A DNA stretch of 64,000 nt, from positions 1 to 64,000 of IMG/VR virus record IMGVR_UViG_3300036792_000096; one strand, given 5' to 3'. Under the pieces are notes generated by a model, which worked only from the letters and a program-made list of their open reading frames with translations, was not told where the DNA came from and searched no databases. Positions 1-64,000 of this stretch are shown here, one piece after another. The stretch is from a virus. A program made the position numbers and the translations under genes. Within the stretch, counting starts at the first letter, position 1. Each line of letters opens with the position of its first letter.

Positions 1-300
1 CGCGAAGTTTGCGCGAGGTTGGGCATGAATGAACCTCGCGCACTGCGCGAGGTGGGTGCGCGAAGTGCGCGAACCTCTACCCAAACCCGACGAAACAACC
101 TCGCGCACTTGAATATACACGGATGTCTATATCCGCAGGTCAGAGGCACCTCGCGCTTCGCGCATTCCCTAAGTAAAAACAAAACCTTGATTTGGAGTTG
201 GGGCGGCTCCCTTAGGGTCGCCCGCCCCCTCACTCTCCAGACTGCGCGAAGTCACTGCGCGAGGTGCGCGAGGTTGGGAAAGCGAAGGACCACATCTCAC
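1..300. repeat. Iteron-like GCGCGA(A/G)GT direct and inverted repeats with an A-rich tract; probable replication origin
   Basis: About 12 copies of GCGCGAR/YTCGCGC (e.g. 11, 33, 45, 57, 67, 98, 148, 243, 256, 266), AAGTAAAAACAAAAC at ~171-185, CCGCAGGTCAGAG at ~133-145. Confidence 0.65.
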
Positions 301-338
301 CTTGTCGCAAGGTTTGCCTTTGACGCTGAGAGGGTGCA

Positions 339-536
339 GTGACCTCCCCGCCCCCGCCCCGCTCCCAAGTCCGCATCGCCGGCCACCGAGGCACGGTCAC
401 CTTCCTCGGGATGCAGAGCGCGACCGTCGCGCACCTGTGGTCTGCCACCGGCCACCCCGACGGCAACCGCTTCGTCCCCCTCGCTGATCTGGTCCCCGCT
501 GCCCCGTCTCATAAGCGCGTGGGTGTGGCGCCGTGA
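339..536 (+). CDS. Hypothetical phage protein
   Basis: GAGAGGG upstream; GTGA overlap with the methyltransferase start. Confidence 0.5.
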   Translation: MTSPPPPRSQVRIAGHRGTVTFLGMQSATVAHLWSATGHPDGNRFVPLADLVPAAPSHKRVGVAP

Positions 537-3202
537 CCCGCCCCACGTTCGTCAGCGTCTTCGCCGGCATCGGAGGTTTTGACCGCGGGTTGGAGTTGGC
601 GGGTTGGTCGTGTGTAGCGCAGATTGAGAAGAACCCATTCCGGCGCAGGGTGCTGGCGCGCCACTGGCCCGACGTGAGGAGGTACGAGGATGTCTGCACC
701 GTCCGAGGAGCCGATAGCGTTCGACTGGCAGAGCGGAGGGGACGCGAGGGGTCTCAAGCCGTCAGAGCGAACTTCCGCTCTGACGGCGAACCAGAATCCA
801 GCGGTCTACGTGCCCGAGACGGCGGACACGCTGAGGAGCCACGGGAGGCCGGGGAGCAACTCGGCGGGGAACTTGAACGTGTCGATCTCCTCTGCGGCGG
901 GTTCCCCTGCGTTGCTGCTGGAACCTATGTGCTTGCGTGGGACGGCTATCGGCCCATCGAATCTCTGGCTATTGGAGATCGAGTGCTCACCCACCTCGGC
1001 CGGTGGCGACGGGTTACCGCGGTCATGTCCCGCGAGGGCGCTGCTCTCAGGCGAATCAAGGCTGGAGGTGTTGCTCCCCTTCTCACCACAGACGAACATC
1101 CCTTCTACGCCCGGGAACAGGGGCGACGGTGGAACAACGGCAGGCGGGCCTACGATCGAACCTTCTCCGAGCCCCAGTGGATCGCAGCGGGAAACCTCGG
1201 TCGGGACCACCGTCTCGCTCAGGTTCTCCCCGACATCGGAGGCGATGCCCGCCTGCCCGATCTGTGGTGGCTTGTGGGGCGCTACCTCGCGGATGGGTGG
1301 CGAGTCAGGAGACGCTTCACTGGCAAAGGCAACCCTATCCAGGGGGAGCCTCAAGGACGAGTTGTCATCTGTTGCGCCCACGATGAAGCCGAATTGCTTG
1401 CCAAGCGAATTGAGCGGGCTGGCTACCATGCCACTCCGAGCAGAGAGCGTACCGTCTTCAAGTTCCACATCGTTGACAGCGACTTCTACCGATTCCTTGA
1501 GCAGTTCGGGACTGGAGCTGGTGGCAAGTGCATCCCAGGATGGGTGCTTGGACTTGACCAAGAGCGTGCCTCTGCCTTGCTTGAAGGCTGGCTCTCAGGA
1601 GATGGATGGACCCGAGAAGATGGGGTGCGGGACGGGGCAACTATCAGCAAGTCGCTGGCTCTCGGTATGGCTTTGCTTGCCCAGCGTGCTTACGGAATGG
1701 TGGCAGGTGTCTACCCCACCGAACGCCCTGCTCACTGCAGTATTGAGGGCCGCCGAGTCAGACAACAGCGATCATGGAACGTTCGAATCCCTCCGAGTAA
1801 CCGTTCGGCCTTTGTTGAAGGACGATACGGCTGGAAGCAGGTCAGATCCTCCGAGCCTGCTGGCGTGGGCACCGTCTACAACATATCGGTGGAGGAAGAC
1901 GAGTCCTACGTCGCTGACGGTGCGATCGTCCATAACTGCCAAGACATCAGTGCGGCCAACAGCGGGGGTGCAGGGCTCGCTGGAGCTCGGAGCGGACTCT
2001 TCTTCGAGTTCGCCCGGCTGGCTGGAGAGCTACGCCCGACTTGGCTTCTCGTGGAGAACGTGGATAACCTCCTCGCCAAGCACAGCGGGGAGGACTTTGC
2101 AGTCGTCCTTCGCACGCTCGGAGCGCTCGGGTATTTCCTGGAGTGGCGAGTGCTGGACAGCCGCTATTTCGGCGTTCCCCAGCGGCGCAACAGAGTGTTC
2201 CTTGTCGGACATCTTGGAGGCCCACCCCCCTTCCCGGTTCTCTTTGAGCCCGAAGGCGTGCAGGGGCATCCTGCGGCGGGCCGAGAGGCGGGGGCGGAGG
2301 TTGCCGGAACGCTTGGCGGTGGCTCTGGAGGCCGTGGCTGGTGCGACGACCTAGACCGGGCCGGGGATGAAAGCCCCGGCCCGGTGGAAGACGTGGCGTT
2401 CGCCCTGCGGTCCAGCCAGTCAGGATCCCAGGGTGGGGCTCAGGGGCACAACACGACGTATGTAGCGACGGCCGAGCCAGAGGTATCACGCTCGCTGTTG
2501 GGTGGAGGCAACGACAGGCACGACGTAGGTCTGGAGATCCTCAGCGTGCCTGTCGTTGCCTCCACCCTCTCCACCTCGGCTGGAACCAACGGCCATTACG
2601 GGGGCAGGCACCAGGAGGACGACAGTAGCCTTATGGCCTCCACGATGGGCGGTGACGGCGTCGCGCACGCCGTCACCGCCGCGAAGTCCTACCGGCTGGA
2701 CGGCGAGTCGGAGACCTTCGTGGCGGCTTATGGAATCCAGTCGAATGCGTGGCGACCCGGGAAGGCTAAGACTCCGTCTGCCGATGCAGAGGGGCGAGTA
2801 CGTCTCCGCGACCCGGGGTTGGGGATTGACCCAGAACTGGCGGGCACGCTCCAAGGCGGTCCTATCGGCGTAGCGGCGTTTGATCTGGCCCAGATCACGA
2901 GCAACGTGAACCGCAATCGAGTGGAACCGGGTTTGCCCATGCCACCCCTGAATGGATCAGGCCAAGCCGGTGTCACCGGCTTGGCCTCAGTGCGGCGCCT
3001 GACGCCCCTTGAGCGAGAGCGACTCCAGGGATTCCCCGATGGCTGGAGTTGTCTCTGCGGCTGCGAGCCCTACTCCACGCACGCCTGCAAGTGCAAGGAC
3101 GGCCCGAGGGATCAGGCAACCGGAGACGCTGTGACGGTCCCCGTGGTCGCTTGGATCGGACGACGCCTATTGGCAGCGTACGAGGCTGAGAACGCCTCGT
3201 GA
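533..3202 (+). CDS. dcm: DNA cytosine-5 methyltransferase with intein
   Basis: Motif I FAGIGG, split motif IV GGFP|CQD, motif VI ENV, motif VIII PQRRNRVFLVG, motif IX RRLTPLERERLQGFP, motif X GDAVTVPV. Confidence 0.95.
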   Translation: MTRPTFVSVFAGIGGFDRGLELAGWSCVAQIEKNPFRRRVLARHWPDVRRYEDVCTVRGADSVRLAERRGREGSQAVRANFRSDGEPESSGLRARDGGHAEEPREAGEQLGGELERVDLLCGGFPCVAAGTYVLAWDGYRPIESLAIGDRVLTHLGRWRRVTAVMSREGAALRRIKAGGVAPLLTTDEHPFYAREQGRRWNNGRRAYDRTFSEPQWIAAGNLGRDHRLAQVLPDIGGDARLPDLWWLVGRYLADGWRVRRRFTGKGNPIQGEPQGRVVICCAHDEAELLAKRIERAGYHATPSRERTVFKFHIVDSDFYRFLEQFGTGAGGKCIPGWVLGLDQERASALLEGWLSGDGWTREDGVRDGATISKSLALGMALLAQRAYGMVAGVYPTERPAHCSIEGRRVRQQRSWNVRIPPSNRSAFVEGRYGWKQVRSSEPAGVGTVYNISVEEDESYVADGAIVHNCQDISAANSGGAGLAGARSGLFFEFARLAGELRPTWLLVENVDNLLAKHSGEDFAVVLRTLGALGYFLEWRVLDSRYFGVPQRRNRVFLVGHLGGPPPFPVLFEPEGVQGHPAAGREAGAEVAGTLGGGSGGRGWCDDLDRAGDESPGPVEDVAFALRSSQSGSQGGAQGHNTTYVATAEPEVSRSLLGGGNDRHDVGLEILSVPVVASTLSTSAGTNGHYGGRHQEDDSSLMASTMGGDGVAHAVTAAKSYRLDGESETFVAAYGIQSNAWRPGKAKTPSADAEGRVRLRDPGLGIDPELAGTLQGGPIGVAAFDLAQITSNVNRNRVEPGLPMPPLNGSGQAGVTGLASVRRLTPLERERLQGFPDGWSCLCGCEPYSTHACKCKDGPRDQATGDAVTVPVVAWIGRRLLAAYEAENAS
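690..2354 (+). CDS. Overlapping +1-frame polypeptide (M.EcoHK31I beta-like accessory subunit) nested in dcm
   Basis: AGGAGGT Shine-Dalgarno at 677-683, 6 nt before ATG 690; C-terminus ECWT...ECSLSDILE...FSLSPKACRGILRRAERRGRRLP...L; frame open for 554 codons. Confidence 0.75.
   Translation: MSAPSEEPIAFDWQSGGDARGLKPSERTSALTANQNPAVYVPETADTLRSHGRPGSNSAGNLNVSISSAAGSPALLLEPMCLRGTAIGPSNLWLLEIECSPTSAGGDGLPRSCPARALLSGESRLEVLLPFSPQTNIPSTPGNRGDGGTTAGGPTIEPSPSPSGSQRETSVGTTVSLRFSPTSEAMPACPICGGLWGATSRMGGESGDASLAKATLSRGSLKDELSSVAPTMKPNCLPSELSGLATMPLRAESVPSSSSTSLTATSTDSLSSSGLELVASASQDGCLDLTKSVPLPCLKAGSQEMDGPEKMGCGTGQLSASRWLSVWLCLPSVLTEWWQVSTPPNALLTAVLRAAESDNSDHGTFESLRVTVRPLLKDDTAGSRSDPPSLLAWAPSTTYRWRKTSPTSLTVRSSITAKTSVRPTAGVQGSLELGADSSSSSPGWLESYARLGFSWRTWITSSPSTAGRTLQSSFARSERSGISWSGECWTAAISAFPSGATECSLSDILEAHPPSRFSLSPKACRGILRRAERRGRRLPERLAVALEAVAGATT
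908..1936 (+). mobile_element. Intein (343 aa) with LAGLIDADG-type homing endonuclease, inserted in the catalytic PC motif of Dcm
   Basis: Starts CVAAGT, block B TDEHPF, endonuclease motifs LVGRYLADG and LLEGWLSGDG, ends VYNISVEEDESYVADGAIVHN followed by the +1 Cys of CQD. Confidence 0.95.
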
Positions 3203-3450
3203 CCACGCCCGAGTTCCCCGCCAATGTCCGCCGTTTCCATGGCTGGTTAGCGGAGACCGTCGTGTCCGAGGTCAACCCCGACGGCACGGTGCGCCTCCAT
3301 GGCATCCCGCTCGCCGCTGACGTGGTCCGCCCCTATGAGCCTCGAGCCGGCGACAGAGTAGAGGTGCTCCGCGGCCGAGCCTTCGCCGTCGTCTTGCGCA
3401 AACTTCCCGATCTGGAAGAGACTAGCCAGAACAAACCGAATGTGACGTAG
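3199..3450 (+). CDS. Hypothetical protein
   Basis: GTGA overlap with the dcm stop. Confidence 0.6.
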   Translation: MTTPEFPANVRRFHGWLAETVVSEVNPDGTVRLHGIPLAADVVRPYEPRAGDRVEVLRGRAFAVVLRKLPDLEETSQNKPNVT

Positions 3451-3454
3451 CCTC

Positions 3455-3570
3455 TGGACGCAAAGGGACTCCGTATGGTAACCTTGGGTCGGAACGAAGC
3501 GGGACCCGAGGGCGCAGCGAACGCCGCAGCGGGTCCCTACCGCAGAACCTGAACGGGAGGCTCCACGGGT
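3455..3570 (+). promoter_or_regulatory. Promoter (TGGACG-18-TAACCT) and structured 5' leader (copy A)
   Basis: GGGACCCG 3501-3508 pairs with CGGGTCCC 3530-3537; second hairpin covers GGGAGG before ATG 3571. Confidence 0.5.
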
Positions 3571-4113
3571 ATGAGTGACACTATCGCAGCCGACGGGGAT
3601 CTCCTCGCACCTTCCTCGCAGCGTTCCCCGACCGCCTCCGACCGTCGCAAGGCCCGCCAGAACTTCGACCCCGACTTCGTCTGCGTCTGCAATCAGCGGG
3701 TCGTTCTGGCCTTCGACTGGCAGCGAGGCGAGGTCGTCTCACTGGTCCGAGCCCCCGGCCACTCCGGCAAGTTCCAGGTCGCCGGCCTCCTCCCCGACGG
3801 CTTCGTAGCGCCCCACAAGGGCTGCGCCACCTACGTCGGCTGGGGCGGTACCCACGTCAAGCACGAGTGCCCGGGGCCCGCACCGCGGCCCGAGATCGAC
3901 CCTGCCTCCCTCCCGTCGTTCGGCTTCCCCGGCGGCGTCACGGACGACGAGCAGCGCGCTCACCGTGCCTTCACCGATCCCGAGTGGCAGCGTGTGGACT
4001 GCCGCATTCTCCTCGCCGGTGACCGTGCCCGCAAGGCGCTCGGCATGCAGCGTCCCGGCGGTCTCTTGCCCGCAGTAGCCGAAGCCCGAGCCCTCGCAGG
4101 AGACGGCGAATGA
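3571..4113 (+). CDS. Hypothetical protein
   Basis: SD GGGAGG; ATGA overlap with the next gene. Confidence 0.65.
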   Translation: MSDTIAADGDLLAPSSQRSPTASDRRKARQNFDPDFVCVCNQRVVLAFDWQRGEVVSLVRAPGHSGKFQVAGLLPDGFVAPHKGCATYVGWGGTHVKHECPGPAPRPEIDPASLPSFGFPGGVTDDEQRAHRAFTDPEWQRVDCRILLAGDRARKALGMQRPGGLLPAVAEARALAGDGE

Positions 4114-4367
4114 GCATGCTCTCACTTCCCGACGATCTGACGCCCGAAGAGGCGAAGGCCATCCGAGCCCTTGACCGGCTCGCCCACCGTTGGCCCGACA
4201 CGCTGATGATCGCCAGCATGGGTGGACTGCTCTATGTGCTTCGGTTGGACGAAGACGGCGGGCAGCCGATGTCTGGGGGAGAGGGTGTTCATCGACGCCT
4301 TGATGACGGTGCGATCGTCTACTCGGTGCCAGCAGAATTGATCTCGAACACAGGTGGTGACTGGTGA
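4110..4367 (+). CDS. Hypothetical protein
   Basis: Translationally coupled ORF. Confidence 0.6.
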   Translation: MSMLSLPDDLTPEEAKAIRALDRLAHRWPDTLMIASMGGLLYVLRLDEDGGQPMSGGEGVHRRLDDGAIVYSVPAELISNTGGDW

Positions 4368-4609
4368 AACATTCCGCAGCCGCCTCCCACCAGATCCTCA
4401 GCAACCGCCTAGCGCGGATAGACGAGATCCTCGCCCGCCCCCTCATCAACGACAACACCCGCACCGACTACGAAGCGGCCCGTGCTCAGGTCGAGAAGGC
4501 ACTGGAAGCGCTCCCCGCCGTCTGCAAGTCCTGCGGGACGGTCATCACCTCAGCGGAGTCTCTCAGGACAGGCTTGGGGTCCGAGTGTCGAACGAAGGGA
4601 GCAGCATGA
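4364..4609 (+). CDS. DUF6011-like zinc-binding protein
   Basis: CKSCGTVITSAESLRTGLGSEC motif. Confidence 0.7.
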   Translation: MKHSAAASHQILSNRLARIDEILARPLINDNTRTDYEAARAQVEKALEALPAVCKSCGTVITSAESLRTGLGSECRTKGAA

Positions 4610-5649
4610 GCGAGTGGGGACACCTAGATCGGGTCGCCCTTGACAGGCACATCACGGGCCACTACGGGGAGGATCAATTCCGTGACGATGATCCCGACGA
4701 GGAAGACTATGAGGAGCCCGAGCCGGATCTGAGCGGCTGCCCCTACTACGCCCTCTTCCACGGACTTCCCGGCCACGACCCGCACGCGGTCTGTGACCGT
4801 GGCTGCTACAGCGAGCCAGCCTGCATCACCGATGAGCCGCGTGAGGGATGGCCTTCCGTTCGTGCTCGGAAGGGTGACTCGTGATGGCTGACGCCTACTC
4901 CATCGGGCCCTCCCGAGCCGGAACCTCCGAGGCCAACATCGGCCCGTGGATGCTCACGGAACCGGCCGCCGACAGCGTACGGGAGTCCGAGTCGGACACG
5001 ATGACCGTAGCCGTCCTCGCAGGCGACGACAAGGCGACCCGAGACCTACTCGCCAACGCTCCCGTCATCCGCTCCGCAGCCGAGGAGGCCCTCAGGCGCC
5101 TCCAAGGGATTGACTGGTGGCTCTTGATCTCCCACGACGTGATAGACGCTGTGTCGGACGCCGTTGAGGCGCTCAAACGAGGACTGGGGCAGTCGTGACG
5201 CTCCTGCTCGCAATCGCCGCGGCGCTCATCGTGCTCGCTGGCATGCGTTCCCTCGTCGGCCGGGTGCTAGACGCGGAGATCCAGTGGGAGCAGGTCGTCC
5301 CAAGAACTGCGGGGGAGGCGGCTCCCGGGGTGCCCGGTCCGGCTCACGGCCCCTCCCTCGCAGTACCAACCTTCGCCGAAGCGGAGTACGCGCTGTGCGA
5401 CTGCTTCGGATGTGAATGTGCCCGGTTCTTTGAGACGGAGGAAGGCAAGTGAAAGCGGAACCGTTGCAACCAGACGACGGCCAGTGGGTCGATGCCGTCG
5501 TGACCGTCCCGGCTTACACGGCTGGTGGCGGGGAGAACCTCGTGGACGGTCGCCCTCGCACCGAGATGTACCCGGCCCGCCTCCACACCCGCTACACGCA
5601 CAAGGGTCGCCCGGCCTTCCTTGCCCGTGTGCCCGAGGTTGCGCCATGA
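4606..5649 (+). CDS. Run of four coupled hypothetical genes (4606-4884, 4881-5198, 5195-5452, 5449-5649)
   Basis: Successive ATGA/GTGA overlaps with GGAGG-like RBSs. Confidence 0.6.
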
Positions 5650-5957
5650 GGAGAGTCGTGCGGGACGGGATTCCCTCCACGGGAGTACAGCCGACGTTCA
5701 CGCAGGCGTCGGTCGGTGAACGGCTGGGGCTCCTACGAGCGAAGTTGCTGGAAGAGGCGCTCGAGGTCTACGAACTCCGTGACGGGACCTCAGTTGAGGC
5801 GCTGACGGAGGAGCTGGCAGATGTCTACGAGGTGCTACGCGCTCTGACTGCGGAACTAGGCGTGACCGTGGCTTGGGTAGCCTCCATCGCCAACGCGAAG
5901 AGGGAAAGGGTTGGAGGGTTCGATTCCTGCACCGTGCTCACATGGGGCAAGCCATGA
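5646..5957 (+). CDS. MazG-like nucleoside triphosphate pyrophosphohydrolase
   Basis: VRDGIP...KLLEEALE...EELADVYEVL...KRERVGGF. Confidence 0.85.
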   Translation: MRRVVRDGIPSTGVQPTFTQASVGERLGLLRAKLLEEALEVYELRDGTSVEALTEELADVYEVLRALTAELGVTVAWVASIANAKRERVGGFDSCTVLTWGKP

Positions 5958-7377
5958 GCCAACCGAAGTATTACGGCTCGGACCAGTGGTGGAAGGACGT
6001 AGCCGCAGCCGAAGGGGCCGCTGCTGCCGGCAAGGCGCTGCAGGAGGTAAGACGCATCCACAGCCCCCGCCACTTCTCTCAATCCGGCGAGCAGTGGGAT
6101 ACCTGCGTTGAGTGCTGCCAGGCGTGGCCCTGCGCCACAGAGCGAGCCATCGCAGCGGCCTTGGGGAACCCCTCGTGAGCATCGACCTCAACTCCTACCT
6201 CCCCCGCCCGTCGATGGCCGAGGTCCGGGCTGCTGTCAACGAGATCCGGGCTAGGCACGCTGCTGCCAGAGAGGCCGAGTTCCGCGCTAAGCGTCTTGCC
6301 GACGAAGAGGGCCAGCGCCTGACGGTAGTCCTGGCCGAGCTCTGGCCCCTCGCCCTCGAGTCTTACCGTCGTCAGGGAGGCCGCGGAGTCCTGCCACCGC
6401 TTCAGTGGGGACCCCCGCTGGACAAAGGCACCGAAGACGAAGTGTTCGGAGACCTCTTGTGAGCGCCACAGCCCGTCACTGCCCAACCTGCACATGCGCA
6501 CCGTCGCAGGGCGGTTTCTGTGACTCAGACGTGACGGTTCTCCACGAGGTCTTCCAGTGCCTCGAGCCGATGGGGCATGACGGCGTCCATGTGGGTGCTG
6601 CGGTCCCCAGCCCGTGCCCGGCCTGTGGAGGCCGCGAGGAGCACGCAGACTCGTGCCCGGGGATCACATCGGGCAAGCCGGAGTTCAGTGAGTGGGCTTG
6701 CCCCTACGAGGTCCAGTGGGATGCCGAAGGCACTGTCACCTTCGCGGAGTGGCCCAACTGGAAACACGGGAGATCTGGGCGCTCATGACGACGATTCTGG
6801 ACGCTCCCCGCCTCGGCACCCGAGCCACGCTGGTTCACGTCCGCAGGATCAAGCGGCACAAGCCACGCTGCGCCTGCTGTGGCGAGGCAACGCTCTACAA
6901 GGGCGCCACGGGGAAGAAGGGCTACAGCCAAGCGAGAGCCGTGCTGGCGCAGGTCTACGTTTCCGCCGACATCCCTCTCGGCCCCTACGAGGCGAACCCG
7001 CGCGATACGGCACCCGCCGTTCTCGAGGGAGGCGTCTGGGCACGCTGGGAAGCTTGGCATCTTGCCTGCTATGAAGCCGCTGGCCAGCCCTACGGCCCCG
7101 TGCTCGGGATGCGAGCGGCATGACCGTCAATAGTGCCCTCCGAGATCAGGTTCTCGCCTACCTCCGCGCCCAAGTGGGACCCCGCACCCCAGAGCATGTC
7201 ATTGCAGCCTTCCCCGAGCCGGTGGCCTACGAGGTCATCGCCTGCCTGCACTCGCTGTCTGCCGCGAACCTCGCCAGCCGCATTACCGTCCACGGAGAGC
7301 AGGTTTGGCGGGCCCCAGCGGTCCCCGACGAAGAACTCGCAGACCTCGAGGCCCACTACCTCACGGAGGCGCCATGA
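5954..7377 (+). CDS. Run of five coupled hypothetical genes (5954-6178, 6175-6462, 6459-6788, 6785-7123, 7120-7377), several Cys-rich
   Basis: ATGA/GTGA overlaps; CxxC motifs. Confidence 0.6.
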
Positions 7378-7970
7378 CGCTCGAGCCCGCTCGGTGCTGG
7401 ATCTTCGCCTGTGACGCCTGCGGGAACCCGTTGCCCGACTTCCTAGGCGACGTGGAAACAGCCCGACCGTTCCTGCGCAGGAGCGATGCGTTCGACGCAG
7501 CCCGCTTGGCCGGCTGGAAGTTCTACGGTAACTATGCGCTGTGCCACGGCTGCGCCGAGCGGTACGTCCCCATGTCCCGGGCCTGCGCCATGACGGGGAT
7601 CGCCCGCCACGCCCTGTACCGGCGGATGCAGCGGGGGTCGCTCCCCTGCCTCAAGCTTGGCGGCCGGGTGTTCTTCGACGTGGAGGATCTACGGCTCCTC
7701 GAGCCTAGGCAAAGACGCGGGGATCCCTCCGTCCTCCCGCGCTACCCCGTGGAGCCGATTCGTCAGATCGTCGGCCAGATGGCTCTCAACCTTGGCTCAG
7801 AGCGCGCGGTGATGCTCAGCCTCGCAGCGTCCTCAACCCTGACCGCGAAGACCTGGGAACGGGCGTGGGAGCGGGCCAAGGCGTCGGGTGGGTTCACGCT
7901 CCGTCAGGCAGACCGCTTCGCCCACGCCCTCAATCGTGATGTCCGCACACTGTGGCCGGAAGCCGCGTAA
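7374..7970 (+). CDS. Zinc-ribbon plus excisionase-like HTH DNA-binding protein
   Basis: CDAC...CHGC, then ACAMTGIARHALYRRMQRGSLPCLKLGGRVFFDVEDL. Confidence 0.65.
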   Translation: MTLEPARCWIFACDACGNPLPDFLGDVETARPFLRRSDAFDAARLAGWKFYGNYALCHGCAERYVPMSRACAMTGIARHALYRRMQRGSLPCLKLGGRVFFDVEDLRLLEPRQRRGDPSVLPRYPVEPIRQIVGQMALNLGSERAVMLSLAASSTLTAKTWERAWERAKASGGFTLRQADRFAHALNRDVRTLWPEAA

Positions 7971-7982
7971 GGAGGAGAGTCG

Positions 7983-8258
7983 ATGGCACGGGTGATGGAC
8001 AGCATGGGGAACCGGGATCTTCGCTGGCAGGACCTCGCCAAATGCACGGAGGATGGCGTGGATCCTGACTGGTTCTTCCCCGAGCGCGGGGGCACGTCCT
8101 ACGCAGCCAAGACGATCTGCGGCCACTGCATCGTCCGCGCAGCCTGCGACCGCTACGCCCGGGAGAACCGGGAGTCCTACGGGATCTGGGGCGGCCGATC
8201 CGACAGGGATCGCCGCGAAGCCCGACGTGTGGCACGAACGGAAGGGACGGCGGCATGA
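7983..8258 (+). CDS. whiB: WhiB-family Fe-S transcription factor
   Basis: WQDLAKC...FFPERG...AKTICGHCIVRAAC...GIWGG. Confidence 0.95.
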   Translation: MARVMDSMGNRDLRWQDLAKCTEDGVDPDWFFPERGGTSYAAKTICGHCIVRAACDRYARENRESYGIWGGRSDRDRREARRVARTEGTAA

Positions 8259-8361
8259 ACCTGCGGGCTCGGATCGGTCTTCGCTTCGCCCTCTGGGGCT
8301 ACGCTTTCCGCTGGGCACTTGAGTGGTTCCCGTGGATCTGGAAAGGAGAGGGGGAGTAGCC

Positions 8362-9267
8362 GTGGGTGAGACGACAGGAATACAGTGGTGCGACCACAGC
8401 TTTAACCCTTGGATCGGCTGCGCCCACGTCTCGCCCGGCTGCGTATCGTGCTATGCGGAGCGTGACGCCAAGCGGTACGGGCTGGCGGAGTGGGGAGCAA
8501 AAGCCGAGCGCCATGTCACGAGTGACGCCTACTGGCGTCAGCCGCTCGCTTGGAATCGCAGGGCTGCTCAGGAAGGACGACGCCACCGAGTGTTCTGCGC
8601 ATCCATGGCCGACGTCTTCGAGCCCCTGCCTGCTCTGGCGAAGCCGCGTGAGCGGCTCTGGGACCTCATGGCCGAGACGCCGTGGCTGGACTGGCAACTC
8701 CTGACCAAACGCCCAGAGGAAGTCGCCGGGATGGTGCCGTGGGGCGAGGACTGGCCGGCCAATGTGTGGCTCGGCACGTCGGTTGAGAATCAGGAGTGGG
8801 CCGACAAACGCATCCCGATCCTGCTGAGTCTTCCCGCCAAGGTGCGGTTCCTGTCCTGCGAGCCGCTGGTAGGCGAGGTGGATCTTGAGATGTGCGATTG
8901 GACTCCGCCAAGTTTGGAGGGTTTCTCGGGCACCCACAACCCGCTCACGGGTGAATGGTGGCCTGCGGTCGGTGATCCTGACGAGGAGTACCGGAATCGG
9001 TTGACCGAGCAACCGCAGGTCAATTGGGTCATCGTCGGCGGCGAGAGTGGCCCCCACGCCCGTCGCATGGATCTGGCTTGGGCACAGCGGCTAGTGGACC
9101 AGTGCGATTGCGCTGAAGTCCCGTGCTTCGTGAAACAACTCGGCGCGGCCTACCGCCAGCCGAAGGACTCCCACGGAGCCGACATGGCCTACTGGCCGGA
9201 GTCTCTCCGTGTTCGCCAGATGCCCGAGTCCGTGGGGACCGCACCGGGTCAGGCGGTGCTGCTGTGA
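8362..9267 (+). CDS. DUF5131 (phage Gp37/Gp68) radical-SAM-like protein
   Basis: IQWCDHSFNPWIGCAHVSPGCVSCYA, VFCASMADVF, LTKRP, FLSCEPL, WVIVGGESG. Confidence 0.92.
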   Translation: MGETTGIQWCDHSFNPWIGCAHVSPGCVSCYAERDAKRYGLAEWGAKAERHVTSDAYWRQPLAWNRRAAQEGRRHRVFCASMADVFEPLPALAKPRERLWDLMAETPWLDWQLLTKRPEEVAGMVPWGEDWPANVWLGTSVENQEWADKRIPILLSLPAKVRFLSCEPLVGEVDLEMCDWTPPSLEGFSGTHNPLTGEWWPAVGDPDEEYRNRLTEQPQVNWVIVGGESGPHARRMDLAWAQRLVDQCDCAEVPCFVKQLGAAYRQPKDSHGADMAYWPESLRVRQMPESVGTAPGQAVLL

Positions 9268-9497
9268 GCGATCTTCTCCCCTGCCCGTTCGACGGCGGCG
9301 AGGCTATCCCTGATCGGGTGCTACGGGATGGCTGCCAAGACGGGGAGCCCGACGCGTGGGCCTACTTCGTCCGCTGCCGGACCTGCGCCACCGAAGGCCC
9401 GTGGCAGAAGTCGGCATCGGGAGCGGCTCAGAGGTGGAACATGCTGCTGAGACGGTCACGCAAGTCTTCATGGGTGGTGCGTGGGGTGCTGTCGTGA
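9264..9497 (+). CDS. Lar-family restriction alleviation-like protein
   Basis: LLPCPFDGG...VRCRTCATEGP...AAQRWN. Confidence 0.75.
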   Translation: MSDLLPCPFDGGEAIPDRVLRDGCQDGEPDAWAYFVRCRTCATEGPWQKSASGAAQRWNMLLRRSRKSSWVVRGVLS

Positions 9498-9895
9498 CCC
9501 TTCACCAGATGGACCGCCTCTGCTTCGTGGTGGTGCAGCAAGAGACCGAGGACATGGAGGGCGCCCACTACAGGAACATGAAGTGCGCTCGCGAGGCGAT
9601 TGAGTCGGTGCCGTGGCCGGGTGAGGCGAAGGTGCTGAAAGCCCCGTGCTGGTTCATCATCTGCGACCACTGCGAGGAAGAATTGGAGGACGACGACTCA
9701 GAGCGCGGCTTGCACTTCGAGTCGGCGGAGGACGCCCTGAAGTATGCGCTGGCCCATGACTGGACAACGGACGGCCACCGCTTCTGGTGTGCTGACTGCT
9801 CGGGCGATGGACCCCAGCCCGAGTTCATACCGGTCATTGCCGGCCAACTTGTCCTCGACAGCGCGCTGTTGCCCAAGACATTGGAGACGCCATGA
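9494..9895 (+). CDS. Hypothetical zinc-binding protein
   Basis: CDHC...WCADC; GTGA overlap. Confidence 0.6.
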   Translation: MTLHQMDRLCFVVVQQETEDMEGAHYRNMKCAREAIESVPWPGEAKVLKAPCWFIICDHCEEELEDDDSERGLHFESAEDALKYALAHDWTTDGHRFWCADCSGDGPQPEFIPVIAGQLVLDSALLPKTLETP

Positions 9896-10278
9896 GGGCA
9901 CCCACGCGTACCGCCCGCCAGCTACTCGACCAGGCCATGAGCGAGGACGCCTTGGAGAACGCCGTCGTGGGCTTGGCTGAGCGAGGAGGCTGGCTCAAGC
10001 ACCACACCCGCCCCGCATGGTCGGCCAAGGGCTACCGCACGCCGATCCGTGGCGACACCGGTTTCCCCGACTGGGTATTTGCTCGGGAAGCCACGGAGGC
10101 TCACTCTGCCGGGCTCCTGTTCGTGGAGCTCAAACGGGAGAAGGATGGGACCGCCGTCCCCCGCAAGCGCAAGCAAGCGGCATGGCAAGCGGCGCTCGAG
10201 GCCGGCGGTGGACAGGTCTACGTGTGGCGCCCGTCGGATCTCAGCAATGGGACCGTAGAGGCGGTGCTGCTCTCGTGA
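9892..10278 (+). CDS. VRR-NUC domain nuclease / Holliday junction resolvase-like
   Basis: SEDALE...GFPDWVF...LFVELK...QAAWQAAL...VWRPSD. Confidence 0.88.
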   Translation: MRAPTRTARQLLDQAMSEDALENAVVGLAERGGWLKHHTRPAWSAKGYRTPIRGDTGFPDWVFAREATEAHSAGLLFVELKREKDGTAVPRKRKQAAWQAALEAGGGQVYVWRPSDLSNGTVEAVLLS

Positions 10279-10589
10279 CAGAACTCCCCGAAGACCGCAT
10301 GGCCGCGCTCCCCCGCAAGCCCGGTGAGGCGTACATCGCGGCGCATTGGCTCATGCCCGGGGAAGAGAAGCATGTGATGGTCTACGCCCCGGGCGACATT
10401 GAGCCAGAGGAAGCAATCAGGCGAGCGCAGGAGATGGTCCGTGCCCATGATGTCGAGTGGGTGCAACTCTGGGGTTTGCACCGCCGGCGCGTCGGCAAGG
10501 GCCCCGACGGCTACCGCTGGGCCGTGACCGTGGAGGTTTGCAACCCGGCCCCCGTGGTGCCGCTCCCCGAGCCAGAGGCCATGCTGTAA
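10275..10589 (+). CDS. Hypothetical protein
   Basis: GTGA overlap. Confidence 0.55.
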   Translation: MTELPEDRMAALPRKPGEAYIAAHWLMPGEEKHVMVYAPGDIEPEEAIRRAQEMVRAHDVEWVQLWGLHRRRVGKGPDGYRWAVTVEVCNPAPVVPLPEPEAML

Positions 10590-10629
10590 TGAACGTAGGT
10601 TCCACCACTCAAGAGGGAAGGGGTAGGAC

Positions 10630-11133
10630 ATGGGCAGCGATACCCGCTGGATAGAGGCACCAGAGGTCAAGGACATCGCGGAGCGCCTCATCATGGCCCA
10701 CCATCCCAACCTCGAGCTGTGGATGGACGAGATCCGCTACGTCTTCCGCAACGAGGCCGCCAAGTCCAAGGGCAAGACCGTCTTCGGCAAGGCCCACAAG
10801 GTGACGGCCCTCGCCTGCTACCTCGCCACGAACTCCCCCGGCGACATGAACTCGTTCGATGACTCCCCACCTCCGCCAGCCGACATGTTCGTGATGGAGA
10901 TCGCCCACGACGTGTGGGAAGTCCTGACCCGTGAACAGCGGGAGGCACTGGTAGATCACGAGCTTCAACACATGGATGTCTTGTATGCCGAAGACGGGAG
11001 TTTCAAGCGTGTCATTCGGCCCCATGATATCGAGGAGTTCAACGCCATTGTCCAACGACACGGCGCATGGCGACCGGACATAAAGGACTTCGCCGATGCC
11101 CTTCAACTTCGGCTGAACGTCGAGAGCGAGTAG
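10630..11133 (+). CDS. Putative phage metallopeptidase
   Basis: ALVDHELQH...HDIEEFNAIVQRHGAW. Confidence 0.88.
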   Translation: MGSDTRWIEAPEVKDIAERLIMAHHPNLELWMDEIRYVFRNEAAKSKGKTVFGKAHKVTALACYLATNSPGDMNSFDDSPPPPADMFVMEIAHDVWEVLTREQREALVDHELQHMDVLYAEDGSFKRVIRPHDIEEFNAIVQRHGAWRPDIKDFADALQLRLNVESE

Positions 11134-11139
11134 GACTCG

Positions 11140-11869
11140 GTGGGCATCGCCGATGAGGTCCGCAAGCGCCAGGGCCCGCCTCCCACCGCTGACGATACGG
11201 CTCAGGCCGTCAGGGCTTACTTCGCCATGGTGAGCTCGTGCTCAGGGCACCCGTGGCGTCAAGTAGGCCGCTGCGTCTACTGCGTGCCGTGCGGGGTCAG
11301 GTTGTATCAGGGAATCCTGCCGGCGAGCAAGCGATGAAGCCGGCTGGCAACAAGGGACCGGAAGCGATAAAGCCCCTTGAGTCGGAAGCTGCCACCATCG
11401 CAGGTATGGCAGTAGCTGCCGCATGCCGAAACGATTGGGCACGCGCCCGGGATCTGCTGTACCGCCTCTCGCTGGATGACTTGGAGACGGTAGGCTCCGT
11501 CGTTAACCGGTTTCCTGTTAAGGCAGCGTGGGATGTTCGGTGCGAGCGGCGAGCCATGGAGCGTCCCGACTGGTCTCTGAGATGGGGCGGCAATGACCGT
11601 ACTACCGGAGTCTCAATGGATGAGTTGCTCGGGGACTCGGATGGCCCCTACTGCCCGCAGGCCGAGTGACGGATTCCACTCGCTGGTTCTGCCAGCGCTG
11701 CGACCACGAGACGACCCTTTCGGGCCACGAGGCCCACCACAAGCCCTGCCCCCGCTGCGGAGCCAACCATTGGGCGACGTGGAGACGTGGGGAGGAACCG
11801 TGGACGGACGACGAGGCGTTTGGCCTCGAAGCGGTCGGGACGTACTACACGGTGACGATCCGGGACTGA
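11140..11869 (+). CDS. Three small hypothetical genes (11140-11337, 11334-11669, 11666-11869)
   Basis: Coupled ORFs with CxxC motifs. Confidence 0.55.
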
Positions 11870-11879
11870 TCCCAGAAAG

Positions 11880-11910
11880 CAAAGAGGCCCCGAGGGGGCG
11901 GAGCCTCTGA
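11880..11910. terminator. Possible terminator hairpin between convergent genes
   Basis: AGAGGC...GCCTCT stem; U-rich tail on the minus strand. Confidence 0.4.
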
Positions 11911-11995
11911 GCCGAAGCGGGGCGACGGTCAAGAGCGGGCTTGACGGTGTTCGCGCGTGGTCATGGTAGGTGACCCCGAGGGAGTTGGTCAAGGA

Positions 11996-12226
11996 TCAGT
12001 TTGTCTCGGGACTCCGCAGCGTGTGGTCGGGTCTTCCACAGACGAAACACACGATGTCTGTTCCCAGCGATAGAGGGAATTCGTAGGTGACCGCCGGCCG
12101 CCGGCAGCCCTTGAACCCGCAGACCCGCCGTGCCTCGTCGGGGATGGGGAACGCGGTACGCCAGCCGACAAGTTCCACGCGGCCTAGCGCGGTCTCCCGC
12201 TTCTGAGCAAGTGCGGTAACGCCCAT
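11996..12226 (-). CDS. Hypothetical Cys-rich protein
   Basis: CGFKGC...CFVC; divergent from 12286 across an AT-richer spacer. Confidence 0.45.
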   Translation of the reverse strand: MGVTALAQKRETALGRVELVGWRTAFPIPDEARRVCGFKGCRRPAVTYEFPLSLGTDIVCFVCGRPDHTLRSPETN

Positions 12227-12285
12227 AGTCCATAGTGTAGCGTTAATGTAGACAAATGGACATCCCTAGAAGTGAGGAGACATAG

Positions 12286-12510
12286 ATGGGCGTGGTGCTG
12301 ATCGAGGAGTACATCTGCAACTGCTGCGGCAAGCCAGTTAGCCCCGATGACGTGTGGATCGGGACGCTCGAAACACGTCGCCAAGGTTCCAAGGGCCGCC
12401 CAAACCTCGCCCCCAAGTTGGCTTTCCACCCTACCTGTGCCTTTGCGCTCATGGACAGCGCCGAGAAGGTCGATCGGCCACGGAAGGCAAAGGCGCAAGC
12501 CTCCAAGTAG
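12286..12510 (+). CDS. Small basic CxxC...HxxC protein
   Basis: SD GAGGAG; basic C-terminus. Confidence 0.55.
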   Translation: MGVVLIEEYICNCCGKPVSPDDVWIGTLETRRQGSKGRPNLAPKLAFHPTCAFALMDSAEKVDRPRKAKAQASK

Positions 12511-12511
12511 C

Positions 12512-13285
12512 TCAGACGCTCTGGTCCACGTCGTAGACAAGCTCGTGCCGATCCGCCGGGCGGACCTGTCGATAGACCTCCACCGGAACGTGATCCTGAT
12601 TCGCCATCTCCGTTGCGACCACGAGCAGCACCGGGACGCCCGAGGGGATCTGTAGCGCTTCGATCTCCTCCGGGGTGGGCATGCGGGCCGATATCTCGTC
12701 CCGACGCCACGTGAGGCGCAGTAGGTGCCTTTCCTCGAGAGCCCGGATCGTCCCCCGCTCCACGGGGACCGGCTCGGCGATCTCCGTCCCCTCCACGAGA
12801 GCCGCCGGGAACCACGAGTCGGCCAAGAACGACGGACGCCCGCCCTCCTCCATGACCCGCCGACGCACGATCACGGGATCCCCGACCTCCAGCCCCAGCC
12901 GCCAGGCGACATCCTCGGGGGCCGTGGTGCGCTCAATCGTCACCGACGTCATTCCCCCTGTCCGCCCCAGAGCATTGAGCTCGGCCTGGTAGACGCCCTG
13001 ATTCGAGGCGTCACGCACCGCACGGGACTGGATGACGCTGGCCCGGTAGGGCATGGGCCCCCGCTCGGCGACGAAGGTCCCCCGGGCGTGGACCGTGTGA
13101 ACAAGGCCCTCGGAGCGCAGTACCGCCAGAGCCATGCGGACCACGATCCGGGTGGCTTCGTACTCGGCCATCAGGTCCGCCTCGGTCCCGAGCAGGCCCC
13201 CGACCGGCACTTCGCCGGATGCGATTCTCTCTCGAAGCGTCCCTGCCAACTGCTGGTACATCGGAACGGCGGAATTGCGGTCCAT
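12512..13285 (-). CDS. GntR (HutC/UTRA) transcriptional regulator, KorSA-like
   Basis: PMYQQLAGTLRERI...TEADLMAEYEATRIVVRMALAVLRSEGLV...GTFV; UTRA with ARMPTPEE. Confidence 0.92.
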   Translation of the reverse strand: MDRNSAVPMYQQLAGTLRERIASGEVPVGGLLGTEADLMAEYEATRIVVRMALAVLRSEGLVHTVHARGTFVAERGPMPYRASVIQSRAVRDASNQGVYQAELNALGRTGGMTSVTIERTTAPEDVAWRLGLEVGDPVIVRRRVMEEGGRPSFLADSWFPAALVEGTEIAEPVPVERGTIRALEERHLLRLTWRRDEISARMPTPEEIEALQIPSGVPVLLVVATEMANQDHVPVEVYRQVRPADRHELVYDVDQSV

Positions 13286-13306
13286 GTCTGCCCCCTGACT
13301 TGTGAA

Positions 13307-13350
13307 ACCTTCCCGAAGGTCCTAGGATGGTGCGGACTCATACTAGTCCG
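13307..13350. promoter_or_regulatory. Palindromes in the GntR/transfer-operon divergent spacer (candidate operators)
   Basis: ACCTTC-CC-GAAGGT 13307-13320; CGGACT-CATACT-AGTCCG 13333-13350. Confidence 0.5.
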
Positions 13351-13382
13351 AACAGACGAGAACGGGAAGATAGGGGAGGGAA

Positions 13383-13787
13383 ATGACCGATCAGGAACGG
13401 GCAGAGAGCGTGATCCGGGCCGGCGTGCGTGTTGAGGCAGACGACTTCACATGCATCGGCTGCGGTGAGACCGTCACCATCCGAGTCCCCGGCCGGCCAG
13501 CGGGCGGTCACGGGACGCTCGTGACCGTGGACGATAACGGCAAGGCCGGCAGCCCCGTGGACGTCTGGGTCCACCGCAACCGCAAGTGCGTGGCAGCCGG
13601 GGTCCTCAAGGTGCTCGCCGCTTCCGCCGGGGACGCACAGGACGCCGAGCCCGAAGCGGAAGCCGAGACGCCTCCGGTTGCTCACATCCGTCGCACCGCC
13701 GCAGGAACGGGACGTCGGGGCAGTGACGAGGGGTCTGCCCCGGCAACGCCCGCCGAGCCGCAGCCCGAGACGGAGAAGGCGCAATGA
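13383..13787 (+). CDS. Hypothetical protein, first gene of the transfer operon
   Basis: SD GGGAGG; CxxC...HxxxxC. Confidence 0.6.
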   Translation: MTDQERAESVIRAGVRVEADDFTCIGCGETVTIRVPGRPAGGHGTLVTVDDNGKAGSPVDVWVHRNRKCVAAGVLKVLAASAGDAQDAEPEAEAETPPVAHIRRTAAGTGRRGSDEGSAPATPAEPQPETEKAQ

Positions 13788-14266
13788 CGACCCGCCCCCG
13801 CATCCTCGCCGGTTGGGCCTTTCCCACCTTCGACCGCTACGCCGTGGGTGAAGCCCTCTGGGGTGCTTTCCTTGCGACGTGGATAGGACTGCTGGTGTTC
13901 CGCTACATGCCCATTGAGGGCCTCGCCCTGATCTCGTGGTCATGGGCCGTCGTGCTGGTTGCTCTGTCTCGACCCGACAGGGAGCGACGGGTCTACGTGG
14001 GAACGATTCGGATCATGGTGGCGTCGATCCGGTCCCTTTTCGCCGGCATCCTCTTCACCGCCGTCAGCATGACCGCGAACCATCAGGCTATCGGTGCCCA
14101 CGGATGGGGAGTGTTCTGGAACCAAACGTTTCAGTGGGCAGACCTCGCTCTCGCTGTCATGTTCCTGCTCTGGACGATAAGGAAGCTGGCAAGGTCCATG
14201 GGTGGCTCCATCGTGCCCCGCCGAGTTAGGGCAGCGTATTGGCGCGACTCGAAGTGGGCTGAGTAG
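13784..14266 (+). CDS. Multi-pass membrane protein
   Basis: About four hydrophobic segments; ATGA overlap. Confidence 0.65.
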   Translation: MTTRPRILAGWAFPTFDRYAVGEALWGAFLATWIGLLVFRYMPIEGLALISWSWAVVLVALSRPDRERRVYVGTIRIMVASIRSLFAGILFTAVSMTANHQAIGAHGWGVFWNQTFQWADLALAVMFLLWTIRKLARSMGGSIVPRRVRAAYWRDSKWAE

Positions 14267-14272
14267 GCACCG

Positions 14273-14875
14273 ATGCGAAGCTTCGTGAGTTTCCGCCAGC
14301 CCTCAGCAGACCGCTGGGCGGAGATGAACGCCAAGCGCACGGCGTACTACGCCTCGCCGGAGTTCAAGGCGAAAGCCAAGAGCGCGGCGCTGATTTGGCG
14401 CTCGCTGGGCTGGGCGTTGGTAGCGGGCCCTCTCGTGATCCGGTTCTGGTTTCCACACGCCGTCTCAGGGATCGCCGCAACCGCCGTCCTGTCGTCGCTG
14501 GTTCAGTTGCTCGCAGCGTTCGGTGTCGCCTATGCCGCTCTGATCCGGGGGACTGCAATCAGCGCGCACCACAGGCTGCACCGGGTGCCCAACCATCTGT
14601 TCGGCTACTCCGGACGCTTCCTTGGCCGGCTCTACAACGAGCACTGGTACGACCTGATCCCGGGCTCGGAAGGCGTGAACAGCGCCGAGTACCACATCCG
14701 CAAGCACGTCCCCGGCCTCAAGGGCAGCAAGGCGCACGATTACTTCATCCGCACCGTCATCGCAGCGCTTCTCTGTCGGTTCTGGTGGGTGGGCGTGGCT
14801 TTCGCGGGGGCGTGTTGGTGGTTCGGGTGGAGTCCCGTCGTCGCGTGGCTGGGCATGGTCGGACACAGGATCTAA
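14273..14875 (+). CDS. Membrane protein
   Basis: Two to three hydrophobic segments. Confidence 0.65.
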   Translation: MRSFVSFRQPSADRWAEMNAKRTAYYASPEFKAKAKSAALIWRSLGWALVAGPLVIRFWFPHAVSGIAATAVLSSLVQLLAAFGVAYAALIRGTAISAHHRLHRVPNHLFGYSGRFLGRLYNEHWYDLIPGSEGVNSAEYHIRKHVPGLKGSKAHDYFIRTVIAALLCRFWWVGVAFAGACWWFGWSPVVAWLGMVGHRI

Positions 14876-14908
14876 GGCCGGAAGCCTTGACGAAAGAAGG
14901 GAGTTGAC

Positions 14909-15223
14909 ATGATGCACGTAGCGAGTGCGGGACACATCCTGCTTGCTGGCTGCGATGCCGCGACGTGGATCAACGCGAAGGTCACCGAGGGCTGGGGCAC
15001 CCTTGGCAACGTTCTCAAGATCGCCGCGGCGATCTATCTGCTTTACGTGCTGATCTTCCACCGCACCCTCAAGGCGTTCGTCTTGGCGCTTCTCCTGACC
15101 GGCGTTGCCTACTGGAGCGTCATCGGTGGCGGAGTCAATTGGGTCGGGGGTCTGGTGGGTGGCGAGACCAACAGCGCCCAGGTGTCGAACCTGACTGCTC
15201 CGGCGTCCGGTGGCGGGTGTTGA
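14909..15223 (+). CDS. Small two-TM conjugation protein (TcpD/VirB2-like)
   Basis: Two TM helices; position immediately before TcpE-like and VirB4 genes. Confidence 0.55.
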   Translation: MMHVASAGHILLAGCDAATWINAKVTEGWGTLGNVLKIAAAIYLLYVLIFHRTLKAFVLALLLTGVAYWSVIGGGVNWVGGLVGGETNSAQVSNLTAPASGGGC

Positions 15224-15702
15224 GCACCGAGCAGCGGTACATCCGCTGTACTCCCTTCACCGCCGTCAACCGGCTCCAGCCCCATATCGGCAAGGTGTGG
15301 GGGTGGGACCGCTGGCCTCTGCCCATGACGGTGTTCCAACTCTCGGCCTTCGTGGGGACCGCGGTGGGCCTGCTCCTCGGCTGGCATGCGTGGGGACGCT
15401 TCGGCATGCTCAACTTCCCCATCTACGCGGGAGCCGTGGCGGGGTCTAAGTACGCTACCCGCCGGATTCAGGTAGGTGGCCGGGCCATCTGGGCAGCGGC
15501 TCTCGGGCTGGCAGGTTCCTACACCGGGAAGCCTCGCATGGACGGCCGCAAGTTCAAGGCCCGCCAACTGACTCGCTACAAGGAACGGAGGATGCTGCTG
15601 GTGCCCGACCCGCAGTGGCGCCGGTACCCGCTCGCCTTTGTCACGACCCACGGGCACCGCCCCCGAGTCCGGTTCTGCTACTGGGTAAAGGCGAAGCCGT
15701 GA
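15220..15702 (+). CDS. TcpE/VirB3-like conjugation membrane protein
   Basis: TTG start overlapping the previous TGA; IGKVWGW...PMTVFQL, two TMs, RRIQVGGR; directly upstream of VirB4. Confidence 0.65.
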   Translation: MSTEQRYIRCTPFTAVNRLQPHIGKVWGWDRWPLPMTVFQLSAFVGTAVGLLLGWHAWGRFGMLNFPIYAGAVAGSKYATRRIQVGGRAIWAAALGLAGSYTGKPRMDGRKFKARQLTRYKERRMLLVPDPQWRRYPLAFVTTHGHRPRVRFCYWVKAKP

Positions 15703-18296
15703 GGCCGCTCAGGCAGTACCTCCCCGAATACAAGGCCAAGGGCGCCGTCCCAGCCCGCGCGGCCGTTGGAAACCTCGTGTGGACGCACGGCGGAAGCGTG
15801 CTGGGGATCTGGCGGGTTGAGCCTGTCGCCTACAAGTACCTCTCTCACGCTGGCAAGCTTGCCTATCACGAGTCGGTCCGTTCGACCCTGCTGGCGCTCC
15901 CTCCTGAGTCCACGATCCTGTCCGTCTGCCCTCCCCTGGACCATGTGGGGACGGCCATGGCGGTCCTGAAGGGCCACGAGAACCGGGCATCGTGGCAGCA
16001 GGTAGCAGCCGAGTCCGTGGACCTCCTGCACGAGTGGGACCCGTTCGAGCGGTGGTTCTACGTCGTCGCCCACCTCGGCTCCACGGGCGGGTTCGTGGGG
16101 GAGATCAAAGAGCAGATGACGTCGGTTCTGCGCCGGCCCTTCGGGCGCCCCATGGAGCACGACGTACGGGCCAAGGCCCGCCAGGCGCAGAAGCTGGAGG
16201 CGGACCTCCGCCGGTCGGGTCGCACCTTCATCCCCGTGGGTGCCGGCGAAGCGCGGTGGATCTATGCCCGGGCACTGCGCCGTGGCATCCGGGACGTGCC
16301 CCTACTTGGGGCTGACCGGCGGGAGATCCAGACGCCGGGCTTTGCCAGCGTCGGCGGCGTAGTGACTCTCGAGGGCGGCGACAGGAAGGACTACGGGCGT
16401 GGGCTGCGCCGACCCTATCTGCGGGTGGCCGAGCCTTCGGGAGACGGTCCCGAGGCGGTCGGGTACCAGTGCCATATCGCTCTCGCCGACATGCCCGAGG
16501 GAACCTTCCCGGATGACTACGAGATTCTCTACGCCCTTGACGACTTCGGGTTCCCCGTGGACTGGGCCATCCAGATGCATCGCACGACCAACGCCCTGTC
16601 CCGCCAGCACCTTGCCAAGAAGTCCAAGGCGCTTGTGCAGGAGTTGGGGGGCGAGGGCCGCGCCAAGGAGATCGAGGACACGGGCCAAGTCCCGGCGGAG
16701 CTTCAGGAGGCATGGGACGCCCTACTTGCTCATCGGGAGCGCCTTATCGCCCTGAAGTCCGAGGGCAATGTCCGAGCCACCATCGCTCTCACCGTGTGGG
16801 GCCGGGACCTCCGCACCGCACAAGCTCGAGCAGACGCGGTGGTGGAAGCGCTGGCGCCGAACGAGTGGGGACTGGCTCGGCCCCCAGGCGGTCAGTCGGG
16901 CCTGCTGGAGTTGGGCATGCCCGGCGGCCGTACCGCCGTCGTGGCTTACAACTACGAACAGACCCTTTTGCCGACTGACATCGCCGCTCTCGGCCTCTTC
17001 GCAGGCTCGGACATCGGCGACGACACGGGGTTTCTCGTGGGGGCCCGCATGGACTGCAAGACGAACCGGCCTGTCCTGTGGGAGCCCGCGGGCGGGTTGC
17101 ACATGGGCCAGTCGTCGTCAGCAGTCTTCATCGGAGTCCCCGGCTCGGGTAAGAGCCTGAGTGCCAAGCGGTCGATGCACGAGGGTGTTCTCGCCCGAGG
17201 CGGGCGGGGAATCTCCATTGACCGGACTCCGCAGGGAGAGTGGGTGCGCTTCGCCGACGCCATGAGGGAGGAGGGCTTCTCTACCTCCGTCGTCACAACT
17301 GACGAGGCGGCGCGCAGTTCCTTCGATCCCTTCCGAGTGTTCGCCGATGCGAAGGACCAGAAAAAGTACGCCCTCGGCCTCTACCTGCTGGTAACCCAGA
17401 CTCCCTCGTCCAACCTCTCGGGAATCTGCCTCAGCGACGCGGTAGAGGAGGTATCCCAGCGTGACGCCTCGGAGCGGTCATCCCCGGCCGTGCTGGGTGT
17501 CCTCGAGCAGATGTTTGCGGAGGGCCGGCATGGGGCGGAGGAGGCGTTCTACAAGTTGCGCGCCTTCGTCCGAGGCCCGTATGGGCGCATGGCCTTCGAT
17601 CCCGACTCAACCCCGGCCAACCTCACGGCTGACTTCGTGGTGTTCCACGTCCCGGATCTTGAGCTCCCCGACCGGGAGACCATGCGAGACGGGCAACTCG
17701 CATCGCAACTCCTCCCCGAGCAACTGGGGGCGCTGGGGGTCTTCTACCTCATCGCCGCCGCCGGCCGGGCAATCATCCTTGCCGACCGGGACCGGTTCTC
17801 CGTCCTGTGCGTCGATGAGGCGTGGGTGCTCACGTCGACCGTGCAGGGCGTGGACCTGCTGGAAACGACGGAGCGGGACGGGCGCAAGCGGTACGCCGCC
17901 GTGTGGCTCATCACGCAGCACCCAGACGACGTGTCGGACCCGAAGCTCTCTGCCTTCCTCATCACGCGCTTCGTGTACGCGCAGGGACAGGGAGCGGGCC
18001 CCGGAGCTTTGGCGTTCCTCAACCTCGAGCCAACCCCCGCACTGGTGGAGAAGGTGCAGGACGGGCTGTCCCGGAACGACAGGCTCGACGCCGACCCCGA
18101 GCCGGCTCGGTGCATGATGCTCGACGCCCGTCGCCGGGTGGGCGAGATCGTGTGGAACCCGCCGTCCGAACGCCTCATGCGGGCCTACGAGACCAACCAA
18201 CGGCGGCTGAGTGCCTACGGTCCCGCACCTGTGGACGCCGGAACCAATGGGCACGCTGAGCCCGCCGAACTCGTGGACTACGAGGTAACCCGGTGA
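15699..18296 (+). CDS. virB4: VirB4/TcpF-like conjugative ATPase
   Basis: Walker A GVPGSGKS, Walker B CVDEAW, RDGRKRYAAVWLITQ; ~865 aa. Confidence 0.88.
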   Translation: MRPLRQYLPEYKAKGAVPARAAVGNLVWTHGGSVLGIWRVEPVAYKYLSHAGKLAYHESVRSTLLALPPESTILSVCPPLDHVGTAMAVLKGHENRASWQQVAAESVDLLHEWDPFERWFYVVAHLGSTGGFVGEIKEQMTSVLRRPFGRPMEHDVRAKARQAQKLEADLRRSGRTFIPVGAGEARWIYARALRRGIRDVPLLGADRREIQTPGFASVGGVVTLEGGDRKDYGRGLRRPYLRVAEPSGDGPEAVGYQCHIALADMPEGTFPDDYEILYALDDFGFPVDWAIQMHRTTNALSRQHLAKKSKALVQELGGEGRAKEIEDTGQVPAELQEAWDALLAHRERLIALKSEGNVRATIALTVWGRDLRTAQARADAVVEALAPNEWGLARPPGGQSGLLELGMPGGRTAVVAYNYEQTLLPTDIAALGLFAGSDIGDDTGFLVGARMDCKTNRPVLWEPAGGLHMGQSSSAVFIGVPGSGKSLSAKRSMHEGVLARGGRGISIDRTPQGEWVRFADAMREEGFSTSVVTTDEAARSSFDPFRVFADAKDQKKYALGLYLLVTQTPSSNLSGICLSDAVEEVSQRDASERSSPAVLGVLEQMFAEGRHGAEEAFYKLRAFVRGPYGRMAFDPDSTPANLTADFVVFHVPDLELPDRETMRDGQLASQLLPEQLGALGVFYLIAAAGRAIILADRDRFSVLCVDEAWVLTSTVQGVDLLETTERDGRKRYAAVWLITQHPDDVSDPKLSAFLITRFVYAQGQGAGPGALAFLNLEPTPALVEKVQDGLSRNDRLDADPEPARCMMLDARRRVGEIVWNPPSERLMRAYETNQRRLSAYGPAPVDAGTNGHAEPAELVDYEVTR

Positions 18297-20299
18297 GGCG
18301 CCTCGCGGCAGTGCTTATCACCGCGGGAGGCTTGGCCCTCATCCCCGCTGCTGCCAGCGCGCAGACCGTTCCCACTCCCACGGTAACGACCACGCCGACG
18401 CCCGGGCCGACGGGCGTTCCGCAGATCCCGGCAAAGAAGGTGTGCAACGGGGTTCCCCAGCCGGTTCTGGGGTTCATTTACGATCCCAAGTACCTCGTGC
18501 CAGGTGCCAACGGTGGGTTCTCGCTCGAGGATGAGATGCACGCCTGCTCGCTCGAGGGCCAGCAGCAGGTTCACGACCAAGCCAAGGGCTTCATGAATGC
18601 AATGGTTCCCGACAACACCGGCTCGGCCATCCCCCTCAGTGCCTACGACATCGGCTTCGACGGCTCGATAACGCAGGGTCCGGCGCTCGTTATCGGGATC
18701 GCGACGGCTATCCTCTTCGCTGTAGCGGTGTGGATCGTGGCCGGCGGACTGACGCTGGTGACGTGGGCGGTGTCCTTCCCCTTCGTTTCAATCGGTTCCG
18801 CCGTGGCCGACGATGTCTCGAAGGCGATGCTGACGAAGGTGATCGGGCCTATCGGGCTCGGACATCTGGCACTCGGGATCTGCGGTGTGGCGGTCGCCTT
18901 TCATCTGTTGCGTGAGCGAGCGAACCGGGCGGTCATCGAAGTGGCGACGTGCATGGTGGCACTCGTGTTCGCCTCTTTCCTGCTGACGAATCCCGGCGCC
19001 CTTCTCCGCTCGGGCTTCCGGGTTGAGCAGCAACTAATGGCAACGCTGCTCACCATGGGCCAACCCCCGGCTCAGACCAGCGTCACGGTCCAGAGCGGTA
19101 CTGCCTCGACCGATGCCGCTTTGGCTCCTCTCAAGAAATCCGTGCTGTCTGCCGACGTGCAGAACCCCTACGACCTCATCGACTGGGGAGCGGTACTCAC
19201 GGGGCGCTGTGCCGCCATCCGAGACGAGGCGCTTGCACTTGGGCCGTGGGGTGACGCCTCGGCTCCCCGGGACACCATGGCGAAGCTGCCCGAGTGCCAA
19301 GCCGCCGCAACGTGGAACGGGAACTCTTCGTTGTCCAAGCTGGCCGGTGGCGGGTTCTCTATCTTCAACTCCCTCTCCACCTTCGCCCTGCTGGCTGTGA
19401 TGGCTCTCGCCCTGCTGGTGAGCGAGTTGGGGGCCTGCTTCCTCATGGCCCTCTCACCTCTGGCCATCGTCGCCGCCTGTGTCCCCAAGGTCCGCTCTGG
19501 CTTCGCCCGCTGGGCTGAGGGCATACTGAGGGTGATCCTGGTCACGATCGTGGCTGCGTTCTTCCTCTCCCTGTGGTCACTGTTCATGGTGGCGCTGCTG
19601 GACAAACTTCCCCCGGGCACTCCTCTGCTGCTGCGGTTCTTCGTCCAAGCCTGTGTCACCACCATGACCATCATCGCCTTTGTCTCGGCCCTCCGTAGGC
19701 TCCCCCGGGTGGCTCACAACGTGGTCAAGAGCATGTCGAAGGACGAGGGCTACCTCTCCCCGGCCAAGTCACACGGTGGCACGCTCGGCCTCGGCCTCGG
19801 CTCGCTGGGCATGGCCGAGGCGCTGGGCTACCGGGACAAGTTGTCCAGCCTCACGCCCAACCGGAACCGGCGCAAGTTGGTAGGGGCGATCAAGGGCCTC
19901 AAGGACGGACCAAAGGAACTCGACGCTGGAGAGGAATTTGATCCCGCAGGTGTGGGGTTCCCGCCCTGGACTCCGGGCACCGACATGGAGTTGAGCGGCG
20001 GGCCCTACGGAGACAACAAGTGGCGTTCGGATAGGGTTACTGCCGAACGGGTGCCACCGCGTACGGATAACTGGACGACTCCCGAAGTCCTTCGAGAGGC
20101 TACCTTGCGTCTCAGCAACCCCCTCGCACGGCCCGTGATCCGGCTGCCCGAGAGCAACCCCCGAAAGGTCGTGGTGCCCCTCAGTGTGGCTAATGCCGCG
20201 CCTTCCCGTAGAGCGCTCCCGCCCGCCGGTTCCACCTCGGACGCACCTGTCCGGGCATGGGAAACCCGTCGGCGCGACTACGAGATCCCGGAGGAGTAA
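18293..20299 (+). CDS. VirB6/TrbL/TcpH-like polytopic membrane protein
   Basis: Signal peptide, extracellular domain, about 7-8 TMs, disordered C-terminus; follows VirB4. Confidence 0.75.
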   Translation: MRRLAAVLITAGGLALIPAAASAQTVPTPTVTTTPTPGPTGVPQIPAKKVCNGVPQPVLGFIYDPKYLVPGANGGFSLEDEMHACSLEGQQQVHDQAKGFMNAMVPDNTGSAIPLSAYDIGFDGSITQGPALVIGIATAILFAVAVWIVAGGLTLVTWAVSFPFVSIGSAVADDVSKAMLTKVIGPIGLGHLALGICGVAVAFHLLRERANRAVIEVATCMVALVFASFLLTNPGALLRSGFRVEQQLMATLLTMGQPPAQTSVTVQSGTASTDAALAPLKKSVLSADVQNPYDLIDWGAVLTGRCAAIRDEALALGPWGDASAPRDTMAKLPECQAAATWNGNSSLSKLAGGGFSIFNSLSTFALLAVMALALLVSELGACFLMALSPLAIVAACVPKVRSGFARWAEGILRVILVTIVAAFFLSLWSLFMVALLDKLPPGTPLLLRFFVQACVTTMTIIAFVSALRRLPRVAHNVVKSMSKDEGYLSPAKSHGGTLGLGLGSLGMAEALGYRDKLSSLTPNRNRRKLVGAIKGLKDGPKELDAGEEFDPAGVGFPPWTPGTDMELSGGPYGDNKWRSDRVTAERVPPRTDNWTTPEVLREATLRLSNPLARPVIRLPESNPRKVVVPLSVANAAPSRRALPPAGSTSDAPVRAWETRRRDYEIPEE

Positions 20300-20916
20300 T
20301 GCCCTCCGCCCTGAGACGCCGATGGGTCAAGATCCTGCTTGCCTCCGGGCTAGGTTCAACGCTCGTTGTGGTAGCCGTGGTCGGGTTCGGATTCATGGCC
20401 GTGATGACCCTGCTGGGAGCCTCGCGTGTGGGTGGAACGCTGGCGCAAACCACGTCGTCCTTCGGTGCCCCCGCCGTGGTCCCCAAGGGCTCGGGAGCGA
20501 CGGCGGGACAGGAAGAGTTCGCTGGCGCGCTGGGGCTGTGCTGGCCCGCGGATCCGTACGTGCGGCTGGCGTGGACTGTGGCCGAAGGTGGGGGAGTGAA
20601 CCCCGGCCAGCCCCCGAATAACTTTCTGTTCCTGACCGCCGTGACTGGCGGTTTCCAGTCCTTTGACTCCCCTGAGTCCGCAGCGCAGGCCGTGTGTCAG
20701 ACCTTGCAGGCCCCCCAGTACGCGGGAGTCCTGTCCTCGGTCGGCCTCGCCCCCGTCCTGCAACTGATCGCCGTGGCGCAGTCTCCGTGGGATGGAGGCT
20801 ACGTGGCGTGGGGTGATCCGGCCGGGCACTATGGAGGAGACGGACGCAATCTGGTAGGGGCCTACTACCGCCTGCTTGGGAACACGAACTGCCTCTACCC
20901 GACACAACCATGCTGA
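20299..20916 (+). CDS. Membrane-anchored lysozyme-like cell-wall hydrolase (VirB1 role)
   Basis: N-terminal TM; AEGG...NNFL...FQSFDSPE...Y...AQSPW. Confidence 0.6.
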   Translation: MPSALRRRWVKILLASGLGSTLVVVAVVGFGFMAVMTLLGASRVGGTLAQTTSSFGAPAVVPKGSGATAGQEEFAGALGLCWPADPYVRLAWTVAEGGGVNPGQPPNNFLFLTAVTGGFQSFDSPESAAQAVCQTLQAPQYAGVLSSVGLAPVLQLIAVAQSPWDGGYVAWGDPAGHYGGDGRNLVGAYYRLLGNTNCLYPTQPC

Positions 20917-20929
20917 GAGGGGAGCCGAG

Positions 20930-21232
20930 ATGAAGCCAGTGGTGTACGTGCCGAGGTCGGTTGTGAGCAAGGGAGTCAAGTTCGCTCTCTGGCTGGGCGC
21001 TTGGGGTCTCTGCTCCGCCAACCACATCCCGTCAGGCTGGTTCTTGGGCGGAACCGCCGTCGTGGTTTTCCTCGTGCGCTGGTCCCGCCGCCGGCCACCG
21101 GTTCTCCCGACGGAATGGGCCCGCAGAGACATGAGCCCGGAGGAGGTCCGAGCGCTACTCCAAACGGTGGCCGCTACGGAGCCGGACGAGCCCGAGCCTC
21201 CTCAGCAGATCCAAGCCCGACGGGTTGACTAG
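20930..21232 (+). CDS. Small two-TM membrane protein
   Basis: SD GAGGGGAG; two hydrophobic segments. Confidence 0.6.
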   Translation: MKPVVYVPRSVVSKGVKFALWLGAWGLCSANHIPSGWFLGGTAVVVFLVRWSRRRPPVLPTEWARRDMSPEEVRALLQTVAATEPDEPEPPQQIQARRVD

Positions 21233-21850
21233 GTGACCCAGCGCTACCGCACCATCGTCGCCGACCCGCCGTGGCCTATCAAAGACACGGGGGCTTGTTC
21301 TAGCCCCCGTGTCGGAGAGCGTAAGGGCCGGTGGGATTCAGGCAAAGGGACCGTAGGTAAGAGCAGCCGCGTGCCCTATTCAGTGATGAGCCTGACCGAG
21401 ATTGCTGAGTTGCCCGTGGCTGACCTCGCCGAGCCGGACGCTCATCTCTACCTGTGGACCTTTGGACCGTTTATTCCGAAGGCGTATGAGTTGGTGAAGG
21501 GGTGGGGGTTTAAACCGTCTGCTCTGCTGACTTGGTGCAAACCCCCGATGGGACTCGGGTTCGGAGGCGCCTATGTCCCCACAACGGAGCATGTTCTATT
21601 CGCACGCCGGGGACGACTGGCTGCCCTGCGCCGCTGGCACTCCACGTGGTTCGAGTGGCCGCGGCCGTACCTAACTCAAGGCCCCGCGCACTCAGCCAAA
21701 CCCGAAGCCTTCCTAGACCTAGTCGAAACGGTCTCCCCCGGACCGTACCTGGAACTTTTCGCGAGGAGGAACCGCCTCGGCTGGTCAACTTGGGGCAACG
21801 AGTGTCTTGAGCACGTGGAGATGCCGACAACTGGATGTGGCGACAAGTAG
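21233..21850 (+). CDS. MT-A70 family adenine methyltransferase
   Basis: YRTIVADPPW, HLYLW, WCK...GFG, HSAKP, YLELFAR...GWSTWGNE. Confidence 0.93.
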   Translation: MTQRYRTIVADPPWPIKDTGACSSPRVGERKGRWDSGKGTVGKSSRVPYSVMSLTEIAELPVADLAEPDAHLYLWTFGPFIPKAYELVKGWGFKPSALLTWCKPPMGLGFGGAYVPTTEHVLFARRGRLAALRRWHSTWFEWPRPYLTQGPAHSAKPEAFLDLVETVSPGPYLELFARRNRLGWSTWGNECLEHVEMPTTGCGDK

Positions 21851-21889
21851 ATTTCGGCAGGGCTCTAGAGAGAACGGTGACATAGAACG

Positions 21890-24286
21890 ATGGAACAGTC
21901 AGAGCAGGTAGATAGGGAAATCCCTGATGCGGCCGTTGCGGACTGCTCCCCCCCTGTCCCCTCCTCCGTCGGGTCCTTCGGTTCGCAAGCACCCCCCTAC
22001 ACGGGGGGTGAGAGTACACCGCTCCAGACCGCTGAGCCCAAGAGGAAGACCGTCGAGCTCGCCCCCTCAAGATCCTTCAACCCGAACCCCGAAGAGGTAC
22101 TCCGTTGGTCAATCGCTCTCGCAAGATCCACAAGAAGGTTTCACCCGAAGGACTTCATCCGGATCCACCTCCGTGCAGACAATGGATACCTCTCCTACCT
22201 GCTCTCCGCTCCCTCAGAAGTTCTCCCGCGGCTCCTCACCTTCCTACCCGCGGGGCTGACCGTCCGCGAGGCCGCTGTTCCTCCATCGCCAGCCGCTCTT
22301 GCAGTCTCGCGAGCAGTGGTTTCGCTACCGCGAAACCCTCGAGTGGTGCCCGCGGATCCCGACGTTCTGGGGGACTTCGCGCGTGCGCTCGCGGAGGCAC
22401 GCGAAGGTGAACTAGCGGAGGTCATCCTCGACCTCGTCGCGGCAGACAAGCGCCCTCGCGAGCGCCAGTTTTCATCGCGCGAGTGGGATCCCGCGAAGCT
22501 CCTCACCGCGGCGCGAACCGCTGCCGCGCGGGACTTCCTCGCGAGGCCCCAGCCGACACGTTCGAACCCACGCGAGGAAGCCGAGAATCACCCTCCTACG
22601 GAGGAGATTCTCTTCCGCGTCGCGGTCCACGCACACGCCTTTTCCCCCGACGCCCAGCGCGCTCGCGACCTTGCTCTTGGGCTCGCGCAGCCCTTCCACG
22701 CGTGGGGACCCGGAGGCTCAGTCAAGGTGTCTACACGCTCTCCCGCCGCGGGGTGGCTCCACGAGGGACACCGCCCTCGTGGAGCACGGTCTCAGGTGGT
22801 TGCTCAGACGGCGCTGGCCTGTCTGCTGCTGCCCCCAACGGAGTCCTGCACGGCCATGAACGTAAGACGCTCTGGGGCCGCTGCGCCGCCTCCGCGGGGG
22901 CTACTGCCGCTGGGTCCCGGTACGCGCCCCTTGGGTCACGTCGCGGGCTACTCCGGGCCCGTCGGGATCCGCTGGGATGAGTTCTTCTTCGGCGGACTCT
23001 CCGGGCAGACGCGGTGGGGCAAGAGCTACTTTGAGATCGGGACCTTCCTCTCTTGGGTGCTCGAGGCTCCCTACGGGCTCGGACTGGGCGGGTGCTACGT
23101 TGACCCCACACGCGAGGCGCTGGGAACGCTCGAGCCGTTCATGACCTCCATCGCCCCCCGTTGCCTTGTCGTGGACCTGGGGCGGAATTGGGATGACCTG
23201 TACCTGCCCTGCTGGAACCTGCTGGATGCTCGCGGCACAAAGGACCAGGAGGCCAACGAGCGGGTCGGCGCCATGACGTCGGGGTTCCTCGCTGCAACGA
23301 AATGGAAGCCGGACTTCGCTTCCCGGGCAACGGCCATCATCACCAACACGGCCAACAGTCTGATCGCCTTCGACCGTGCGCTGCCGGCCGACGCCCCCAC
23401 GCCCACAATCTTTCAGATCCACACACTCATCGAAAACGAGGAGTGGCGCAAGAAGATCCTCCCCTGTCTCCCCCAGCACCTTCGTCAGTGGTGGGAGGAT
23501 TCCTTCCCCCGACTTCCGAAGGACGCCGTGCTGACCGTGACCAACCTGATCTCACGGCTCCGCAACGATGTCCCCACCGCAGCCTTCCTCGGGGGACGCA
23601 ACACGCTGAACCTGCGCGAGGCCATGGACCGCCGCCAGGTGGTGCTGTTCTCCAACGCCCGGAAGGGGGACGGACGTGACGCCCTGCCGACATCGCTGTT
23701 CGTGCGTGGTCTGCTCATGGCCGGCCACTCCCGCCAGGACACGCCCGAGGTCCGGCGCAGGGAGGAGTGCCCCCGCTTCCACATCGTCTACGACGAGGCC
23801 CCCACCTACAACGGCCCCGACCTCGCCTCCGGCATGCAGGAGCTTGGGAAGTACGGGATCGTGTCGGACGTGCTCTCGCAGGGACCTTCCAAGCTCAAGG
23901 TCGGCGGGACGTGGGACGCTCTTGCCACCAACAGCTCCACGCTCACCACGACCTCCGTGGGCCACGACGACGCGGTCATGATCGCCAAGGAGTGGCAGGG
24001 CGCCTCAGCGTCCGACATCATGGACACGGAGCGTTACACCTTCCTAACCTCCGTCGTCCACGAGGGACGGCACAGCCCCGCCTTTCACTTCCGAGCCATC
24101 GACCCCCACGACCTCTACCCGTACGAGGCCGGCGTGCTCGAACGCTCAATCGCCAAGGATCGTCGGTATCGGCTCGCAAGCGAGACCGTCGCCGATCTGG
24201 AGACGCTGGACGAACGGCTGGTGAAAGCGTGGATGCGGGGGCAGAACTCGGGCCCCCGGCCGATAGCGGTGGACGTGGAGTCATGA
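21890..24286 (+). CDS. Type IV coupling protein-like (VirD4/TrwB-family) ATPase
   Basis: Walker A-like SGQTRWGKS, YVDP, Walker B IVYDEA, ELGKYG...LSQ; lies upstream of the relaxase. Confidence 0.75.
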   Translation: MEQSEQVDREIPDAAVADCSPPVPSSVGSFGSQAPPYTGGESTPLQTAEPKRKTVELAPSRSFNPNPEEVLRWSIALARSTRRFHPKDFIRIHLRADNGYLSYLLSAPSEVLPRLLTFLPAGLTVREAAVPPSPAALAVSRAVVSLPRNPRVVPADPDVLGDFARALAEAREGELAEVILDLVAADKRPRERQFSSREWDPAKLLTAARTAAARDFLARPQPTRSNPREEAENHPPTEEILFRVAVHAHAFSPDAQRARDLALGLAQPFHAWGPGGSVKVSTRSPAAGWLHEGHRPRGARSQVVAQTALACLLLPPTESCTAMNVRRSGAAAPPPRGLLPLGPGTRPLGHVAGYSGPVGIRWDEFFFGGLSGQTRWGKSYFEIGTFLSWVLEAPYGLGLGGCYVDPTREALGTLEPFMTSIAPRCLVVDLGRNWDDLYLPCWNLLDARGTKDQEANERVGAMTSGFLAATKWKPDFASRATAIITNTANSLIAFDRALPADAPTPTIFQIHTLIENEEWRKKILPCLPQHLRQWWEDSFPRLPKDAVLTVTNLISRLRNDVPTAAFLGGRNTLNLREAMDRRQVVLFSNARKGDGRDALPTSLFVRGLLMAGHSRQDTPEVRRREECPRFHIVYDEAPTYNGPDLASGMQELGKYGIVSDVLSQGPSKLKVGGTWDALATNSSTLTTTSVGHDDAVMIAKEWQGASASDIMDTERYTFLTSVVHEGRHSPAFHFRAIDPHDLYPYEAGVLERSIAKDRRYRLASETVADLETLDERLVKAWMRGQNSGPRPIAVDVES

Positions 24287-25002
24287 CGCCCTATTACTCC
24301 GACGAGTGGACCACTCTGTATCACGGAGACTGCCTAGATGTCATCGCCGATGTGCCCATGCTCTTGGACGCCGTAATTACGGACCCCCCTTTCTCGTCAG
24401 GGACGCGCCATGAGGCCGGGAAGCCAAGCAGCGGGGCCATGCTCCGAGCGGGGCGGTTCAGTGAACGCCCGCTGGATCTCGATCAGATGACTACCACCGG
24501 GTTTGTATGGCTTCTTAGGGCTGTGGCGCGAGGGGTGTACTCGGTACTGGTGGAGGGTGGGTCGTTCCTCTCTTTTATTGACTGGCGTCAGTGGCCCAAT
24601 CTTGTGGGAGCACTAGAGACGGCTAACCTCCGCGTGCAGGGAATGGTGGTTTGGGACAAAGGTCACTTCGGACTAGGGAACGGGTTCCGATCCCAACACG
24701 AGTTGATCTGCCACGCCTCGAAGGGTGTGCCAGCTATCTACAACAAGGGTATTGGCAACGTCATTCGCCATTCCCGAGAAGAGCCCGAGTTCCACCCGAG
24801 CCCCAAGCCGGTAGGGCTCATGGAACGCCTCATCACCACCGTGAGCCCGCGGGGAGGAACGATTCTGGATCCATTCGTCGGGGGCGGCACGACTCTCGTC
24901 GCCTGCAAGATGGCGGGCCGACTTGGGATCGGAGTGGAGAGCGATGAGGGGTACTGCGAGGTAGCCGCGTCCCGTCTTGCACAGGAAGTGCTGGCACTCT
25001 GA
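24283..25002 (+). CDS. DNA N6-adenine/N4-cytosine methyltransferase (beta class)
   Basis: TLYHGDC, TDPPF, HPSPKP, ILDPFVGGGTT. Confidence 0.92.
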   Translation: MTPYYSDEWTTLYHGDCLDVIADVPMLLDAVITDPPFSSGTRHEAGKPSSGAMLRAGRFSERPLDLDQMTTTGFVWLLRAVARGVYSVLVEGGSFLSFIDWRQWPNLVGALETANLRVQGMVVWDKGHFGLGNGFRSQHELICHASKGVPAIYNKGIGNVIRHSREEPEFHPSPKPVGLMERLITTVSPRGGTILDPFVGGGTTLVACKMAGRLGIGVESDEGYCEVAASRLAQEVLAL

Positions 25003-25905
25003 ATGCAGCCCCTGCCCCTCCCTCTCGCCGAGCACGCGCTTCTGGAGGTCATCGGCTGGCACCGCTACCTCACCCGCCGCCAGTGCTGGCTCTACGAACG
25101 ACCTCAGGACGCCAACAGCCGCCCCACCTACGCCCTGCTCGGGCGCCTCGCCAAGCGGGGGCTGGTGGGCTCAGGCCAGGTCGATGGCCGGGGCGTGGCG
25201 GTCTACTTCCTCACCCCCGCCGGCATCAAGGCACTCCCGCCAGCCCTCCGCAGGGACTACCAGCCCTCAGCCGAGCAAGCCGGCTTCCGCTACAGGCACA
25301 CGTGGCAGGTCAACGAGGCGGGCCTCGCCTTCGTCCAGGCCGCCCGGGAGCGGGGTGACGAGTGCGGCCCACTTGCCCTCGAGCACGAACGCCGTCTCCG
25401 GGACACGGGAGACAGCGCCTCTCTCCTCATCGCCGACGGCATCCTCCAGTACGCCCTACAGGACTCGAAGACCTACGACCCGCGCTGGGCCATCCTCGAG
25501 GTGGACCGCCGCACGGCCCCCGGCCGCATCTGTGACCGCCTCCGGGCCTACGCCACCATCAAGCGCAAGAAGGTCTTGTGGTCCAAGGTGCTCCCCGACG
25601 GCTGGCCCCCGGTCCTGTTCGTCATCTCCGCCGACCCGAGCTCAGGCCCCCGAGTGGGAGAGAAGCACTGGGCAGGCGACCCCAGGGCATCCTCGGCTCG
25701 TACCCGCCGGCTGACGGCCTACGTCGCAGACCGGATGCGCGACGAATCCCTGCTGCGGGGGCTGGAGGTGTTCTTCGCCCCCCTGCCAGCACTGTTGGCC
25801 GACGGCCCCTTCGCCCCCATCTGGCACCGCCCGGGCCACGCCGAGCCGCTGGACTGGCTGGGGCGCCCGGTCATGTCCGCCGTGAGCGAAGGCGGGGCAG
25901 CGTGA
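25003..25905 (+). CDS. Replication-relaxation family relaxase (MOB-L type)
   Basis: N-terminal wHTH, YFLTPAG, HTWQVNE, ADGIL, LEVDRRT, RLRAYA. Confidence 0.85.
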   Translation: MQPLPLPLAEHALLEVIGWHRYLTRRQCWLYERPQDANSRPTYALLGRLAKRGLVGSGQVDGRGVAVYFLTPAGIKALPPALRRDYQPSAEQAGFRYRHTWQVNEAGLAFVQAARERGDECGPLALEHERRLRDTGDSASLLIADGILQYALQDSKTYDPRWAILEVDRRTAPGRICDRLRAYATIKRKKVLWSKVLPDGWPPVLFVISADPSSGPRVGEKHWAGDPRASSARTRRLTAYVADRMRDESLLRGLEVFFAPLPALLADGPFAPIWHRPGHAEPLDWLGRPVMSAVSEGGAA

Positions 25906-25942
25906 CTCGCCGAACTACTCGCCGGTAGTTCCGCCTACCCTC

Positions 25943-25990
25943 TTGCGCTGGTACTGAATAGGGTGCATACTTGTACTCAATCAGTACAAG
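25943..25990 (+). promoter_or_regulatory. SigA-type promoter with overlapping palindromic operator
   Basis: TTGCGC 25943-25948, 17 nt, CATACT 25966-25971; CTTGTACT-N5-AGTACAAG 25970-25990. Confidence 0.65.
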
Positions 25991-26005
25991 CCGAGAGGAG
26001 ACGAG

Positions 26006-28752
26006 ATGGCAGACCAGAACACCGTAAGCGTGGGTACCGTCGTGGAACTGGCTTGGCGGGTGGGCCTCACCGCCGACATGATCATCGGCGTCGGCTCGGA
26101 CAGCATCGCCGTGCGGGTGCGGATCAACGATCTGCGGACGGTCTGGAACCGGGTGGACGCCCTCGTGGCCCCCATCGCCGGCAGTGGCACGACGTGGGTC
26201 TGCACGGACCGCCTGACCCTGATCCCGGAGGAGGTCTCGGCATGAAGCACTTCGTGGTCGTGGAGCGCACCGACAAGCACGGCAGCAGCGATGGCAAGCC
26301 GGTCCTGCAAGCCGTCACCGGCAAGGGCGCCGGGCTGGATCTGGCATGGTTCGCAGCCGACTCGCCCGGCGGGGTCCACATCTGGCGGTTCACGGACGAG
26401 GCCGCGGCGAATGCCTTCTACCGGGATCGCCTTCGGGAGAACCGGCTCGCTCGGGTCACGGGAGTGGAACAGTGAAGCTCGAGCCGGGTCAGAAGGTCAA
26501 GGTCTACACCGGCTGGCGCCGGAACCGGATTGGCTCGTGTGAGGGCACAGTCACCAAGGTCGGCCGCACGCTGGCAACGATCACGTGGGGATCGGCATGG
26601 CACGAGACGGGTCAGTTCTACATGGATGGCGGCAGCGAGAAGGGCGAGTTCAGCGACCGCTACTTCAAGACGCTGGAAGAGGCTGAGCGCGACGAGCGGC
26701 GGAGCGTAGCCGTCAATCTACTCGGAGAGCATGGCATCGACCTCACCTATCGCTTCAAGGGTTCGCTTGAGATGCTGGAAGCGCTGGCCGAAGTCGTCCG
26801 CACCGCCACCGTTGCCGAAACGGTGCAGGCATGAGCAACACCCACGACCTGCGGGGCCTCTCCATGCCCCACTCCGACGTCAAGCTTCCCGACGGTCGCT
26901 CGGTCAGGGTTGGCCGGGGGGGAGCGGAGTACCTCGGGCGCATGGCCCGGGAGCGCTGCGTTCCCCGGGGCGAGGTCACGGGTTGGGGCTATGGGGGCCA
27001 GCGGGGACGCTGCGGCATCGGCACCCAGTACGAGTACCTCAACCGCCTCGTGACGGCGGGTCTCCTGCGCTACCGGTTCGAGCTCACCCCCGCAGAGCGC
27101 CAGCGGACCTCCTCGCAGGCCATGGTGGAGATCACGCCCGAAGGTCTGTACGTAGCCCAGCAGCTCGGATTGACGGAAGGGAGTCAGTCGTGAACGCAGG
27201 CACGTACTACGAGGTAGGAGATCAGTACGACATCCCGGCAGACGACCCGGAGGACCCGACCGGGGACCCCACCGTCCACCACGGCCACCGAGTTACGGTC
27301 GTAGCAGTCGAACTCATCGCCGACTACGGGTCTGAGGGCGATGCTGTCACGGTTCAGTGCTCGTGCGGCGAGAGCTGGACCTTCGCCGAGGAGGGTTAGC
27401 GATGACGATGCGAGTTCAGAATGGGATCAGCACCCTCATCCGCCAGCAGGTCGGTCCCCACGCCCGACGCTCCGACATCGCCGCAGCCATGGCAACCGCC
27501 GGCATGGTGCGCCACGCGAGGCGGGCCGTAGACGAAGAGGAATTCGTGGATCAGGTCGCGGAGGCATGGGCAGAGCGGGTCCGAGGCGAAGGGAGCGCCG
27601 CATGAAGACTGAGAAGGAAGCAACGGAATCGAACTGGCGGAGCCCGGCAATGACGCACTGCTGGCTCTGCCACGGCTGGGGCATGGTGGACCGTCGAACG
27701 CGGGACGAGACCTCGTGGTCGTACCCCACCGGGGGGCCAAATGGTCAGCGGTTCCCGGTCTATGAACTGCACCCTGCGTTCGCCTCGTGCGTCGGCGAAC
27801 TCATTGAGTGCCCGGTTTGCAGGGGAGGCGCAACGTGAAGACCACCCGAGTGCGAGGCCATGTACTGCTTGCTGGCGGTGACGCTTGCGAGCCTCGGATA
27901 CCGCCAGTGTCCTATCGCCCAACGTGGGTGAGGTCAGAGCAGCGTATCGGCAAGGCCCTCTGCGAGTGCGGAGAGTGGAGTCCCGAACTCCCCAGCACCG
28001 CAGCCCGCCAGCGCTGGCACCGAGAGGTCCACAAGCCGGCCGTGGCTGCCTATATCAGGGACACGGCAGAGCGTACCGACGCAATTACTCTCACCGAGAG
28101 CCCCTCGCCGGTTCGGGACAGTACCGGGAAGCGATTGAGATCGCCCGGGATGGCGGCGATGAGGTGCGGGAACTCGTCATTGAGATCCCCGACAGCGCCG
28201 TGTCGAACCTGTTCAAGGTGCCCACGGTCGCTGGCAAGGCGGTGAGTGCATGAGCGGCATCAACAAGGCGAGCAGATGGATCTACCGAGCTGGCCGGTTC
28301 TCGAGGGACATCCGGGCCGTGGAGCGCAGCGTCCAGACCGGCAGCCCCAAGCCTCTGCTCAAGCGTGTCGTGCGCAAGGCTGCGGGCCGGACCTACGGGC
28401 GCCTCATGCGGAGGGTGGGGTTGTAGTGGCCGACATCACGACGACAAGGAAGCCTATGCCAGAGATCCAGCCTCCATCGGGGGAGTGGTTCATCGCGGTG
28501 AACAGCCTCTGGCGCTTGCTCCCCGAGTCTGAGCCGCATAAGTGCACCGTGCCGAGGTGGGGCCACGGGCGGTTCTCTCGGGATCCCCAGCAATGCTCGG
28601 GTCAGGCCATCGTGGGACTCGGGGGATCATTCTATTGCTCCGAGCATCTTGAGAGCACGGGTCTCTGGATTGAGGACGGCAAGGTCGTCATGTGGGACTG
28701 GCCGGGCAGCGGAACCAGATTCACGCCCCTCGCCTCGGCGAGAGATCGGTGA
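26006..28752 (+). CDS. Run of about 10 small coupled phage hypothetical genes (26006-26245, 26242-26475, 26472-26834, 26831-27193, 27190-27399, 27402-27605, 27602-27838, 27835-28245, 28250-28426, 28426-28752)
   Basis: SD sequences and ATGA/GTGA overlaps; 28250-28426 is a 58-aa basic peptide missing from the ORF track. Confidence 0.55.
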
Positions 28753-28837
28753 CCTTGCGGGCGAGCCCTGGTGGAAGACCGAGGAGACCCGAGAGAAGGT
28801 CAGGGCGCAGCTACAGCGCTGCCTTGACTGCCTGAAG

Positions 28838-29890
28838 TTAGTCCGCCGTCGGCTCCTGTGGCTTCCTGTGCAGCGCAATCATGGTCTTTACAGCCATGAC
28901 CCACATGAGCACGGCAGCCGTGCCAGTGACCTCAAGCAGGATGACCCAGAACGCCCACTGCATGCCGCTCATGGCCTCTCCTCCGTAGTCTCGTTCTGCC
29001 AATACGGCCATGCGTCTTGATCCACGGGGGCATCCGGGGCAGGCCATGCTTGGATCTGCTTACCAGTCACCTTCCACGACCACAGGCAGTCTGGACAGAT
29101 CCCTCTGTCTCCTACCTGCGCTAAGGGTTGAGAGCAGTCTGGACAGGCACCTTCGGAGACGTGACCGAGCATCGCGCTGAAACTCTGGCTCGGCCCCAGC
29201 AGGGACCACAACACGACTGACTCCAGGTCGGTGATGACGAAGAGACGATCTCCCGAGCATCCGTGCACTAGGACGCTCTCTGGTGGTGCTCCGCTCATGA
29301 CCCCTCCTCAGTGTGTTCGGCGTCTATTCGTCGCCAGCGGGTCGGTGTATCCCACCACGTCTCCTCCCACGTCTCGAGGTGGCAGGTGTTCCCGAGGTCT
29401 CGCCAGTGCTCTAGCCAGTGCTGCGCATCCGTGATACCCCAGCGTCCCTCACGTCGGCTGTCGGCACTGTAGACGATGCCGGCGTTCGCATCGCTGACAA
29501 CCCGCCAGTGCGTGACCTTCCGAGGCTCCAACTGCACCCACTTGCCGCCTACCTTCGCCCACCCGTCGGGGACGGCGTCGAGCGGGAGCCGAAACACGGC
29601 GGGGTACTGCTTGGCGTAGTCGAAGGCGGTCTCGCCCTGTGTCTCATCCGCTGCTGCCTTCGCTGACTCGCTCATGGGGCCACGTCCAATCCCAGCAAGC
29701 ACCCGTAATCGTGCTGAAGGTGGGGAACGCCGGCCACCACCATGCAGCCGCACTCTGGACAGTGATACTGGCCGAGTGGGGCACCCGACAGGCGAACTGG
29801 ATCCTCAGGACACGGCTGAAGTCCGTTGTGGTCCAGATGGGAACACACAGAGGCTTCGGCGCAGTGAATCGAGCACTGGGGTTCGCTCAT
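28838..29890 (-). CDS. Leftward small hypothetical genes (28838-~28972, 28969-29298, 29295-29675, 29672-29890)
   Basis: ATGA overlaps on the minus strand. Confidence 0.55.
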
Positions 29891-30687
29891 GCTGCCACCG
29901 GGCCGTGAGCAAGGATCTGGTGCAACTCCTCAGCGGTGAGCAACTCCAAGTCGTTCGAGGACAGTGACCGCTTGAGGACCACGGACGCGGCCTTGACGAC
30001 CTTGAACCGACCTCCGAAGTTTTTGATGGCATCGGCAAGGAGTTCTGCGGCTTCGCCTGCCGTGGGAGCCGTAGGAGCAGCGCTCGCAGGCGTCTCCTCG
30101 GGCCAGCCGTTGGCGTAGGGGTCGGGCGGAGCGGTGGCCGCGGGCGCTGGGGTCGGAGCCGGTGGCTTGGCGGCAACGGGCGCCGGAGTGGCCGGGCGCT
30201 GTGCTGGAGCCGCCGCCTGTGGGGCTGCGCTTGCGGGTGCGGCGCTGTTCTTCCGCAGCCAAGCGAGGCACCGGGAGGCTTCCCGCTCCATGTCGCTGAG
30301 ATCCACCTTGCCGGCGACCACGAGGTCTTTCACGTACGCCCAGGCGAACGAGGGATGCTTGGCGGCTTCCTGAGCGTTGTAGTCCGGGGGTGTCCACGGA
30401 CGACCGCCCCCACGGTTCCCGCCCCGCTGCTCGGCCTCCACGACGCCGGGAAGCCCGCTGATGGTGCGGCTGGTAACCTTCCCCTCGCCGTCCTTCTTCT
30501 CGTAGACCTCGTACTCAAGCACCTCGCCCTTGCGCTCCCGGATGGCGTCGGCCAGTGCCTTGCTCCACACGAGCCAGCGCTGATCGTCACCGTCCGCTGC
30601 GGTCCAGTAGACCTTGCTGGCGTCGGCCCGCGTCGGCGTCGGCTCGGCGGTGATGGTGACGAGTGCGAAGGTCTTGCGTTCCCCCAT
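29887..30687 (-). CDS. Hypothetical protein with Pro/Ala linker, possibly ssDNA-binding or recombination related
   Basis: SD GAGGAGG; beta-rich N-terminus; near ssb. Confidence 0.6.
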   Translation of the reverse strand: MGERKTFALVTITAEPTPTRADASKVYWTAADGDDQRWLVWSKALADAIRERKGEVLEYEVYEKKDGEGKVTSRTISGLPGVVEAEQRGGNRGGGRPWTPPDYNAQEAAKHPSFAWAYVKDLVVAGKVDLSDMEREASRCLAWLRKNSAAPASAAPQAAAPAQRPATPAPVAAKPPAPTPAPAATAPPDPYANGWPEETPASAAPTAPTAGEAAELLADAIKNFGGRFKVVKAASVVLKRSLSSNDLELLTAEELHQILAHGPVAA

Positions 30688-30729
30688 TTGCTGCCTCCTC
30701 TTCTGTGGCGCTCCGGGTTCTTCCGGGCG

Positions 30730-31068
30730 CTATCCCTGTGGTGCTTCGGCTGGTGCTGTGGTCTCGGTGATGCTGACTGCGATATCGCTGATCCATGTGA
30801 CTGGTAGGGACCGCTCAATGGTGACCTTGGCGCCGTACTCCTCCAACAGTTTCGCTCGCTCCTCGGCGGACTTGCGGGAGAGGTACGTCTTCACCCGCGG
30901 CCATGAGAAGCTGAAATCGGTATCAGGATCGCCGTTCCAGTTCTTAGCGCCCGGGTGCTCCCATCCCTCTGGCTGCCAGTCCCAATTCCATTCGCCCTCA
31001 GCCGTGTGGTGACTGGTCGGATGGTAGGTGACGTGGAGCCGGTAGGCGTACAGTCTGCGCTTGCTCAT
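30730..31068 (-). CDS. Hypothetical protein
   Basis: ATGA overlap with the ssb stop. Confidence 0.6.
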   Translation of the reverse strand: MSKRRLYAYRLHVTYHPTSHHTAEGEWNWDWQPEGWEHPGAKNWNGDPDTDFSFSWPRVKTYLSRKSAEERAKLLEEYGAKVTIERSLPVTWISDIAVSITETTAPAEAPQG

Positions 31069-31469
31069 GAGGCAACCTCCGCGGTGGTCTCCCCAGCGTC
31101 CCACGACCCGGGCCCTGACCGTCCAAGCTTCGTGACTGCGGCTGTGGCGTACGAGAGGTCCGGACCGATGGCGAAGGCGTTGATCTCCACCTTGGAGCGC
31201 TTGTCGCCCTCGGCGGTCTCCCACGAGCGGGATTCCAGCCGGCCGTTCACGATGATCCGGTGGCCTTTGTCCAGCGACTCTGCAACGTTTTCGGCGAGCT
31301 GCCGCCAGCACACCACATCAAGGAAATCCGTTGCTTCCACCTTCTCGCCGGCAGCGTTCGTCCACGAGCGGTTGACCGCTATCCCCAGCTTGGCGACTGC
31401 GACCCCGCCCGGGGTATAGCGAAGCTCCACGGAGCGGACGAGATTGCCCACGATTGTGATGTCGTTCAT
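31065..31469 (-). CDS. ssb: Single-stranded DNA-binding protein
   Basis: ITIVGNLVRSVELRYTPGGVAVA...WRQLAENVAESLDKG...GRLESRSWE...IGPDL. Confidence 0.95.
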   Translation of the reverse strand: MNDITIVGNLVRSVELRYTPGGVAVAKLGIAVNRSWTNAAGEKVEATDFLDVVCWRQLAENVAESLDKGHRIIVNGRLESRSWETAEGDKRSKVEINAFAIGPDLSYATAAVTKLGRSGPGSWDAGETTAEVAS

Positions 31470-33551
31470 GCTGTCACCTTCCTCCCTGCGAGGGGAGCGG
31501 CGATGGTGGCTACTTCGCCCGCTGCGCAGAACAGCGACGGTGCCATGGGGGATTCCCCCAGCACCCACTTCAGGGCGATCTTGGTGGCGAGCAGGCCCTC
31601 AAGCTGCTCAGAGGGGACGGTAGCCCGCCAGAGAGCGGACTCGACCCGTCTGAGCTCGTCTTGGATCTCAGCTTTCGTCTGGGGACTCATGCTGCACCGC
31701 CCACAACCCGGGCCACCGCGGCGAGAGCGTTAGCGCCGTCCTCGGCCTCCACGAGAGCCACCCTGTCAGCCGACATGGGAGGCACCTTGCGGAGCAACTT
31801 GCTCGGGCTCGCGAGCTGAGCGATGAAGTGGTCGGCCATGCTCACCAGCATGTTCAGGCCCCCGCCCCACGGGATCCATCCCTGACCGTCCATCCTGTTC
31901 ACTTGCAGCCTGCACATCTCTTCCATCCTGACCACCTTTCCCCTTTCTCGGTGTGGCCGGTGCTTGGGTTCAGACCTCTGCTTGGGCGCTCTCGGCTGCG
32001 TCGGCCAAGTCCAGGTAGTCCCGGATCTCCTTGCGGAGTCGGGCGTCCAGCATCCGACGGAAGATCAGGGTGGACCGACCGATGAACGACGGGCCGTAGA
32101 GGCGGTGCCCGTGCCCGTTACCCTTCGCGTCTGCCACGCCGATGCTCATCTGCCAGCAGCCCTGGTAGTCCTTGAAGACCTCGAGCGCCACTGTCGTCCC
32201 TGTGGTCGTGGTCTCTTCGGGGGTCTCGGTCTCCCCCTCTTCCAACCACGCCTGGAACTCCTCTTCGATGGCGATGGCACGGGCACCGTGGCGGGTGACC
32301 TCGGCCAGCGTGCCGTTCGCTGCTGCGGACTCCCCCTCCTCAAAGCCCGCCTTGAAGGCTCTGCGGAGATGGGTAAAGGCTTCATGCCCGGTCTCGGGTG
32401 CCTCGTAGGGGTTCGGCATGGCACTGTCGGCGCCGTGCTCGAAGCCTGCGACGAACGCTGCCCGTAAGGACTCCTCTGTGACCTCTGCTGCTTCTGTCAT
32501 CGCTCTCCCTTTCTCGGCTTGCTGTCCACGAATGGAATCCCGGCCTCCGCTGCCTTTCTGAGCGCCATCTGGAGGAAGTCACTCTCGGACTGGTGGGCTG
32601 GGAACAGCGCCCGCACTGCGTCGGATCGTTCCTGCCGGCGCACCTTCTCCGACCACTCCTCCATCTCAGGCGTCCACATGCGGTGCATGTCCAAGCACGC
32701 TGCTTCCCACTCCCGTAGTGCATCGGCGATGGGCCGGATGTCGGTCACGAGGACGCTTCCTTGGCCTGCTTGAGCAGTGCCAGCACCTGATCCATCGTCT
32801 CATCGGGGTAATCGCTCCAGCGGGTATCGCATAGTTCGTTGATACGGTTCCGTCGCTCTCGGTCTGTCTGAGCAGCGGCGAGCCGTTCCCGGGCATCGGC
32901 TGGCGTGATGAGGTAGCGGCGGTGGTAGGTGCGACCTCCGATCTCGTGTCCGTGCGTGTTCCAGCGGGAGTCGTCGCTGAGGACAACTTGGGTGGCCGTG
33001 CGCTTGGAGACCGTAAGAACTGAACCGGAAGAGGGACCCCAATTCTGCGGCTCGATCACTCCGACCTCGTCGCCGACGGTCAGGGTCTCAACGTTTAGGT
33101 ACTCCACCTCACACCACCTTTCCGGTTTGGCCTACGGGCTCCCCAACGGGCCGTACGAGCCACGAGTAGTCGGTCTCACTGTCGGGGAACCGTCCCCAGA
33201 TCGTCAGCTGGTCCGAGCTCAGCCGCAGGCTGGCTGCGGAGTACCGGGGGCACTGGTGGAGGGTCTCAAGGGCTTGCAGCGCACCCAGCGGGCAGGTACG
33301 GAGGTGGTTGCCGTCAGCGTCGTAGAGGTTGACGCTCTGGGCTGCGGTCATCGCTAGTAGGCGATCTTCTCAAGCCAGAGGATGACCGCCCTAGCCTCCA
33401 TGGGTGTGATCTCGTGACGATGGGAAACCGTGGCTCCCATGATGTCGCCCTCGTGGAAGATCACGTACCCCGTGCCTCCGCCGGAACCGTTGGGCTGGAA
33501 CACGGTCAACTGCATGCCGTTGGGACCTTCCCAAATCTGGAACTCAAGCAC
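31466..33551 (-). CDS. Leftward early operon of hypothetical genes (31466-31690, 31687-31935, 31970-32500, 32497-32748, 32745-33107, 33109-33351, 33354-33551)
   Basis: Coupled ORFs downstream of a leftward consensus promoter; SD GGGAGGT before GTG 33551. Confidence 0.6.
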
Positions 33552-33581
33552 TCCGAACCTCCCTCGTGTAGGTGTAGTGCC

Positions 33582-33666
33582 ATTGTACGGGTCTACCGTT
33601 ACACGAGTCAATAGGCTTGACCCATGTTTCCCCGTGGTTGACCCTAGCTACGTCGCGGCGTAGACT
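33582..33666. promoter_or_regulatory. Divergent promoter pair
   Basis: Left: TTGACT(33611-33606)-18-TACAAT(33587-33582). Right: TTGACC(33638-33643)-17-TAGACT(33661-33666), 6 nt before ATG 33673 (leaderless). Palindrome CTACG-N6-CGTAG in the right spacer. Confidence 0.75.
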
Positions 33667-33672
33667 CCTGCC

Positions 33673-33894
33673 ATGGTCGTGCAAGCGGAGACCCTAGGTC
33701 AGCGCATCCGGCGTCTGCGTGGCGAGACCGGCATGACGCTCCGGGCCATGGCTGAGAAGGTGGACAAGCAGCCATCGACGCTTTTGGAGATTGAGAAGGA
33801 CCGCTCGGACCCGAAACTCTCGACGCTTCGGGCCATCGCTGGCAAGCTCGGGCAGACTCCGGCTGAGTTGCTTGAGGGAGTGAGGGAGCCGTGA
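33673..33894 (+). CDS. XRE/Cro-like HTH regulator
   Basis: LGQRIRRLRGETGMTLRAMAEKV...IEKDRSDPKLSTLRAIA. Confidence 0.92.
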   Translation: MVVQAETLGQRIRRLRGETGMTLRAMAEKVDKQPSTLLEIEKDRSDPKLSTLRAIAGKLGQTPAELLEGVREP

Positions 33895-34668
33895 CGGCTT
33901 CTGCCCGGCAGTGGGAAGTCTTCAAGGGCAAGTACAGCCGCTTGAGGGAACCCGCCATAAGCGTTCACCCGAACGGCACATTGGTTCTCAACCGCTCGGC
34001 CGCGGAAGCTTTGGGCCATCCTGCTCGGGTATCCCTTGTTTTTGACGCCGAGGAAGGGCTGATAGGGGTCACGATTCTGCGAGGGGATGACCCCGGTTAC
34101 GCGCTCCGCGCCAACGGTCAGATCGCAGCCAGAGCCCTGCTCCGACGGATGGCGTGGGAGCCAACAGAGGTACGGCGCTATGAAGCCCGCTGGTATGACG
34201 ACGTGCTCGCGATCTCTCTGCAAGAGCCTGGAACGGTTGTCACCAGAATGCCAAAATCGGAGTCAGCGTGAGCGATCCCCGCTGGCGCTCCCGCCCCTTC
34301 GGTGCCGACACCTCCGCTCGTGGAGTGATAGCGGAGTGCCTGACGCTTCGCGACAGCTACTTCGAGCAGACGGACCCGCCACAGATTCCGCCGGGGATCT
34401 GGTCTGAGGCGGGAGCCATCGTCAACGCTCTGCGGGCTGCGGGGTTCGTGCTGCGCAGGACTAAGGAAGCGAGGCAACCGTGACTAGACGCCCATGGGAG
34501 ATTTGGTACGGGCCGGCCGCGGATGGGACTCGGATACGACGGACGAAGTTCTACGAGATTGACTGCGAGACCGGCGGGTGCGTGATCGACTCCACACCTA
34601 ATGTCCGAGAGGCCGACAGGATTGCTCGGGTTCACCTAAAGACTCACCAGTCCAAGAGCACAGCGTGA
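33891..34668 (+). CDS. Three coupled hypothetical genes (33891-34271, 34268-34483, 34480-34668)
   Basis: GTGA overlaps. Confidence 0.6.
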
Positions 34669-35114
34669 AGCGGACCCAGATCCAGCGCCACACTCCCATG
34701 CCCCGCGGAGGCCCCCTGCGCCGCATCGTCGGCCTGACTTCCACCACGCCCCTCAAGCGCTACACGCCGGTCAACCCCGTCTCCCAGACCCGCAGGGACG
34801 AACGCCCGCAGCGTGACGCCTGCCGAGCCGTCGTGCTGGCCCGGGACCCGATCTGCACCTTCCCCGGCTGCCGACGGTCGTCCACCGAGGTCCACGAGCT
34901 TCACCGAGGCGCAGGCCGGCACGCAGATTACTTGGACCCTGAGATGTGTCGGGGCGTCTGCGGGCTCCGTGTCGGTGGCCCGCACCATTCGTGGCTGACT
35001 TTGAACCCTGAGAAGGCGTACCGGCTCGGGATGGCGCTACGGACCGGCGAGACGCTGGCGGATCTGGCCGTGGGCACCGCGGCTCTGGCCCGGGAGTTGG
35101 GAGCTCCGGAGTGA
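34665..35114 (+). CDS. HNH-like nuclease-fold protein
   Basis: RDPICTFPGC...EVHE...CRGVC...HH. Confidence 0.65.
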   Translation: MKRTQIQRHTPMPRGGPLRRIVGLTSTTPLKRYTPVNPVSQTRRDERPQRDACRAVVLARDPICTFPGCRRSSTEVHELHRGAGRHADYLDPEMCRGVCGLRVGGPHHSWLTLNPEKAYRLGMALRTGETLADLAVGTAALARELGAPE

Positions 35115-35570
35115 GGATCTACTTCGATCCTCGAGACTGGTGGATCGGCTATTACCGTGGCCCGCATCATCACTACGTCTGCCCGCTGCCGACTCTGGTG
35201 ATCCGTTGGAGACGGCCCGTTCGGCTGGATGCGGACGGATTCTGTAGACATGGGCTAGCAGCGGGAGTCGGTTGCCATGTGTGCGATGCCTGACCGAACT
35301 CCCATGATCTTCGTTGAGCTCCAACTCCGCCCCTCGCCCCCAGAGGGCGCTGTCCCCTACTTCTGGGGGGTCTCCACGCTTACCTTCTACACCTCCTATG
35401 GCGGAGAGAAGATCTGGGAGGCTGACCTCTCGCCTCTCCCGTATCCCAAACACGTGGAGAAGCGAGACGGCTTCGGCTGGGTGCTCGTTCTCGAGTACAC
35501 CCACGAGGATGCCAAGCGGGTGCTGGCCGGGATGGGGCTGCCGGAGTGCGTGGTGGGGGAGACGGCGTGA
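35111..35570 (+). CDS. Two hypothetical genes (35111-35293, 35286-35570)
   Basis: Coupled ORFs. Confidence 0.55.
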
Positions 35571-36313
35571 TCCAGCCCTACTACGAGGATGACTTCACCA
35601 GCGTCTATCATGCCGACGCCAGAGAGATCCTCGCTGTCCTCCGGGAGGCGATGCCGTGGGAGGTTGCGATTGTGGATCCTCCCTACGGTGAGACCTCGCT
35701 CGAGTGGGACCGCTGGATAGACGGATGGCCCGCTCTCATGCCCGGGAACTCCATGTGGTGCTTCGGGTCCATGCGGATGTTCCTCGAGCACGCCTCAGAG
35801 TTTGCCTCATGGCGCTTCGCTCAGGACATGGTGTGGGAGAAGGGCAACGGGAGTGGGTTCGACACAGATCGCTTCAAGCGAGTCCACGAGGTTATCACGC
35901 ATTGGTACCGAGGTCCGTGGGATGAGGTTCGCCATGTTACGCCCCGAGTCCAGGGCGAAGTGGATGCTGGTGAGGCGGTGCGGCGACGAACGCCTACGAG
36001 CGCTCCGCATCGGAGCCAGATTGGCACGAAGCGAGCTTGGGCTGAGGACGGTACGCGGCTCATGCGGTCGGTCGTCAAGGTTTCCTCATGCCGTGGCTAT
36101 GCTCAGCACCCGACACAGAAGCCTGAGGGCATCCTTGCTCCCCTGATCGAGTACAGCGCCACTCCGGGCCCCCTCGTGTGCGACCCCTTCATGGGTTCGG
36201 GCTCAACCCTGGTCACCGCCAAGCGCCTCGGCCGGCGTGCGGTCGGTATTGAGATTGACGAGAAGTTCTGTGAGATCGCGGCGGGTCGACTGAGCCAAGA
36301 CGTGCTCGTGTGA
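35567..36313 (+). CDS. DNA N6-adenine/N4-cytosine methyltransferase (beta class)
   Basis: VDPPY, VWEK, HPTQKP, DPFMGSGST, GIEIDE. Confidence 0.93.
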   Translation: MIQPYYEDDFTSVYHADAREILAVLREAMPWEVAIVDPPYGETSLEWDRWIDGWPALMPGNSMWCFGSMRMFLEHASEFASWRFAQDMVWEKGNGSGFDTDRFKRVHEVITHWYRGPWDEVRHVTPRVQGEVDAGEAVRRRTPTSAPHRSQIGTKRAWAEDGTRLMRSVVKVSSCRGYAQHPTQKPEGILAPLIEYSATPGPLVCDPFMGSGSTLVTAKRLGRRAVGIEIDEKFCEIAAGRLSQDVLV

Positions 36314-36558
36314 TCGTTGACCCCAAGCAGCTCGAGGGGTGCCGCTGCGTAGCGGAGGGCAAGTGGGGCGACGCCTTCACGGGTGAGTTCCGGCTGGACC
36401 CCGCTTTGGGTGGCTACCGGGTCTGGAAACCGAAATGTCCGGATGGCTCCCGATGCGAGTCTGTGTTGTTGCGGGGCGATGACGTGCGAATCATGTTCGG
36501 GCCACCGCCGAAGGCGACTCAGCGGACTTGGGGCGAGGCTCAGGGGTCGCTGCTCTAG
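36310..36558 (+). CDS. Hypothetical protein
   Basis: GTGA overlap. Confidence 0.5.
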   Translation: MIVDPKQLEGCRCVAEGKWGDAFTGEFRLDPALGGYRVWKPKCPDGSRCESVLLRGDDVRIMFGPPPKATQRTWGEAQGSLL

Positions 36559-37058
36559 CCCACCTGAATCTGCACAACCTGCTTGCCGTACTGCCTCGCC
36601 TCCCAGCACGAGGCCATCCACACGTCAAGGTCAGTCCCCCACCCGATGCGGTCCAGCACCGTCGCCACGTAGCCGGCAAGGGGACCGGTGAGGATCCGGA
36701 TGTGGGAACCGAGCGGCAGCATGTTCATCGCCACGACGCCAATAGCGACAGGTTCCCCAGAGGCCGTGATCCATCCCCCGCCGCAATTGACAGAGTAGGC
36801 CGTCGAGAGGACGGTGAGATGCCCCGAGCCAGCGCCCTCCGTTGTAGTGGGCGTGGGTACCGACCTTATATGCACGGCCGCTCCGTTTTCCCGCGCTGGC
36901 GGGGCAGGAATCTTGGGCGCCTGAGGCGGTGCAGGGGATGCCGTGACTTTGGGCAGTGTGGGGACTTCGGACCCGGCCTTCGCGGTCACCGAAAAGACCT
37001 GACGACTGCGCACCGTCGCCGAGCCTGAGCCAAGTAGGGGGCTCGCCAGCACCACCAT
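36555..37058 (-). CDS. Secreted 3D-domain (MltA/Sps-like) peptidoglycan-lytic protein
   Basis: STAYS...TASG...VVA...PLGS...DRIG...LDVWM...ARQYG; Pro-rich linker; hydrophobic N-terminus. Confidence 0.8.
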   Translation of the reverse strand: MVVLASPLLGSGSATVRSRQVFSVTAKAGSEVPTLPKVTASPAPPQAPKIPAPPARENGAAVHIRSVPTPTTTEGAGSGHLTVLSTAYSVNCGGGWITASGEPVAIGVVAMNMLPLGSHIRILTGPLAGYVATVLDRIGWGTDLDVWMASCWEARQYGKQVVQIQVG

Positions 37059-37227
37059 GACTACCGCAGCGAGCCCCGCTAGGGGGGTTCGGGCCGAGAT
37101 TCGGCAGAGTCTAGCGGACTATCGGGCGCAGTGGTGGATTTCGAGAGTCAGCGCCGCACTAGCCAGCGACTGACGAAGAACGCTAGGAGGCCGATCACCG
37201 CTAGCCCGCCAATCGTCAGAGGCCAGT

Positions 37228-37713
37228 TCACGGCACTAGGCCCTTGGCGACCTTCACTGCCTCGGACACGGCACCAAACACACGTGCGACTTCCTGCTTG
37301 GGGTCGGGAGGCTCCCAGTGGTTCAGTGGGACCACGGAGTGATCCTCTAGGCATTCCCCGACCGCTCTGATCCCGTCCCCGCCCAAGCCGTTGGCGAAGG
37401 GCTTCACCGTGACCGTGATCCGCACCCGGTGCCCACCCTCAAAGGTTCGTGCGATGGGGCCAGCGCAGCACTCCTCAAGGCCCTTCGGGAGACTGGTCAT
37501 GCGGATTGCGCGGATATGCCCGTGGACTTGGGGAAGGTCCGTGAGGTAGAGGTGGAAGCTCGGCTGGTAGAAGGCTGGGTGCGCAGCCTCGTCCAGCATG
37601 GCGTTGAGCAGGCCCCGACGTCGGCTGCGCTTGCGGATCCGCAGGACTCCGAGCTCACCCTCGTACGTGTGGCGCCCAGTCGGTAGCGGCTCGGCGAGAA
37701 GTGGCACGATCAT
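37228..37713 (-). CDS. Hypothetical protein
   Basis: ATGA overlap. Confidence 0.5.
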   Translation of the reverse strand: MIVPLLAEPLPTGRHTYEGELGVLRIRKRSRRRGLLNAMLDEAAHPAFYQPSFHLYLTDLPQVHGHIRAIRMTSLPKGLEECCAGPIARTFEGGHRVRITVTVKPFANGLGGDGIRAVGECLEDHSVVPLNHWEPPDPKQEVARVFGAVSEAVKVAKGLVP

Positions 37714-37943
37714 TCCCCCTTCGCTTGCTTGGTCAACTCTCCTACTCTGGTGTGGGAGAGGCCGGTCACTGCTGCGATCTGGCGGATGCTCATGCCGGCG
37801 CCCTTCATGGTGTGGAGATCCTGAGCCCTCGCCGCTCGGAGCTCGGTCAGCGACTCCTCGGCGTAGGCGATGGCCCGCTCCCGTGCCCTCCACGCGTCGA
37901 GGTCGATGGGGAGATCTACGGAGGTGCGGACCGTGACCTTCAC
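37710..37943 (-). CDS. HTH DNA-binding protein
   Basis: GAGMSIRQIAAVTGLSHTRVGEL. Confidence 0.75.
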   Translation of the reverse strand: MKVTVRTSVDLPIDLDAWRARERAIAYAEESLTELRAARAQDLHTMKGAGMSIRQIAAVTGLSHTRVGELTKQAKGE

Positions 37944-38364
37944 GGGGTGTCTCCGTACAACGCCTGAACGAGATCCTTCTCCGGGATCTCCAGTGCCTGA
38001 AGGAACTCCCACAGGGGAATCTGCACGCTTTCGATGTCTACAATGTGGTCATAGTGTCCCGAGATACTCAGGAGCCGAGATCGCTTGGTGTAGTGGATCC
38101 GCACCCCTGATTCAGCGCCGCCGGTCAGGACGGTCTGCTTCTCGGACTTGCACCATCCAAGACTGCTGGGTTCGGTTCTCACTGCCAAACCTCCTCTCCG
38201 GTTCTAACGAGCTGACCCGCCTCATGTCGGGCGAGGATGACGCGAAGCTCGGCAGCGATGCTCTCAAGAGTCTCTGCTGCGTCGCGGATCTCCTCAGCCG
38301 TGGGGCTATTGGCAAGCGTCACCGAGATCTCCTGCACGCTACGGCTGATACCGTTGTCAGCCAT
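37940..38364 (-). CDS. Two hypothetical genes (37940-38188, 38179-38364)
   Basis: SD GAGGAG; coupled ORFs. Confidence 0.55.
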
Positions 38365-38452
38365 CCGACTCTCCTCTCTGTGTGCTCCTGACAAGACACA
38401 GTGTACACTTCTGCGGACGCTCTGGCAATAGCCTAGGACACAATTCCTGTCC

Positions 38453-39010
38453 GTGGACAGAACGTCGCTGGAAGTCGTACGATATGCGCCACTCATGACC
38501 CGCTTGCTTGGCGTCCCCGAGACCTGCCCCCACTGCCGCCAACCGACGCATGGGATCCTGTTCTGCGCCTGTGGGCGCCTCACGACAGAACGGGCCAAAC
38601 CCGACCGTCAGGGCTACCGGGAGCGTAAGGCTGGCGGTAGGAGCCGGGATTCCAGCCCCAAGGCCGTAGCCCGACGTCGGTCCAAGTTGGCGGGGGCGTA
38701 GATGGCGCTGCGCAGCATCGTGGACGAGTTCGTATGCGGGCCGAGCGGCATTGATCCCGGCTGCCCCTTCTGCGACGGCACCGGGACCGTCTGCGAGGAT
38801 CACCCCGAGCGTCCATGGCACGGCACCGCTGGGGAGGATGTCGGTTGTCCGTGTCACCAAGCCGGGATGCCCTGCAAGGACGGCCGTAAGCTGCTCGGCT
38901 CGCTTGACGGGCTGGCGCGGGAAGGCAGTCGGACGTATGTTCCGTACCCAGACTCCCCGACTGTTCCGGTAGGGGGCTACAACGACGCCAATCTCAGTGG
39001 TAAGCCATGA
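38453..39010 (+). CDS. Two Cys-rich hypothetical genes (38453-38701, 38702-39010)
   Basis: CPHC...CACG; CPFCDGTG. Confidence 0.5.
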
Positions 39011-39351
39011 GCGAGGTGCTCGCAGAGCCGACAAACCTCCAATGCGTCTGGTCCACCCCCGACTGCCCCATCCCGCCCGGGACCGTCCTGACCGCTCTCC
39101 CACCGCTCGAGGGCTCGCTCAGGGACGCCTATGACCTCGTGGTCGCCCTTGTGTGGGCCTATCCCCACCGTGGCGCGTCGCACCGAGAGATTGCCGTGGG
39201 GCTGGGGTGCTCCTCGAGCGCCGCTCACGGTTGGGTTGCCGAGTTGCGGAGGCTGGGATACCTCACCGCCGGTCACGCCGTAGGCCGGTCGGGGAACAGG
39301 GCTCCGAACACCATCCGGCCGGCGGTAGTCCCGCACCGAGCCAGTGCCTAA
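39007..39351 (+). CDS. LexA-like winged-helix DNA-binding protein
   Basis: ASHREIAVGLGCSSSAAHGWVAELRRLGYL. Confidence 0.65.
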   Translation: MSEVLAEPTNLQCVWSTPDCPIPPGTVLTALPPLEGSLRDAYDLVVALVWAYPHRGASHREIAVGLGCSSSAAHGWVAELRRLGYLTAGHAVGRSGNRAPNTIRPAVVPHRASA

Positions 39352-39356
39352 CTGAC

Positions 39357-41033
39357 GTGCCCCCCGAACCGTGGCGTAACCGGATCGTCGGCGAGGGCGA
39401 GGAAGCGCCTGACCAGCTTCTAGCCAACCCGTTCAACTTCCGCATCCACCCCAAGGCACAGCAGGACGGTGTAAGCGGGTCTCTGAACGATCTAGGCTGG
39501 ATACAGCGGATTATCGTCAACCGGGCCACCGGCCATGTCATTGACGGTCACGCCCGGGTAGAACTCGCAATCAGCCGTGGTGAGCCGTCGGTGCCTGTCG
39601 TCTACGTAGACGTGACGCCGGAAGAGGAGCGCAAGGCCCTAGCCGTGTTCGACGCCCTCGGTGCCTTGGCTGCCATCGACGGCCCGAAGCTGGGTGAGTT
39701 GCTCGCCTCCATCTCCACCGAAGACCCGGATCTGGAGCGGATGCTGACGGATCTGGCTGGGGCCAATGGTGTGACCTTCGGAATGGGAGGCCGAGAACCG
39801 GAGGCGGACAACCTAGAGCAAGAGGTAGCCCGCGCAACCCTAGCGGAGCGGTTTCTCATCCCGCCCTTCTCCGTCCTTGACGCCCGACAGGGGTACTGGC
39901 AGGAACGTAAGCGAGCGTGGCTCGCCCTTGGTATCCGGTCTGAGTTGGGGCGTGGGGAGACCCTGACGTATGTGGGCCGGGAGGACGAGACAGGAGAATC
40001 CGACGCGACGTGTCGTCCAGTGTCTCGTCCTCCCGGCCCACAGCGAAACGGCCAAGTGAGTCCAGGCGGGTCGCCGGGCGCGGCGACCCGCCTCAATCAG
40101 AACGGCAAGACGGAGCGGGGCGATGGCGCTGGACACCCGCTTACGTACAAGGGGCAGGAGTCGCTCCATGTGAACGAACCCGGATCGCGTTCAGCGACTC
40201 CTGCCCCTTCCCGTCGCATGACCTACGCTACGGGCTCTGCGGAGGACTTCACATCTCAGCGCATCCTTGAGCAGGTCCCTGCTCAAGGATCAGGAACGTC
40301 CATCTTCGATCCCGTGCTGTGCGAGGTGGTCTATCGCTGGTTCTGCCCGCCCGGGGGGCGTGTGCTGGACCCCTTCGCCGGGGGTAGCGTCCGTGGTGTT
40401 GTGGCGTCTCTTCTTGGGCGCTCGTACACGGGCATCGACCTATCCGAGGCACAGGTAGTGGCCAACAGAGGGCAAGGGGAGGCTCTCTGTTCACGTTCGC
40501 TAGATAGTGCAGTGGCACCTATGCCGCGGTGGTTCATGGGTGATAGCAGCAACATTGCCGCGGACTGGCCTCCGTCCGATGCCATGTTCGATCTCGTGTT
40601 CTCCTGCCCGCCGTACTTTGACCTTGAGGTTTACACGGATTCGCCTGCTGACCTCTCACAGGCACCCGACTATGAGGCGTTCGTGGATGCGCTGGGCACC
40701 ATCCTCACCGCCTCTGCTGGCCGACTCGCCGATGATCGGTTCGTGGTGTTGGTCATGGGAGAGGCCCGCAACGGGCGGGGCGACCTGTACGGGCTTGTGC
40801 CGGGCACCGTCAAGGCCGCCGGGCGAGCGGGGCTGACGTACTACAACGAGGCGATTCTTGTGACGATGGTCGGGTCGCTGCCGCTCCGGGTCGGGCGGGC
40901 CTTCCCCGTCTCTCGGAAGCTTGGGCGTACTCACCAAACCGTTCTCGTGTTCGTTAAGGGGGACGCTACCCGGGCCGCGGCTGCATGCGGTCATGTAGAG
41001 GTGGGGGATGTACCCGAGAGCGTCAACGCATGA
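39357..41033 (+). CDS. ParB-like N-terminal domain fused to a DNA methyltransferase
   Basis: NPFNFRIHP...VIDGHAR (ParB-like); SIFDPVL, LDPFAGGS, SCPPY (MTase); start position approximate. Confidence 0.88.
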   Translation: MPPEPWRNRIVGEGEEAPDQLLANPFNFRIHPKAQQDGVSGSLNDLGWIQRIIVNRATGHVIDGHARVELAISRGEPSVPVVYVDVTPEEERKALAVFDALGALAAIDGPKLGELLASISTEDPDLERMLTDLAGANGVTFGMGGREPEADNLEQEVARATLAERFLIPPFSVLDARQGYWQERKRAWLALGIRSELGRGETLTYVGREDETGESDATCRPVSRPPGPQRNGQVSPGGSPGAATRLNQNGKTERGDGAGHPLTYKGQESLHVNEPGSRSATPAPSRRMTYATGSAEDFTSQRILEQVPAQGSGTSIFDPVLCEVVYRWFCPPGGRVLDPFAGGSVRGVVASLLGRSYTGIDLSEAQVVANRGQGEALCSRSLDSAVAPMPRWFMGDSSNIAADWPPSDAMFDLVFSCPPYFDLEVYTDSPADLSQAPDYEAFVDALGTILTASAGRLADDRFVVLVMGEARNGRGDLYGLVPGTVKAAGRAGLTYYNEAILVTMVGSLPLRVGRAFPVSRKLGRTHQTVLVFVKGDATRAAAACGHVEVGDVPESVNA

Positions 41034-41530
41034 CCACTCCCACTCGGACGCCCCTCGCCGTCGTCGGGACAACCAAAGGACAGGACAAATCAGGCAACAC
41101 GTCCGCGGCCTCTCGTCGCCAGATTGAAGCTGCCGAGAAGCAGCGACAAGCCGTAGCCCTTCGCCACCACGGGGCAACCTTCCAGCAGATCGCAGACCAA
41201 CTTGGCTACACCAACCCGTCGGCCGCCCGCAAAGCCTTCCTCAAGGCCCTCGAGCGCTGGGGTGTGGAGGATGTCACCGACCTGCGCGCCGCCGAGGTGG
41301 CCCGGCTGGACTCCTACCTCCTTGTCGTCGCCACGAAGGTCAAGGCGGGTGAACTGAAGGCCGTTGAGACCGCACTCAAGATCAGCGAGCGCCGTGCGAA
41401 ACTCTTGGGTCTAGACCAGCCTACAAAGGTGGTCATCACCGAGGATCTCTTGGAGGCCGAGCGTGACAAGCTCCGTGAGCGGGTCGCCACGCTCCGTGTC
41501 GTCGGAGGAGCGTCGTCTAGCGCTCCTTGA
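41030..41530 (+). CDS. terS: Terminase small subunit-like HTH protein
   Basis: GATFQQIADQLGY...ERRAKLLGLD; directly upstream of terL. Confidence 0.75.
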   Translation: MTTPTRTPLAVVGTTKGQDKSGNTSAASRRQIEAAEKQRQAVALRHHGATFQQIADQLGYTNPSAARKAFLKALERWGVEDVTDLRAAEVARLDSYLLVVATKVKAGELKAVETALKISERRAKLLGLDQPTKVVITEDLLEAERDKLRERVATLRVVGGASSSAP

Positions 41531-42995
41531 CGAGATCGCAGCGCTTCAGGCCGAGGAGCGGGCGCTACTGGCCGAAGCGGAGGTCACGAGGTTCTCCGGA
41601 TACCGGGACCACCCTGTGGAGTTCGTCCGGGAGGTTCTCCGGGAGGAGATGTGGAGCAAGCAGGAAGAAATCCTCCGCTCCGTCTACCGGGATCGCCGAA
41701 CCATCGTCAGTGCCTGTTTCGCTTCAGGGAAGACGTGGATAGCGGCCCGCCTCCTCGCGCAGTGGATCTCGACCGATCCTGGTGCGATCGCCATCACGAC
41801 CGCCTCCGTCGGCCGGCAGGTAGCAGGACAGCTCTGGGGCGAGGTCCGCAACCTCTGGCGACGAGGAGTGACGCTGCCGGGCCAACTGGACCCCGCGCCC
41901 GGTGTCTCGCTTCCTGGGGATCTGCTCCCGAAGGCCCCTGAATGGATGGTGACGCCGGGCAGGAACTTCGCCATGGGCTTCAGCACGAACGACCCCAACC
42001 GCTTCTCTGGCTGGCACGGGGGGCGTGTCCTCGTGATCCTGGACGAGGCCGAGGGTATTGACGATGACCTGTGGGACATCATGGAAGGCCAACTCTCCAC
42101 AGGTGACACGGCCGTCCTGGCGCTCGGGAACCCCGACCCGGAGGGCATCCTCGGTGGCTTCCAGCACGCAGCATCTTCTCCGCTCTGGCACCACATCACG
42201 ATCAGCGCCTTCGACACGCCGAACCTGATCGCCGGCCGGGACGACGTGGCTCCCTACCTCGTGACCCGTCGCTGGGTGGAGGAACGCCGGCAGGAGTGGG
42301 GCGAGGACGACCCTCGGTGGATCACGAAGGTGCTCGGCCAGTTCGTGGAGGGCTCCGCGGCCAAGCACGTCATTCCTCTGTCGTGGTTCGAGCGGGCCGT
42401 GGACCGGCCCGGCGTGACGGCGGTGACTGAGAAGCCAGTGACGGGTTTGGACATAGCCCGGTTCGGCACCGACGACAGCGCCATTGTGATCCGTCAGGGT
42501 CCCCTCGTGCTCCACATGGAGCGCAAACACGGGTTCTCAGGCCCGGAGGTGGGGGGCTGGGCAATCGCCCGTATGCGCCAGCACGGCTCGGCAGTGGTGA
42601 ACGGTGACAGCGGAGGGCTAGGCGGGCCGGTGCTGGATTTCATCCGTGAGACGCCGGGGATCCGCGTGCAGGACATCAATGCCGGCTCGAGGGCGGACGA
42701 CAACGAGCGGTTCGTGCGCAAGCGGGACGAGCTCTGGTGGGGGGCTCGGGAACGCTTTGAGACCGACCGGATCGTCCTGCCGAGGAAGTTGGGTTCGGAG
42801 GTGGAGATCCTCAAGGGCCAAGTGACTCCGGTCCGCTACTCGTACCGGGTAGACGGCCGGATTGAGGTTGAGTCGAAGGACTCCATGGCGAAGCGGGGCC
42901 TTCCCTCGCCCGACCTCGCCGACGCTCTCTGTCTCGCCTTCATCGCCCCGTGGACGGCCCGCACCAACCTCCGCGACCTCATGGGCGGAGGCTAA
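41463..42995 (+). CDS. terL: Terminase large subunit
   Basis: ASGKTW, VILDEA, LGNP, GLDIARFGTDDS, SPDLADA. Confidence 0.95.
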   Translation: MTSSVSGSPRSVSSEERRLALLDEIAALQAEERALLAEAEVTRFSGYRDHPVEFVREVLREEMWSKQEEILRSVYRDRRTIVSACFASGKTWIAARLLAQWISTDPGAIAITTASVGRQVAGQLWGEVRNLWRRGVTLPGQLDPAPGVSLPGDLLPKAPEWMVTPGRNFAMGFSTNDPNRFSGWHGGRVLVILDEAEGIDDDLWDIMEGQLSTGDTAVLALGNPDPEGILGGFQHAASSPLWHHITISAFDTPNLIAGRDDVAPYLVTRRWVEERRQEWGEDDPRWITKVLGQFVEGSAAKHVIPLSWFERAVDRPGVTAVTEKPVTGLDIARFGTDDSAIVIRQGPLVLHMERKHGFSGPEVGGWAIARMRQHGSAVVNGDSGGLGGPVLDFIRETPGIRVQDINAGSRADDNERFVRKRDELWWGARERFETDRIVLPRKLGSEVEILKGQVTPVRYSYRVDGRIEVESKDSMAKRGLPSPDLADALCLAFIAPWTARTNLRDLMGGG

Positions 42996-43153
42996 GACTA
43001 GGATGGAACCTCGCGAAGTCGTATGCTTGGCGATACTTTTCGCGCTCTCGGGTGAGGGAGGAGCTTCAAGGTTGCCGGAACACCCTCGTCCCCTTGACGT
43101 TGCAATCGCGGCCAGAGCCGCGGTGAATGCGCGCCGTAGGCGTTCGCACAGTG

Positions 43154-43235
43154 TAAAATGGATGGTAGGTAGGAGCCCCGCGTCGTCTGACCGACCGGGG
43201 CCATGGACGAAGCCTCTCAGGAAGGCACCGTCGTG
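43154..43235 (+). promoter_or_regulatory. -10 box and structured leader (copy C)
   Basis: TAAAAT 43154-43159; GCCCCG...GTCG/CGAC...CGGGGC hairpin; GCCT/AGGC hairpin over AGGAAGG. Confidence 0.5.
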
Positions 43236-43533
43236 TTACACACTACAGCAGGGTTGCCGCGTGGCGAAGTTTAAGCGCGCGGTCAAGCAATGTGAAGGTC
43301 CGCCAGTCTCCGTTGGGTTCAAAGTGTGTCGAGACTGTGGCGAGCATCTATGGATCCAAGACTTCACCACAACTCCGTGGACCAAGGACGGTCGGGGTAA
43401 ATTCTGCTTCGTGTGGGACTTGCCGTGGGCGGTTCCGTCATCGACGGAGGTAGTCGCCAGAGCGATGCGTGTCTGGGTTGCGCCTGTGATTGTGTACAGC
43501 CTCCTGAGTGCGGTCCAAGGGCACTCGGCATGA
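43233..43533 (+). pseudogene. Probable remnant of an HNH/EndoVII zinc-finger gene
   Basis: KVCRDCGEHLWIQDF...KDGRGKFC resembles the zinc-finger repeats of 54588-55676; no nuclease domain; the GTG after the RBS is out of frame. Confidence 0.45.
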
Positions 43534-43916
43534 AGCAAGAGGCGCCTACAGCGCTGGATCTCCTACTGGGGTCGCTCGCTGTACTGCGGGCTACACATTT
43601 TCTGATTCATGATCAATGGCCACCTATGGTCCAAGCGCGCAACTGGCTATCGCGGCATGTGGACGAAGAGTCCGTATGGATGGAGTTGTCCCGGTGTTCT
43701 TGGTGTCAAGGATTGTGGATAAGCCCCCTTGTGGCTTTGTCGATAAAGCGATACCCGAGGGTCAGATGGCTGCTGCTGGGGCCGGCGCTCTCGGGCGTGG
43801 TGGGGCTGCTCTCGACGGCTGACAGCGCCTTGGCTCGGATGTGGGCGACCGTGCCAGCAGAGAGGGAGTGGGAGCCTACGGGGCCCGGGGAGTGGAGACG
43901 CAATGCCTCCCTGTGA
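43530..43916 (+). CDS. DUF1360-like membrane protein
   Basis: LAVLRATHFLIHD...ELSRCSWCQGLW; position between terL and portal. Confidence 0.8.
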   Translation: MKQEAPTALDLLLGSLAVLRATHFLIHDQWPPMVQARNWLSRHVDEESVWMELSRCSWCQGLWISPLVALSIKRYPRVRWLLLGPALSGVVGLLSTADSALARMWATVPAEREWEPTGPGEWRRNASL

Positions 43917-43925
43917 CGCCGTCTG

Positions 43926-44183
43926 ATGGCCGAGGCAGAGAACGGCGCTGGCCCCCTCAGCCTCTCGGCAGCCGAGGCGCTGGGGCTCCTGAGTCTCCAT
44001 TCCAAGGTTCCCGTGGACAGCATGGACCCGGAGGCGCTGGGGGCGGTAGGGCGGATGCACGCCGAGCTCTGGCTTATCATGGAGGACGCCCGTACCTTGC
44101 AGGCCGGCGCCGATGAGGCGACAGGCAATGGCGCTACGCCGAAGCGCAAGCCCCGCTCATCCGTCCTGACGCCTCGCACGTGA
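43926..44183 (+). CDS. Hypothetical protein
   Basis: GTGA overlap with the portal start. Confidence 0.5.
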   Translation: MAEAENGAGPLSLSAAEALGLLSLHSKVPVDSMDPEALGAVGRMHAELWLIMEDARTLQAGADEATGNGATPKRKPRSSVLTPRT

Positions 44184-46759
44184 ACCGGGTTCTCACCCTC
44201 GCCGGTTCACCGCAGCGCACCCTTGCACCGTCTGATGTAACCCTGACGCCTGTAATGAAGATGCCCCGCCGTCGGGGTCTGATCGCCTCGGCAGCGCCCC
44301 TCGCCATCGACCTCGCATCGTCCATGGAAGTGCGCAGGACCCGGCAGGCGCAGCAACAGATGGCGTGGCAGTTCTTCCGAGGTATAGGGGCTTGTTGGTA
44401 TGGGTCGATGTTCAAAAGTAACGCTATCTCTCAACTGCGCATTTTTCCAGCAGAGCAACGGGGGACCCGAGACGACCCGGTTCCCATTGATGACCCGTAT
44501 TCCTTGCAGCAAGTCTGTCTGGACGACATGGCGAACGGGTTCTCCGGGCTGGAGCTCGGTCACGCCCCCATCCTCGCCTCGGCAACGCTGCAAGACTCAG
44601 TAGCCGGCGAGGCGTATTGGTACTCACGTCCAGACGAGGAGACCGGGGAGAATCGCTTTGAGATCCTCTCCATTGAGGAACTTGAGATGGGAGGTGCTTC
44701 GGGGTTCCAGATCCGCCGCTACCCGGGCGCCATTCCCGAGCCGATCCTTCCCGAGCGGGGAGACAAGATCGCCCGAATGTGGACGCCCTCGCCGGAGTGG
44801 AAGGATCTGGCTACCTCACCGATGCTTGTGCAGCACGACACGCTCGAGGAGTTGTGGCTACTGATCCAAGCTGGTATCGCGGCGGCGAAGTCCAGGCTCG
44901 TCGGCGGCAAGATCGTCACCATCCCCGAGGAGCTGGACCTCGATACGCCGGCAGGCCCAGACGATGAGCCGACACCCTTTGAGACGGAACTCCGCCGGGC
45001 CGGCGCTACAGCGATTCGAGACCCCGCCTCGCCTCTGCGCTGGTTCCCGGTTCTGATCCGGGGCAAAGCCGACTACCTCAAACCAGAGTTCATCCATGTC
45101 GTTGACCTCTACAAAGACATGCCCAAAGAGGTCAGGGACGCAATCCTAGAGCTACGTACGCGCTTCGCCCATGACTTCGACCTACCTACAGAACTTTTAA
45201 CGGGTTTAGGTGACATGACGCATTGGAACGCCTGGATCGTGGACTCCATGACGTGGCCCCACCTCCGCCCCGTCGCTCAGAGGGTCCTCGCTAACCTCAC
45301 CGTCTGTGCCTACCGCCCGCTCCTCATTGCCGGCGGCATGGACCCCCGAGAAGCCGCCACACAGGTCATCGGCTACGACGAAGGGCTTGTCGTCAGCAAG
45401 CCCGACCGCTCCGCCGCGGCGACGGTAGGCGTGGAGCACGGGTTCGTCGGCAACGAGGCATGGATGCGGAGCAACGGGTTCGACCCGGAGACGGACAAGC
45501 CATCCGAGGTCGAGCGGGCACGGATCTTCGGTATGCGCTGGGGCGACCCGGGCTTGGCGTCCGTCGGCTCGCCACCCGGGATCTGGGACAAGGCCACCGG
45601 CCGCATCGCCACCCGAGTCACCGAAGAGGAGAAGGGTGTCCCGGGCGTCAGCCCCGTCCAGCAGGACGCCGGCCCGGCCGGACCCGTCCAGCCTGCACCG
45701 GGCCCTCCCGAGCCGAAACCGGCACCCGGCGCCCCCGTACCCGCCCCGCCCGCTCCCGCCTCACGTCCACCGACCCCACCAGCGCAGCCCGCCGTGGCAG
45801 CGTCGGGCAACGGGCACGGCAAGCGCCTGGGAACCTTCGCCGCCATCCCGGCCGCCGACCCGCCAGCGAACCACGTCAAGCGAGCCAAGCTGAAGCGGTT
45901 GGGGACGAAGCTGGGCGCCATCGACCGGGACCTCCTCCAGCGCCTCTCCGTCCTCGCCGACGACCGCCTCCACGCGACCGTCAGGACCGTGGGAAGCAAG
46001 CTTCGGAGCGCCGCCCAGGGCCGGCCGGTAGCGCCTACGCTGCGGGGCATGGACACGCTTCAGATCCCCCGCATGCTCGGCTCCAAGGGCTCCCACGCCC
46101 TCGGCCTCAACGACCACCTCGAAGTAGATGCTGCTGCGGCATCCTTCGCCGCCAAGGCCGTACCATGGCTCACGAGCGCTCAGGAAGCGGCCTTGCGCCA
46201 GATCGCCGATGCCACCGGCCAGGACTACGAGGAGTTGGCAGCCGAGTCCGAGTCTCAGCGCTCCGACTGGATCACGGCGGCGGAGGCGGCTCTCACCGCG
46301 GGCTTCGCCTCCATGGCCTTGGGGTTCTTGTACAACCCCTCGCAGCCGGAAGGACCGGGTGAGATGCCCGACACCATGGCCCCGCGGGACGCCATCCGTA
46401 GCGCCATGCAGCTTGCTGGCGGGGGAGACCCCGGCTCAGGCCCGCCGCTGGGGATCGGGACGGGGCCGCTCGCTACCGACGCCTTGGATTCGGGCGGGGC
46501 GGCCGTGGACGGGTGGACGTGGGACTACACCGACAGCGCCCGCACCACATTCCCGGGCCATCTACAGTTGGACGGCATAGAGTTTGCCTCTTGGGAGGAC
46601 GACCAATTGCTAGTCCAGCCTGAGGACGATTGGGTTGATACGGCGCCGTATTATTCAATTTCTGATCATCCGGGATGCTCTTGCGGTGTCACCCCGACTG
46701 TGATTCCAGTGGAGGATCTGGCGGCATCCGACGGGGAACTAGTGGGAGTGGAAGCGTGA
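44180..46759 (+). CDS. Portal protein fused to a MuF-like head morphogenesis domain
   Basis: Position; AW..F..IG...NAISQLRIF, DLPTELLTG...HWNAW; Pro-rich linker; C-terminal WTW...H..LDG...DHPGCSC. Confidence 0.8.
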   Translation: MNRVLTLAGSPQRTLAPSDVTLTPVMKMPRRRGLIASAAPLAIDLASSMEVRRTRQAQQQMAWQFFRGIGACWYGSMFKSNAISQLRIFPAEQRGTRDDPVPIDDPYSLQQVCLDDMANGFSGLELGHAPILASATLQDSVAGEAYWYSRPDEETGENRFEILSIEELEMGGASGFQIRRYPGAIPEPILPERGDKIARMWTPSPEWKDLATSPMLVQHDTLEELWLLIQAGIAAAKSRLVGGKIVTIPEELDLDTPAGPDDEPTPFETELRRAGATAIRDPASPLRWFPVLIRGKADYLKPEFIHVVDLYKDMPKEVRDAILELRTRFAHDFDLPTELLTGLGDMTHWNAWIVDSMTWPHLRPVAQRVLANLTVCAYRPLLIAGGMDPREAATQVIGYDEGLVVSKPDRSAAATVGVEHGFVGNEAWMRSNGFDPETDKPSEVERARIFGMRWGDPGLASVGSPPGIWDKATGRIATRVTEEEKGVPGVSPVQQDAGPAGPVQPAPGPPEPKPAPGAPVPAPPAPASRPPTPPAQPAVAASGNGHGKRLGTFAAIPAADPPANHVKRAKLKRLGTKLGAIDRDLLQRLSVLADDRLHATVRTVGSKLRSAAQGRPVAPTLRGMDTLQIPRMLGSKGSHALGLNDHLEVDAAAASFAAKAVPWLTSAQEAALRQIADATGQDYEELAAESESQRSDWITAAEAALTAGFASMALGFLYNPSQPEGPGEMPDTMAPRDAIRSAMQLAGGGDPGSGPPLGIGTGPLATDALDSGGAAVDGWTWDYTDSARTTFPGHLQLDGIEFASWEDDQLLVQPEDDWVDTAPYYSISDHPGCSCGVTPTVIPVEDLAASDGELVGVEA

Positions 46760-47838
46760 CGGACTTAGGATCGGTGACTTACCTCTGTGCCTACCTCTAC
46801 GTAAATGGCGTACCCGCCATCCACGGCGCCGAGTCGGGCTCAACCACGTCCCTCTGCGGCTACCCAGTGACGCTCTCGGACGACCCATTTCCCCCCACGA
46901 CTCCAACTCTGGTATGTGACGAGTGCTGGAAAGCGGTCGAATATCCACCCGAGCGACTCGCCTACATGGAGCGAGCGAATGCGGCGGTGCGAAACCTCCT
47001 TCCCCGGTTCAGTGCGCAGCGCGGAGGGATCCGCTACCGACCTCCGTCTGAGTGGGTGCCACCCCCGCCGTCGGTACCGCGTCCCACGAGGCGTGAGCGG
47101 GTAGGGCTCTGGCTCTACCGACACCTTCCCCGGCGCTGGGTATGGGAGGCACGCGAGGTGGGCCACGATGGCGACTATTGGCAGGTCTTCTGCGGTACCG
47201 AGGCATGGGCGCGCTCGGCCTGCGAATGGCAGGCGGGCAAGCCCATCGACTGGTCAGACGAGGATGAGTCCTTCCCCTACTCGGTAAGGCGGGTTCGGGC
47301 CAAGGTGATCCGCCGGGTGGAATTGTGAGCGATTCCAGATCAGTCCGTGTTCAACTTCGGATTGAGGTCCGTCAGCCTCCACCTATTTCGGACGCCCTAA
47401 ATGCGGACATCCTGAAGTCAGGGGGTCTCTGTGAGCCATTGGGGCCTGAATGGGTGGAATTAAGGCCGGGTGCGATGTTCTGGGTTCCAGAGGAGACGCC
47501 CTTTGGGCAGATCCTCATGCGTCGTAAGTCCGAGTAGAGGGAGAACGCCCATGACAGTCCGTGACAAGCTGCACCAAATCGCCGAGGACATCCGCCACGC
47601 CTTCCCCGGTCACGCCGAGGACCTTCACCAGGTAGCGGACACGGTTGAGATCCCGCCCGACACGAACGCGCCGCCGGCCGAGCAGGTCGACCTCGATGCG
47701 GCGCAGGCCGAGATTGCGAACTGGCCCGCTGAGGAAGCAGCCGCAGTGGAACCAAGCCCCGCAGCAGAACCGGCTCCCGCTGCGGCCACCCCAGAGGCGC
47801 CAGCACCGCCCGCAGCAGCACCCCCAGCGGCCACGTAG
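46756..47838 (+). CDS. Three hypothetical genes (46756-47328, 47325-47537, 47551-47838)
   Basis: GTGA overlaps and SD sequences. Confidence 0.55.
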
Positions 47839-47850
47839 AAGGAGAGCCAC

Positions 47851-48732
47851 GTGGGCTCGGCAGCGACTCTCGTGATCTACCACGCTGACTGCTGGGATGG
47901 CTTCTGCGCGGCGTGGCTCATGCACCGCTACTACCCGGGCGACATTGCATTCCACGCCTCCCACTACGAGGATCCGCCTCCCAATGTGCGAGGCCACCGC
48001 GTCTTCGTGCTGGACTTCTCGTACCCCAGAGAGACCTTGGAAAAGATGGCGAAGGCCGCTGATGAACTGACCGTGCTTGACCACCACAAGACGGCAGAGG
48101 AAGCCTTAGCCGGGCTCCCGTACTGCACCTTCGACATGACGAAGTCTGGGGGGCAGCTAACTTGGGAGTGGCTCATGAAGGAGGGGTACCCGCCACCCAA
48201 ACCGGCGGCTACCGGTTCGGCTTGGGAGCCTCCCGAACCGCCGTGGCTCGTGGACTACACGGCCGACAGGGACCTATGGCGCTTTGCGCTACCCCGGTCC
48301 CGCGAGGTCAATGCGGCCTTGCGTTCCTACCCGCTCACCTTCGACGCGTGGGACGATCTGGCTCGTCGCGGTCAGGGCCGTCTCCACGACGGGTTCGACT
48401 CGGAAGCGTTTGCCGACGAGGGCTCGGCCATTCTCCGGGCGGAATCTGTGGCTGTGCAGGCGCATGTCGCTGGGGCCAAGGAAATCGACATCGACGGCTA
48501 TAAGGTGCTTGCGACCAACGCCACATGGCTGCATTCCGAGATCGCTGGCACGCTGGCGAAGGGGCGCCCGTTCGGCGCCACATGGTTCGAGCGGGATAAC
48601 GTCCACCAATGGAGCCTCCGCTCAGACGAGCACGGCATCGACGTGGGAGAACTCGCACGCCAGCACGGCGGTGGGGGCCATGTCCACGCGGCAGGATTCG
48701 AGGTACCTATCCCGGGAAGGACGAGCCCATGA
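47851..48732 (+). CDS. DHH/DHHA1 family phosphoesterase
   Basis: VIYHADCWDGF, VLDFS, LDHHKT, DRDLW, SLRS, GGGGHVHAAGF. Confidence 0.92.
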   Translation: MGSAATLVIYHADCWDGFCAAWLMHRYYPGDIAFHASHYEDPPPNVRGHRVFVLDFSYPRETLEKMAKAADELTVLDHHKTAEEALAGLPYCTFDMTKSGGQLTWEWLMKEGYPPPKPAATGSAWEPPEPPWLVDYTADRDLWRFALPRSREVNAALRSYPLTFDAWDDLARRGQGRLHDGFDSEAFADEGSAILRAESVAVQAHVAGAKEIDIDGYKVLATNATWLHSEIAGTLAKGRPFGATWFERDNVHQWSLRSDEHGIDVGELARQHGGGGHVHAAGFEVPIPGRTSP

Positions 48733-51341
48733 CCAAGACCGCCACCCGAAGCCGCCGCACCGTGACTGCTGCTACCCCTCCGCCTCCATCTGGCCCCACG
48801 GCACCGGCCCCAGACACGCCAGCGGCCCCCGTCGACCCCATGCCAGCATCCGGCATGGTCTGCCTGATCCTTGACGACGACACGACGAAAGCGCTCGACG
48901 CCGCCTTCCCGCCACCCGACGGCGCCACCGTTCCTGTTCCCAGACACGTCACCTTAAATTTCTTGGGCGACGTGAGCGCGCTGGACCGGGACACCGTGGA
49001 ATCGGCCATCTCCGCTGCCCTGTCGGACGCTGGCGAGGACGGAGACGCGGGATCGGCCGACGGCACGGAGACCATCTCGGGAGTCTTCGGGGGACTGGCA
49101 CGGTTCACAGCCGAGACCGACGAGGACGGCAACGAGGGCAACGGCTCCCTGACGCCCATCGTCGCCCTGTTCGACAGCCCCGGCTTGGACGATATCCAGG
49201 ATGCCCTCGAGGACGCCCTGACGGCTGTGGGGATGCCAGAGCCGACGCATGGGTTTACTGCCCACAGCACACTTTTCAGGGCGGACCTGGGGGACACGGC
49301 CACCGTCGCCTTCCCCGCCCCGCCAGCGGTCAAGGCCAGCTTCACCCAGATCGCCCTTGTCTGGGGCGACTACGCGGATGCGGCTAACGTGACCATGTTC
49401 CCGGTCGGGGGCTCGGGCGAAGGCACGCCCGCGGCAGCCCCTGCCCCCGAGGAGACAGGCCAGCAGGCCCACGTCATCAAGCACACCCATGCCCCGGGGG
49501 ACCCGCTCAAGGACGAAGATGAGAACATGGGGGCGAAGCTGGCTGAGTCAGACATGCCGCCTCCGGTTGCCGCCGTGCCTGCCGCGCCCGATCCCGACGC
49601 CCCGGCACCCGCCGAGGAGCCGAGCGGCCGGCCCCCCGCCGTTCCGGGCCCGTTGGGAAGGTTCGAATGCCTGCTGGTTACCGAGGGTGAACCAACGGAC
49701 GATGGCCGGATCATCAAGCCTGGCGCTCTGAGGTTCCGTGATCCGCCCCTTCCCTTCACCTTCACCCTGATCGACTCGGGCCATGCCGATGCCCGCTTGG
49801 GCGGTGTCCTGACCGCCGTCACCCGAGACGGGGACGCCATCATGGGCGAGGGAATCTACGCCGACAACGAGGACGGGTACGAGCTCAAGGCAGCCGTGGA
49901 TCAGGGCCTGCTCACATGGGTGTCGATCGACGTCGGGGACGACACGGTCGATATCGGCCTGGATGCCGACGGCACGGAGACGATGGTGCTGCTGGACGGG
50001 CTGCTCATGGGCGCCTGTGCCCTTCCCTTCGCCGCGCAGAACACGACTTGGATCCGCTCCGTCCCCGGCTCGGAGGCGCCGATGAGTCCGGACGGGCCCG
50101 GTGGGCCGAGCATGCTCCCGCTCCCGGCCCTCTTGGCGTCCGCCGGGAAAGTCACGCTGCGGAGCGTCCCGACGGATGATTGGCAGTACGAGTCCCTGAC
50201 GGCATCGGCCACCGTATGTGCCTGCGCTGGTCAGGACGAAGGGTCGGAACGCTTCGGAGCGCCTCTGTATCCCGAGGACGACTGGTTCAGCGTCCCACCG
50301 CCCGAGGACCTGACGCCGCTAACGGTGCTGGCGTCTGGGCAAGCCTACTTCCACGCCTCCGGGAACACCTGCCACATCGCCATCCCCGGAACGTGCATCA
50401 AGGCGAACGATCCGATGATGGATCGGGACTTCTCAGCGTTCCACAAGGGCCTTGACGGTCTCTCTCGGGGGATACTGACCGCCTCTGGCGAGCAGATTCA
50501 GGTAGGCCAAGTGACTCTGTACGGAGGCCATGCCGATGTGGCCCTGTCGGCTGACGCCGCTCGGCGGCACTACGACGAAACACGGAGCGCCATCCTTGAT
50601 GTGCGCGCCGTGTGGGACTCCCGCAATGAGACCTTGTGGTGCTGCGGAGCCCTGCGCTACCGGGCGACGAAGGCGGAGGTGCAGGAACTGCGGGCCACAG
50701 GCCACGTCTCAATCGACTATCGCCTCCTGCTGCCTGACGGCAGCCCAGGACTACCGGGCCAGCGCGGAGCCAAGCTGCGCCTGATTGCCCTGCCCGTGAT
50801 TCCTGTGGGTGGACTCCCGCCGATCAAGGCGTTCGCAGCGTCGGGCAACCTCGTGTCAGTGATCCTCTCGGATTCGAGCGAGTTCGGGCCGACGGGTGGC
50901 AGCGTCACGGACAAGGACTGGGACGGCTCGGCCAGCCGCTTCAACGATGCCCAGTACCAGAAAGCGGCAGCCGCCTGCGACCCCGCGGACAAAGGAACCG
51001 TCAAATCCCGTTGTTTCCTCCCACATCACGAACCGGACGGCACGATCAATCGTAACGGCGTCCATGCTGCGGCGCAGCGCGTGGGAGCGCTCGAGGGCCG
51101 AAGCCCCGACGCTGTCAGTGCGGCCAAGGCCCATCTCCGCAACCACTACCGCACGGACCTTGACGAGGATCCGCCCGACAGCCTCGGCCAGCCCAGCCAA
51201 GCCATGACCGCCGATGGGCTGCTGCTGGATCTGGCGAAGGACATGTACGGCCGACGGCTGGACGACGAAGCCTCCGCGCTGGCCGGGGTGCATCGCCAGG
51301 AAGTGGACCGGCTCGGAGGGAAGATCCTGACGCCCCGGTAG
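48729..51341 (+). CDS. Head maturation protease-like protein with an N-terminal 2H phosphoesterase (2'-5' RNA ligase/Acb1-like) domain
   Basis: HVTL and HSTL 2H motifs; EGEPTDDGR...GH...VSID...GACALPFAAQ protease-like core; located between portal and capsid genes. Confidence 0.78.
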   Translation: MTKTATRSRRTVTAATPPPPSGPTAPAPDTPAAPVDPMPASGMVCLILDDDTTKALDAAFPPPDGATVPVPRHVTLNFLGDVSALDRDTVESAISAALSDAGEDGDAGSADGTETISGVFGGLARFTAETDEDGNEGNGSLTPIVALFDSPGLDDIQDALEDALTAVGMPEPTHGFTAHSTLFRADLGDTATVAFPAPPAVKASFTQIALVWGDYADAANVTMFPVGGSGEGTPAAAPAPEETGQQAHVIKHTHAPGDPLKDEDENMGAKLAESDMPPPVAAVPAAPDPDAPAPAEEPSGRPPAVPGPLGRFECLLVTEGEPTDDGRIIKPGALRFRDPPLPFTFTLIDSGHADARLGGVLTAVTRDGDAIMGEGIYADNEDGYELKAAVDQGLLTWVSIDVGDDTVDIGLDADGTETMVLLDGLLMGACALPFAAQNTTWIRSVPGSEAPMSPDGPGGPSMLPLPALLASAGKVTLRSVPTDDWQYESLTASATVCACAGQDEGSERFGAPLYPEDDWFSVPPPEDLTPLTVLASGQAYFHASGNTCHIAIPGTCIKANDPMMDRDFSAFHKGLDGLSRGILTASGEQIQVGQVTLYGGHADVALSADAARRHYDETRSAILDVRAVWDSRNETLWCCGALRYRATKAEVQELRATGHVSIDYRLLLPDGSPGLPGQRGAKLRLIALPVIPVGGLPPIKAFAASGNLVSVILSDSSEFGPTGGSVTDKDWDGSASRFNDAQYQKAAAACDPADKGTVKSRCFLPHHEPDGTINRNGVHAAAQRVGALEGRSPDAVSAAKAHLRNHYRTDLDEDPPDSLGQPSQAMTADGLLLDLAKDMYGRRLDDEASALAGVHRQEVDRLGGKILTPR

Positions 51342-51351
51342 GCGGGATGCG

Positions 51352-51690
51352 ATGATGTTGCGCATGAACGAACGGCCGATGCGCACCCCCGAGGTGGCCC
51401 GCATGCTGGGCGTGTCGTTCCGGCAACTCGACTACTGGTGTCGTGCCGGCTTCATCCCCGACGCCGAATCTCCCGGCTCCGGGCGTCAACGCTCATGGAC
51501 CGCAGAGCAGGTACGGGCTGCGGAGGAGATCGCCACCGTCTTCGTCCTGCGAAGCGACGAGAACCGTCACTCCCGTCCCGACTACGGGCGGCTCCTGACC
51601 CTCGTGCGCAACCTCCGGGCCATGGGGCTCGACCCGCTGGAGCTGGCAGGGGTGAAGGCCGATGCTGAGGCGACTCCGAGAAGCGCTTGA
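51352..51690 (+). CDS. MerR-like HTH protein
   Basis: EVARMLGVSFRQLDYWCRAGFI...GSGRQRSW. Confidence 0.85.
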   Translation: MMLRMNERPMRTPEVARMLGVSFRQLDYWCRAGFIPDAESPGSGRQRSWTAEQVRAAEEIATVFVLRSDENRHSRPDYGRLLTLVRNLRAMGLDPLELAGVKADAEATPRSA

Positions 51691-52236
51691 GCGGAGGCGG
51701 GACCGCAGGCAATGTCCCCACCCGGAGCACCGGGTACGCTGCGTGCATGGAGACGAGGCGGTGCTCTGCCGCTCCCGGCGCAAGTGCCTTGAGTGCAGTC
51801 GCTACCTTCCCGGCCCGCTTCCCGAGCGGTGCTGGTACACCGGGGAGCCCCACGTGTCGCTGAGGAAGCCTGAGTGAGCCTCATTGACGACCTTGCAGCA
51901 CTCCTGCGGAACGCGCAGGATCACGAACGGCTGTTCGCAGCCATGACCCGATTGGAGACGAGAATGGGAGCGATAGAGGACGCACTGGCAGCAGTGAACA
52001 CGCAACTTTCGGACGCAGCGGCAGCCGCGAAGACCCGGGATACAGCAGAGCAGGCCGCACTGACGGCGCTGAACGACCACGTCGCGACACTGGAATCCGA
52101 ACTCGCCGGAACCACGATCTCCGCGGCTGCGCAGGCGTCAATCGACGGGATCAAGGCATCGATCGGTGTGATCGGCGGTCTCGATCCGGCTGCGGCTGCG
52201 GTCCCCCCTCCCGTCACGCCACCGGCCACGCCCTAG
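51662..52236 (+). CDS. Two hypothetical genes (51662-51877 Cys-rich; 51874-52236 coiled-coil)
   Basis: Coupled ORFs. Confidence 0.55.
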
Positions 52237-52244
52237 CGTTTTCC

Positions 52245-52525
52245 CAAATAGGGGCAGAGGCACCGAAGCGACTACAGCCAGGGATGAGCCCTCCAGCCGA
52301 GCAAGGTGAGGGACGGGTATGGCACAGCCGGGAGTGTGCTGCCAAGGGTCGCTGAGCCGAAGCCCCGCTCAAGAGAAGAACGGTGACAAACCGGTACCGG
52401 AGAGGACACACTCGGCTTGCTCTCCGGACCGGTCACCGCTAACATCGGATCGTCTACAGCGAACGGAGGGACCTACCGGTTCCTCAGCGACGAGGCCCTA
52501 CTTCCTTGGGGGCCTCGTTCCTTTT
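52245..52525 (+). ncRNA. Candidate structured ncRNA with a loop-loop pseudoknot
   Basis: Nested stems, a long hairpin at 52381-52438, complementary loops, and a terminal GC hairpin with U tract. Confidence 0.5.
52491..52525 (+). terminator. Intrinsic terminator
   Basis: CGAGGCCC...GGGCCTCG followed by TTCCTTTT. Confidence 0.7.
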
Positions 52526-52536
52526 CGTGGGACTAA

Positions 52537-52566
52537 TTGACAAGTCTCCACATCGCCAATCATGAT
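52537..52566 (+). promoter_or_regulatory. Capsid gene promoter
   Basis: TTGACA 52537-52542, 18 nt, CATGAT 52561-52566. Confidence 0.6.
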
Positions 52567-52698
52567 GTGGCCCAAGCACACCAGCGTCCAGACGGGCGCT
52601 AGCGGCGAGGGCGTCCAAGACGGGCGTCCGGCAAGGAAGCACCTCGGAGCCATCACGGCCCGTGATCTTGTCGGCGCGTCCTGTCGAAAGGCCCTCCC

Positions 52699-54570
52699 GT
52701 GCAACCCCACCCCCGCACCACAGGCTTCCGCTTTCCCGCGGGCAGCCCGTTCCCGCTGTGGCGACCGTTCCAAGTCTGTCTCGCCCCCGACGACGACAAG
52801 CCGGGCGCCGAGCCGCAGCCCCTGGTCCCCGAAGACCTCACCGCCCTCGACCAGAAGACCCTCGCCCGCACCGAAGCGGACCTCCTGAAGAAGGGCAAGC
52901 GCCTCCAGGACGCCCCCGCCTCCGCCGAGACCGTGGCGGAACTCCGCGAGGTCGTGGGAGCGCTCGGCAAGGTCCGGGCCGAGGTCACCCGCCGAGCCGA
53001 GGAGGCAGCCCAGCACGAGGACGAGAAGGCAGCGCTCCTCGCCGAGCTCGAACCAGCCGCTGTCGCCGATGTCGAAGACCCCGAAGGCACAGAGCCCGCA
53101 GAGGGCGAGACCGAGGGCACCGAAGGCGAGCCGGCCGAGACGGCACCGGCCGCACCCGAGCCCGTGGGTATCGCCGCATCCGCCGACCCCGCGCCTGTCC
53201 CCGTCCGCACCCGGCCCCGGGCGCCGTCGGTCCGGGACATCCCGGCGAACGCCATCCGGCCCGAGCACCGCCCTCGCCTCGAAGCTCCCCGCTCCAAGGT
53301 GACCATCACCGCCTCGGGTGACGTGCCCGGCTTCTCCGCCGGAATGGCCCTGGATGAGAGCGAACTGGGGAAGGCCTTCGCTGACAAGGCCTGGTCCATG
53401 CTCCGCGGTGCGCCGAAGTCCCGGGACTACTCAACATCGTCGTCCGTGGTCTCCATCGGAGTGGAGTACCCCGAGGAGCGCACGCTCCGGGACAATGACA
53501 CCACCACCTCCAACATGGCGAAGATCGAGGCGGTGACCGCCTCCGGGGCCCGCAAGCGGGGTCTGACCGCCAAGGGTCCGAACGCCATCGTCGCCGCCGG
53601 CGGTCTCTGCGCCCCCGTGGCCGTGGACTACAGCCTCATGACGCTCGGCACGCCGGCCCGGCCAGTCAAGGACGCCCTGGTGCGCTTCGGTGCCGAACGA
53701 GGCGGTCTCCGCTTCATCACCCCGCCGCACCTCAGCGATGTCGCCCCCGGCGTCTCGCTCTGGACGCACCAGACGGACGCCGCCTGGACAACGGGGATGC
53801 CGACGAAGCCCTTCGTCATCGTCACCTGTGGTACGGAGACCGTCGTGCAGGTCGACGCCATCACGCTCGGGATCGTCGTCGGCAACTTTGATCGCATGAC
53901 CTTCCCGGAGCACTTCGCAGCTTGGTACAAGCTGGCGCAGGTCTACTTCGGCCGCTTCGCCGACTCGCACCTCCTCGACCAGATCGCAACCGCCTCCGTG
54001 GCGACCAACACCACCCAGGACCTTGGTGCCGCCCGGGACATCCTGGTCCACTTGGGTACGGCTGCGGCCGGCTATCGGTCGCGCAACCGCATGGAGACCG
54101 ACGAGATCCTCCAAGTGCTTCTGCCGGCGTGGACCCGGGACCTCATGCGGGCGGACTTTACCCGCCAGCACCCCGGCGACGAGGCGGTGCAGCTCGCGGA
54201 CGGCGAGATCAACGGCTACCTGGCAGCCAGCAACCTCGAGCCGACGTGGTACCTCGATGGCCCGAACACGGGCGTGAACCAAATCTTTACCAGCCAAGGC
54301 GCCGGGTCGCTCGAGGGATTCCCCGGCACCGTCCAGGCCTTCATGTTCGCCCCCGGCTCGTTCCTCCACCTGGACGGCGGAATGCTGGACCTCGGAGTGG
54401 AGATTCGGGACTTTACGTTAGATCTCCAAAATAGGGTAGGTGGCTTTCTTGAGACCTTCGAGGCAGTGGCGTATCACGGCGTTGAAGCCCTTCAAGTGAA
54501 TATGCGGGTTTGTCCGTCTGGTGGAACGAGCGCTGCCGTTCTTCCATCCACGCCTTGCTACGGAAGCTAG
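52699..54570 (+). CDS. Major capsid (hexamer) protein with N-terminal scaffold region
   Basis: Coiled-coil/acidic N-terminus; AAGGLCAPVAVDY, RGGLRF, PGSFLHLDGGMLDLG; strongly biased codon usage. Confidence 0.88.
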   Translation: MQPHPRTTGFRFPAGSPFPLWRPFQVCLAPDDDKPGAEPQPLVPEDLTALDQKTLARTEADLLKKGKRLQDAPASAETVAELREVVGALGKVRAEVTRRAEEAAQHEDEKAALLAELEPAAVADVEDPEGTEPAEGETEGTEGEPAETAPAAPEPVGIAASADPAPVPVRTRPRAPSVRDIPANAIRPEHRPRLEAPRSKVTITASGDVPGFSAGMALDESELGKAFADKAWSMLRGAPKSRDYSTSSSVVSIGVEYPEERTLRDNDTTTSNMAKIEAVTASGARKRGLTAKGPNAIVAAGGLCAPVAVDYSLMTLGTPARPVKDALVRFGAERGGLRFITPPHLSDVAPGVSLWTHQTDAAWTTGMPTKPFVIVTCGTETVVQVDAITLGIVVGNFDRMTFPEHFAAWYKLAQVYFGRFADSHLLDQIATASVATNTTQDLGAARDILVHLGTAAAGYRSRNRMETDEILQVLLPAWTRDLMRADFTRQHPGDEAVQLADGEINGYLAASNLEPTWYLDGPNTGVNQIFTSQGAGSLEGFPGTVQAFMFAPGSFLHLDGGMLDLGVEIRDFTLDLQNRVGGFLETFEAVAYHGVEALQVNMRVCPSGGTSAAVLPSTPCYGS

Positions 54571-54587
54571 TGAGACAGGTTCAGAGG

Positions 54588-55676
54588 TCAGGCTGGGGTC
54601 GGCTTCGGCTGGCCCCAGCCGGGCATGTCCCGCGGGTCGTAGATCACGCCGAGGCTTCCGGGCTCAGACCCCATCCGTCGCTCCTTACGGGCGCGGGCCT
54701 CACGCCACTCCTCCGGCGTCCGGTTGTACTTCTCGTTGTTGCAGGGTTGGCACGCACCCGTCACGTTCCAGCGCGTGTGGGAACCCCCGCGGGCCAAGGG
54801 AACGATGTGCTCGACAACGAGGGGTGGCCGGTGCAGATGGCAGTACGAGCAGACGCCGACCTGTTCGGCCATCATCTCTGCGACCTGCTCGCCGGTCAGG
54901 TCATTCACGGGGGCTCCGAGCTCGAGTGCCCTGCGCTGGTTGGTGTAGTTCCGGTACCGCTCTGGGTCCTTTGCCTTACCTTTGCGGTACGCTGCCGCTC
55001 CCTTGCCCGCTTGCTGAAAACGGATCTGGCGCAGGGCCTTGAGCTGAGGATTCTCTCCCATCGCTGGCATATGCGGCAGCACGCCTTGCTCACGTCGGCG
55101 CACCTTCAGAGCGCCCTTGGTGCAGGCCTTGCATACTGGCGAGGGACCCTCGTAGTTGTCCCGTTTGTTCCTCACGATGTAGTAGTCGGTGAGCGGCTTC
55201 CACTTGCCGCAGAGGAAACAGACCTGACCCTCCACGCTCTCCACGGCCGTGACCTCGCGGAAGCGCCGGATCTCCATGCCAGCAGCCCGGCGGGCCTTTT
55301 CACCAGCCACCTTCATCCCAGCAGTAGTGCAGTCCTTGCAGCGGTAATCCGTGATCCCGTCCTCTCGTGGATAGAACTCGCTGACCGGCTTCACCTGATC
55401 GCAGGTCCGGCACAACCGTTGCCCGTCACCCACCACGACCTCCCGAGAAGCGTCAAGGTGGGCGAAGTGGTGTTCGGGGCAGCGTCCTCGCATGTAGGCA
55501 GGAACGGAGCATCCGGGCTCTTGGCAAGGCAACGCATCCGGTCCCACCGATTCCAGGAACCGCTGCGTCTTGGTAGCCCGCATGTCGTGCATCCCGCAGA
55601 GTCCGTGCGTGCGGGAGGGCTTGTCGCACGAGGGATGACCGCAGATTCCGCGGCTCCCTTTGATACCCTTGGGCAT
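54588..55676 (-). CDS. HNH homing endonuclease with zinc-finger repeats
   Basis: CSYC...EHIVPLARGGSHTRWNVTGACQPCNNEK; CRTC..VKPVSEFY repeats. Confidence 0.92.
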   Translation of the reverse strand: MPKGIKGSRGICGHPSCDKPSRTHGLCGMHDMRATKTQRFLESVGPDALPCQEPGCSVPAYMRGRCPEHHFAHLDASREVVVGDGQRLCRTCDQVKPVSEFYPREDGITDYRCKDCTTAGMKVAGEKARRAAGMEIRRFREVTAVESVEGQVCFLCGKWKPLTDYYIVRNKRDNYEGPSPVCKACTKGALKVRRREQGVLPHMPAMGENPQLKALRQIRFQQAGKGAAAYRKGKAKDPERYRNYTNQRRALELGAPVNDLTGEQVAEMMAEQVGVCSYCHLHRPPLVVEHIVPLARGGSHTRWNVTGACQPCNNEKYNRTPEEWREARARKERRMGSEPGSLGVIYDPRDMPGWGQPKPTPA

Positions 55677-55757
55677 GTCGCTGACCTCTCGCTAGGTTGC
55701 GGCCGGGTCCCCGGGTGTCTCACCACCGCGGGGGCCTTCTCTTCTCCCACCATTCTA
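55677..55757 (-). promoter_or_regulatory. -10 box and structured leader (copy B)
   Basis: TAGAAT (55757-55752); CCCCG-CGGTG...CACC-CGGGG hairpin; ACCT/AGGT hairpin over the GAGAGGT RBS. Confidence 0.55.
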
Positions 55758-55795
55758 CGGATGGGTACCGACACCCAGAGCCGGGAAATGGCCGC

Positions 55796-56794
55796 ATGAA
55801 AGAACCCTCAGAAATGCCCCGGCGCATCGCCCTGTGGGGAAACTTCGGAGTGCCTTGGACGACGGAAACTCACGTCGCTCTGTCTCTCGAATCCCTCGGC
55901 CACACCGTCATCCGGCTGCAAGAGGGGACGGTACGGGCGGTGGACTTCGCTGAGCGAGTCATCGCCGAGGGATGCTCACTGGCAATCTGGATTCAGACGT
56001 ACGGTTTAGCCGTCACCGGTGGCACCGCAGAGGAACGCTACGGCGCGCTAGCCCGACTCCGGGAGGCCGGCATCCCGACCATGGGGTTTCACTTGGACAG
56101 GTTCTGGGATGTCAAGGACGGCCGAGCAGACCGAATCCCCACGGAGCCCTTCTTCCGCACGGACCTGCTTGCCACGGCCGACGAGGGTGGGGGGCGGTGG
56201 CAGGAACAGGGGATCAACGCCGTGTGGTCCCCGCCAGGCATCTACCACGGCGAGGCGGTGCGAGGGACGCCTCGCCGTGAGTACCGCAGCCCCGTCGTCT
56301 TCGTCGGCAGTTGGCGGGGGGTCTACCACCCCGAGTGGACGCACCGCCGGGAACTCGTCCAGCATCTCCAAACCCGCTGGCGCCATGAGTGCGCCTTCTG
56401 GCCGCGAGGCGAAGCCGTCCGTGGCCAAAACCTGATCGACCTCTACGCCTCCGTCGATATCGTGGTGGGGGATTCGTTCATGACGCCCGGTTCCTACGCT
56501 TTCCACTCAGATCGAATTCCGGAGACTTTGGGTAGAGGGGCGTTTTTGGTCCATCCGTACAATCCGGGCTTGGAGACTCTGTACGAGGACGGCAAGCACC
56601 TCCGCTACTGGCCGCTCGGGGACTGGGCAGAACTGGACCGGCTCATCCGCTACTACCTAGACCACCCCGAGGAGCGGCAGGCCATCGCCGACGCCGGCCA
56701 GCGACACGTACAGGAGTCCCACACCTACAGAGAACGCATGAAGCGCCTGCTGCCGATGGCTCTCGCCCTCAAGCCCGCTGAGGCTGCGGTATGA
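55796..56794 (+). CDS. Glycosyltransferase (CgeB/Glyco_trans_1_2-like, GT-B)
   Basis: VVFVGS, LYAS...GDS, SDRIPETLGRG, YLDHPEERQAIA...HTY. Confidence 0.85.
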   Translation: MKEPSEMPRRIALWGNFGVPWTTETHVALSLESLGHTVIRLQEGTVRAVDFAERVIAEGCSLAIWIQTYGLAVTGGTAEERYGALARLREAGIPTMGFHLDRFWDVKDGRADRIPTEPFFRTDLLATADEGGGRWQEQGINAVWSPPGIYHGEAVRGTPRREYRSPVVFVGSWRGVYHPEWTHRRELVQHLQTRWRHECAFWPRGEAVRGQNLIDLYASVDIVVGDSFMTPGSYAFHSDRIPETLGRGAFLVHPYNPGLETLYEDGKHLRYWPLGDWAELDRLIRYYLDHPEERQAIADAGQRHVQESHTYRERMKRLLPMALALKPAEAAV

Positions 56795-57444
56795 GCGTGG
56801 ATTGGGTCACGGAGGCCCTCACGGACGCCGAGCGGGAGCGGGCCTACTGGGACGCCACAGCCGCATCCGAGAACGTCTGGGGCGAGCTGTGGTCGATTCC
56901 CGGCATGGGGTGGGAAGAGGGGATCGAAGCGTGTCTCGCCCAGATTGAGCCGATCCTCCACGGCTGCTCGGCTGGGCGCGTGCTTGAGCTCGGGTGCGGC
57001 ATCGGGCGCCTTCTGCTCCCGCTGGCCGAGCACTGGTCTGACATGTCCTTCATCGGCGTGGACTGCTCCGCGGCCCTGCTGACGAAGGCACGGGCGGCAA
57101 CGAAGAGTGCCGGGCTCGGCAATGTCCGCTACATCGCCGGGGATGGCCGCAACCTCCCCCGCTCCCTCCCGGCGCGGTTCCAGGCGGCGTACTCCGTGCT
57201 GACCTTCCAGCACGTCCCGCCCGAGGCGCAGAGTTCCTACCTCAGCCAGATCGCAGCCAAGCTTGACGCTGGGGGCCTCCTGCGCCTGCAGTTCGTCCAG
57301 GCCGACATCGACCACTTCCTCTCGCATGGCATACCGCCCGAGACGATGGCGCAGTGGTGCGCTGAGGCGGGCCTGACGGTCGTCGCGCTGGACCGGGGCG
57401 TCATTGACGAGTCGTGGGCATGGATCACGGCGACGAAACTGTGA
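56791..57444 (+). CDS. Class I SAM-dependent methyltransferase
   Basis: VLELGCGIGR, GVDCS, LTFQH, LDAGG. Confidence 0.9.
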   Translation: MSVDWVTEALTDAERERAYWDATAASENVWGELWSIPGMGWEEGIEACLAQIEPILHGCSAGRVLELGCGIGRLLLPLAEHWSDMSFIGVDCSAALLTKARAATKSAGLGNVRYIAGDGRNLPRSLPARFQAAYSVLTFQHVPPEAQSSYLSQIAAKLDAGGLLRLQFVQADIDHFLSHGIPPETMAQWCAEAGLTVVALDRGVIDESWAWITATKL

Positions 57445-57638
57445 GCGGCGACATTATGGACGACAGCATTCGCAGGGTTCGCTTCGAGGCACTGAAGTTG
57501 GCTGTGGGACGCGCAGACGAGCACCACAACGCTGACCAAGTCGTCCGTGCCGCGAAGGTGTTCGCATCGTTCATCGGTAACGGATCATCGCCGCTTGATG
57601 ACGAAGACTCGGCAGAGACCGAGGAACCCAAGCCGTGA
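57441..57638 (+). CDS. Small hypothetical protein
   Basis: R.EALKLA...VVRAA..FASFI; GTGA overlaps. Confidence 0.55.
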   Translation: MSGDIMDDSIRRVRFEALKLAVGRADEHHNADQVVRAAKVFASFIGNGSSPLDDEDSAETEEPKP

Positions 57639-58468
57639 CCGTCCAGACCCCGCACCCCAACGCGATGATCCACTGGCCCCGGATCGAATGCCTCCGCGGC
57701 CACGAGACGCACGACTCGGGATCGTTCCGCATCCGCCTCGGCGGTTCCACGGGCTACCACGACTTCCCTCCGATCCCACAGCGCTTCGCCCGCGACTTCC
57801 ACATGGAACTGTTCGACTGGACGAAGTACCGAGAGGTGGGGCCGTGGTGCCCCGGGGCTGGCGTGGAGTCCGAGGCCATCGCCGAGCTCGGTGTCTGGGA
57901 ACCACGGGAGACCATCGTTGCCCTGACCGTCTTCGAGTCGGCCGATCCGGGCTCGCTGTGCGTGGACTTCGGGGCGCATGTCGGCTGGTACTCGCTCCTC
58001 GCCGCCTCCAGCGGTCTCGAGGTGCTGGCGTGGGAGTGCGACCCGGAGCCCCTCCGGCTGCTGCGCACGTCGGCCAACCTGAACGGCTGGAAGATCCGCA
58101 CCCGCGGGACCCGCATCGGGGCGGACACGAAGCCTCTCCCGAAGACTGCGATTCGGTTGGCGAAACTGGACATCGAGGGAGCCGAGGAGCATGCGATCCG
58201 GATCCTTGGACCCTCCATCCGGGCCGGCCTCGTGGACCACATTCTCATGGAGGTCTCACCCGTGTTCGCCGACTACTACCCGGCCCTAGTCCTCTCCCTG
58301 ATCTCCAGAGGCTATGAGGCGTACCGGTTCCACGACAAGGCCCTCCCGCCACACCCACTTGAGGAACTGCCACGGGATCTGATCCCGCTCATGCGGAACG
58401 TGGAGGCCGAGGTGGCGTCGTGGCATCAGGAGAGTGTCTGGTTCAAGCGGGTGGGGGCCTCGTGGTGA
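57635..58468 (+). CDS. FkbM-family methyltransferase
   Basis: GVWEP, VDFGAHVGWYS, KLDIEGAE. Confidence 0.9.
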   Translation: MTVQTPHPNAMIHWPRIECLRGHETHDSGSFRIRLGGSTGYHDFPPIPQRFARDFHMELFDWTKYREVGPWCPGAGVESEAIAELGVWEPRETIVALTVFESADPGSLCVDFGAHVGWYSLLAASSGLEVLAWECDPEPLRLLRTSANLNGWKIRTRGTRIGADTKPLPKTAIRLAKLDIEGAEEHAIRILGPSIRAGLVDHILMEVSPVFADYYPALVLSLISRGYEAYRFHDKALPPHPLEELPRDLIPLMRNVEAEVASWHQESVWFKRVGASW

Positions 58469-58680
58469 GCGATCAGTCTGCGTGCCTCGGCAAGCGGTAC
58501 CGAGACCCCATCACGGAGTACGAGGGCATCGCCACAGCACGGGTGGAGTACCTCGGCGGGGGTCGCGTCCAGATCCTCTTGGAGCGCGCTCGGTCGGATG
58601 GCAACCCGCAGGAGCACTACTTCTACGAGTCCCGGCTTGAACTCGTCACTCCGAAACCGCCGATGGGGATCGGATCATGA
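58465..58680 (+). CDS. Small conserved-looking phage protein
   Basis: LGKRYRDPITEYEGIATARVEYL...FYESRL. Confidence 0.65.
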   Translation: MSDQSACLGKRYRDPITEYEGIATARVEYLGGGRVQILLERARSDGNPQEHYFYESRLELVTPKPPMGIGS

Positions 58681-60434
58681 CCACCATTCCCGTGATCTAC
58701 GTCTCGCGGCATGAGGGTATCTTGTCCCATCTGTACGCAGATATGGGCCTGCTGGAATCCATCCTCGCTGGCACCGTCTGGAACCCGCCTGGGGCGTTCA
58801 CCTTTGAGCACTACGTAGACGTGGGTCGGCCCGGCTCCGCCGATCCCGACGCCTTCCCGGCCGTGGCTGGCGCCGTTGTCATGGTCCCCGCCCGCCACCA
58901 CACCTCTCCCGAAGATGTCCAGTGGCTGCTGGCCCAACTTGACCGCCTGTCGTGGTATGTGACCGTCCTATGTGGTGACGAGGAATGGGCATTTCCGTGG
59001 CAGCGCATCCCCCGCTCCGAGCACCGGAAGGTGTGGGTCATGCAGCCCCGGCCAGAGCATGCCGGGCGCGTGGACGGGATGATCCCCGGTGGCTGGTATC
59101 CGGGGACGCGGGAGGGCATCAGTGTTGCTCAGGCCCGTCGGACAGCCTTGAAGCTCGACGCATCCGATGAGCGCTACTGGGATGTTTTCTTCGCCGGTCA
59201 AGTCACCCACAGACGTCGCGAGGAATGCGCTGCCGTGCTGAGGGCGATGGACCCCCAGAGGCGGTTCCTCTACGAAACGAAGGGCTATCTCCAAGGGATG
59301 GCGCAGGACGAATACATGGCTCTCCTCTCCTCGGCCAAGGTAGTCCCCTGCCCGTCCGGGCCCTACACGGTAGACACCGCCCGGCCCTTGGAAGCGCTCG
59401 AGGCGGCCTGCGTGCCTGTCGTGGACACCCTGACGCCCCGGGGTGACGACTGGGACTACTGGGGTCTTGTGTTCGGCCCTGATTGCCCCCTGCGGCGGAT
59501 CCGGGATTGGGAGACCTTCCCCAAGGTGCTCACCGAGGAGTTGGCCGACTGGCCCAACAACTCGAATCGTGTGTTCGCTTGGTGGCAGGGCTGGAAGCGG
59601 AGGATCACCCACCAGTTGCACGACGACATCGCCAGCGCATCGGGGGTTCCCCTAGTTCTTGACGGACCCGACGCCCTCGTGACGGTCCTCATTACCACGT
59701 CTCCCGCACCGTTGCACCCCTCGACCGCCCATCTTGAGGAGACCGTCGCGGCGGTGCGGGAGCAACTCCCTAACGCGGAGATCGTCATCGCCTGCGATGG
59801 GGTACGGCCGGAGTTGGCAGAGCGCGCTGCGGACTACGGCGAGTATCTCCGTCGGGTGCTGTGGCTGTGTAACTTCGAGTGGCGCAACGTGGTGCCGTTC
59901 GTCGCTGACGAGTGGCTACATCAGGCCGAGCTCACCCGCCGTGCTCTGAGCCTCGTGCGGTCCCCGCTCATGTTTTTCGTGGAACACGACCGGCCGCCCG
60001 TGGGACGGATCGACTGGCCGGGGCTCTGCGCCGTGGTGGGGTCGGGGGAGATCGACATGGTCCGACTGCACGCCGAGGAAAGCATCCATCCCGAGCAGAT
60101 GCACCTCATGCTTGGTGCCCAGACGCCGATCAGCGGAGTCCCGCTGCTCCGGACGGCGGCGTGGTGGCAACACCCGCACCTCTGCCGCACGGAGTGGTAC
60201 CGGGGCATCCTCGCCGAGCACTTCCCGCCCGGAAGCCGGACGTTCATCGAAGACCGCCTCTACCAGCTTGCCGAGAATGACTTCTTCGACCACGGCCCCG
60301 GTTCGTGGCAGCGGTGGAAGCTCGCCATCTACTGCCCGCCGGGGAGCATCCTCCGCAGCCGTCACCTCAACAGCCGCAGCGATGCTCCCAAGGGCGAGAT
60401 TTGGTTCGGCGAGACGGCGGAGGTGCCCGTATGA
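58677..60434 (+). CDS. Two-domain glycosyltransferase (exostosin/GT47-like plus GT-A/GT2-like)
   Basis: FFAGQ...Y..LLSSAKVVPCPSG...RPLEALEAACVPV; VTVLITTS...IACDG...FFVEHD. Confidence 0.8.
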   Translation: MTTIPVIYVSRHEGILSHLYADMGLLESILAGTVWNPPGAFTFEHYVDVGRPGSADPDAFPAVAGAVVMVPARHHTSPEDVQWLLAQLDRLSWYVTVLCGDEEWAFPWQRIPRSEHRKVWVMQPRPEHAGRVDGMIPGGWYPGTREGISVAQARRTALKLDASDERYWDVFFAGQVTHRRREECAAVLRAMDPQRRFLYETKGYLQGMAQDEYMALLSSAKVVPCPSGPYTVDTARPLEALEAACVPVVDTLTPRGDDWDYWGLVFGPDCPLRRIRDWETFPKVLTEELADWPNNSNRVFAWWQGWKRRITHQLHDDIASASGVPLVLDGPDALVTVLITTSPAPLHPSTAHLEETVAAVREQLPNAEIVIACDGVRPELAERAADYGEYLRRVLWLCNFEWRNVVPFVADEWLHQAELTRRALSLVRSPLMFFVEHDRPPVGRIDWPGLCAVVGSGEIDMVRLHAEESIHPEQMHLMLGAQTPISGVPLLRTAAWWQHPHLCRTEWYRGILAEHFPPGSRTFIEDRLYQLAENDFFDHGPGSWQRWKLAIYCPPGSILRSRHLNSRSDAPKGEIWFGETAEVPV

Positions 60435-61525
60435 CCGGGCCCCGCTGCGCTCTGCTGGTGCGTTCGGATCATAGGGGCCTCGGATATCAGTCCCACGGTT
60501 ACTACCAGCACCTCTCGCCGGTCAAAACCCTCCACGTCCACATGACCTCGAACCTTGGGACATGGACACCCTACGCAGAGCACCGGGAGGCGTGGTATCC
60601 CGACGTGCGCTCAGCCAACTATGACGGCCACACGGGGCGGCTGGACGACGAGGCTGCTATTCGCTGGCTGCTGGCTGACGTGGATGTCCTGCTCTCGGCC
60701 GAGACCTTCTACGATTTCCGGGTCATCGGCTGGGCGCGGGAAGCGGGCGTCAAGACGGTCCTAGTCGGGAATCCGGAATTCCTCAGACCCGAAGTTCTGG
60801 TCAGTCCTCCTGACGTCCTCGTGATGCCCTCCCGCTGGCGGCTGGACACCATCCCCAACGCCGTCCACCTCCCCCAGCCCGTGGACCGCAGCGTGTTCGC
60901 CTTCACGCCCCGCCCGCTGGTTCCTGACCGGCTCCGGTTCCTGCACGTCGTGGGCCACCGGGCGGCGAGGGACCGGGCTGGGACGGATCTCGTGCTCGAC
61001 TGCATCCGCTTCCTGCGCCACCGCATCGACCTCACCATCCGTTGTCAGGGCTCGCTCTCGGCCCCTCAGCAGTTGCTCCTACGGGGACTCAGGCGCCACC
61101 AGATCCCAACGGTGCTGTTGGGCGACGTGGACGATCCCCGGGCGCTGTACGAGGGCTACGACGTGCTCCTGGCGCCGAGGAGGTATGGGGGCCTCTCGCT
61201 CACGCTCAACGAGGCAACTTCCTGCGGGCTGGCAATCATCGCCACGGACCGGGAGCCGGAACGCTTCGCCCTGCCGGCGGAGGCCCTCGTACCAGCCTAC
61301 CGGGGGCGGGACGTGCAGTTCCAGGGCGGGACCTTCACGCTGGACGATGCCAACCCTCGGGACTTGGCCGAGGCCATCGACCGGCTCGTGGACGACCCCG
61401 CCGCGGTGGCCCGGCTCTCCGCGGCCTCAGACGCCTATGGGGAGTCCATCTCGTGGGAAACGCTGGCCCCGAAGTGGCGAGCGCTCCTTGAGCGGGCCAC
61501 GACCATGACGGGAGTGGGACCGTGA
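60431..61525 (+). CDS. GT4-like glycosyltransferase
   Basis: YDVLLAPRRYGGLSLTLNEATSCGLAIIATD...SWE. Confidence 0.88.
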   Translation: MTGPRCALLVRSDHRGLGYQSHGYYQHLSPVKTLHVHMTSNLGTWTPYAEHREAWYPDVRSANYDGHTGRLDDEAAIRWLLADVDVLLSAETFYDFRVIGWAREAGVKTVLVGNPEFLRPEVLVSPPDVLVMPSRWRLDTIPNAVHLPQPVDRSVFAFTPRPLVPDRLRFLHVVGHRAARDRAGTDLVLDCIRFLRHRIDLTIRCQGSLSAPQQLLLRGLRRHQIPTVLLGDVDDPRALYEGYDVLLAPRRYGGLSLTLNEATSCGLAIIATDREPERFALPAEALVPAYRGRDVQFQGGTFTLDDANPRDLAEAIDRLVDDPAAVARLSAASDAYGESISWETLAPKWRALLERATTMTGVGP

Positions 61526-62553
61526 TCGACGCCCTCGCTTCGCAACCCCACTACTTGAGGCATCTGTATCCCGTGTGGCAGGCGCTTCCAGAGGAGTACC
61601 GGGGGACGCTCTACCTGACCGGGCGAGCCTCGTGGGAGGCACCGTTCTACGACACCGGCCGGGTCTACAGCGGCCTCTTCCAGCGCCCCGGTCCCCGCGT
61701 ACTCGTGGCCTCGCAGACCGACTACCGGCAGGTCAGCACGGGCCGGCGGGTCATCTACATGAACCATGGCGCCGGCCAGAGCTACGGCGGAGACCCCGAC
61801 CCGGCCGTGTCCCGGGACGCCTCCTATGCCGGCGGGGACGGCCAGGACCGCACCGATCTCTTCCTCGTTCCCGGCCCGCATCCTGCGCAACGATGCCGGG
61901 AGCGCTATCCGGACATACCCGTGGTGGAGATCGGGTGCCCGGCACTAGACTCGTGGCTTAACCGGCCGGCGCGCCGGGAGCCACATGAGAAGCCGGTCGT
62001 TGCGCTCGCCTTCCAGCGCGCCACCCGCCACGGGGACTACCCGCTCTGCCCGGAGCACGTCTCGGCGCTGCCCCACTACCTCTCGGCGCTGCCCGCTCTG
62101 ATGGAGCGCTTCGAGGTGCTCGGCCACGGCCACCCGCGCGCTAAGGCCGGGCTCGAGGCGGTCTACGGCCCGCTCGGCATCCCGTGGGTGGACTGGGAAA
62201 CGGTGATGCTCACGGCCGACGTTCTGTGCGTCGACAACAGCTCCATTGGGTTCGAGGCAGCCGCCATCGGCTTACCTGTCATTTGGCTGAACGCTCCGTG
62301 GTACCGACGAGAGATCGACCACGGGCTGCGCTTTTGGGGCACCGCTGGTGTGGGCATGGAGGTAGACGAGCCGGCCGCTCTCGTCCCGACCGTTGAGACC
62401 GCCCTCCGAATCTGGCTAGGGTGGTACGGACTCGCACCAGCCGATCAGCAACTTTCGTATGTCTACACGCGCCTCGACGGGCACTGCGCCCAACGAGGCG
62501 CTGCGGCCATCGTCGCTCTGGACGCGGCCGAGCTCGCCGAGGTGCCCTCGTGA
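61522..62553 (+). CDS. GT-B fold glycosyl/glycerophosphotransferase-like protein
   Basis: MNHGAG, IGCPALD, HGHPR, ADVLCVDNSSIGFEAAAIGLPVI. Confidence 0.75.
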   Translation: MIDALASQPHYLRHLYPVWQALPEEYRGTLYLTGRASWEAPFYDTGRVYSGLFQRPGPRVLVASQTDYRQVSTGRRVIYMNHGAGQSYGGDPDPAVSRDASYAGGDGQDRTDLFLVPGPHPAQRCRERYPDIPVVEIGCPALDSWLNRPARREPHEKPVVALAFQRATRHGDYPLCPEHVSALPHYLSALPALMERFEVLGHGHPRAKAGLEAVYGPLGIPWVDWETVMLTADVLCVDNSSIGFEAAAIGLPVIWLNAPWYRREIDHGLRFWGTAGVGMEVDEPAALVPTVETALRIWLGWYGLAPADQQLSYVYTRLDGHCAQRGAAAIVALDAAELAEVPS

Positions 62554-63725
62554 GCATCGGAGGCCCCCGCACCCCCATCTTAGCCCCGGATCTCCTGCCG
62601 CCGATCACGTCGTTCATAGAGACCGCCCTATCGCCAGACGCATCAGAGATAAGAGATGTAGGCGTGCGTTGGGGGACGGGGGCGGAGTTTCGGTCCATCG
62701 CCTGCTCGGGCGACGCCTCCGCGTTCGACGTCTGCGCGCTCCCGACCTTTCCCGACGGTGCCCGCTCGACGCTGGCGGACGTGGACCCCTTCGCCGTCGT
62801 GGTGCCGGACACATGCAGCGCCCTCGGCTACCTCTACAACGACTACCAGGCCCGGGCGCTGATGAAGCACAAGGCGTGGGAGTCCTTCGTCATCGCGCAG
62901 CAGTTCTGGTCAGGTGTCGTGATCCCGAACAGCTTCCACCTCGCCTCCGGCGGAGCTGTGACGGACATCTCCCCAAGCGGTGCCTCGCTGGCCCCGCATG
63001 AGGCTCTGGGGCTCATGGAGAGCGAACTAGGTGAATGTCTCCGGGGAGCCCGGGGCATGATCTACGTCACCCCCAGGATCTTCGGCGAGCTGTTCCTGGC
63101 CGCCGGGCTCTACCGGCCCAACAACGGGCGGCAGGTCTTCACGCACATGGGAACCATCGTGGCAGCCGACGCCGGATTCCCGGGCACGGACCCGAATGGC
63201 AATGTCGAATCCCCGACCGTGGAATGGATGTACGGGACGGCGCCCGCCAAGGTCTACCGCTCGAACCCGGTCGTGTATCCCACCGAGGCCGACTACCGGA
63301 GCAATCCGAAGGCGTGGCAGGCGGTGGCGCGCGACCGCAACGACGTGACGTTCCGGGCGGAGTCCCTTGCGGCGATCGCTGTCGATCCGTGCTGCCTGTT
63401 GGCGATCCGGGTCGCGGTCGGAACGGCTACCGAGGAGGCGGTCAGCATCGGCTCGACCGTGGTCGACCGCTCAGGCACGATCGCCGTCGGTGGCACACAG
63501 CAGACCCTCATGGCTGCCAACCCGAGCCGGCGCTACATCTTGATCGAGAACGTCTCCGCCGCTGATCTCTGGTTCAACTTCACGACGAACGCCGTCATCG
63601 GTGAGCCGTCGTTCCAGTTGCCCACCGGGGCCTCCTACGAGATGTCCGGGGACTTCGTGTCCACGGAGCGGGTCTCGATCATCGGTGCTGCCGGCGGTCA
63701 GGCGTTCACAGCGAAGGAGGGCTGA
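62550..63725 (+). CDS. Capsid pentamer (vertex)-like protein with a C-terminal beta-sandwich extension
   Basis: WGTG...DPFAV...CS...ESFVIAQQFWSG...ALGLME...G.IVAADAGFPG...WMYGT resembles actinophage pentamer proteins. Confidence 0.65.
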   Translation: MSIGGPRTPILAPDLLPPITSFIETALSPDASEIRDVGVRWGTGAEFRSIACSGDASAFDVCALPTFPDGARSTLADVDPFAVVVPDTCSALGYLYNDYQARALMKHKAWESFVIAQQFWSGVVIPNSFHLASGGAVTDISPSGASLAPHEALGLMESELGECLRGARGMIYVTPRIFGELFLAAGLYRPNNGRQVFTHMGTIVAADAGFPGTDPNGNVESPTVEWMYGTAPAKVYRSNPVVYPTEADYRSNPKAWQAVARDRNDVTFRAESLAAIAVDPCCLLAIRVAVGTATEEAVSIGSTVVDRSGTIAVGGTQQTLMAANPSRRYILIENVSAADLWFNFTTNAVIGEPSFQLPTGASYEMSGDFVSTERVSIIGAAGGQAFTAKEG

Positions 63726-64000
63726 GTGGGGTTCTCCTTCCCGTCCGGCGGGGCCGTCCTGAACCCAGGCGTCAACGTCAAAACCGCCTACGGTGCCAAG
63801 GGCGACGGCGTGACGGACGACACGACCGCCATCCGCAACGCCATCAACACCGAGGTTGCCAACTGCCAGACCGCCGGTACCTACTACGCTGAGCTCTTCT
63901 TCCCACCCGGCATCTACGTAGTGAACGGGGCCTACGTACAGGGCGGGGCGACCAGGGGCAACTCCATCCTCCCGCTTCCGGTCATCGCCACGACCATCCA
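63726..64000 (+). CDS. Pectate-lyase-3-like beta-helix protein (truncated by window end)
   Basis: VNVKTAYGAKGDGVTDDTTAIRNAIN...FFPPGIY. Confidence 0.85.
   Translation, partial: MGFSFPSGGAVLNPGVNVKTAYGAKGDGVTDDTTAIRNAINTEVANCQTAGTYYAELFFPPGIYVVNGAYVQGGATRGNSILPLPVIATTI

Follow-up and report, generated by a model that had tools for sequence, protein, structure and literature searches.

The window analysed here is the whole 64,000-nucleotide stretch of a virus genome (IMG/VR virus record IMGVR_UViG_3300036792_000096, positions 1 to 64,000), with a GC content of 59-73%. Near its beginning lies a gene for a C5 cytosine DNA methyltransferase (alpha, frame 0) which is interrupted by an intein and which contains, in its +1 frame, a long beta-like open reading frame with its own Shine-Dalgarno sequence (Table 1). 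The alpha ORF matched the Pfam family PF00145 (E=9.3e-41) as well as phrog_116 and phrog_363 (DNA methyltransferase). The motifs taken to define a C5 methyltransferase were all found in the single frame 0, namely I (FAGIGG), IV (GFP/C..Q with the intein, marked here and below by the slash, removed), VI (ENV, as VENV), VIII (QRRNR), IX (RRLTPLERERLQGFPDGW) and X (GDAVTVPV); motif IX is accordingly present in alpha itself. The part of the Dcm region that overlaps the beta domain (2128-2308) shows about 70% nucleotide identity to phages of Mycobacterium, Vibrio and Caulobacter, and a search of viral contigs for close relatives of the C-extein of the window yielded a single, distant locus, L167 (35% identity).

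Table 1. Features of the two-frame methyltransferase locus (positions are those of the window).
Feature	Position	Strand	Description
Alpha C5 cytosine DNA methyltransferase gene	533..3202	+	889 codons, intein included; frame 0
Shine-Dalgarno AGGAGGT	677..683	+	6 nt 5' of ATG690; from a scan of +1-frame start codons
+1-frame beta-like ORF	690..2354	+	554 codons and TAG; N-terminal extension, intein read-through, leader and conserved C-terminal domain
N-terminal extension of the +1 ORF	690..907	+	IAFDWQSGGD..., ETADTLRSHGRPGSNS at about 816-863; 5' of the intein
LAGLIDADG homing-endonuclease intein (nuclease role predicted)	908..1936	+	343 codons; between P and C of the catalytic PCQ (motif IV)
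+1 reading of the intein DNA	909..1937	+	343 stop-free codons; S+T+P+G 44%, net charge -5
Conserved C-terminal domain of the +1 ORF	2199..2351	+	CSLSDILE..RFSLSPKACRGILRRAERRGRRLPERLAVALEAV; overlaps Dcm motif VIII to 'VLFEPEG..'

The junctions of the intein read GGFP/CVAAGT...AIVHN/CQDIS, and the first extein residue after it (the +1 Cys) is the catalytic Cys of the methyltransferase. The residues expected for splicing are in place: Cys1, a block B TxxH (T61..H64, in TTDEH) and H342-N343 followed by the extein Cys. An alignment of 41 intein sequences showed C1, T61, H64, G124/A128/G130, G231-D232-G233, H342 and N343 to be invariant. Two LAGLIDADG motifs, GRYLADGW (G124-W131) and GWLSGDGW (with G231-D232-G233), occupy columns that are invariant or nearly so and predict a nuclease role. 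The intein matched Hint_2 (PF13403, E=1.2e-6, 29.4 bits against a cut-off of 28.4) and, under the cut-off of that family, Intein_splicing (PF14890, E=0.0035); among its 595 homologues (E<=1e-5) the top 120 all lie inside PF00145 proteins. In frame 0 the intein is presumably spliced out of alpha, which would leave a chain of 546 residues.

No stop interrupts the +1 frame between 678 and 2351; an ATG lies at 690 and a TAG at 2352-2354. The Shine-Dalgarno sequence of ATG690 is the only 7-mer match among all +1-frame starts from 678 to 2130, and the best start candidate 3' of the intein is TTG2097, with a GGAG at a spacing of 4. In frame 0 the stretch 690..907 corresponds to an Arg/Gly/Glu-rich insert of about 50 residues between motifs III and IV of alpha, while read in +1 it has GC contents at the three codon positions of 0.56, 0.62 and 0.82, as compared to 0.68, 0.52 and 0.80 in the genes of the phage. 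The motif T-L-R-S-H-x-R-P-G-S-N of this extension recurs in the N-termini of three other beta proteins (P0006, P0008 and P0104), where it is found directly 5' of their GSPAKTS, while in searches of a small local database the extension matched other beta proteins weakly (E about 0.002-0.03). The strong ribosome-binding site, the GC3 signature and the common N-terminal motif agree with the original prediction that beta starts upstream of the intein, and make ATG690 the probable start. A duplicated, out-of-frame TRD segment was considered as the origin of the N-terminal piece and rejected, as BLASTP against the frame-0 C-extein gave E=11.

The 3' end of the +1 ORF is a conserved domain. A Pfam search of the ORF gave no match; residues 453-522 matched phrog_16143 (E=9.1e-7), and a local beta HMM built from 148 relatives matched the C-terminal domain with E=2e-53. 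By phmmer the ORF has relatives in 3,111 cluster representatives (610 at E<=1e-10), reached via this domain; those that carry a name are all called "hypothetical protein" and have no Pfam domain. The window shares with its relatives the invariant L/S/A/G/I/L/R/P columns of the domain, and it carries the signature of beta type A (that of phrog_16143), ..CSLSxILE..YYLSPRACQGILRRA..RGK.LP..L..AL, which lies in +1 over Dcm motif VIII and the stretch that follows. Seen by eye only, an L-S-P-R-A-C in the beta of the window resembles the L-T-P-R-E-C of motif IX. In all 85 of the 85 type A loci fetched beta lies in the +1 frame of the Dcm core, and the nested layout was found in 78/78 type B loci as well. 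Diversity over HMM columns 101-135 (the last ~35) is 0.36, 0.28 and 0.60 at the three +1 codon positions, so that variation peaks at the third position of the +1 frame and is lowest at that of the Dcm frame, and the domain in the window has the GC3 signature in the +1 frame. These observations bear out the claim of a dual-coding region, and by such comparisons the overlapping gene in the +1 frame is both real and widespread.

Codon statistics over HMM columns 1-65 of beta were without sign of +1-frame selection. An AlphaFold2 model of a 138-residue piece of beta gave pLDDT values of 91-97 for two helices at residues ~100-138 and of about 50 for the leader. Since only the last ~40 residues fold confidently and columns 1-65 appear unselected in +1, an insert of the size of an intein should be tolerable in beta. 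When a complex of alpha and beta was predicted for an intein-less locus (L237), the median score was 0.58 against 0.00 for the best of three controls; contacts agreed between runs to at least 42%, with a partner pLDDT of 50 or more. Of the pairs used to calibrate the tool, 58 of 80 solved complexes and two of 110 mismatched pairs came up to the mark, and those with scores of 0.60 or under comprised just 7 of the 80 solved complexes together with both of the mismatches that passed. The prediction thus gives weak support to an association of the two chains, and beta may be a subunit or partner of the methyltransferase.

As had been claimed, the +1 ORF spans the entire intein and there are 0 stops in this frame from 908 to 1936, against 11 in the +2 frame. 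The +1 reading is rich in Ser (16%) and Pro (9%), also as predicted, and is presumed to form an unspliced spacer within the beta product. The avoidance of NTG codons before A-initial codons, noted at first for the 5' part of the intein, holds throughout: all nine of the Leu/Val codons in this position are CTC, GTT or GTC (NTG 0/9), while NTG makes up 15 of the 52 Leu/Val codons of the intein as a whole. Synonymous shuffling of the intein's own codons, a test which had been proposed with the prediction, gave 2.8-2.9 expected +1 stops and P(0)=0.026; resampling with the codon usage of the phage gave 5.0 expected stops and P(0)=0.0024 for the intein, and 6.6 expected stops and P=0.0008 for the entire open run of 557-558 codons. 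The reference ORFs of the same phage (n=40, 17,028 codons) have 2.30 +1 stops per 100 codons. The shuffle null was well calibrated on 94 related inteins with stops (12.6 stops observed vs 12.4 expected). An open +1 frame is thus improbable for the window sequence alone, with a modest chance probability (0.0024-0.03); the strength of the case derives from the relatives.

The other test proposed with the prediction was a count of +1 stops in homologous inteins, for which 158 complete related inteins were compared. Zero +1 stops were found in 55 of them (42 unique, from about seven lineages), with GC contents of 0.40-0.62 and 8-30 stops each in the +2 frame. Every one of these 55 is inserted in Dcm motif IV, and the +1 ORF around it is open on both sides and begins 5' of the insertion. 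Stops are present at the expected rate in the inteins of ordinary Dcm genes, of host genes other than Dcm, and of Dcm genes with a downstream +1 start, these being the 94 unique inteins on which the null was calibrated. Among the inteins with stops in Dcm hosts some have no beta in the host gene (L006, L008, L016) and others have a beta that starts after the intein (L089-L092, L028, L156, L160/161); in L089-L092 there are 21 +1 stops in the intein and another five codons beyond it, and beta restarts at ..EMKMEAQQ.., while the remainder have short beta ORFs. In intein-less loci beta starts upstream of the insertion site in 11-14 of 58 type A and 75 of 78 type B cases and downstream in the others. 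Read-through would thus be a selected but not the sole solution, as some relatives start beta downstream of the intein. The closest relative of the window intein in an ordinary Dcm gene, that of L006, is 58% identical and of the same GC content, and it has eight +1 stops and a +1 net charge of +35. More generally the net charge of the +1 read-through ranges from -16 to +1 in open inteins and from +25 to +60 in closed ones; synonymous shuffles barely alter this charge, so the signature is to be read as a contrast between inteins and not as a test within one sequence.

A direct view of selection came from a clade of gut-phage inteins, that of MT835477.1 (35 unique sequences, 418 variant alleles), in which 27.3 variants creating a +1 stop were expected, such changes being about 6.5% of possible substitutions, and 0 were observed (Poisson P=1.4e-12). 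The variants of this related clade show purifying selection against +1 stops to be ongoing in it. Open inteins cluster on the intein tree and may have a single origin, and the stop-free state in the window could for this reason be partly inherited and not currently selected. The original prediction had the intein invading a dual-coding region and then being purged of +1 stops; the selection against stops stands, while purging after invasion is indistinguishable from the spread of a stop-free lineage only among two-frame alleles.

In the scheme which these data suggest, the phage C5 methyltransferase gene at 533-3202 would belong to a widespread type whose +1 frame encodes another protein, beta. 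Beta would initiate at ATG690 with its own strong Shine-Dalgarno sequence, begin with the short N-terminal extension, and need to reach the small helical C-terminal domain at about 2199-2351. The intein at PCQ, lying inside the beta ORF, would splice in frame 0 and could not do so in +1, so that ribosomes starting at 690 would have to read through its 343 codons. Selection on beta would keep the intein DNA without +1 stops and the encoded peptide roughly charge-neutral, either by purging after invasion or by a filter under which two-frame alleles retain inteins without +1 stops and no others. The predicted beta of ~554 residues (~58 kDa) would then carry in its leader a Ser/Thr/Pro/Gly-rich, probably disordered and unspliced spacer, and the long product would be functional. 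We regard it as likely that selection on the read-through beta ORF holds the intein stop-free in +1, translation from 690 and through the intein being what we infer from the signals described; this reading is supported as first proposed. That the entire LAGLIDADG intein lineage has co-adapted to two-frame phage methyltransferases, with beta bearing a functional, unspliced, charge-neutral spacer of 320-350 residues and the constraint of the second frame deciding which alleles can be homed into, is a wider proposal that we favour with rather less assurance.

Chance and composition could also account for the open +1 frame, which would then be meaningless, since GC-rich DNA commonly contains long ORFs in alternative frames. 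The high GC content of the window, the spurious long ORFs found elsewhere in the phage and an own-codon shuffle probability which is not extreme all lend themselves to this explanation; however, the longest +1 open run in the 40 reference ORFs is 257 codons and not 558, the whole run is improbable under phage codon usage, and the 3' end of the +1 ORF encodes a domain under +1-frame selection that has thousands of relatives. Chance also fails when tested on the relatives of the intein, some of which are +1 stop-free at a GC content of 40-46% despite 21-30 stops in +2, and we consider it scarcely credible.

Of more weight, though still unlikely, is that beta is made from an internal start 3' of the intein and that the open frame is a legacy of a lineage adapted in earlier two-frame hosts, no longer needed in this phage. 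The relatives that start beta after a stop-bearing intein are natural precedents for this. Of the 58 intein-less type A loci, 44 start beta 106 nt past the motif IV Cys codon; the functional domain, moreover, is the last ~40-70 residues of beta, of which confident folding is limited to the last ~40, the open inteins cluster on their tree, and there is the weak GGAG at TTG2097. Against it, the sole strong +1-frame Shine-Dalgarno sequence belongs to ATG690, the stretch 690-907 has a coding GC3 signature in +1 and a motif common to other beta N-termini, and alpha accommodates a junk-like insert to host this extension. A stop-free frame of 343 codons would furthermore decay without selection, given the share of substitutions that create a stop in the related clade, and the L006 intein in its ordinary Dcm gene has both stops and a strong positive charge. 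Programmed ribosomal frameshifting from alpha into +1, or a function of the +1 intein reading itself in place of that of a passive spacer, seems very improbable to us. A single mRNA carries both frames, in type B relatives the starts of alpha and beta overlap (ATGTG) behind a single ribosome-binding site so that the chains are translationally entangled, and the neutral charge of the read-through looks selected; but a shift near the beta domain would need no open +1 frame 1.5 kb upstream, there is a dedicated SD-ATG at 677-692, and the +1 intein reading has no family match, its only matches being +1 readings of related inteins (P0009, P0014, P0034, P0059) which are shadows of conserved intein blocks.

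Inteins are usually regarded as invisible to the host, as they excise themselves from the protein. If selection on the read-through beta ORF is indeed at work, the DNA of this intein also lies inside an overlapping gene that it cannot leave, and a host gene from which the selfish element cannot splice itself would police its synonymous sites: these "silent" sites would be under host selection, both against stops and for a harmless charge. Natural cases in which the sequence of a mobile element directly reveals overlapping-frame selection are rare, and here the members of the intein family that sit in single-frame genes would provide the controls. The case would imply that a protein can tolerate a junk insert of ~340 residues in its leader, that the homing range of an intein among alleles may depend on frame compatibility, and that thousands of phage cytosine-methylase genes contain an unannotated second ORF.

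Among the nearest known arrangements is that of M.EcoHK31I (E. coli HK31, YGGCCR), which is described as a C5 methyltransferase of two polypeptides, both of them needed for activity (PMC2836561, citing Lee, Kam and Shaw 1995). According to this account beta lies wholly within the alpha gene in another reading frame, as does the +1 ORF here. The two differ in that, in the M.EcoHK31I type, alpha is without motif IX and beta supplies it, a feature we met only in type B relatives, whereas the alpha of the window retains this motif and the small domain at the end of its beta is a different one (YYLSPRACQGILRRA..RGK.LP); nor does that account of M.EcoHK31I report an intein, unlike the gene of the window. 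Mycobacteriophages of cluster F1 have inteins in their methylases (Pacc40 gp60 and others) whose homologous Hint and LAGLIDADG parts are 30-38% identical to those of the window and which likewise home into conserved methylase motifs. The Pacc40 intein is at another site (..HV/C...KN/CPLQFD) in a region which is not dual-coded and, unlike that of the window, has 11 +1 stops. A constraint of the second frame on phage methylase inteins was not described in the literature found. A parallel to such a constraint is found in the ShiLan domain and the Pacc40 insertion, which are out-of-frame HNH endonucleases in DNA methylase genes of actinobacteriophages (PMC11855218). There too a homing element in a phage methylase gene is kept without stops in a frame that encodes no function of the element, and the host protein is translated across it unspliced (PMC11855218). 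These insertions have no splicing domain, and the host frame reads through them while the nuclease is encoded in the alternative frame (PMC11855218); the window, in contrast, would have a canonical intein that splices from its host frame, and the reading through it would fall to another host gene that overlaps the first.

All ten motifs of the C5 cytosine methyltransferase (Dcm) chain, alpha, lie in frame 0, and its intein interrupts the catalytic motif (GGFP/C...HN/CQDIS); in the +1 reading, which belongs to the overlapping ORF (beta), the same position divides GSP/AKTS. The window covers the initial 64 kb of its parent IMG/VR record, which is 90,657 bp long with a completeness rated at 99%. 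The intein family comprises 595 homologues at E<=1e-5, the best 120 of which all lie within PF00145 proteins, and related inteins are present in named phages too. The window's intein has a frame-0 GC3 of 0.63 versus about 0.80 for the remaining genes of the phage; this fits a foreign origin, a codon choice dictated by the +1 frame (with NCG and NTG codons reduced), or a combination of the two. The GTG start of the methylase overlaps the TGA stop of the preceding ORF 339-536 at 533-536 (GTGA), and because its own Shine-Dalgarno sequence is weak (GGTG) translational coupling to that ORF is suggested.

Features of the methylase locus and groups of related loci
Feature	Position	Strand	Description
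C5 cytosine methyltransferase	533-3202	+	PF00145, E=9.3e-41; first long gene of the window
Intein, 343 codons	908-1936	+	Cys1, block B TxxH, two LAGLIDADG motifs, terminal His-Asn then catalytic Cys
Zero-stop inteins			Window, L088, L093, L094, L095, L015, L096 and a gut-phage clade (48 copies, 40-42% GC)
Frame-switching gut-clade loci			L108, L111, L118, L121-L123, L125, L126, L128, L136-L138

The original prediction was that this intein had invaded a dual-coding region and been purged of +1 stops so that the overlapping subunit still works. The +1 frame is indeed open from 678 to 2351 (ATG 690, TAG 2352) without a stop in the intein, the +2 frame of which has 11. Synonymous shuffling of the intein's own codons, the check proposed at the time, gave 2.8-2.9 expected +1 stops and a probability of 0.026 for none; resampling with phage codon usage gave 5.0 (P=0.0024), and 6.6 for the 557-codon open run (P=0.0008). 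The shuffle null is calibrated, since 94 related stop-bearing inteins showed 12.6 stops observed versus 12.4 expected. In 40 reference ORFs from the phage, +1 stops occur at 2.30 per 100 codons and the longest +1 open run is 257 codons. The avoidance of NTG before A-initial codons, first noticed in the 5' part, holds for the intein (0 of 9 such Leu/Val codons, versus 15 of 52 of all Leu/Val), and the insert described as Ser/Pro-rich contains 16% Ser, 9% Pro and 44% S+T+P+G.

The comparison with homologous inteins supported the prediction. Among 160 loci fetched with related inteins (158 complete), 55 had zero +1 stops (42 unique) and all others had stops at the expected rate. The 55 open inteins have 8-30 +2-frame stops, and each sits at motif IV of Dcm between flanks in which the +1 ORF is open; the named record MT835477.1 has the same pattern. 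Stops at the expected rate were found in every intein in a non-Dcm host, in those whose Dcm host gene is ordinary and lacks beta (L006, L008-L014, L016) and in those in Dcm genes where beta starts 3' of the intein (L089-L092, L028, L156, L160/161). The closest relative in an ordinary Dcm gene without beta, L006 (58% identity), has 8. The net charge of the +1 read-through is -16 to +1 in open inteins (window -5) versus +25 to +60 in closed ones; it is +35 in L006, at the same GC as the window, and +4 in L092, a stop-bearing intein which sits inside the open group.

On a quick maximum-likelihood tree the open inteins cluster, with 12 open and two closed in one weakly supported group and L094 nearby; at least four state changes are needed, and the open inteins may have a single origin. 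Branch lengths of 0.5-1.1 changes per site mean that the open state was kept despite deep divergence. The gut clade comprises 35 unique sequences (nucleotide identity as low as 78%) and 418 variant alleles, none of which makes a +1 stop versus 27.3 expected (P=1.4e-12). At a dozen loci of the gut clade, the match to the beta HMM switches frame part-way, about 150-200 nt 3' of the intein, and in some the +1 ORF then extends over more than 700 codons (e.g., L108, 2403-4643). A 1-nt indel seems to join the beta leader to the C-terminal part of alpha; this may be a genuine variant, phase variation or a fault of the assembly.

Judged from its relatives, the window's +1 ORF is a real gene. Residues 453-522 match phrog_16143 (E=9.1e-7), and a phmmer search of 1.84 billion representatives returned 3,111 relatives, 610 of them at E<=1e-10, with almost every alignment falling in its last ~150 residues; these are named only "hypothetical protein" at source and have no Pfam domain. 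In all 85 loci compared (80 from viral contigs, L167, and the GenBank phages Omega, Vibrio 1.171.O, Caulobacter DMCA and Rctr41k) the beta domain is in the +1 frame of the Dcm core, which it physically overlaps in 83. Codon-position diversity among 36 representatives (<80% identity) divides the domain: over HMM columns 1-65 (Dcm motifs IV-VIII) the Dcm third position is most variable (0.62) and by this measure the Dcm frame rules, and over columns 101-135 (YYLSPRACQGILRRA..RGK.LP) the +1-frame third position is most variable (0.60) and the Dcm third position least (0.28), marking the +1 frame as the selected one. We attribute the ~70% nucleotide identity of 2128-2308 to Mycobacterium, Vibrio and Caulobacter phages to selection of the +1 frame there alongside the Dcm gene. 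AlphaFold2 is confident only over the last ~40 residues of beta (two helices, pLDDT 91-97; leader ~50). In Mycobacterium phage Omega the methylase is annotated as two CDS, gp127 and gp128, divided by a frame-0 stop, and gp127 contains an unannotated 135-column beta-like ORF in the +1 frame (locus 2817-3224, E=7e-49). The unit ENQRAEVRLTD..QLT.GGGKPGQGY is N-terminal in some beta proteins (P0003, P0007) and lies in the alpha frame in Omega gp128, so that target-recognition-like modules seem to move between the overlapping chains.

The most likely reading of these sequence data is that beta starts at 690 and is translated through the intein DNA. After initiation there, ribosomes would cross the intein in the +1 frame, the product would keep a spacer that is not spliced out and is probably disordered, placed in a leader where sequence constraint is already low, and selection on beta would bar +1 stops and strong charge within the intein. 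The main rival, that beta starts 3' of the intein and the open frame across the intein is inherited, appears unlikely. Both classes of start occur in intein-less loci with a beta of the window's kind (type A), where beta starts 106 nt 3' of the Cys codon in 44 of 58, and 35-120 nt 5' of it in 11-14 of 58. In the window, the only start signal 3' of the intein in the +1 frame is TTG2097 with GGAG, and ATG690, with AGGAGGT at a spacing of 6, has the sole strong signal among +1-frame start codons from 678 to 2130. GC by codon position over 690-907 in the +1 frame (0.56, 0.62, 0.82) matches phage genes (0.68, 0.52, 0.80), and its peptide has ETADTLRSHGRPGSNS, which directly precedes GSPAKTS in three beta proteins (P0006, P0008, P0104). 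Read in frame 0, this segment separates motifs III and IV by an insert of ~50 residues, rich in Arg, Gly and Glu, that is absent from relatives.

A role of beta as partner of alpha, by likeness to M.EcoHK31I, receives weak support from modelling. Complex prediction for an intein-less homologue gave a median of 0.58 versus 0.00 for the best control, with runs sharing at least 42% of contacts and a partner pLDDT no lower than 50. In calibration, 58 of 80 solved complexes attained the mark, as did 2 of 110 mismatches; those attaining it with 0.60 or less were only 7 of the 80, plus both of the mismatches that passed.

Inteins in phage methylases, the nested beta chain of M.EcoHK31I and host-frame read-through of a homing element, as in the ShiLan domain (PMC11855218), are already known; full-text literature searches returned no account of a second, overlapping frame constraining an intein. 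The other flavour of +1 ORF, type B, goes on into WPTP repeats and a LNPxFVEWLMG that resembles motif IX, opposite which frame 0 is junk and picks up again at motif X. All 78 type B loci have it in the +1 frame, and in 75 it starts 5' of motif IV, the typical distance to the Cys codon being 254 nt. A single ribosome-binding site often precedes an ATGTG in which the ATG of beta and the GTG of alpha overlap; in L253, L262, L271 and L264 this overlap is ~254 nt 5' of the Cys codon of motif IV with a single Shine-Dalgarno-like stretch, and beta begins MWILPKQLHTS. The two type B chains appear to share one initiation site and to overlap across nearly the whole gene. M.EcoHK31I has motifs I-VIII and X in alpha and IX in a beta nested in another frame, and this published layout is that of type B (PMC2836561).

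Follow-up and report, generated by a model that had tools for sequence, protein, structure and literature searches.

In horizontal gene transfer, phages and conjugative elements count as two distinct vehicles. Positions 12512-25905 of the phage genome described here raise the question of whether one lineage combines the two: whether this module encodes a conjugation system, whether it belongs to the phage, and whether it moves phage DNA from cell to cell. The window, meaning the whole 64,000-nucleotide stretch of DNA that was analysed, covers the left two thirds of an uncultured tailed phage genome from soil (G000; GC 65%), putatively of a phage that infects high-GC bacteria, which is complete at ~90.6 kb and for which CheckV estimates 99% completeness. 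PHROG matches identified genes for terL, portal, protease, major capsid, tail, minor tail, and lysin, and those to terL, portal, and capsid confirm an initial annotation, made by reading the sequence, that had placed phage genes on the same contig as the module. With terminase, portal, HK97-type major capsid, tail, tape measure, and lysin encoded on one replicon, G000 is classified by gene content as a tailed dsDNA phage (Caudoviricetes, actinophage-like), and its terL gene in particular marks the replicon as that of a phage. Homologues of the G000 major capsid protein occur in 789 actinophage records, the best of which is Arthrobacter phage Mimi (41.6%). Neither the module nor the structural arm found a megablast match among 50,697 phage records. 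No tRNA genes were found in the 64-kb window, and a search of sequencing runs for the sequence returned no RNA dataset among the runs listed.

The module consists of a GntR/UTRA regulator gene set opposite a tightly coupled 14-gene operon (Table 1), at most of whose junctions the stop codon of one gene overlaps or adjoins the start codon of the next; the co-oriented, translationally coupled operon of the initial annotation is thus borne out, as is its divergent GntR/UTRA regulator, which matches both Pfam models. The regulator gene is the sole minus-strand gene, divergent from the transfer operon and convergent with the upstream phage genes. Four known relatives carry the same module adjoining phage genes, namely genomes G001, G003, and G004 and the soil contig L004, and regulator orthologues occupy the equivalent place in L004 (44% identity) and G001 (33%). 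Two palindromes in the divergent control region, TCCTAGGA at 13320-13327 and GGACT-N6-AGTCC at 13334-13349, are inferred from the sequence to be candidate GntR operators. A promoter scan of the sequence found nothing above chance level.

Table 1 Features of the phage genome and of its putative transfer module (coordinates in the window).
Feature	Coordinates	Strand	Evidence
GntR/HutC-type regulator (wHTH + UTRA effector domain)	12512..13285	-	Pfam GntR 50.6 bits, UTRA 87.4 bits; reading frame checked
Divergent control region, two palindromes	13286..13382	.	Read from sequence
First operon gene, 134-aa soluble protein, CxxC...C (Zn-ribbon-like)	13383..13787	+	Translation
160-aa membrane protein, 3-4 TM helices	13784..14266	+	Hydropathy; start overlaps preceding stop
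200-aa membrane protein, 3-4 TM helices	14273..14875	+	Homologues in L004 (39%) and G003/L016 (37%)
104-aa two-TM protein	14909..15223	+	Homologues in L004 and L005 (40-44%)
161-aa small membrane protein coupled directly to VirB4	15217..15702	+	GTG start agrees with start of L004 orthologue
VirB4/TcpF-family conjugation ATPase, 865 aa	15699..18296	+	AAA_10 143.6 bits, E 1e-41; best NCBIfam match TcpF
VirB6/TrbL-like polytopic channel protein	18293..20299	+	TrbL 33.5 bits; CD3337/EF1877 family E 3e-14
Membrane-anchored GH73-like peptidoglycan hydrolase, 219 aa (lead only)	20257..20916	+	Fold match; start could be later
100-aa protein with hydrophobic segment	20930..21232	+	L004 homologue 38%
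MT-A70 family DNA methyltransferase	21233..21850	+	Pfam 59.9 bits
Type IV coupling protein (VirD4/TrwB class), predicted	21890..24286	+	Atlas match, AlphaFold model, Foldseek
N6/N4 DNA methyltransferase (N6_N4_Mtase)	24283..25002	+	Pfam 93 bits; start checked
MOB_C-type relaxase candidate (wHTH + PD-(D/E)XK Replic_Relax domain)	25003..25905	+	Pfam Replic_Relax PF13814 43.3 bits
100-bp intergenic region after relaxase gene	25906..26005	.	Inverted repeats 25909-25934 and 25947-25991
Terminase large subunit (terL)	41463..42995	+	phrog_2, E 1e-25; 63-64% identity to G001 and G003
Portal protein	44180..46759	+	phrog_776, E 7e-53
Major capsid (hexamer) protein	52699..54570	+	phrog_777, E 3e-69

By the logic of CONJscan, a relaxase-dependent conjugative T4SS combines VirB4, a coupling protein, a relaxase, and channel genes specific to its type. 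Pfam models place the core of the operon within known conjugation families, with AAA_10, TrbL, and Replic_Relax all matched and TcpE unmatched. The VirB4 ATPase reported initially is confirmed by its AAA_10 match and by an intact Walker A (GVPGSGKS) and Walker B (DEAW), both invariant across 30 homologues. The downstream product has a signal peptide and six TM helices, and its reading as VirB6-like holds, since its TrbL score exceeds the cut-off of 25.9 bits; its match to the CD3337/EF1877 family lies under that family's cut-off. The NCBIfam scores of VirB4 and VirB6 are far under the equivalog cut-offs. A cell-wall hydrolase, a component that monoderm systems require, had also been proposed, and here the fold, a conserved residue, and position speak for it, but the family model does not: the 219-aa candidate resembles Glucosaminidase/GH73 clusters in a protein atlas of structures (TM 0.55-0.6), retains E110 and an SPW motif in all four orthologues compared, and has at its position in G001 a Pfam-confirmed M23 peptidase (Peptidase_M23), although it has no Pfam match itself. 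We treat a wall hydrolase function as a lead only, suggested by the modelled fold.

Five small proteins accompany these products, four of them membrane proteins and one soluble and Zn-ribbon-like. The soluble 134-aa protein has no family match in Pfam, PHROG, or NCBIfam, and its L004 homologue (47% identity) is encoded upstream of the GntR gene in that contig. The labels TcpD-like and TcpE-like given to small proteins in the initial annotation did not survive: the former has no HMM support, the 160-aa membrane protein matching no Pfam, PHROG, or NCBIfam family, and the Pfam TcpE model has zero matches in G000 or G001. No protein has a VirB8-like layout, and no adhesin was recognised. Of VirB3/TcpE-like and VirB8/TcpC-like components, the analysis showed only small TM proteins in the expected place. 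The 161-aa protein (51-55% identity in L004, L005, and L006) occupies the VirB3/TcpE position ahead of VirB4.

The predicted coupling protein comprises an N-terminal DUF8128-like domain and an ATPase, with no TM helices. It had been described as a coupling-protein-like ATPase, a reading that Pfam models fail to recover (no match, TrwB_AAD_bind included), as does phmmer against PDB sequences, but that several other comparisons support. The protein atlas links it to TrwB_AAD_bind/T4SS-DNA_transf clusters with a feature score of 0.98 and a structural TM of ~0.7; the best PDB matches of its AlphaFold model (AF2, pLDDT 78.9) in Foldseek are Cagbeta (8dol), TrwK, TrwB (TMt up to 0.65), and DotL; and the Walker A (GQTRWGKS at residue 372) and Walker B (YDEAP) motifs include residues G377, K378, D635, and E636, invariant in 21 homologues. 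The structural and language-model evidence is thus strong, and the product is a putative type IV coupling protein.

The last gene of the operon encodes a protein that scores above the Replic_Relax cut-off of 25.3 bits, in agreement with the replication-relaxation relaxase first proposed, and residues H99, N104, D119, E129, D145, E166, and R169 are invariant in seven phage and MAG copies. PF13814 corresponds to the MobC profile of CONJscan (PMC5357655), and the Replic_Relax fold is of the PD-(D/E)XK type (PMC3424549). By sequence family, the protein is a MOB_C relaxase candidate. Two methyltransferase genes embedded in the operon had been overlooked in the first reading. The MT-A70 gene is missing at the equivalent L004 position and its G001 homologue sits elsewhere, whereas the N6_N4_Mtase gene, whose ATG overlaps the coupling-protein stop codon (ATGA), lies in L004 likewise between coupling protein and relaxase.

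The 100 bp beyond the relaxase gene might, speculatively, be a candidate oriT, or else a terminator or operator; the oriT assignment is speculative because the inverted repeats are not conserved in relatives, and an oriT search that combined inverted repeats with intergenic comparison among relatives found no shared motif. That no oriT was found on the phage is one of the points that would fit a working T4SS with another substrate. Such a T4SS might mobilise other DNA, such as host islands or plasmids residing in the same cell, carry relaxase-linked proteins into neighbouring cells to prime them for infection, or serve in exclusion or competition. A conserved, intact module would suit any selected function, and the embedded methyltransferases could be read in the same way. 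However, in all five elements the genes for the relaxase and the coupling protein lie side by side, are coupled, and are conserved together, which is the signature of self-transfer, and the module conserves no effector-like cargo gene. We consider a different substrate unlikely.

The module resides in the phage genome and is not an assembly artefact. When the likely source run was assembled independently with a second assembler, probably from reads shared with the IMG record, it yielded one 90,539-bp contig (Logan) that spans positions 9000-28900, and with them both junctions, with zero differences; sequencing run X2 covers the stretch in short fragments only. A search for tyrosine and serine recombinases (Phage_integrase, Recombinase, Resolvase) found none in G000, a full integrase was found in neither G000 nor G001, and repeats flanking the module showed no excess over chance, which upholds the earlier report of no integrase and no flanking direct repeats. 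The integrase and att sites that would bound an ICE are thus not found in G000. The tetranucleotide composition of the module correlates with that of the rest of the genome at r = 0.985, within the range of equal-sized windows, with no compositional break. All IMG/VR relatives found through capsid or terL carry the module. Among the observations set beforehand as counting against residence, an assembly break, a bounding integrase with att sites, and relatives without the module were not made, and the residence proposed initially is accordingly sustained by assembly, relatives, composition, and the lack of integrase and att repeats.

Comparison with the relatives extends this result to a lineage. 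G001 (98,873 bp) is closed by a 127-bp terminal repeat and shares 65% capsid and 64% terL identity with G000; the G003 terL is 63% identical; and G004 has tail and early genes as in G000 with different head genes. Module gene order is common to G001, G003, G004, and L004, beside shared phage genes and at 30-60% amino-acid identity. A scan of IMG/VR with the single VirB4 protein gave no matches, and alignment-based queries were needed. Searched with tblastn against the 50,697 phage records, VirB4 matched only three Firmicute records at ~24% identity, all with conjugative-transposon genes in or beside prophage records, and zero actinophages. In a FastTree phylogeny, VirB4 from the five phages groups as a single clade with SH support 98, separate from the MAG sequences. 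A soil variant with ~90% identity, known from a different soil study, served to assess selection: 31 of its 40 listed differences are synonymous and 29 of the 40 fall at third codon positions (p = 5e-7); by gene, the synonymous share is 21 of the 26 listed for the VirB6-like gene and 10 of the 14 listed for the 161-aa protein gene. These substitution patterns show purifying selection on the module.

The same data bear on a rival origin of the locus, as an assembly chimera of phage and ICE or as a recently inserted ICE or IME now decaying in a phage. We judge this very improbable: five independent assemblies from different samples have the same linkage, one of them closed by terminal repeats, no reading frame or catalytic residue is disrupted at 30-60% divergence, and the synonymous excess, uniform composition, and absence of att repeats do not fit recent insertion, even though the source is a metagenome whose two assemblies probably share reads and a truncated serine-recombinase (resolvase) remnant lies 1.2 kb beyond the relaxase gene in G001. 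Misassembly and recent ICE insertion are largely refuted by the five linked assemblies, the intact frames, and the uniform composition.

A circular map is implied by the offset of 25,458 bp between the Logan contig and the IMG record. Such a circular or permuted map would also be expected if the element were a conjugative phage-plasmid, that is, a conjugative plasmid or extrachromosomal prophage that also makes virions and mates in a plasmid-like carrier state, not during lytic infection. The repressor-controlled operon would suit a quiescent state, and this reading is favoured further by the absence of a recombinase gene from G000 and by G001 retaining no more than a truncated resolvase remnant. 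A ParA-like AAA_31 gene lies just upstream of the module in G001 (at 75.5 kb), but it is found in that genome only: G000 has no ParA and no recognised plasmid Rep, and no immunity repressor was identified. Nor did the capsid lead to a host or prophage, with zero homologues in 401 genomes of the class of MAG G005, which has a distant copy of the module. We find a phage-plasmid improbable as an account of this lineage. With no full integrase in G000 or G001 and no ParA in G000, a stable state that would permit mating is not evident, which counts against spread by conjugation.

Intact motifs and purifying selection are consistent with the hypothesis, drawn from sequence, that the lineage spreads by conjugation alongside virions. 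On balance we lean slightly towards a phage lineage that captured a conjugation system, has kept it under selection, and spreads both as virions and by mating. A narrower reading is more tentative, being plausible while short of probable: that the lineage is a true conjugative phage in which one replicon makes tailed virions and its own relaxase and T4SS channel, enters cells without a receptor, and is governed by a metabolite-sensing GntR switch. Under the favoured reading of capture and dual spread, the lineage would long ago have acquired, from an ICE-like element in uncultured Actinomycetota, a minimal conjugation system of monoderm type (MPF-FA/FATA-like). The GntR/HutC repressor would silence the 14-gene operon until a small-molecule cue arrives; the MOB_C relaxase would then nick a putative oriT on the phage, and the soluble VirD4-type coupling protein would pass the relaxase-bound single strand to the channel. 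This channel might be formed by VirB4, the VirB6-like protein, and the small membrane proteins, with the anchored wall hydrolase opening the peptidoglycan. Phage DNA, possibly pre-methylated by the operon's two methyltransferases, could enter a touching cell without a phage receptor, and the element would have two routes of spread, virions and mating.

Were selection to maintain a full-looking mating apparatus in a phage lineage, the divide between phages and conjugative elements would become less sharp. If true, phages would have a receptor-independent path into new hosts, and host range, phage-plasmid classifiers, and models of gene flow would read differently. At least five related genomes carry the module, one of them with a different head module, which makes the idea directly testable given a host or a clone of the module, and the module itself offers for study a compact actinobacterial T4SS with a soluble coupling protein, a MOB_C relaxase, and a GntR switch.

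Among known systems, the Gram-positive MPF-FA/FATA group, represented by the pCW3 Tcp proteins (TcpF, TcpH, TcpG, TcpA) and by Tn916, ICEBs1, and CTn-type elements (CD1110 and CD3337 families), provides the closest targets of likeness. Shared with it are a VirB4/TcpF ATPase preceded by small membrane proteins, a VirB6-like protein (TcpH/CD3337), a candidate wall hydrolase, a predicted coupling ATPase, and a relaxase in one co-oriented operon. Unlike that group, the module has a predicted coupling protein of the VirD4/TrwB class, with a DUF8128-like N-domain and no TM helices, instead of an FtsK-like TcpA, and a MOB_C relaxase instead of MOB_T or TcpM; it has no TcpC/VirB8-like or TcpE matches, contains two in-operon methyltransferases, and is carried by a tailed-phage genome. 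In actinomycete conjugative elements such as pIJ101 (KorA) and pSAM2 (KorSA), a divergent GntR-family Kor/TraR repressor governs the transfer genes, and double-stranded DNA is moved by a single FtsK-like TraB. The divergently placed GntR-family regulator recalls these elements, whereas the module's transfer genes specify a relaxase-dependent T4SS.

Chromosomal ICE-like loci in MAGs of Solirubrobacterales and other uncultured Actinomycetota (L018-L020) have the order VirB4, methyltransferase(s), coupling protein, and Replic_Relax relaxase, as in the module, and share its relaxase active-site residues. They are, however, only 25-32% identical, their VirB4 copies fall outside the phage clade, and the genomes that carry them yielded no match to the G000 capsid or terL. 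MobC relaxases paired with VirD4 coupling proteins are known in IMEs, and streptococcal IME class 8 (VirD4 + MobC/PF13814 + serine integrase; PMC5357655) resembles the module in placing a VirD4-type coupling protein beside a PF13814 relaxase; the serine-recombinase remnant just beyond the relaxase gene of G001 adds to the likeness. IMEs lack a mating channel and must borrow one, whereas VirB4, VirB6, and a candidate hydrolase are encoded in the module itself, and G000 is without a recombinase. According to a 2025 review, a conjugative phage-plasmid or prophage is not known. G000 is like the phage-plasmids P1, N15, and SSU5 and the extrachromosomal cluster A actinophages in joining a full set of virion genes to plasmid-typical functions on a circular map with no integrase; unlike them it has no ParA, and its plasmid-type function is a T4SS with a relaxase.

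The module sits in the genome of a real tailed phage whose host is a high-GC Gram-positive bacterium. PHROG searches assigned the virion and lysis genes of the full 90,657-bp record (G000), of which the window covers bases 1-64000, and bore out the placement of terminase, portal and capsid genes on the same contig as the module. The record is estimated by CheckV to be ~99% complete, its IMG/VR topology class is linear, and GC is evenly distributed (0.62-0.69). Homologues of the capsid protein occur in 789 cultured actinophage records, with Arthrobacter phage Mimi the closest (41.6%) and Gordonia and Microbacterium phages next, and no nucleotide-level relative was found among 50,697 phage records.

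Coordinates of features in the window (G000)
Feature	Position	Strand	Basis
Cytosine-5 DNA methyltransferase, 889 aa	533-3202	plus	
DUF5131 protein	8323-9267	plus	240 bits
Phage metallopeptidase	10630-11133	plus	110 bits
Terminator-like hairpin	11883-11908	minus (T-run)	
GntR+UTRA regulator	12512-13285	minus	HMM
Palindrome	13320-13327		
Palindrome	13334-13349		
Transfer operon	13383-25905	plus	
Cell-wall hydrolase, 219 aa	20257-20916	plus	
Methyltransferase	21233-21850	plus	
Coupling protein, 798 aa	21890-24286	plus	
Methyltransferase	24283-25002	plus	
Replic_Relax relaxase	25003-25905	plus	HMM
Inverted repeats	25909-25991		
ProQ/FinO C-terminal-like protein	26346-26834	plus	
SSB	31065-31568	minus	
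Methyltransferase	35546-36313		
Methyltransferase	39153-41033		
Terminase large subunit	41463-42995		PHROG
Portal	44180-46759		PHROG
DHH phosphoesterase	47851-48732	plus	phrog_4771, E 3e-76
Head-maturation protein	48609-51341		PHROG
Major capsid protein	52699-54570		PHROG
Glycosyltransferase run	55697-62553	plus	
Major tail protein, head-tail adaptor, minor tail proteins, endolysin	past window end		PHROG
Tape-measure-sized protein, 1287 aa	past window end		

Several accessory genes recur in related phage genomes G001 and G004 and in the related soil contig L004. The DHH phosphoesterase gene, coupled to the head-maturation gene, has homologues in L004 and G001 at other genome positions. Both early-region genes, for DUF5131 and the metallopeptidase, are kept in G001, and DUF5131 additionally in L004 and G004. 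Immediately 3′ of the major capsid gene, the glycosyltransferase run (Glyco_trans_1_2, GT47/RXYLT1-like and Glyco_trans_1_4), also in G001 at 55-67% identity, probably serves virion glycosylation. The methyltransferases of the window are of Dcm, MT-A70, stand-alone N6_N4 (two) and ParB-nuclease-domain/N6_N4 fusion (one) types, an unusually large set that suggests heavy investment in restriction evasion. The cytosine-5 enzyme is split by an intein, with the C-terminal splicing region (NCBIfam) at residues 448-469 and dcm motifs flanking on both sides.

After start refinement, the transfer operon comprises 14 genes whose stop and start codons mostly overlap or abut, in line with the co-oriented, coupled operon first described. 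HMM searches recovered the VirB4, VirB6-like, Replic_Relax and GntR/UTRA genes of the initial annotation: the VirB4-type AAA_10 ATPase (E 1e-41; top NCBIfam match TcpF), a TrbL/VirB6 and CD3337/EF1877-type membrane protein with a predicted signal peptide and six transmembrane helices, and the relaxase, along with MT-A70 (21233-21850) and N6_N4 (24283-25002) methyltransferases within the operon. Four of the five small proteins upstream of VirB4 have 1-4 predicted transmembrane helices. The TcpD- and TcpE-like labels were unsupported, the Pfam TcpE model matching nothing in G000 or G001, and no VirB8-like component was recognised in the module. With the exception of these labels, the initial observation is confirmed.

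The 798-aa ATPase, originally described as coupling-protein-like, has no match in Pfam, NCBIfam or PDB sequences, but clusters with TrwB_AAD_bind/T4SS-DNA_transf in the protein atlas (score 0.98), where it resembles by structure DUF8128+TraG-D_C proteins from monoderm phyla (TM about 0.7). Among solved structures, its AlphaFold model (pLDDT 78.9, from 21 homologues) comes closest to three coupling proteins, Cagbeta, TrwB (TM up to 0.65 by target) and DotL, as well as to TrwK/VirB4. Walker A G377 and K378 and Walker B D635 and E636 are invariant, and the protein contains zero transmembrane helices. Although sequence-profile membership failed, its predicted fold leads us to assign it to the VirD4 class of coupling proteins. 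The adjoining relaxase gene recalls a known pairing, as Replic_Relax (PF13814; PD-(D/E)XK fold, PMC3424549) corresponds to the MobC family of CONJscan (PMC5357655), and in that study MobC relaxases partner VirD4-type coupling proteins. The proposed cell-wall hydrolase, encoded 3′ of VirB6, combines a membrane anchor with a domain modelled as GH73 glucosaminidase-like (TM 0.55-0.6), with the Glu of its AExGG motif invariant; at the same position G001 encodes a Pfam-confirmed M23 peptidase. The occupation of one slot by two unrelated wall hydrolases argues that the module requires wall opening.

Residency of the module in the phage is strongly supported, with all tests in agreement, and we regard it as very probable. 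An assembly break was tested for and none was found: in the Logan assembly of the probable source run, a single 90,539-bp contig runs continuously over positions 9000-28900 with zero differences. Its base 34,458 equals window base 9000, so it begins about 25.5 kb ahead of the first base of the IMG record; this offset and the near-equal lengths imply that the two record ends join and that the map is circular or permuted. As the reads are probably the same as those of IMG, the test is independent of assembler, not of sample. Tyrosine and serine recombinases are absent from G000 and the module flanks share no more 12-mers than shuffled controls, consistent with the integrase and flanking direct repeats reported missing at the outset.

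Related sequences carry the module as well. L004 (34,971 bp) contains it entire and in the same order (39-64% amino-acid identity), flanked by homologues of phage genes that G000 carries at 8, 35, 48 and 88 kb. The 98,873-bp genome G001 (CheckV 100%), which bears a terminal repeat of 127 bp, matches G000 in terL (64% identity) and capsid (65%) and has a syntenic structural arm; its module occupies 77.6-90.9 kb and follows the same circular order at 29-39% identity. A search for terL/capsid relatives with or without the module, by IMG/VR scans with alignments of both proteins, returned G001, G003 (a partial 51-kb record with terL at 63%) and one 38-kb contig of the latter's own metagenome; G001 and G003, the two checked for the module, both carry it, and none of the relatives checked was shown to lack it. 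G004 (93,037 bp; loci L022-L026) has in common with G000 the module, a tail-fibre-like protein (72%), a tape-measure segment, lysin and early genes, and has a terminase and a portal from different PHROG families (phrog_38, phrog_2662). The module thus occurs alongside at least two head types, and G004 clearly illustrates head-module swapping inside the group.

Catalytic motifs of VirB4, coupling protein and relaxase are all invariant. In ~90%-identical fragments from another soil study the differences are chiefly synonymous (31/40, with 29/40 at third codon positions, p = 5e-7), a count sampled from the best-supported 40 of 126 differences. In a midpoint-rooted FastTree phylogeny of 60 VirB4 homologues, most without known context, the five phage-borne copies form one clade (SH-like support 98), which includes four unlabelled metagenomic sequences, three of them pairing closely with phage copies; two copies from metagenome-assembled genomes (MAGs) fall far outside. 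The topology fits one capture followed by divergence. Also outside the clade is the contig-end VirB4 (9908-12622; 34% identical) of L008, a 52-kb, 73% GC IMG/VR record (G002, IMGVR_UViG_3300049007_000012) with no further gene in common with G000.

Among named sequences, the VirB4 proteins nearest to that of G000 come from Actinomycetota MAGs. Chromosomes of Solirubrobacterales and other uncultured actinobacterial MAGs encode homologues of the coupling protein and relaxase at 30-32% identity, ordered with VirB4 as in the phage and with cytosine methyltransferases in between; neither capsid nor terL matched in those genomes. In G001 (L035), an 83-codon serine recombinase remnant (92111-92362, minus strand) lies 1.2 kb past the relaxase gene, retaining the catalytic N-terminus before a stop and loss of similarity. 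By analogy with the coupling protein/MobC/serine integrase layout of streptococcal IMEs (PMC5357655), the remnant may be a relic of an integrative element ancestral to the module, though the trace is a weak one.

The regulator belongs to the HutC subfamily, whose ligands are small metabolites, and the two palindromes in the 97-bp divergent region are its candidate operators. The de-repressed operon would produce a minimal monoderm channel of VirB4, VirB6, small membrane proteins and hydrolase; after nicking of a putative oriT by the relaxase, the strand would be delivered to this channel by the soluble coupling protein. Several results weaken this scheme: the search for an oriT gave none, the inverted repeats past the relaxase gene show no conservation in relatives, and the recognised parts include no VirB8-like component. 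The two methyltransferases of the operon may mark DNA before exit; L004 likewise has one between coupling protein and relaxase, and the MAG loci have Dcm-type ones inside. Conjugative self-transfer is plausible, with the chances close to balanced. A further weak point is lifestyle, to which G000 offers no clue: no integrase, ParA or immunity repressor was identified in it. In G001 (L029/L030), a ParA-like AAA_31 ATPase gene (75506-75883, plus strand) directly upstream of the module is a possible sign of plasmid-like maintenance; G000, G003 and G004 lack it. Directly downstream of the G000 relaxase gene is the ProQ/FinO-like RNA-chaperone gene, with the SSB gene ~5 kb beyond, an arrangement reminiscent, by analogy only, of conjugative-plasmid leading regions. 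The strong GC-rich hairpin, some 600 bp to the left of the module and between plus-strand early genes, is the best terminator-like site within 11.5-27.5 kb.

The module is built of parts from known families, its nearest counterparts being Gram-positive MPF-FA/FATA machines and Actinomycetota ICE-like loci. Targeted full-text literature searches returned no report of a conjugation system as a fixed part of tailed-phage genomes, and a phage-plasmid survey that applied CONJscan to phages described no conjugative group (PMC7969092). Within the literature searched, this is a known kind of machine in a previously unreported carrier, a tailed phage.
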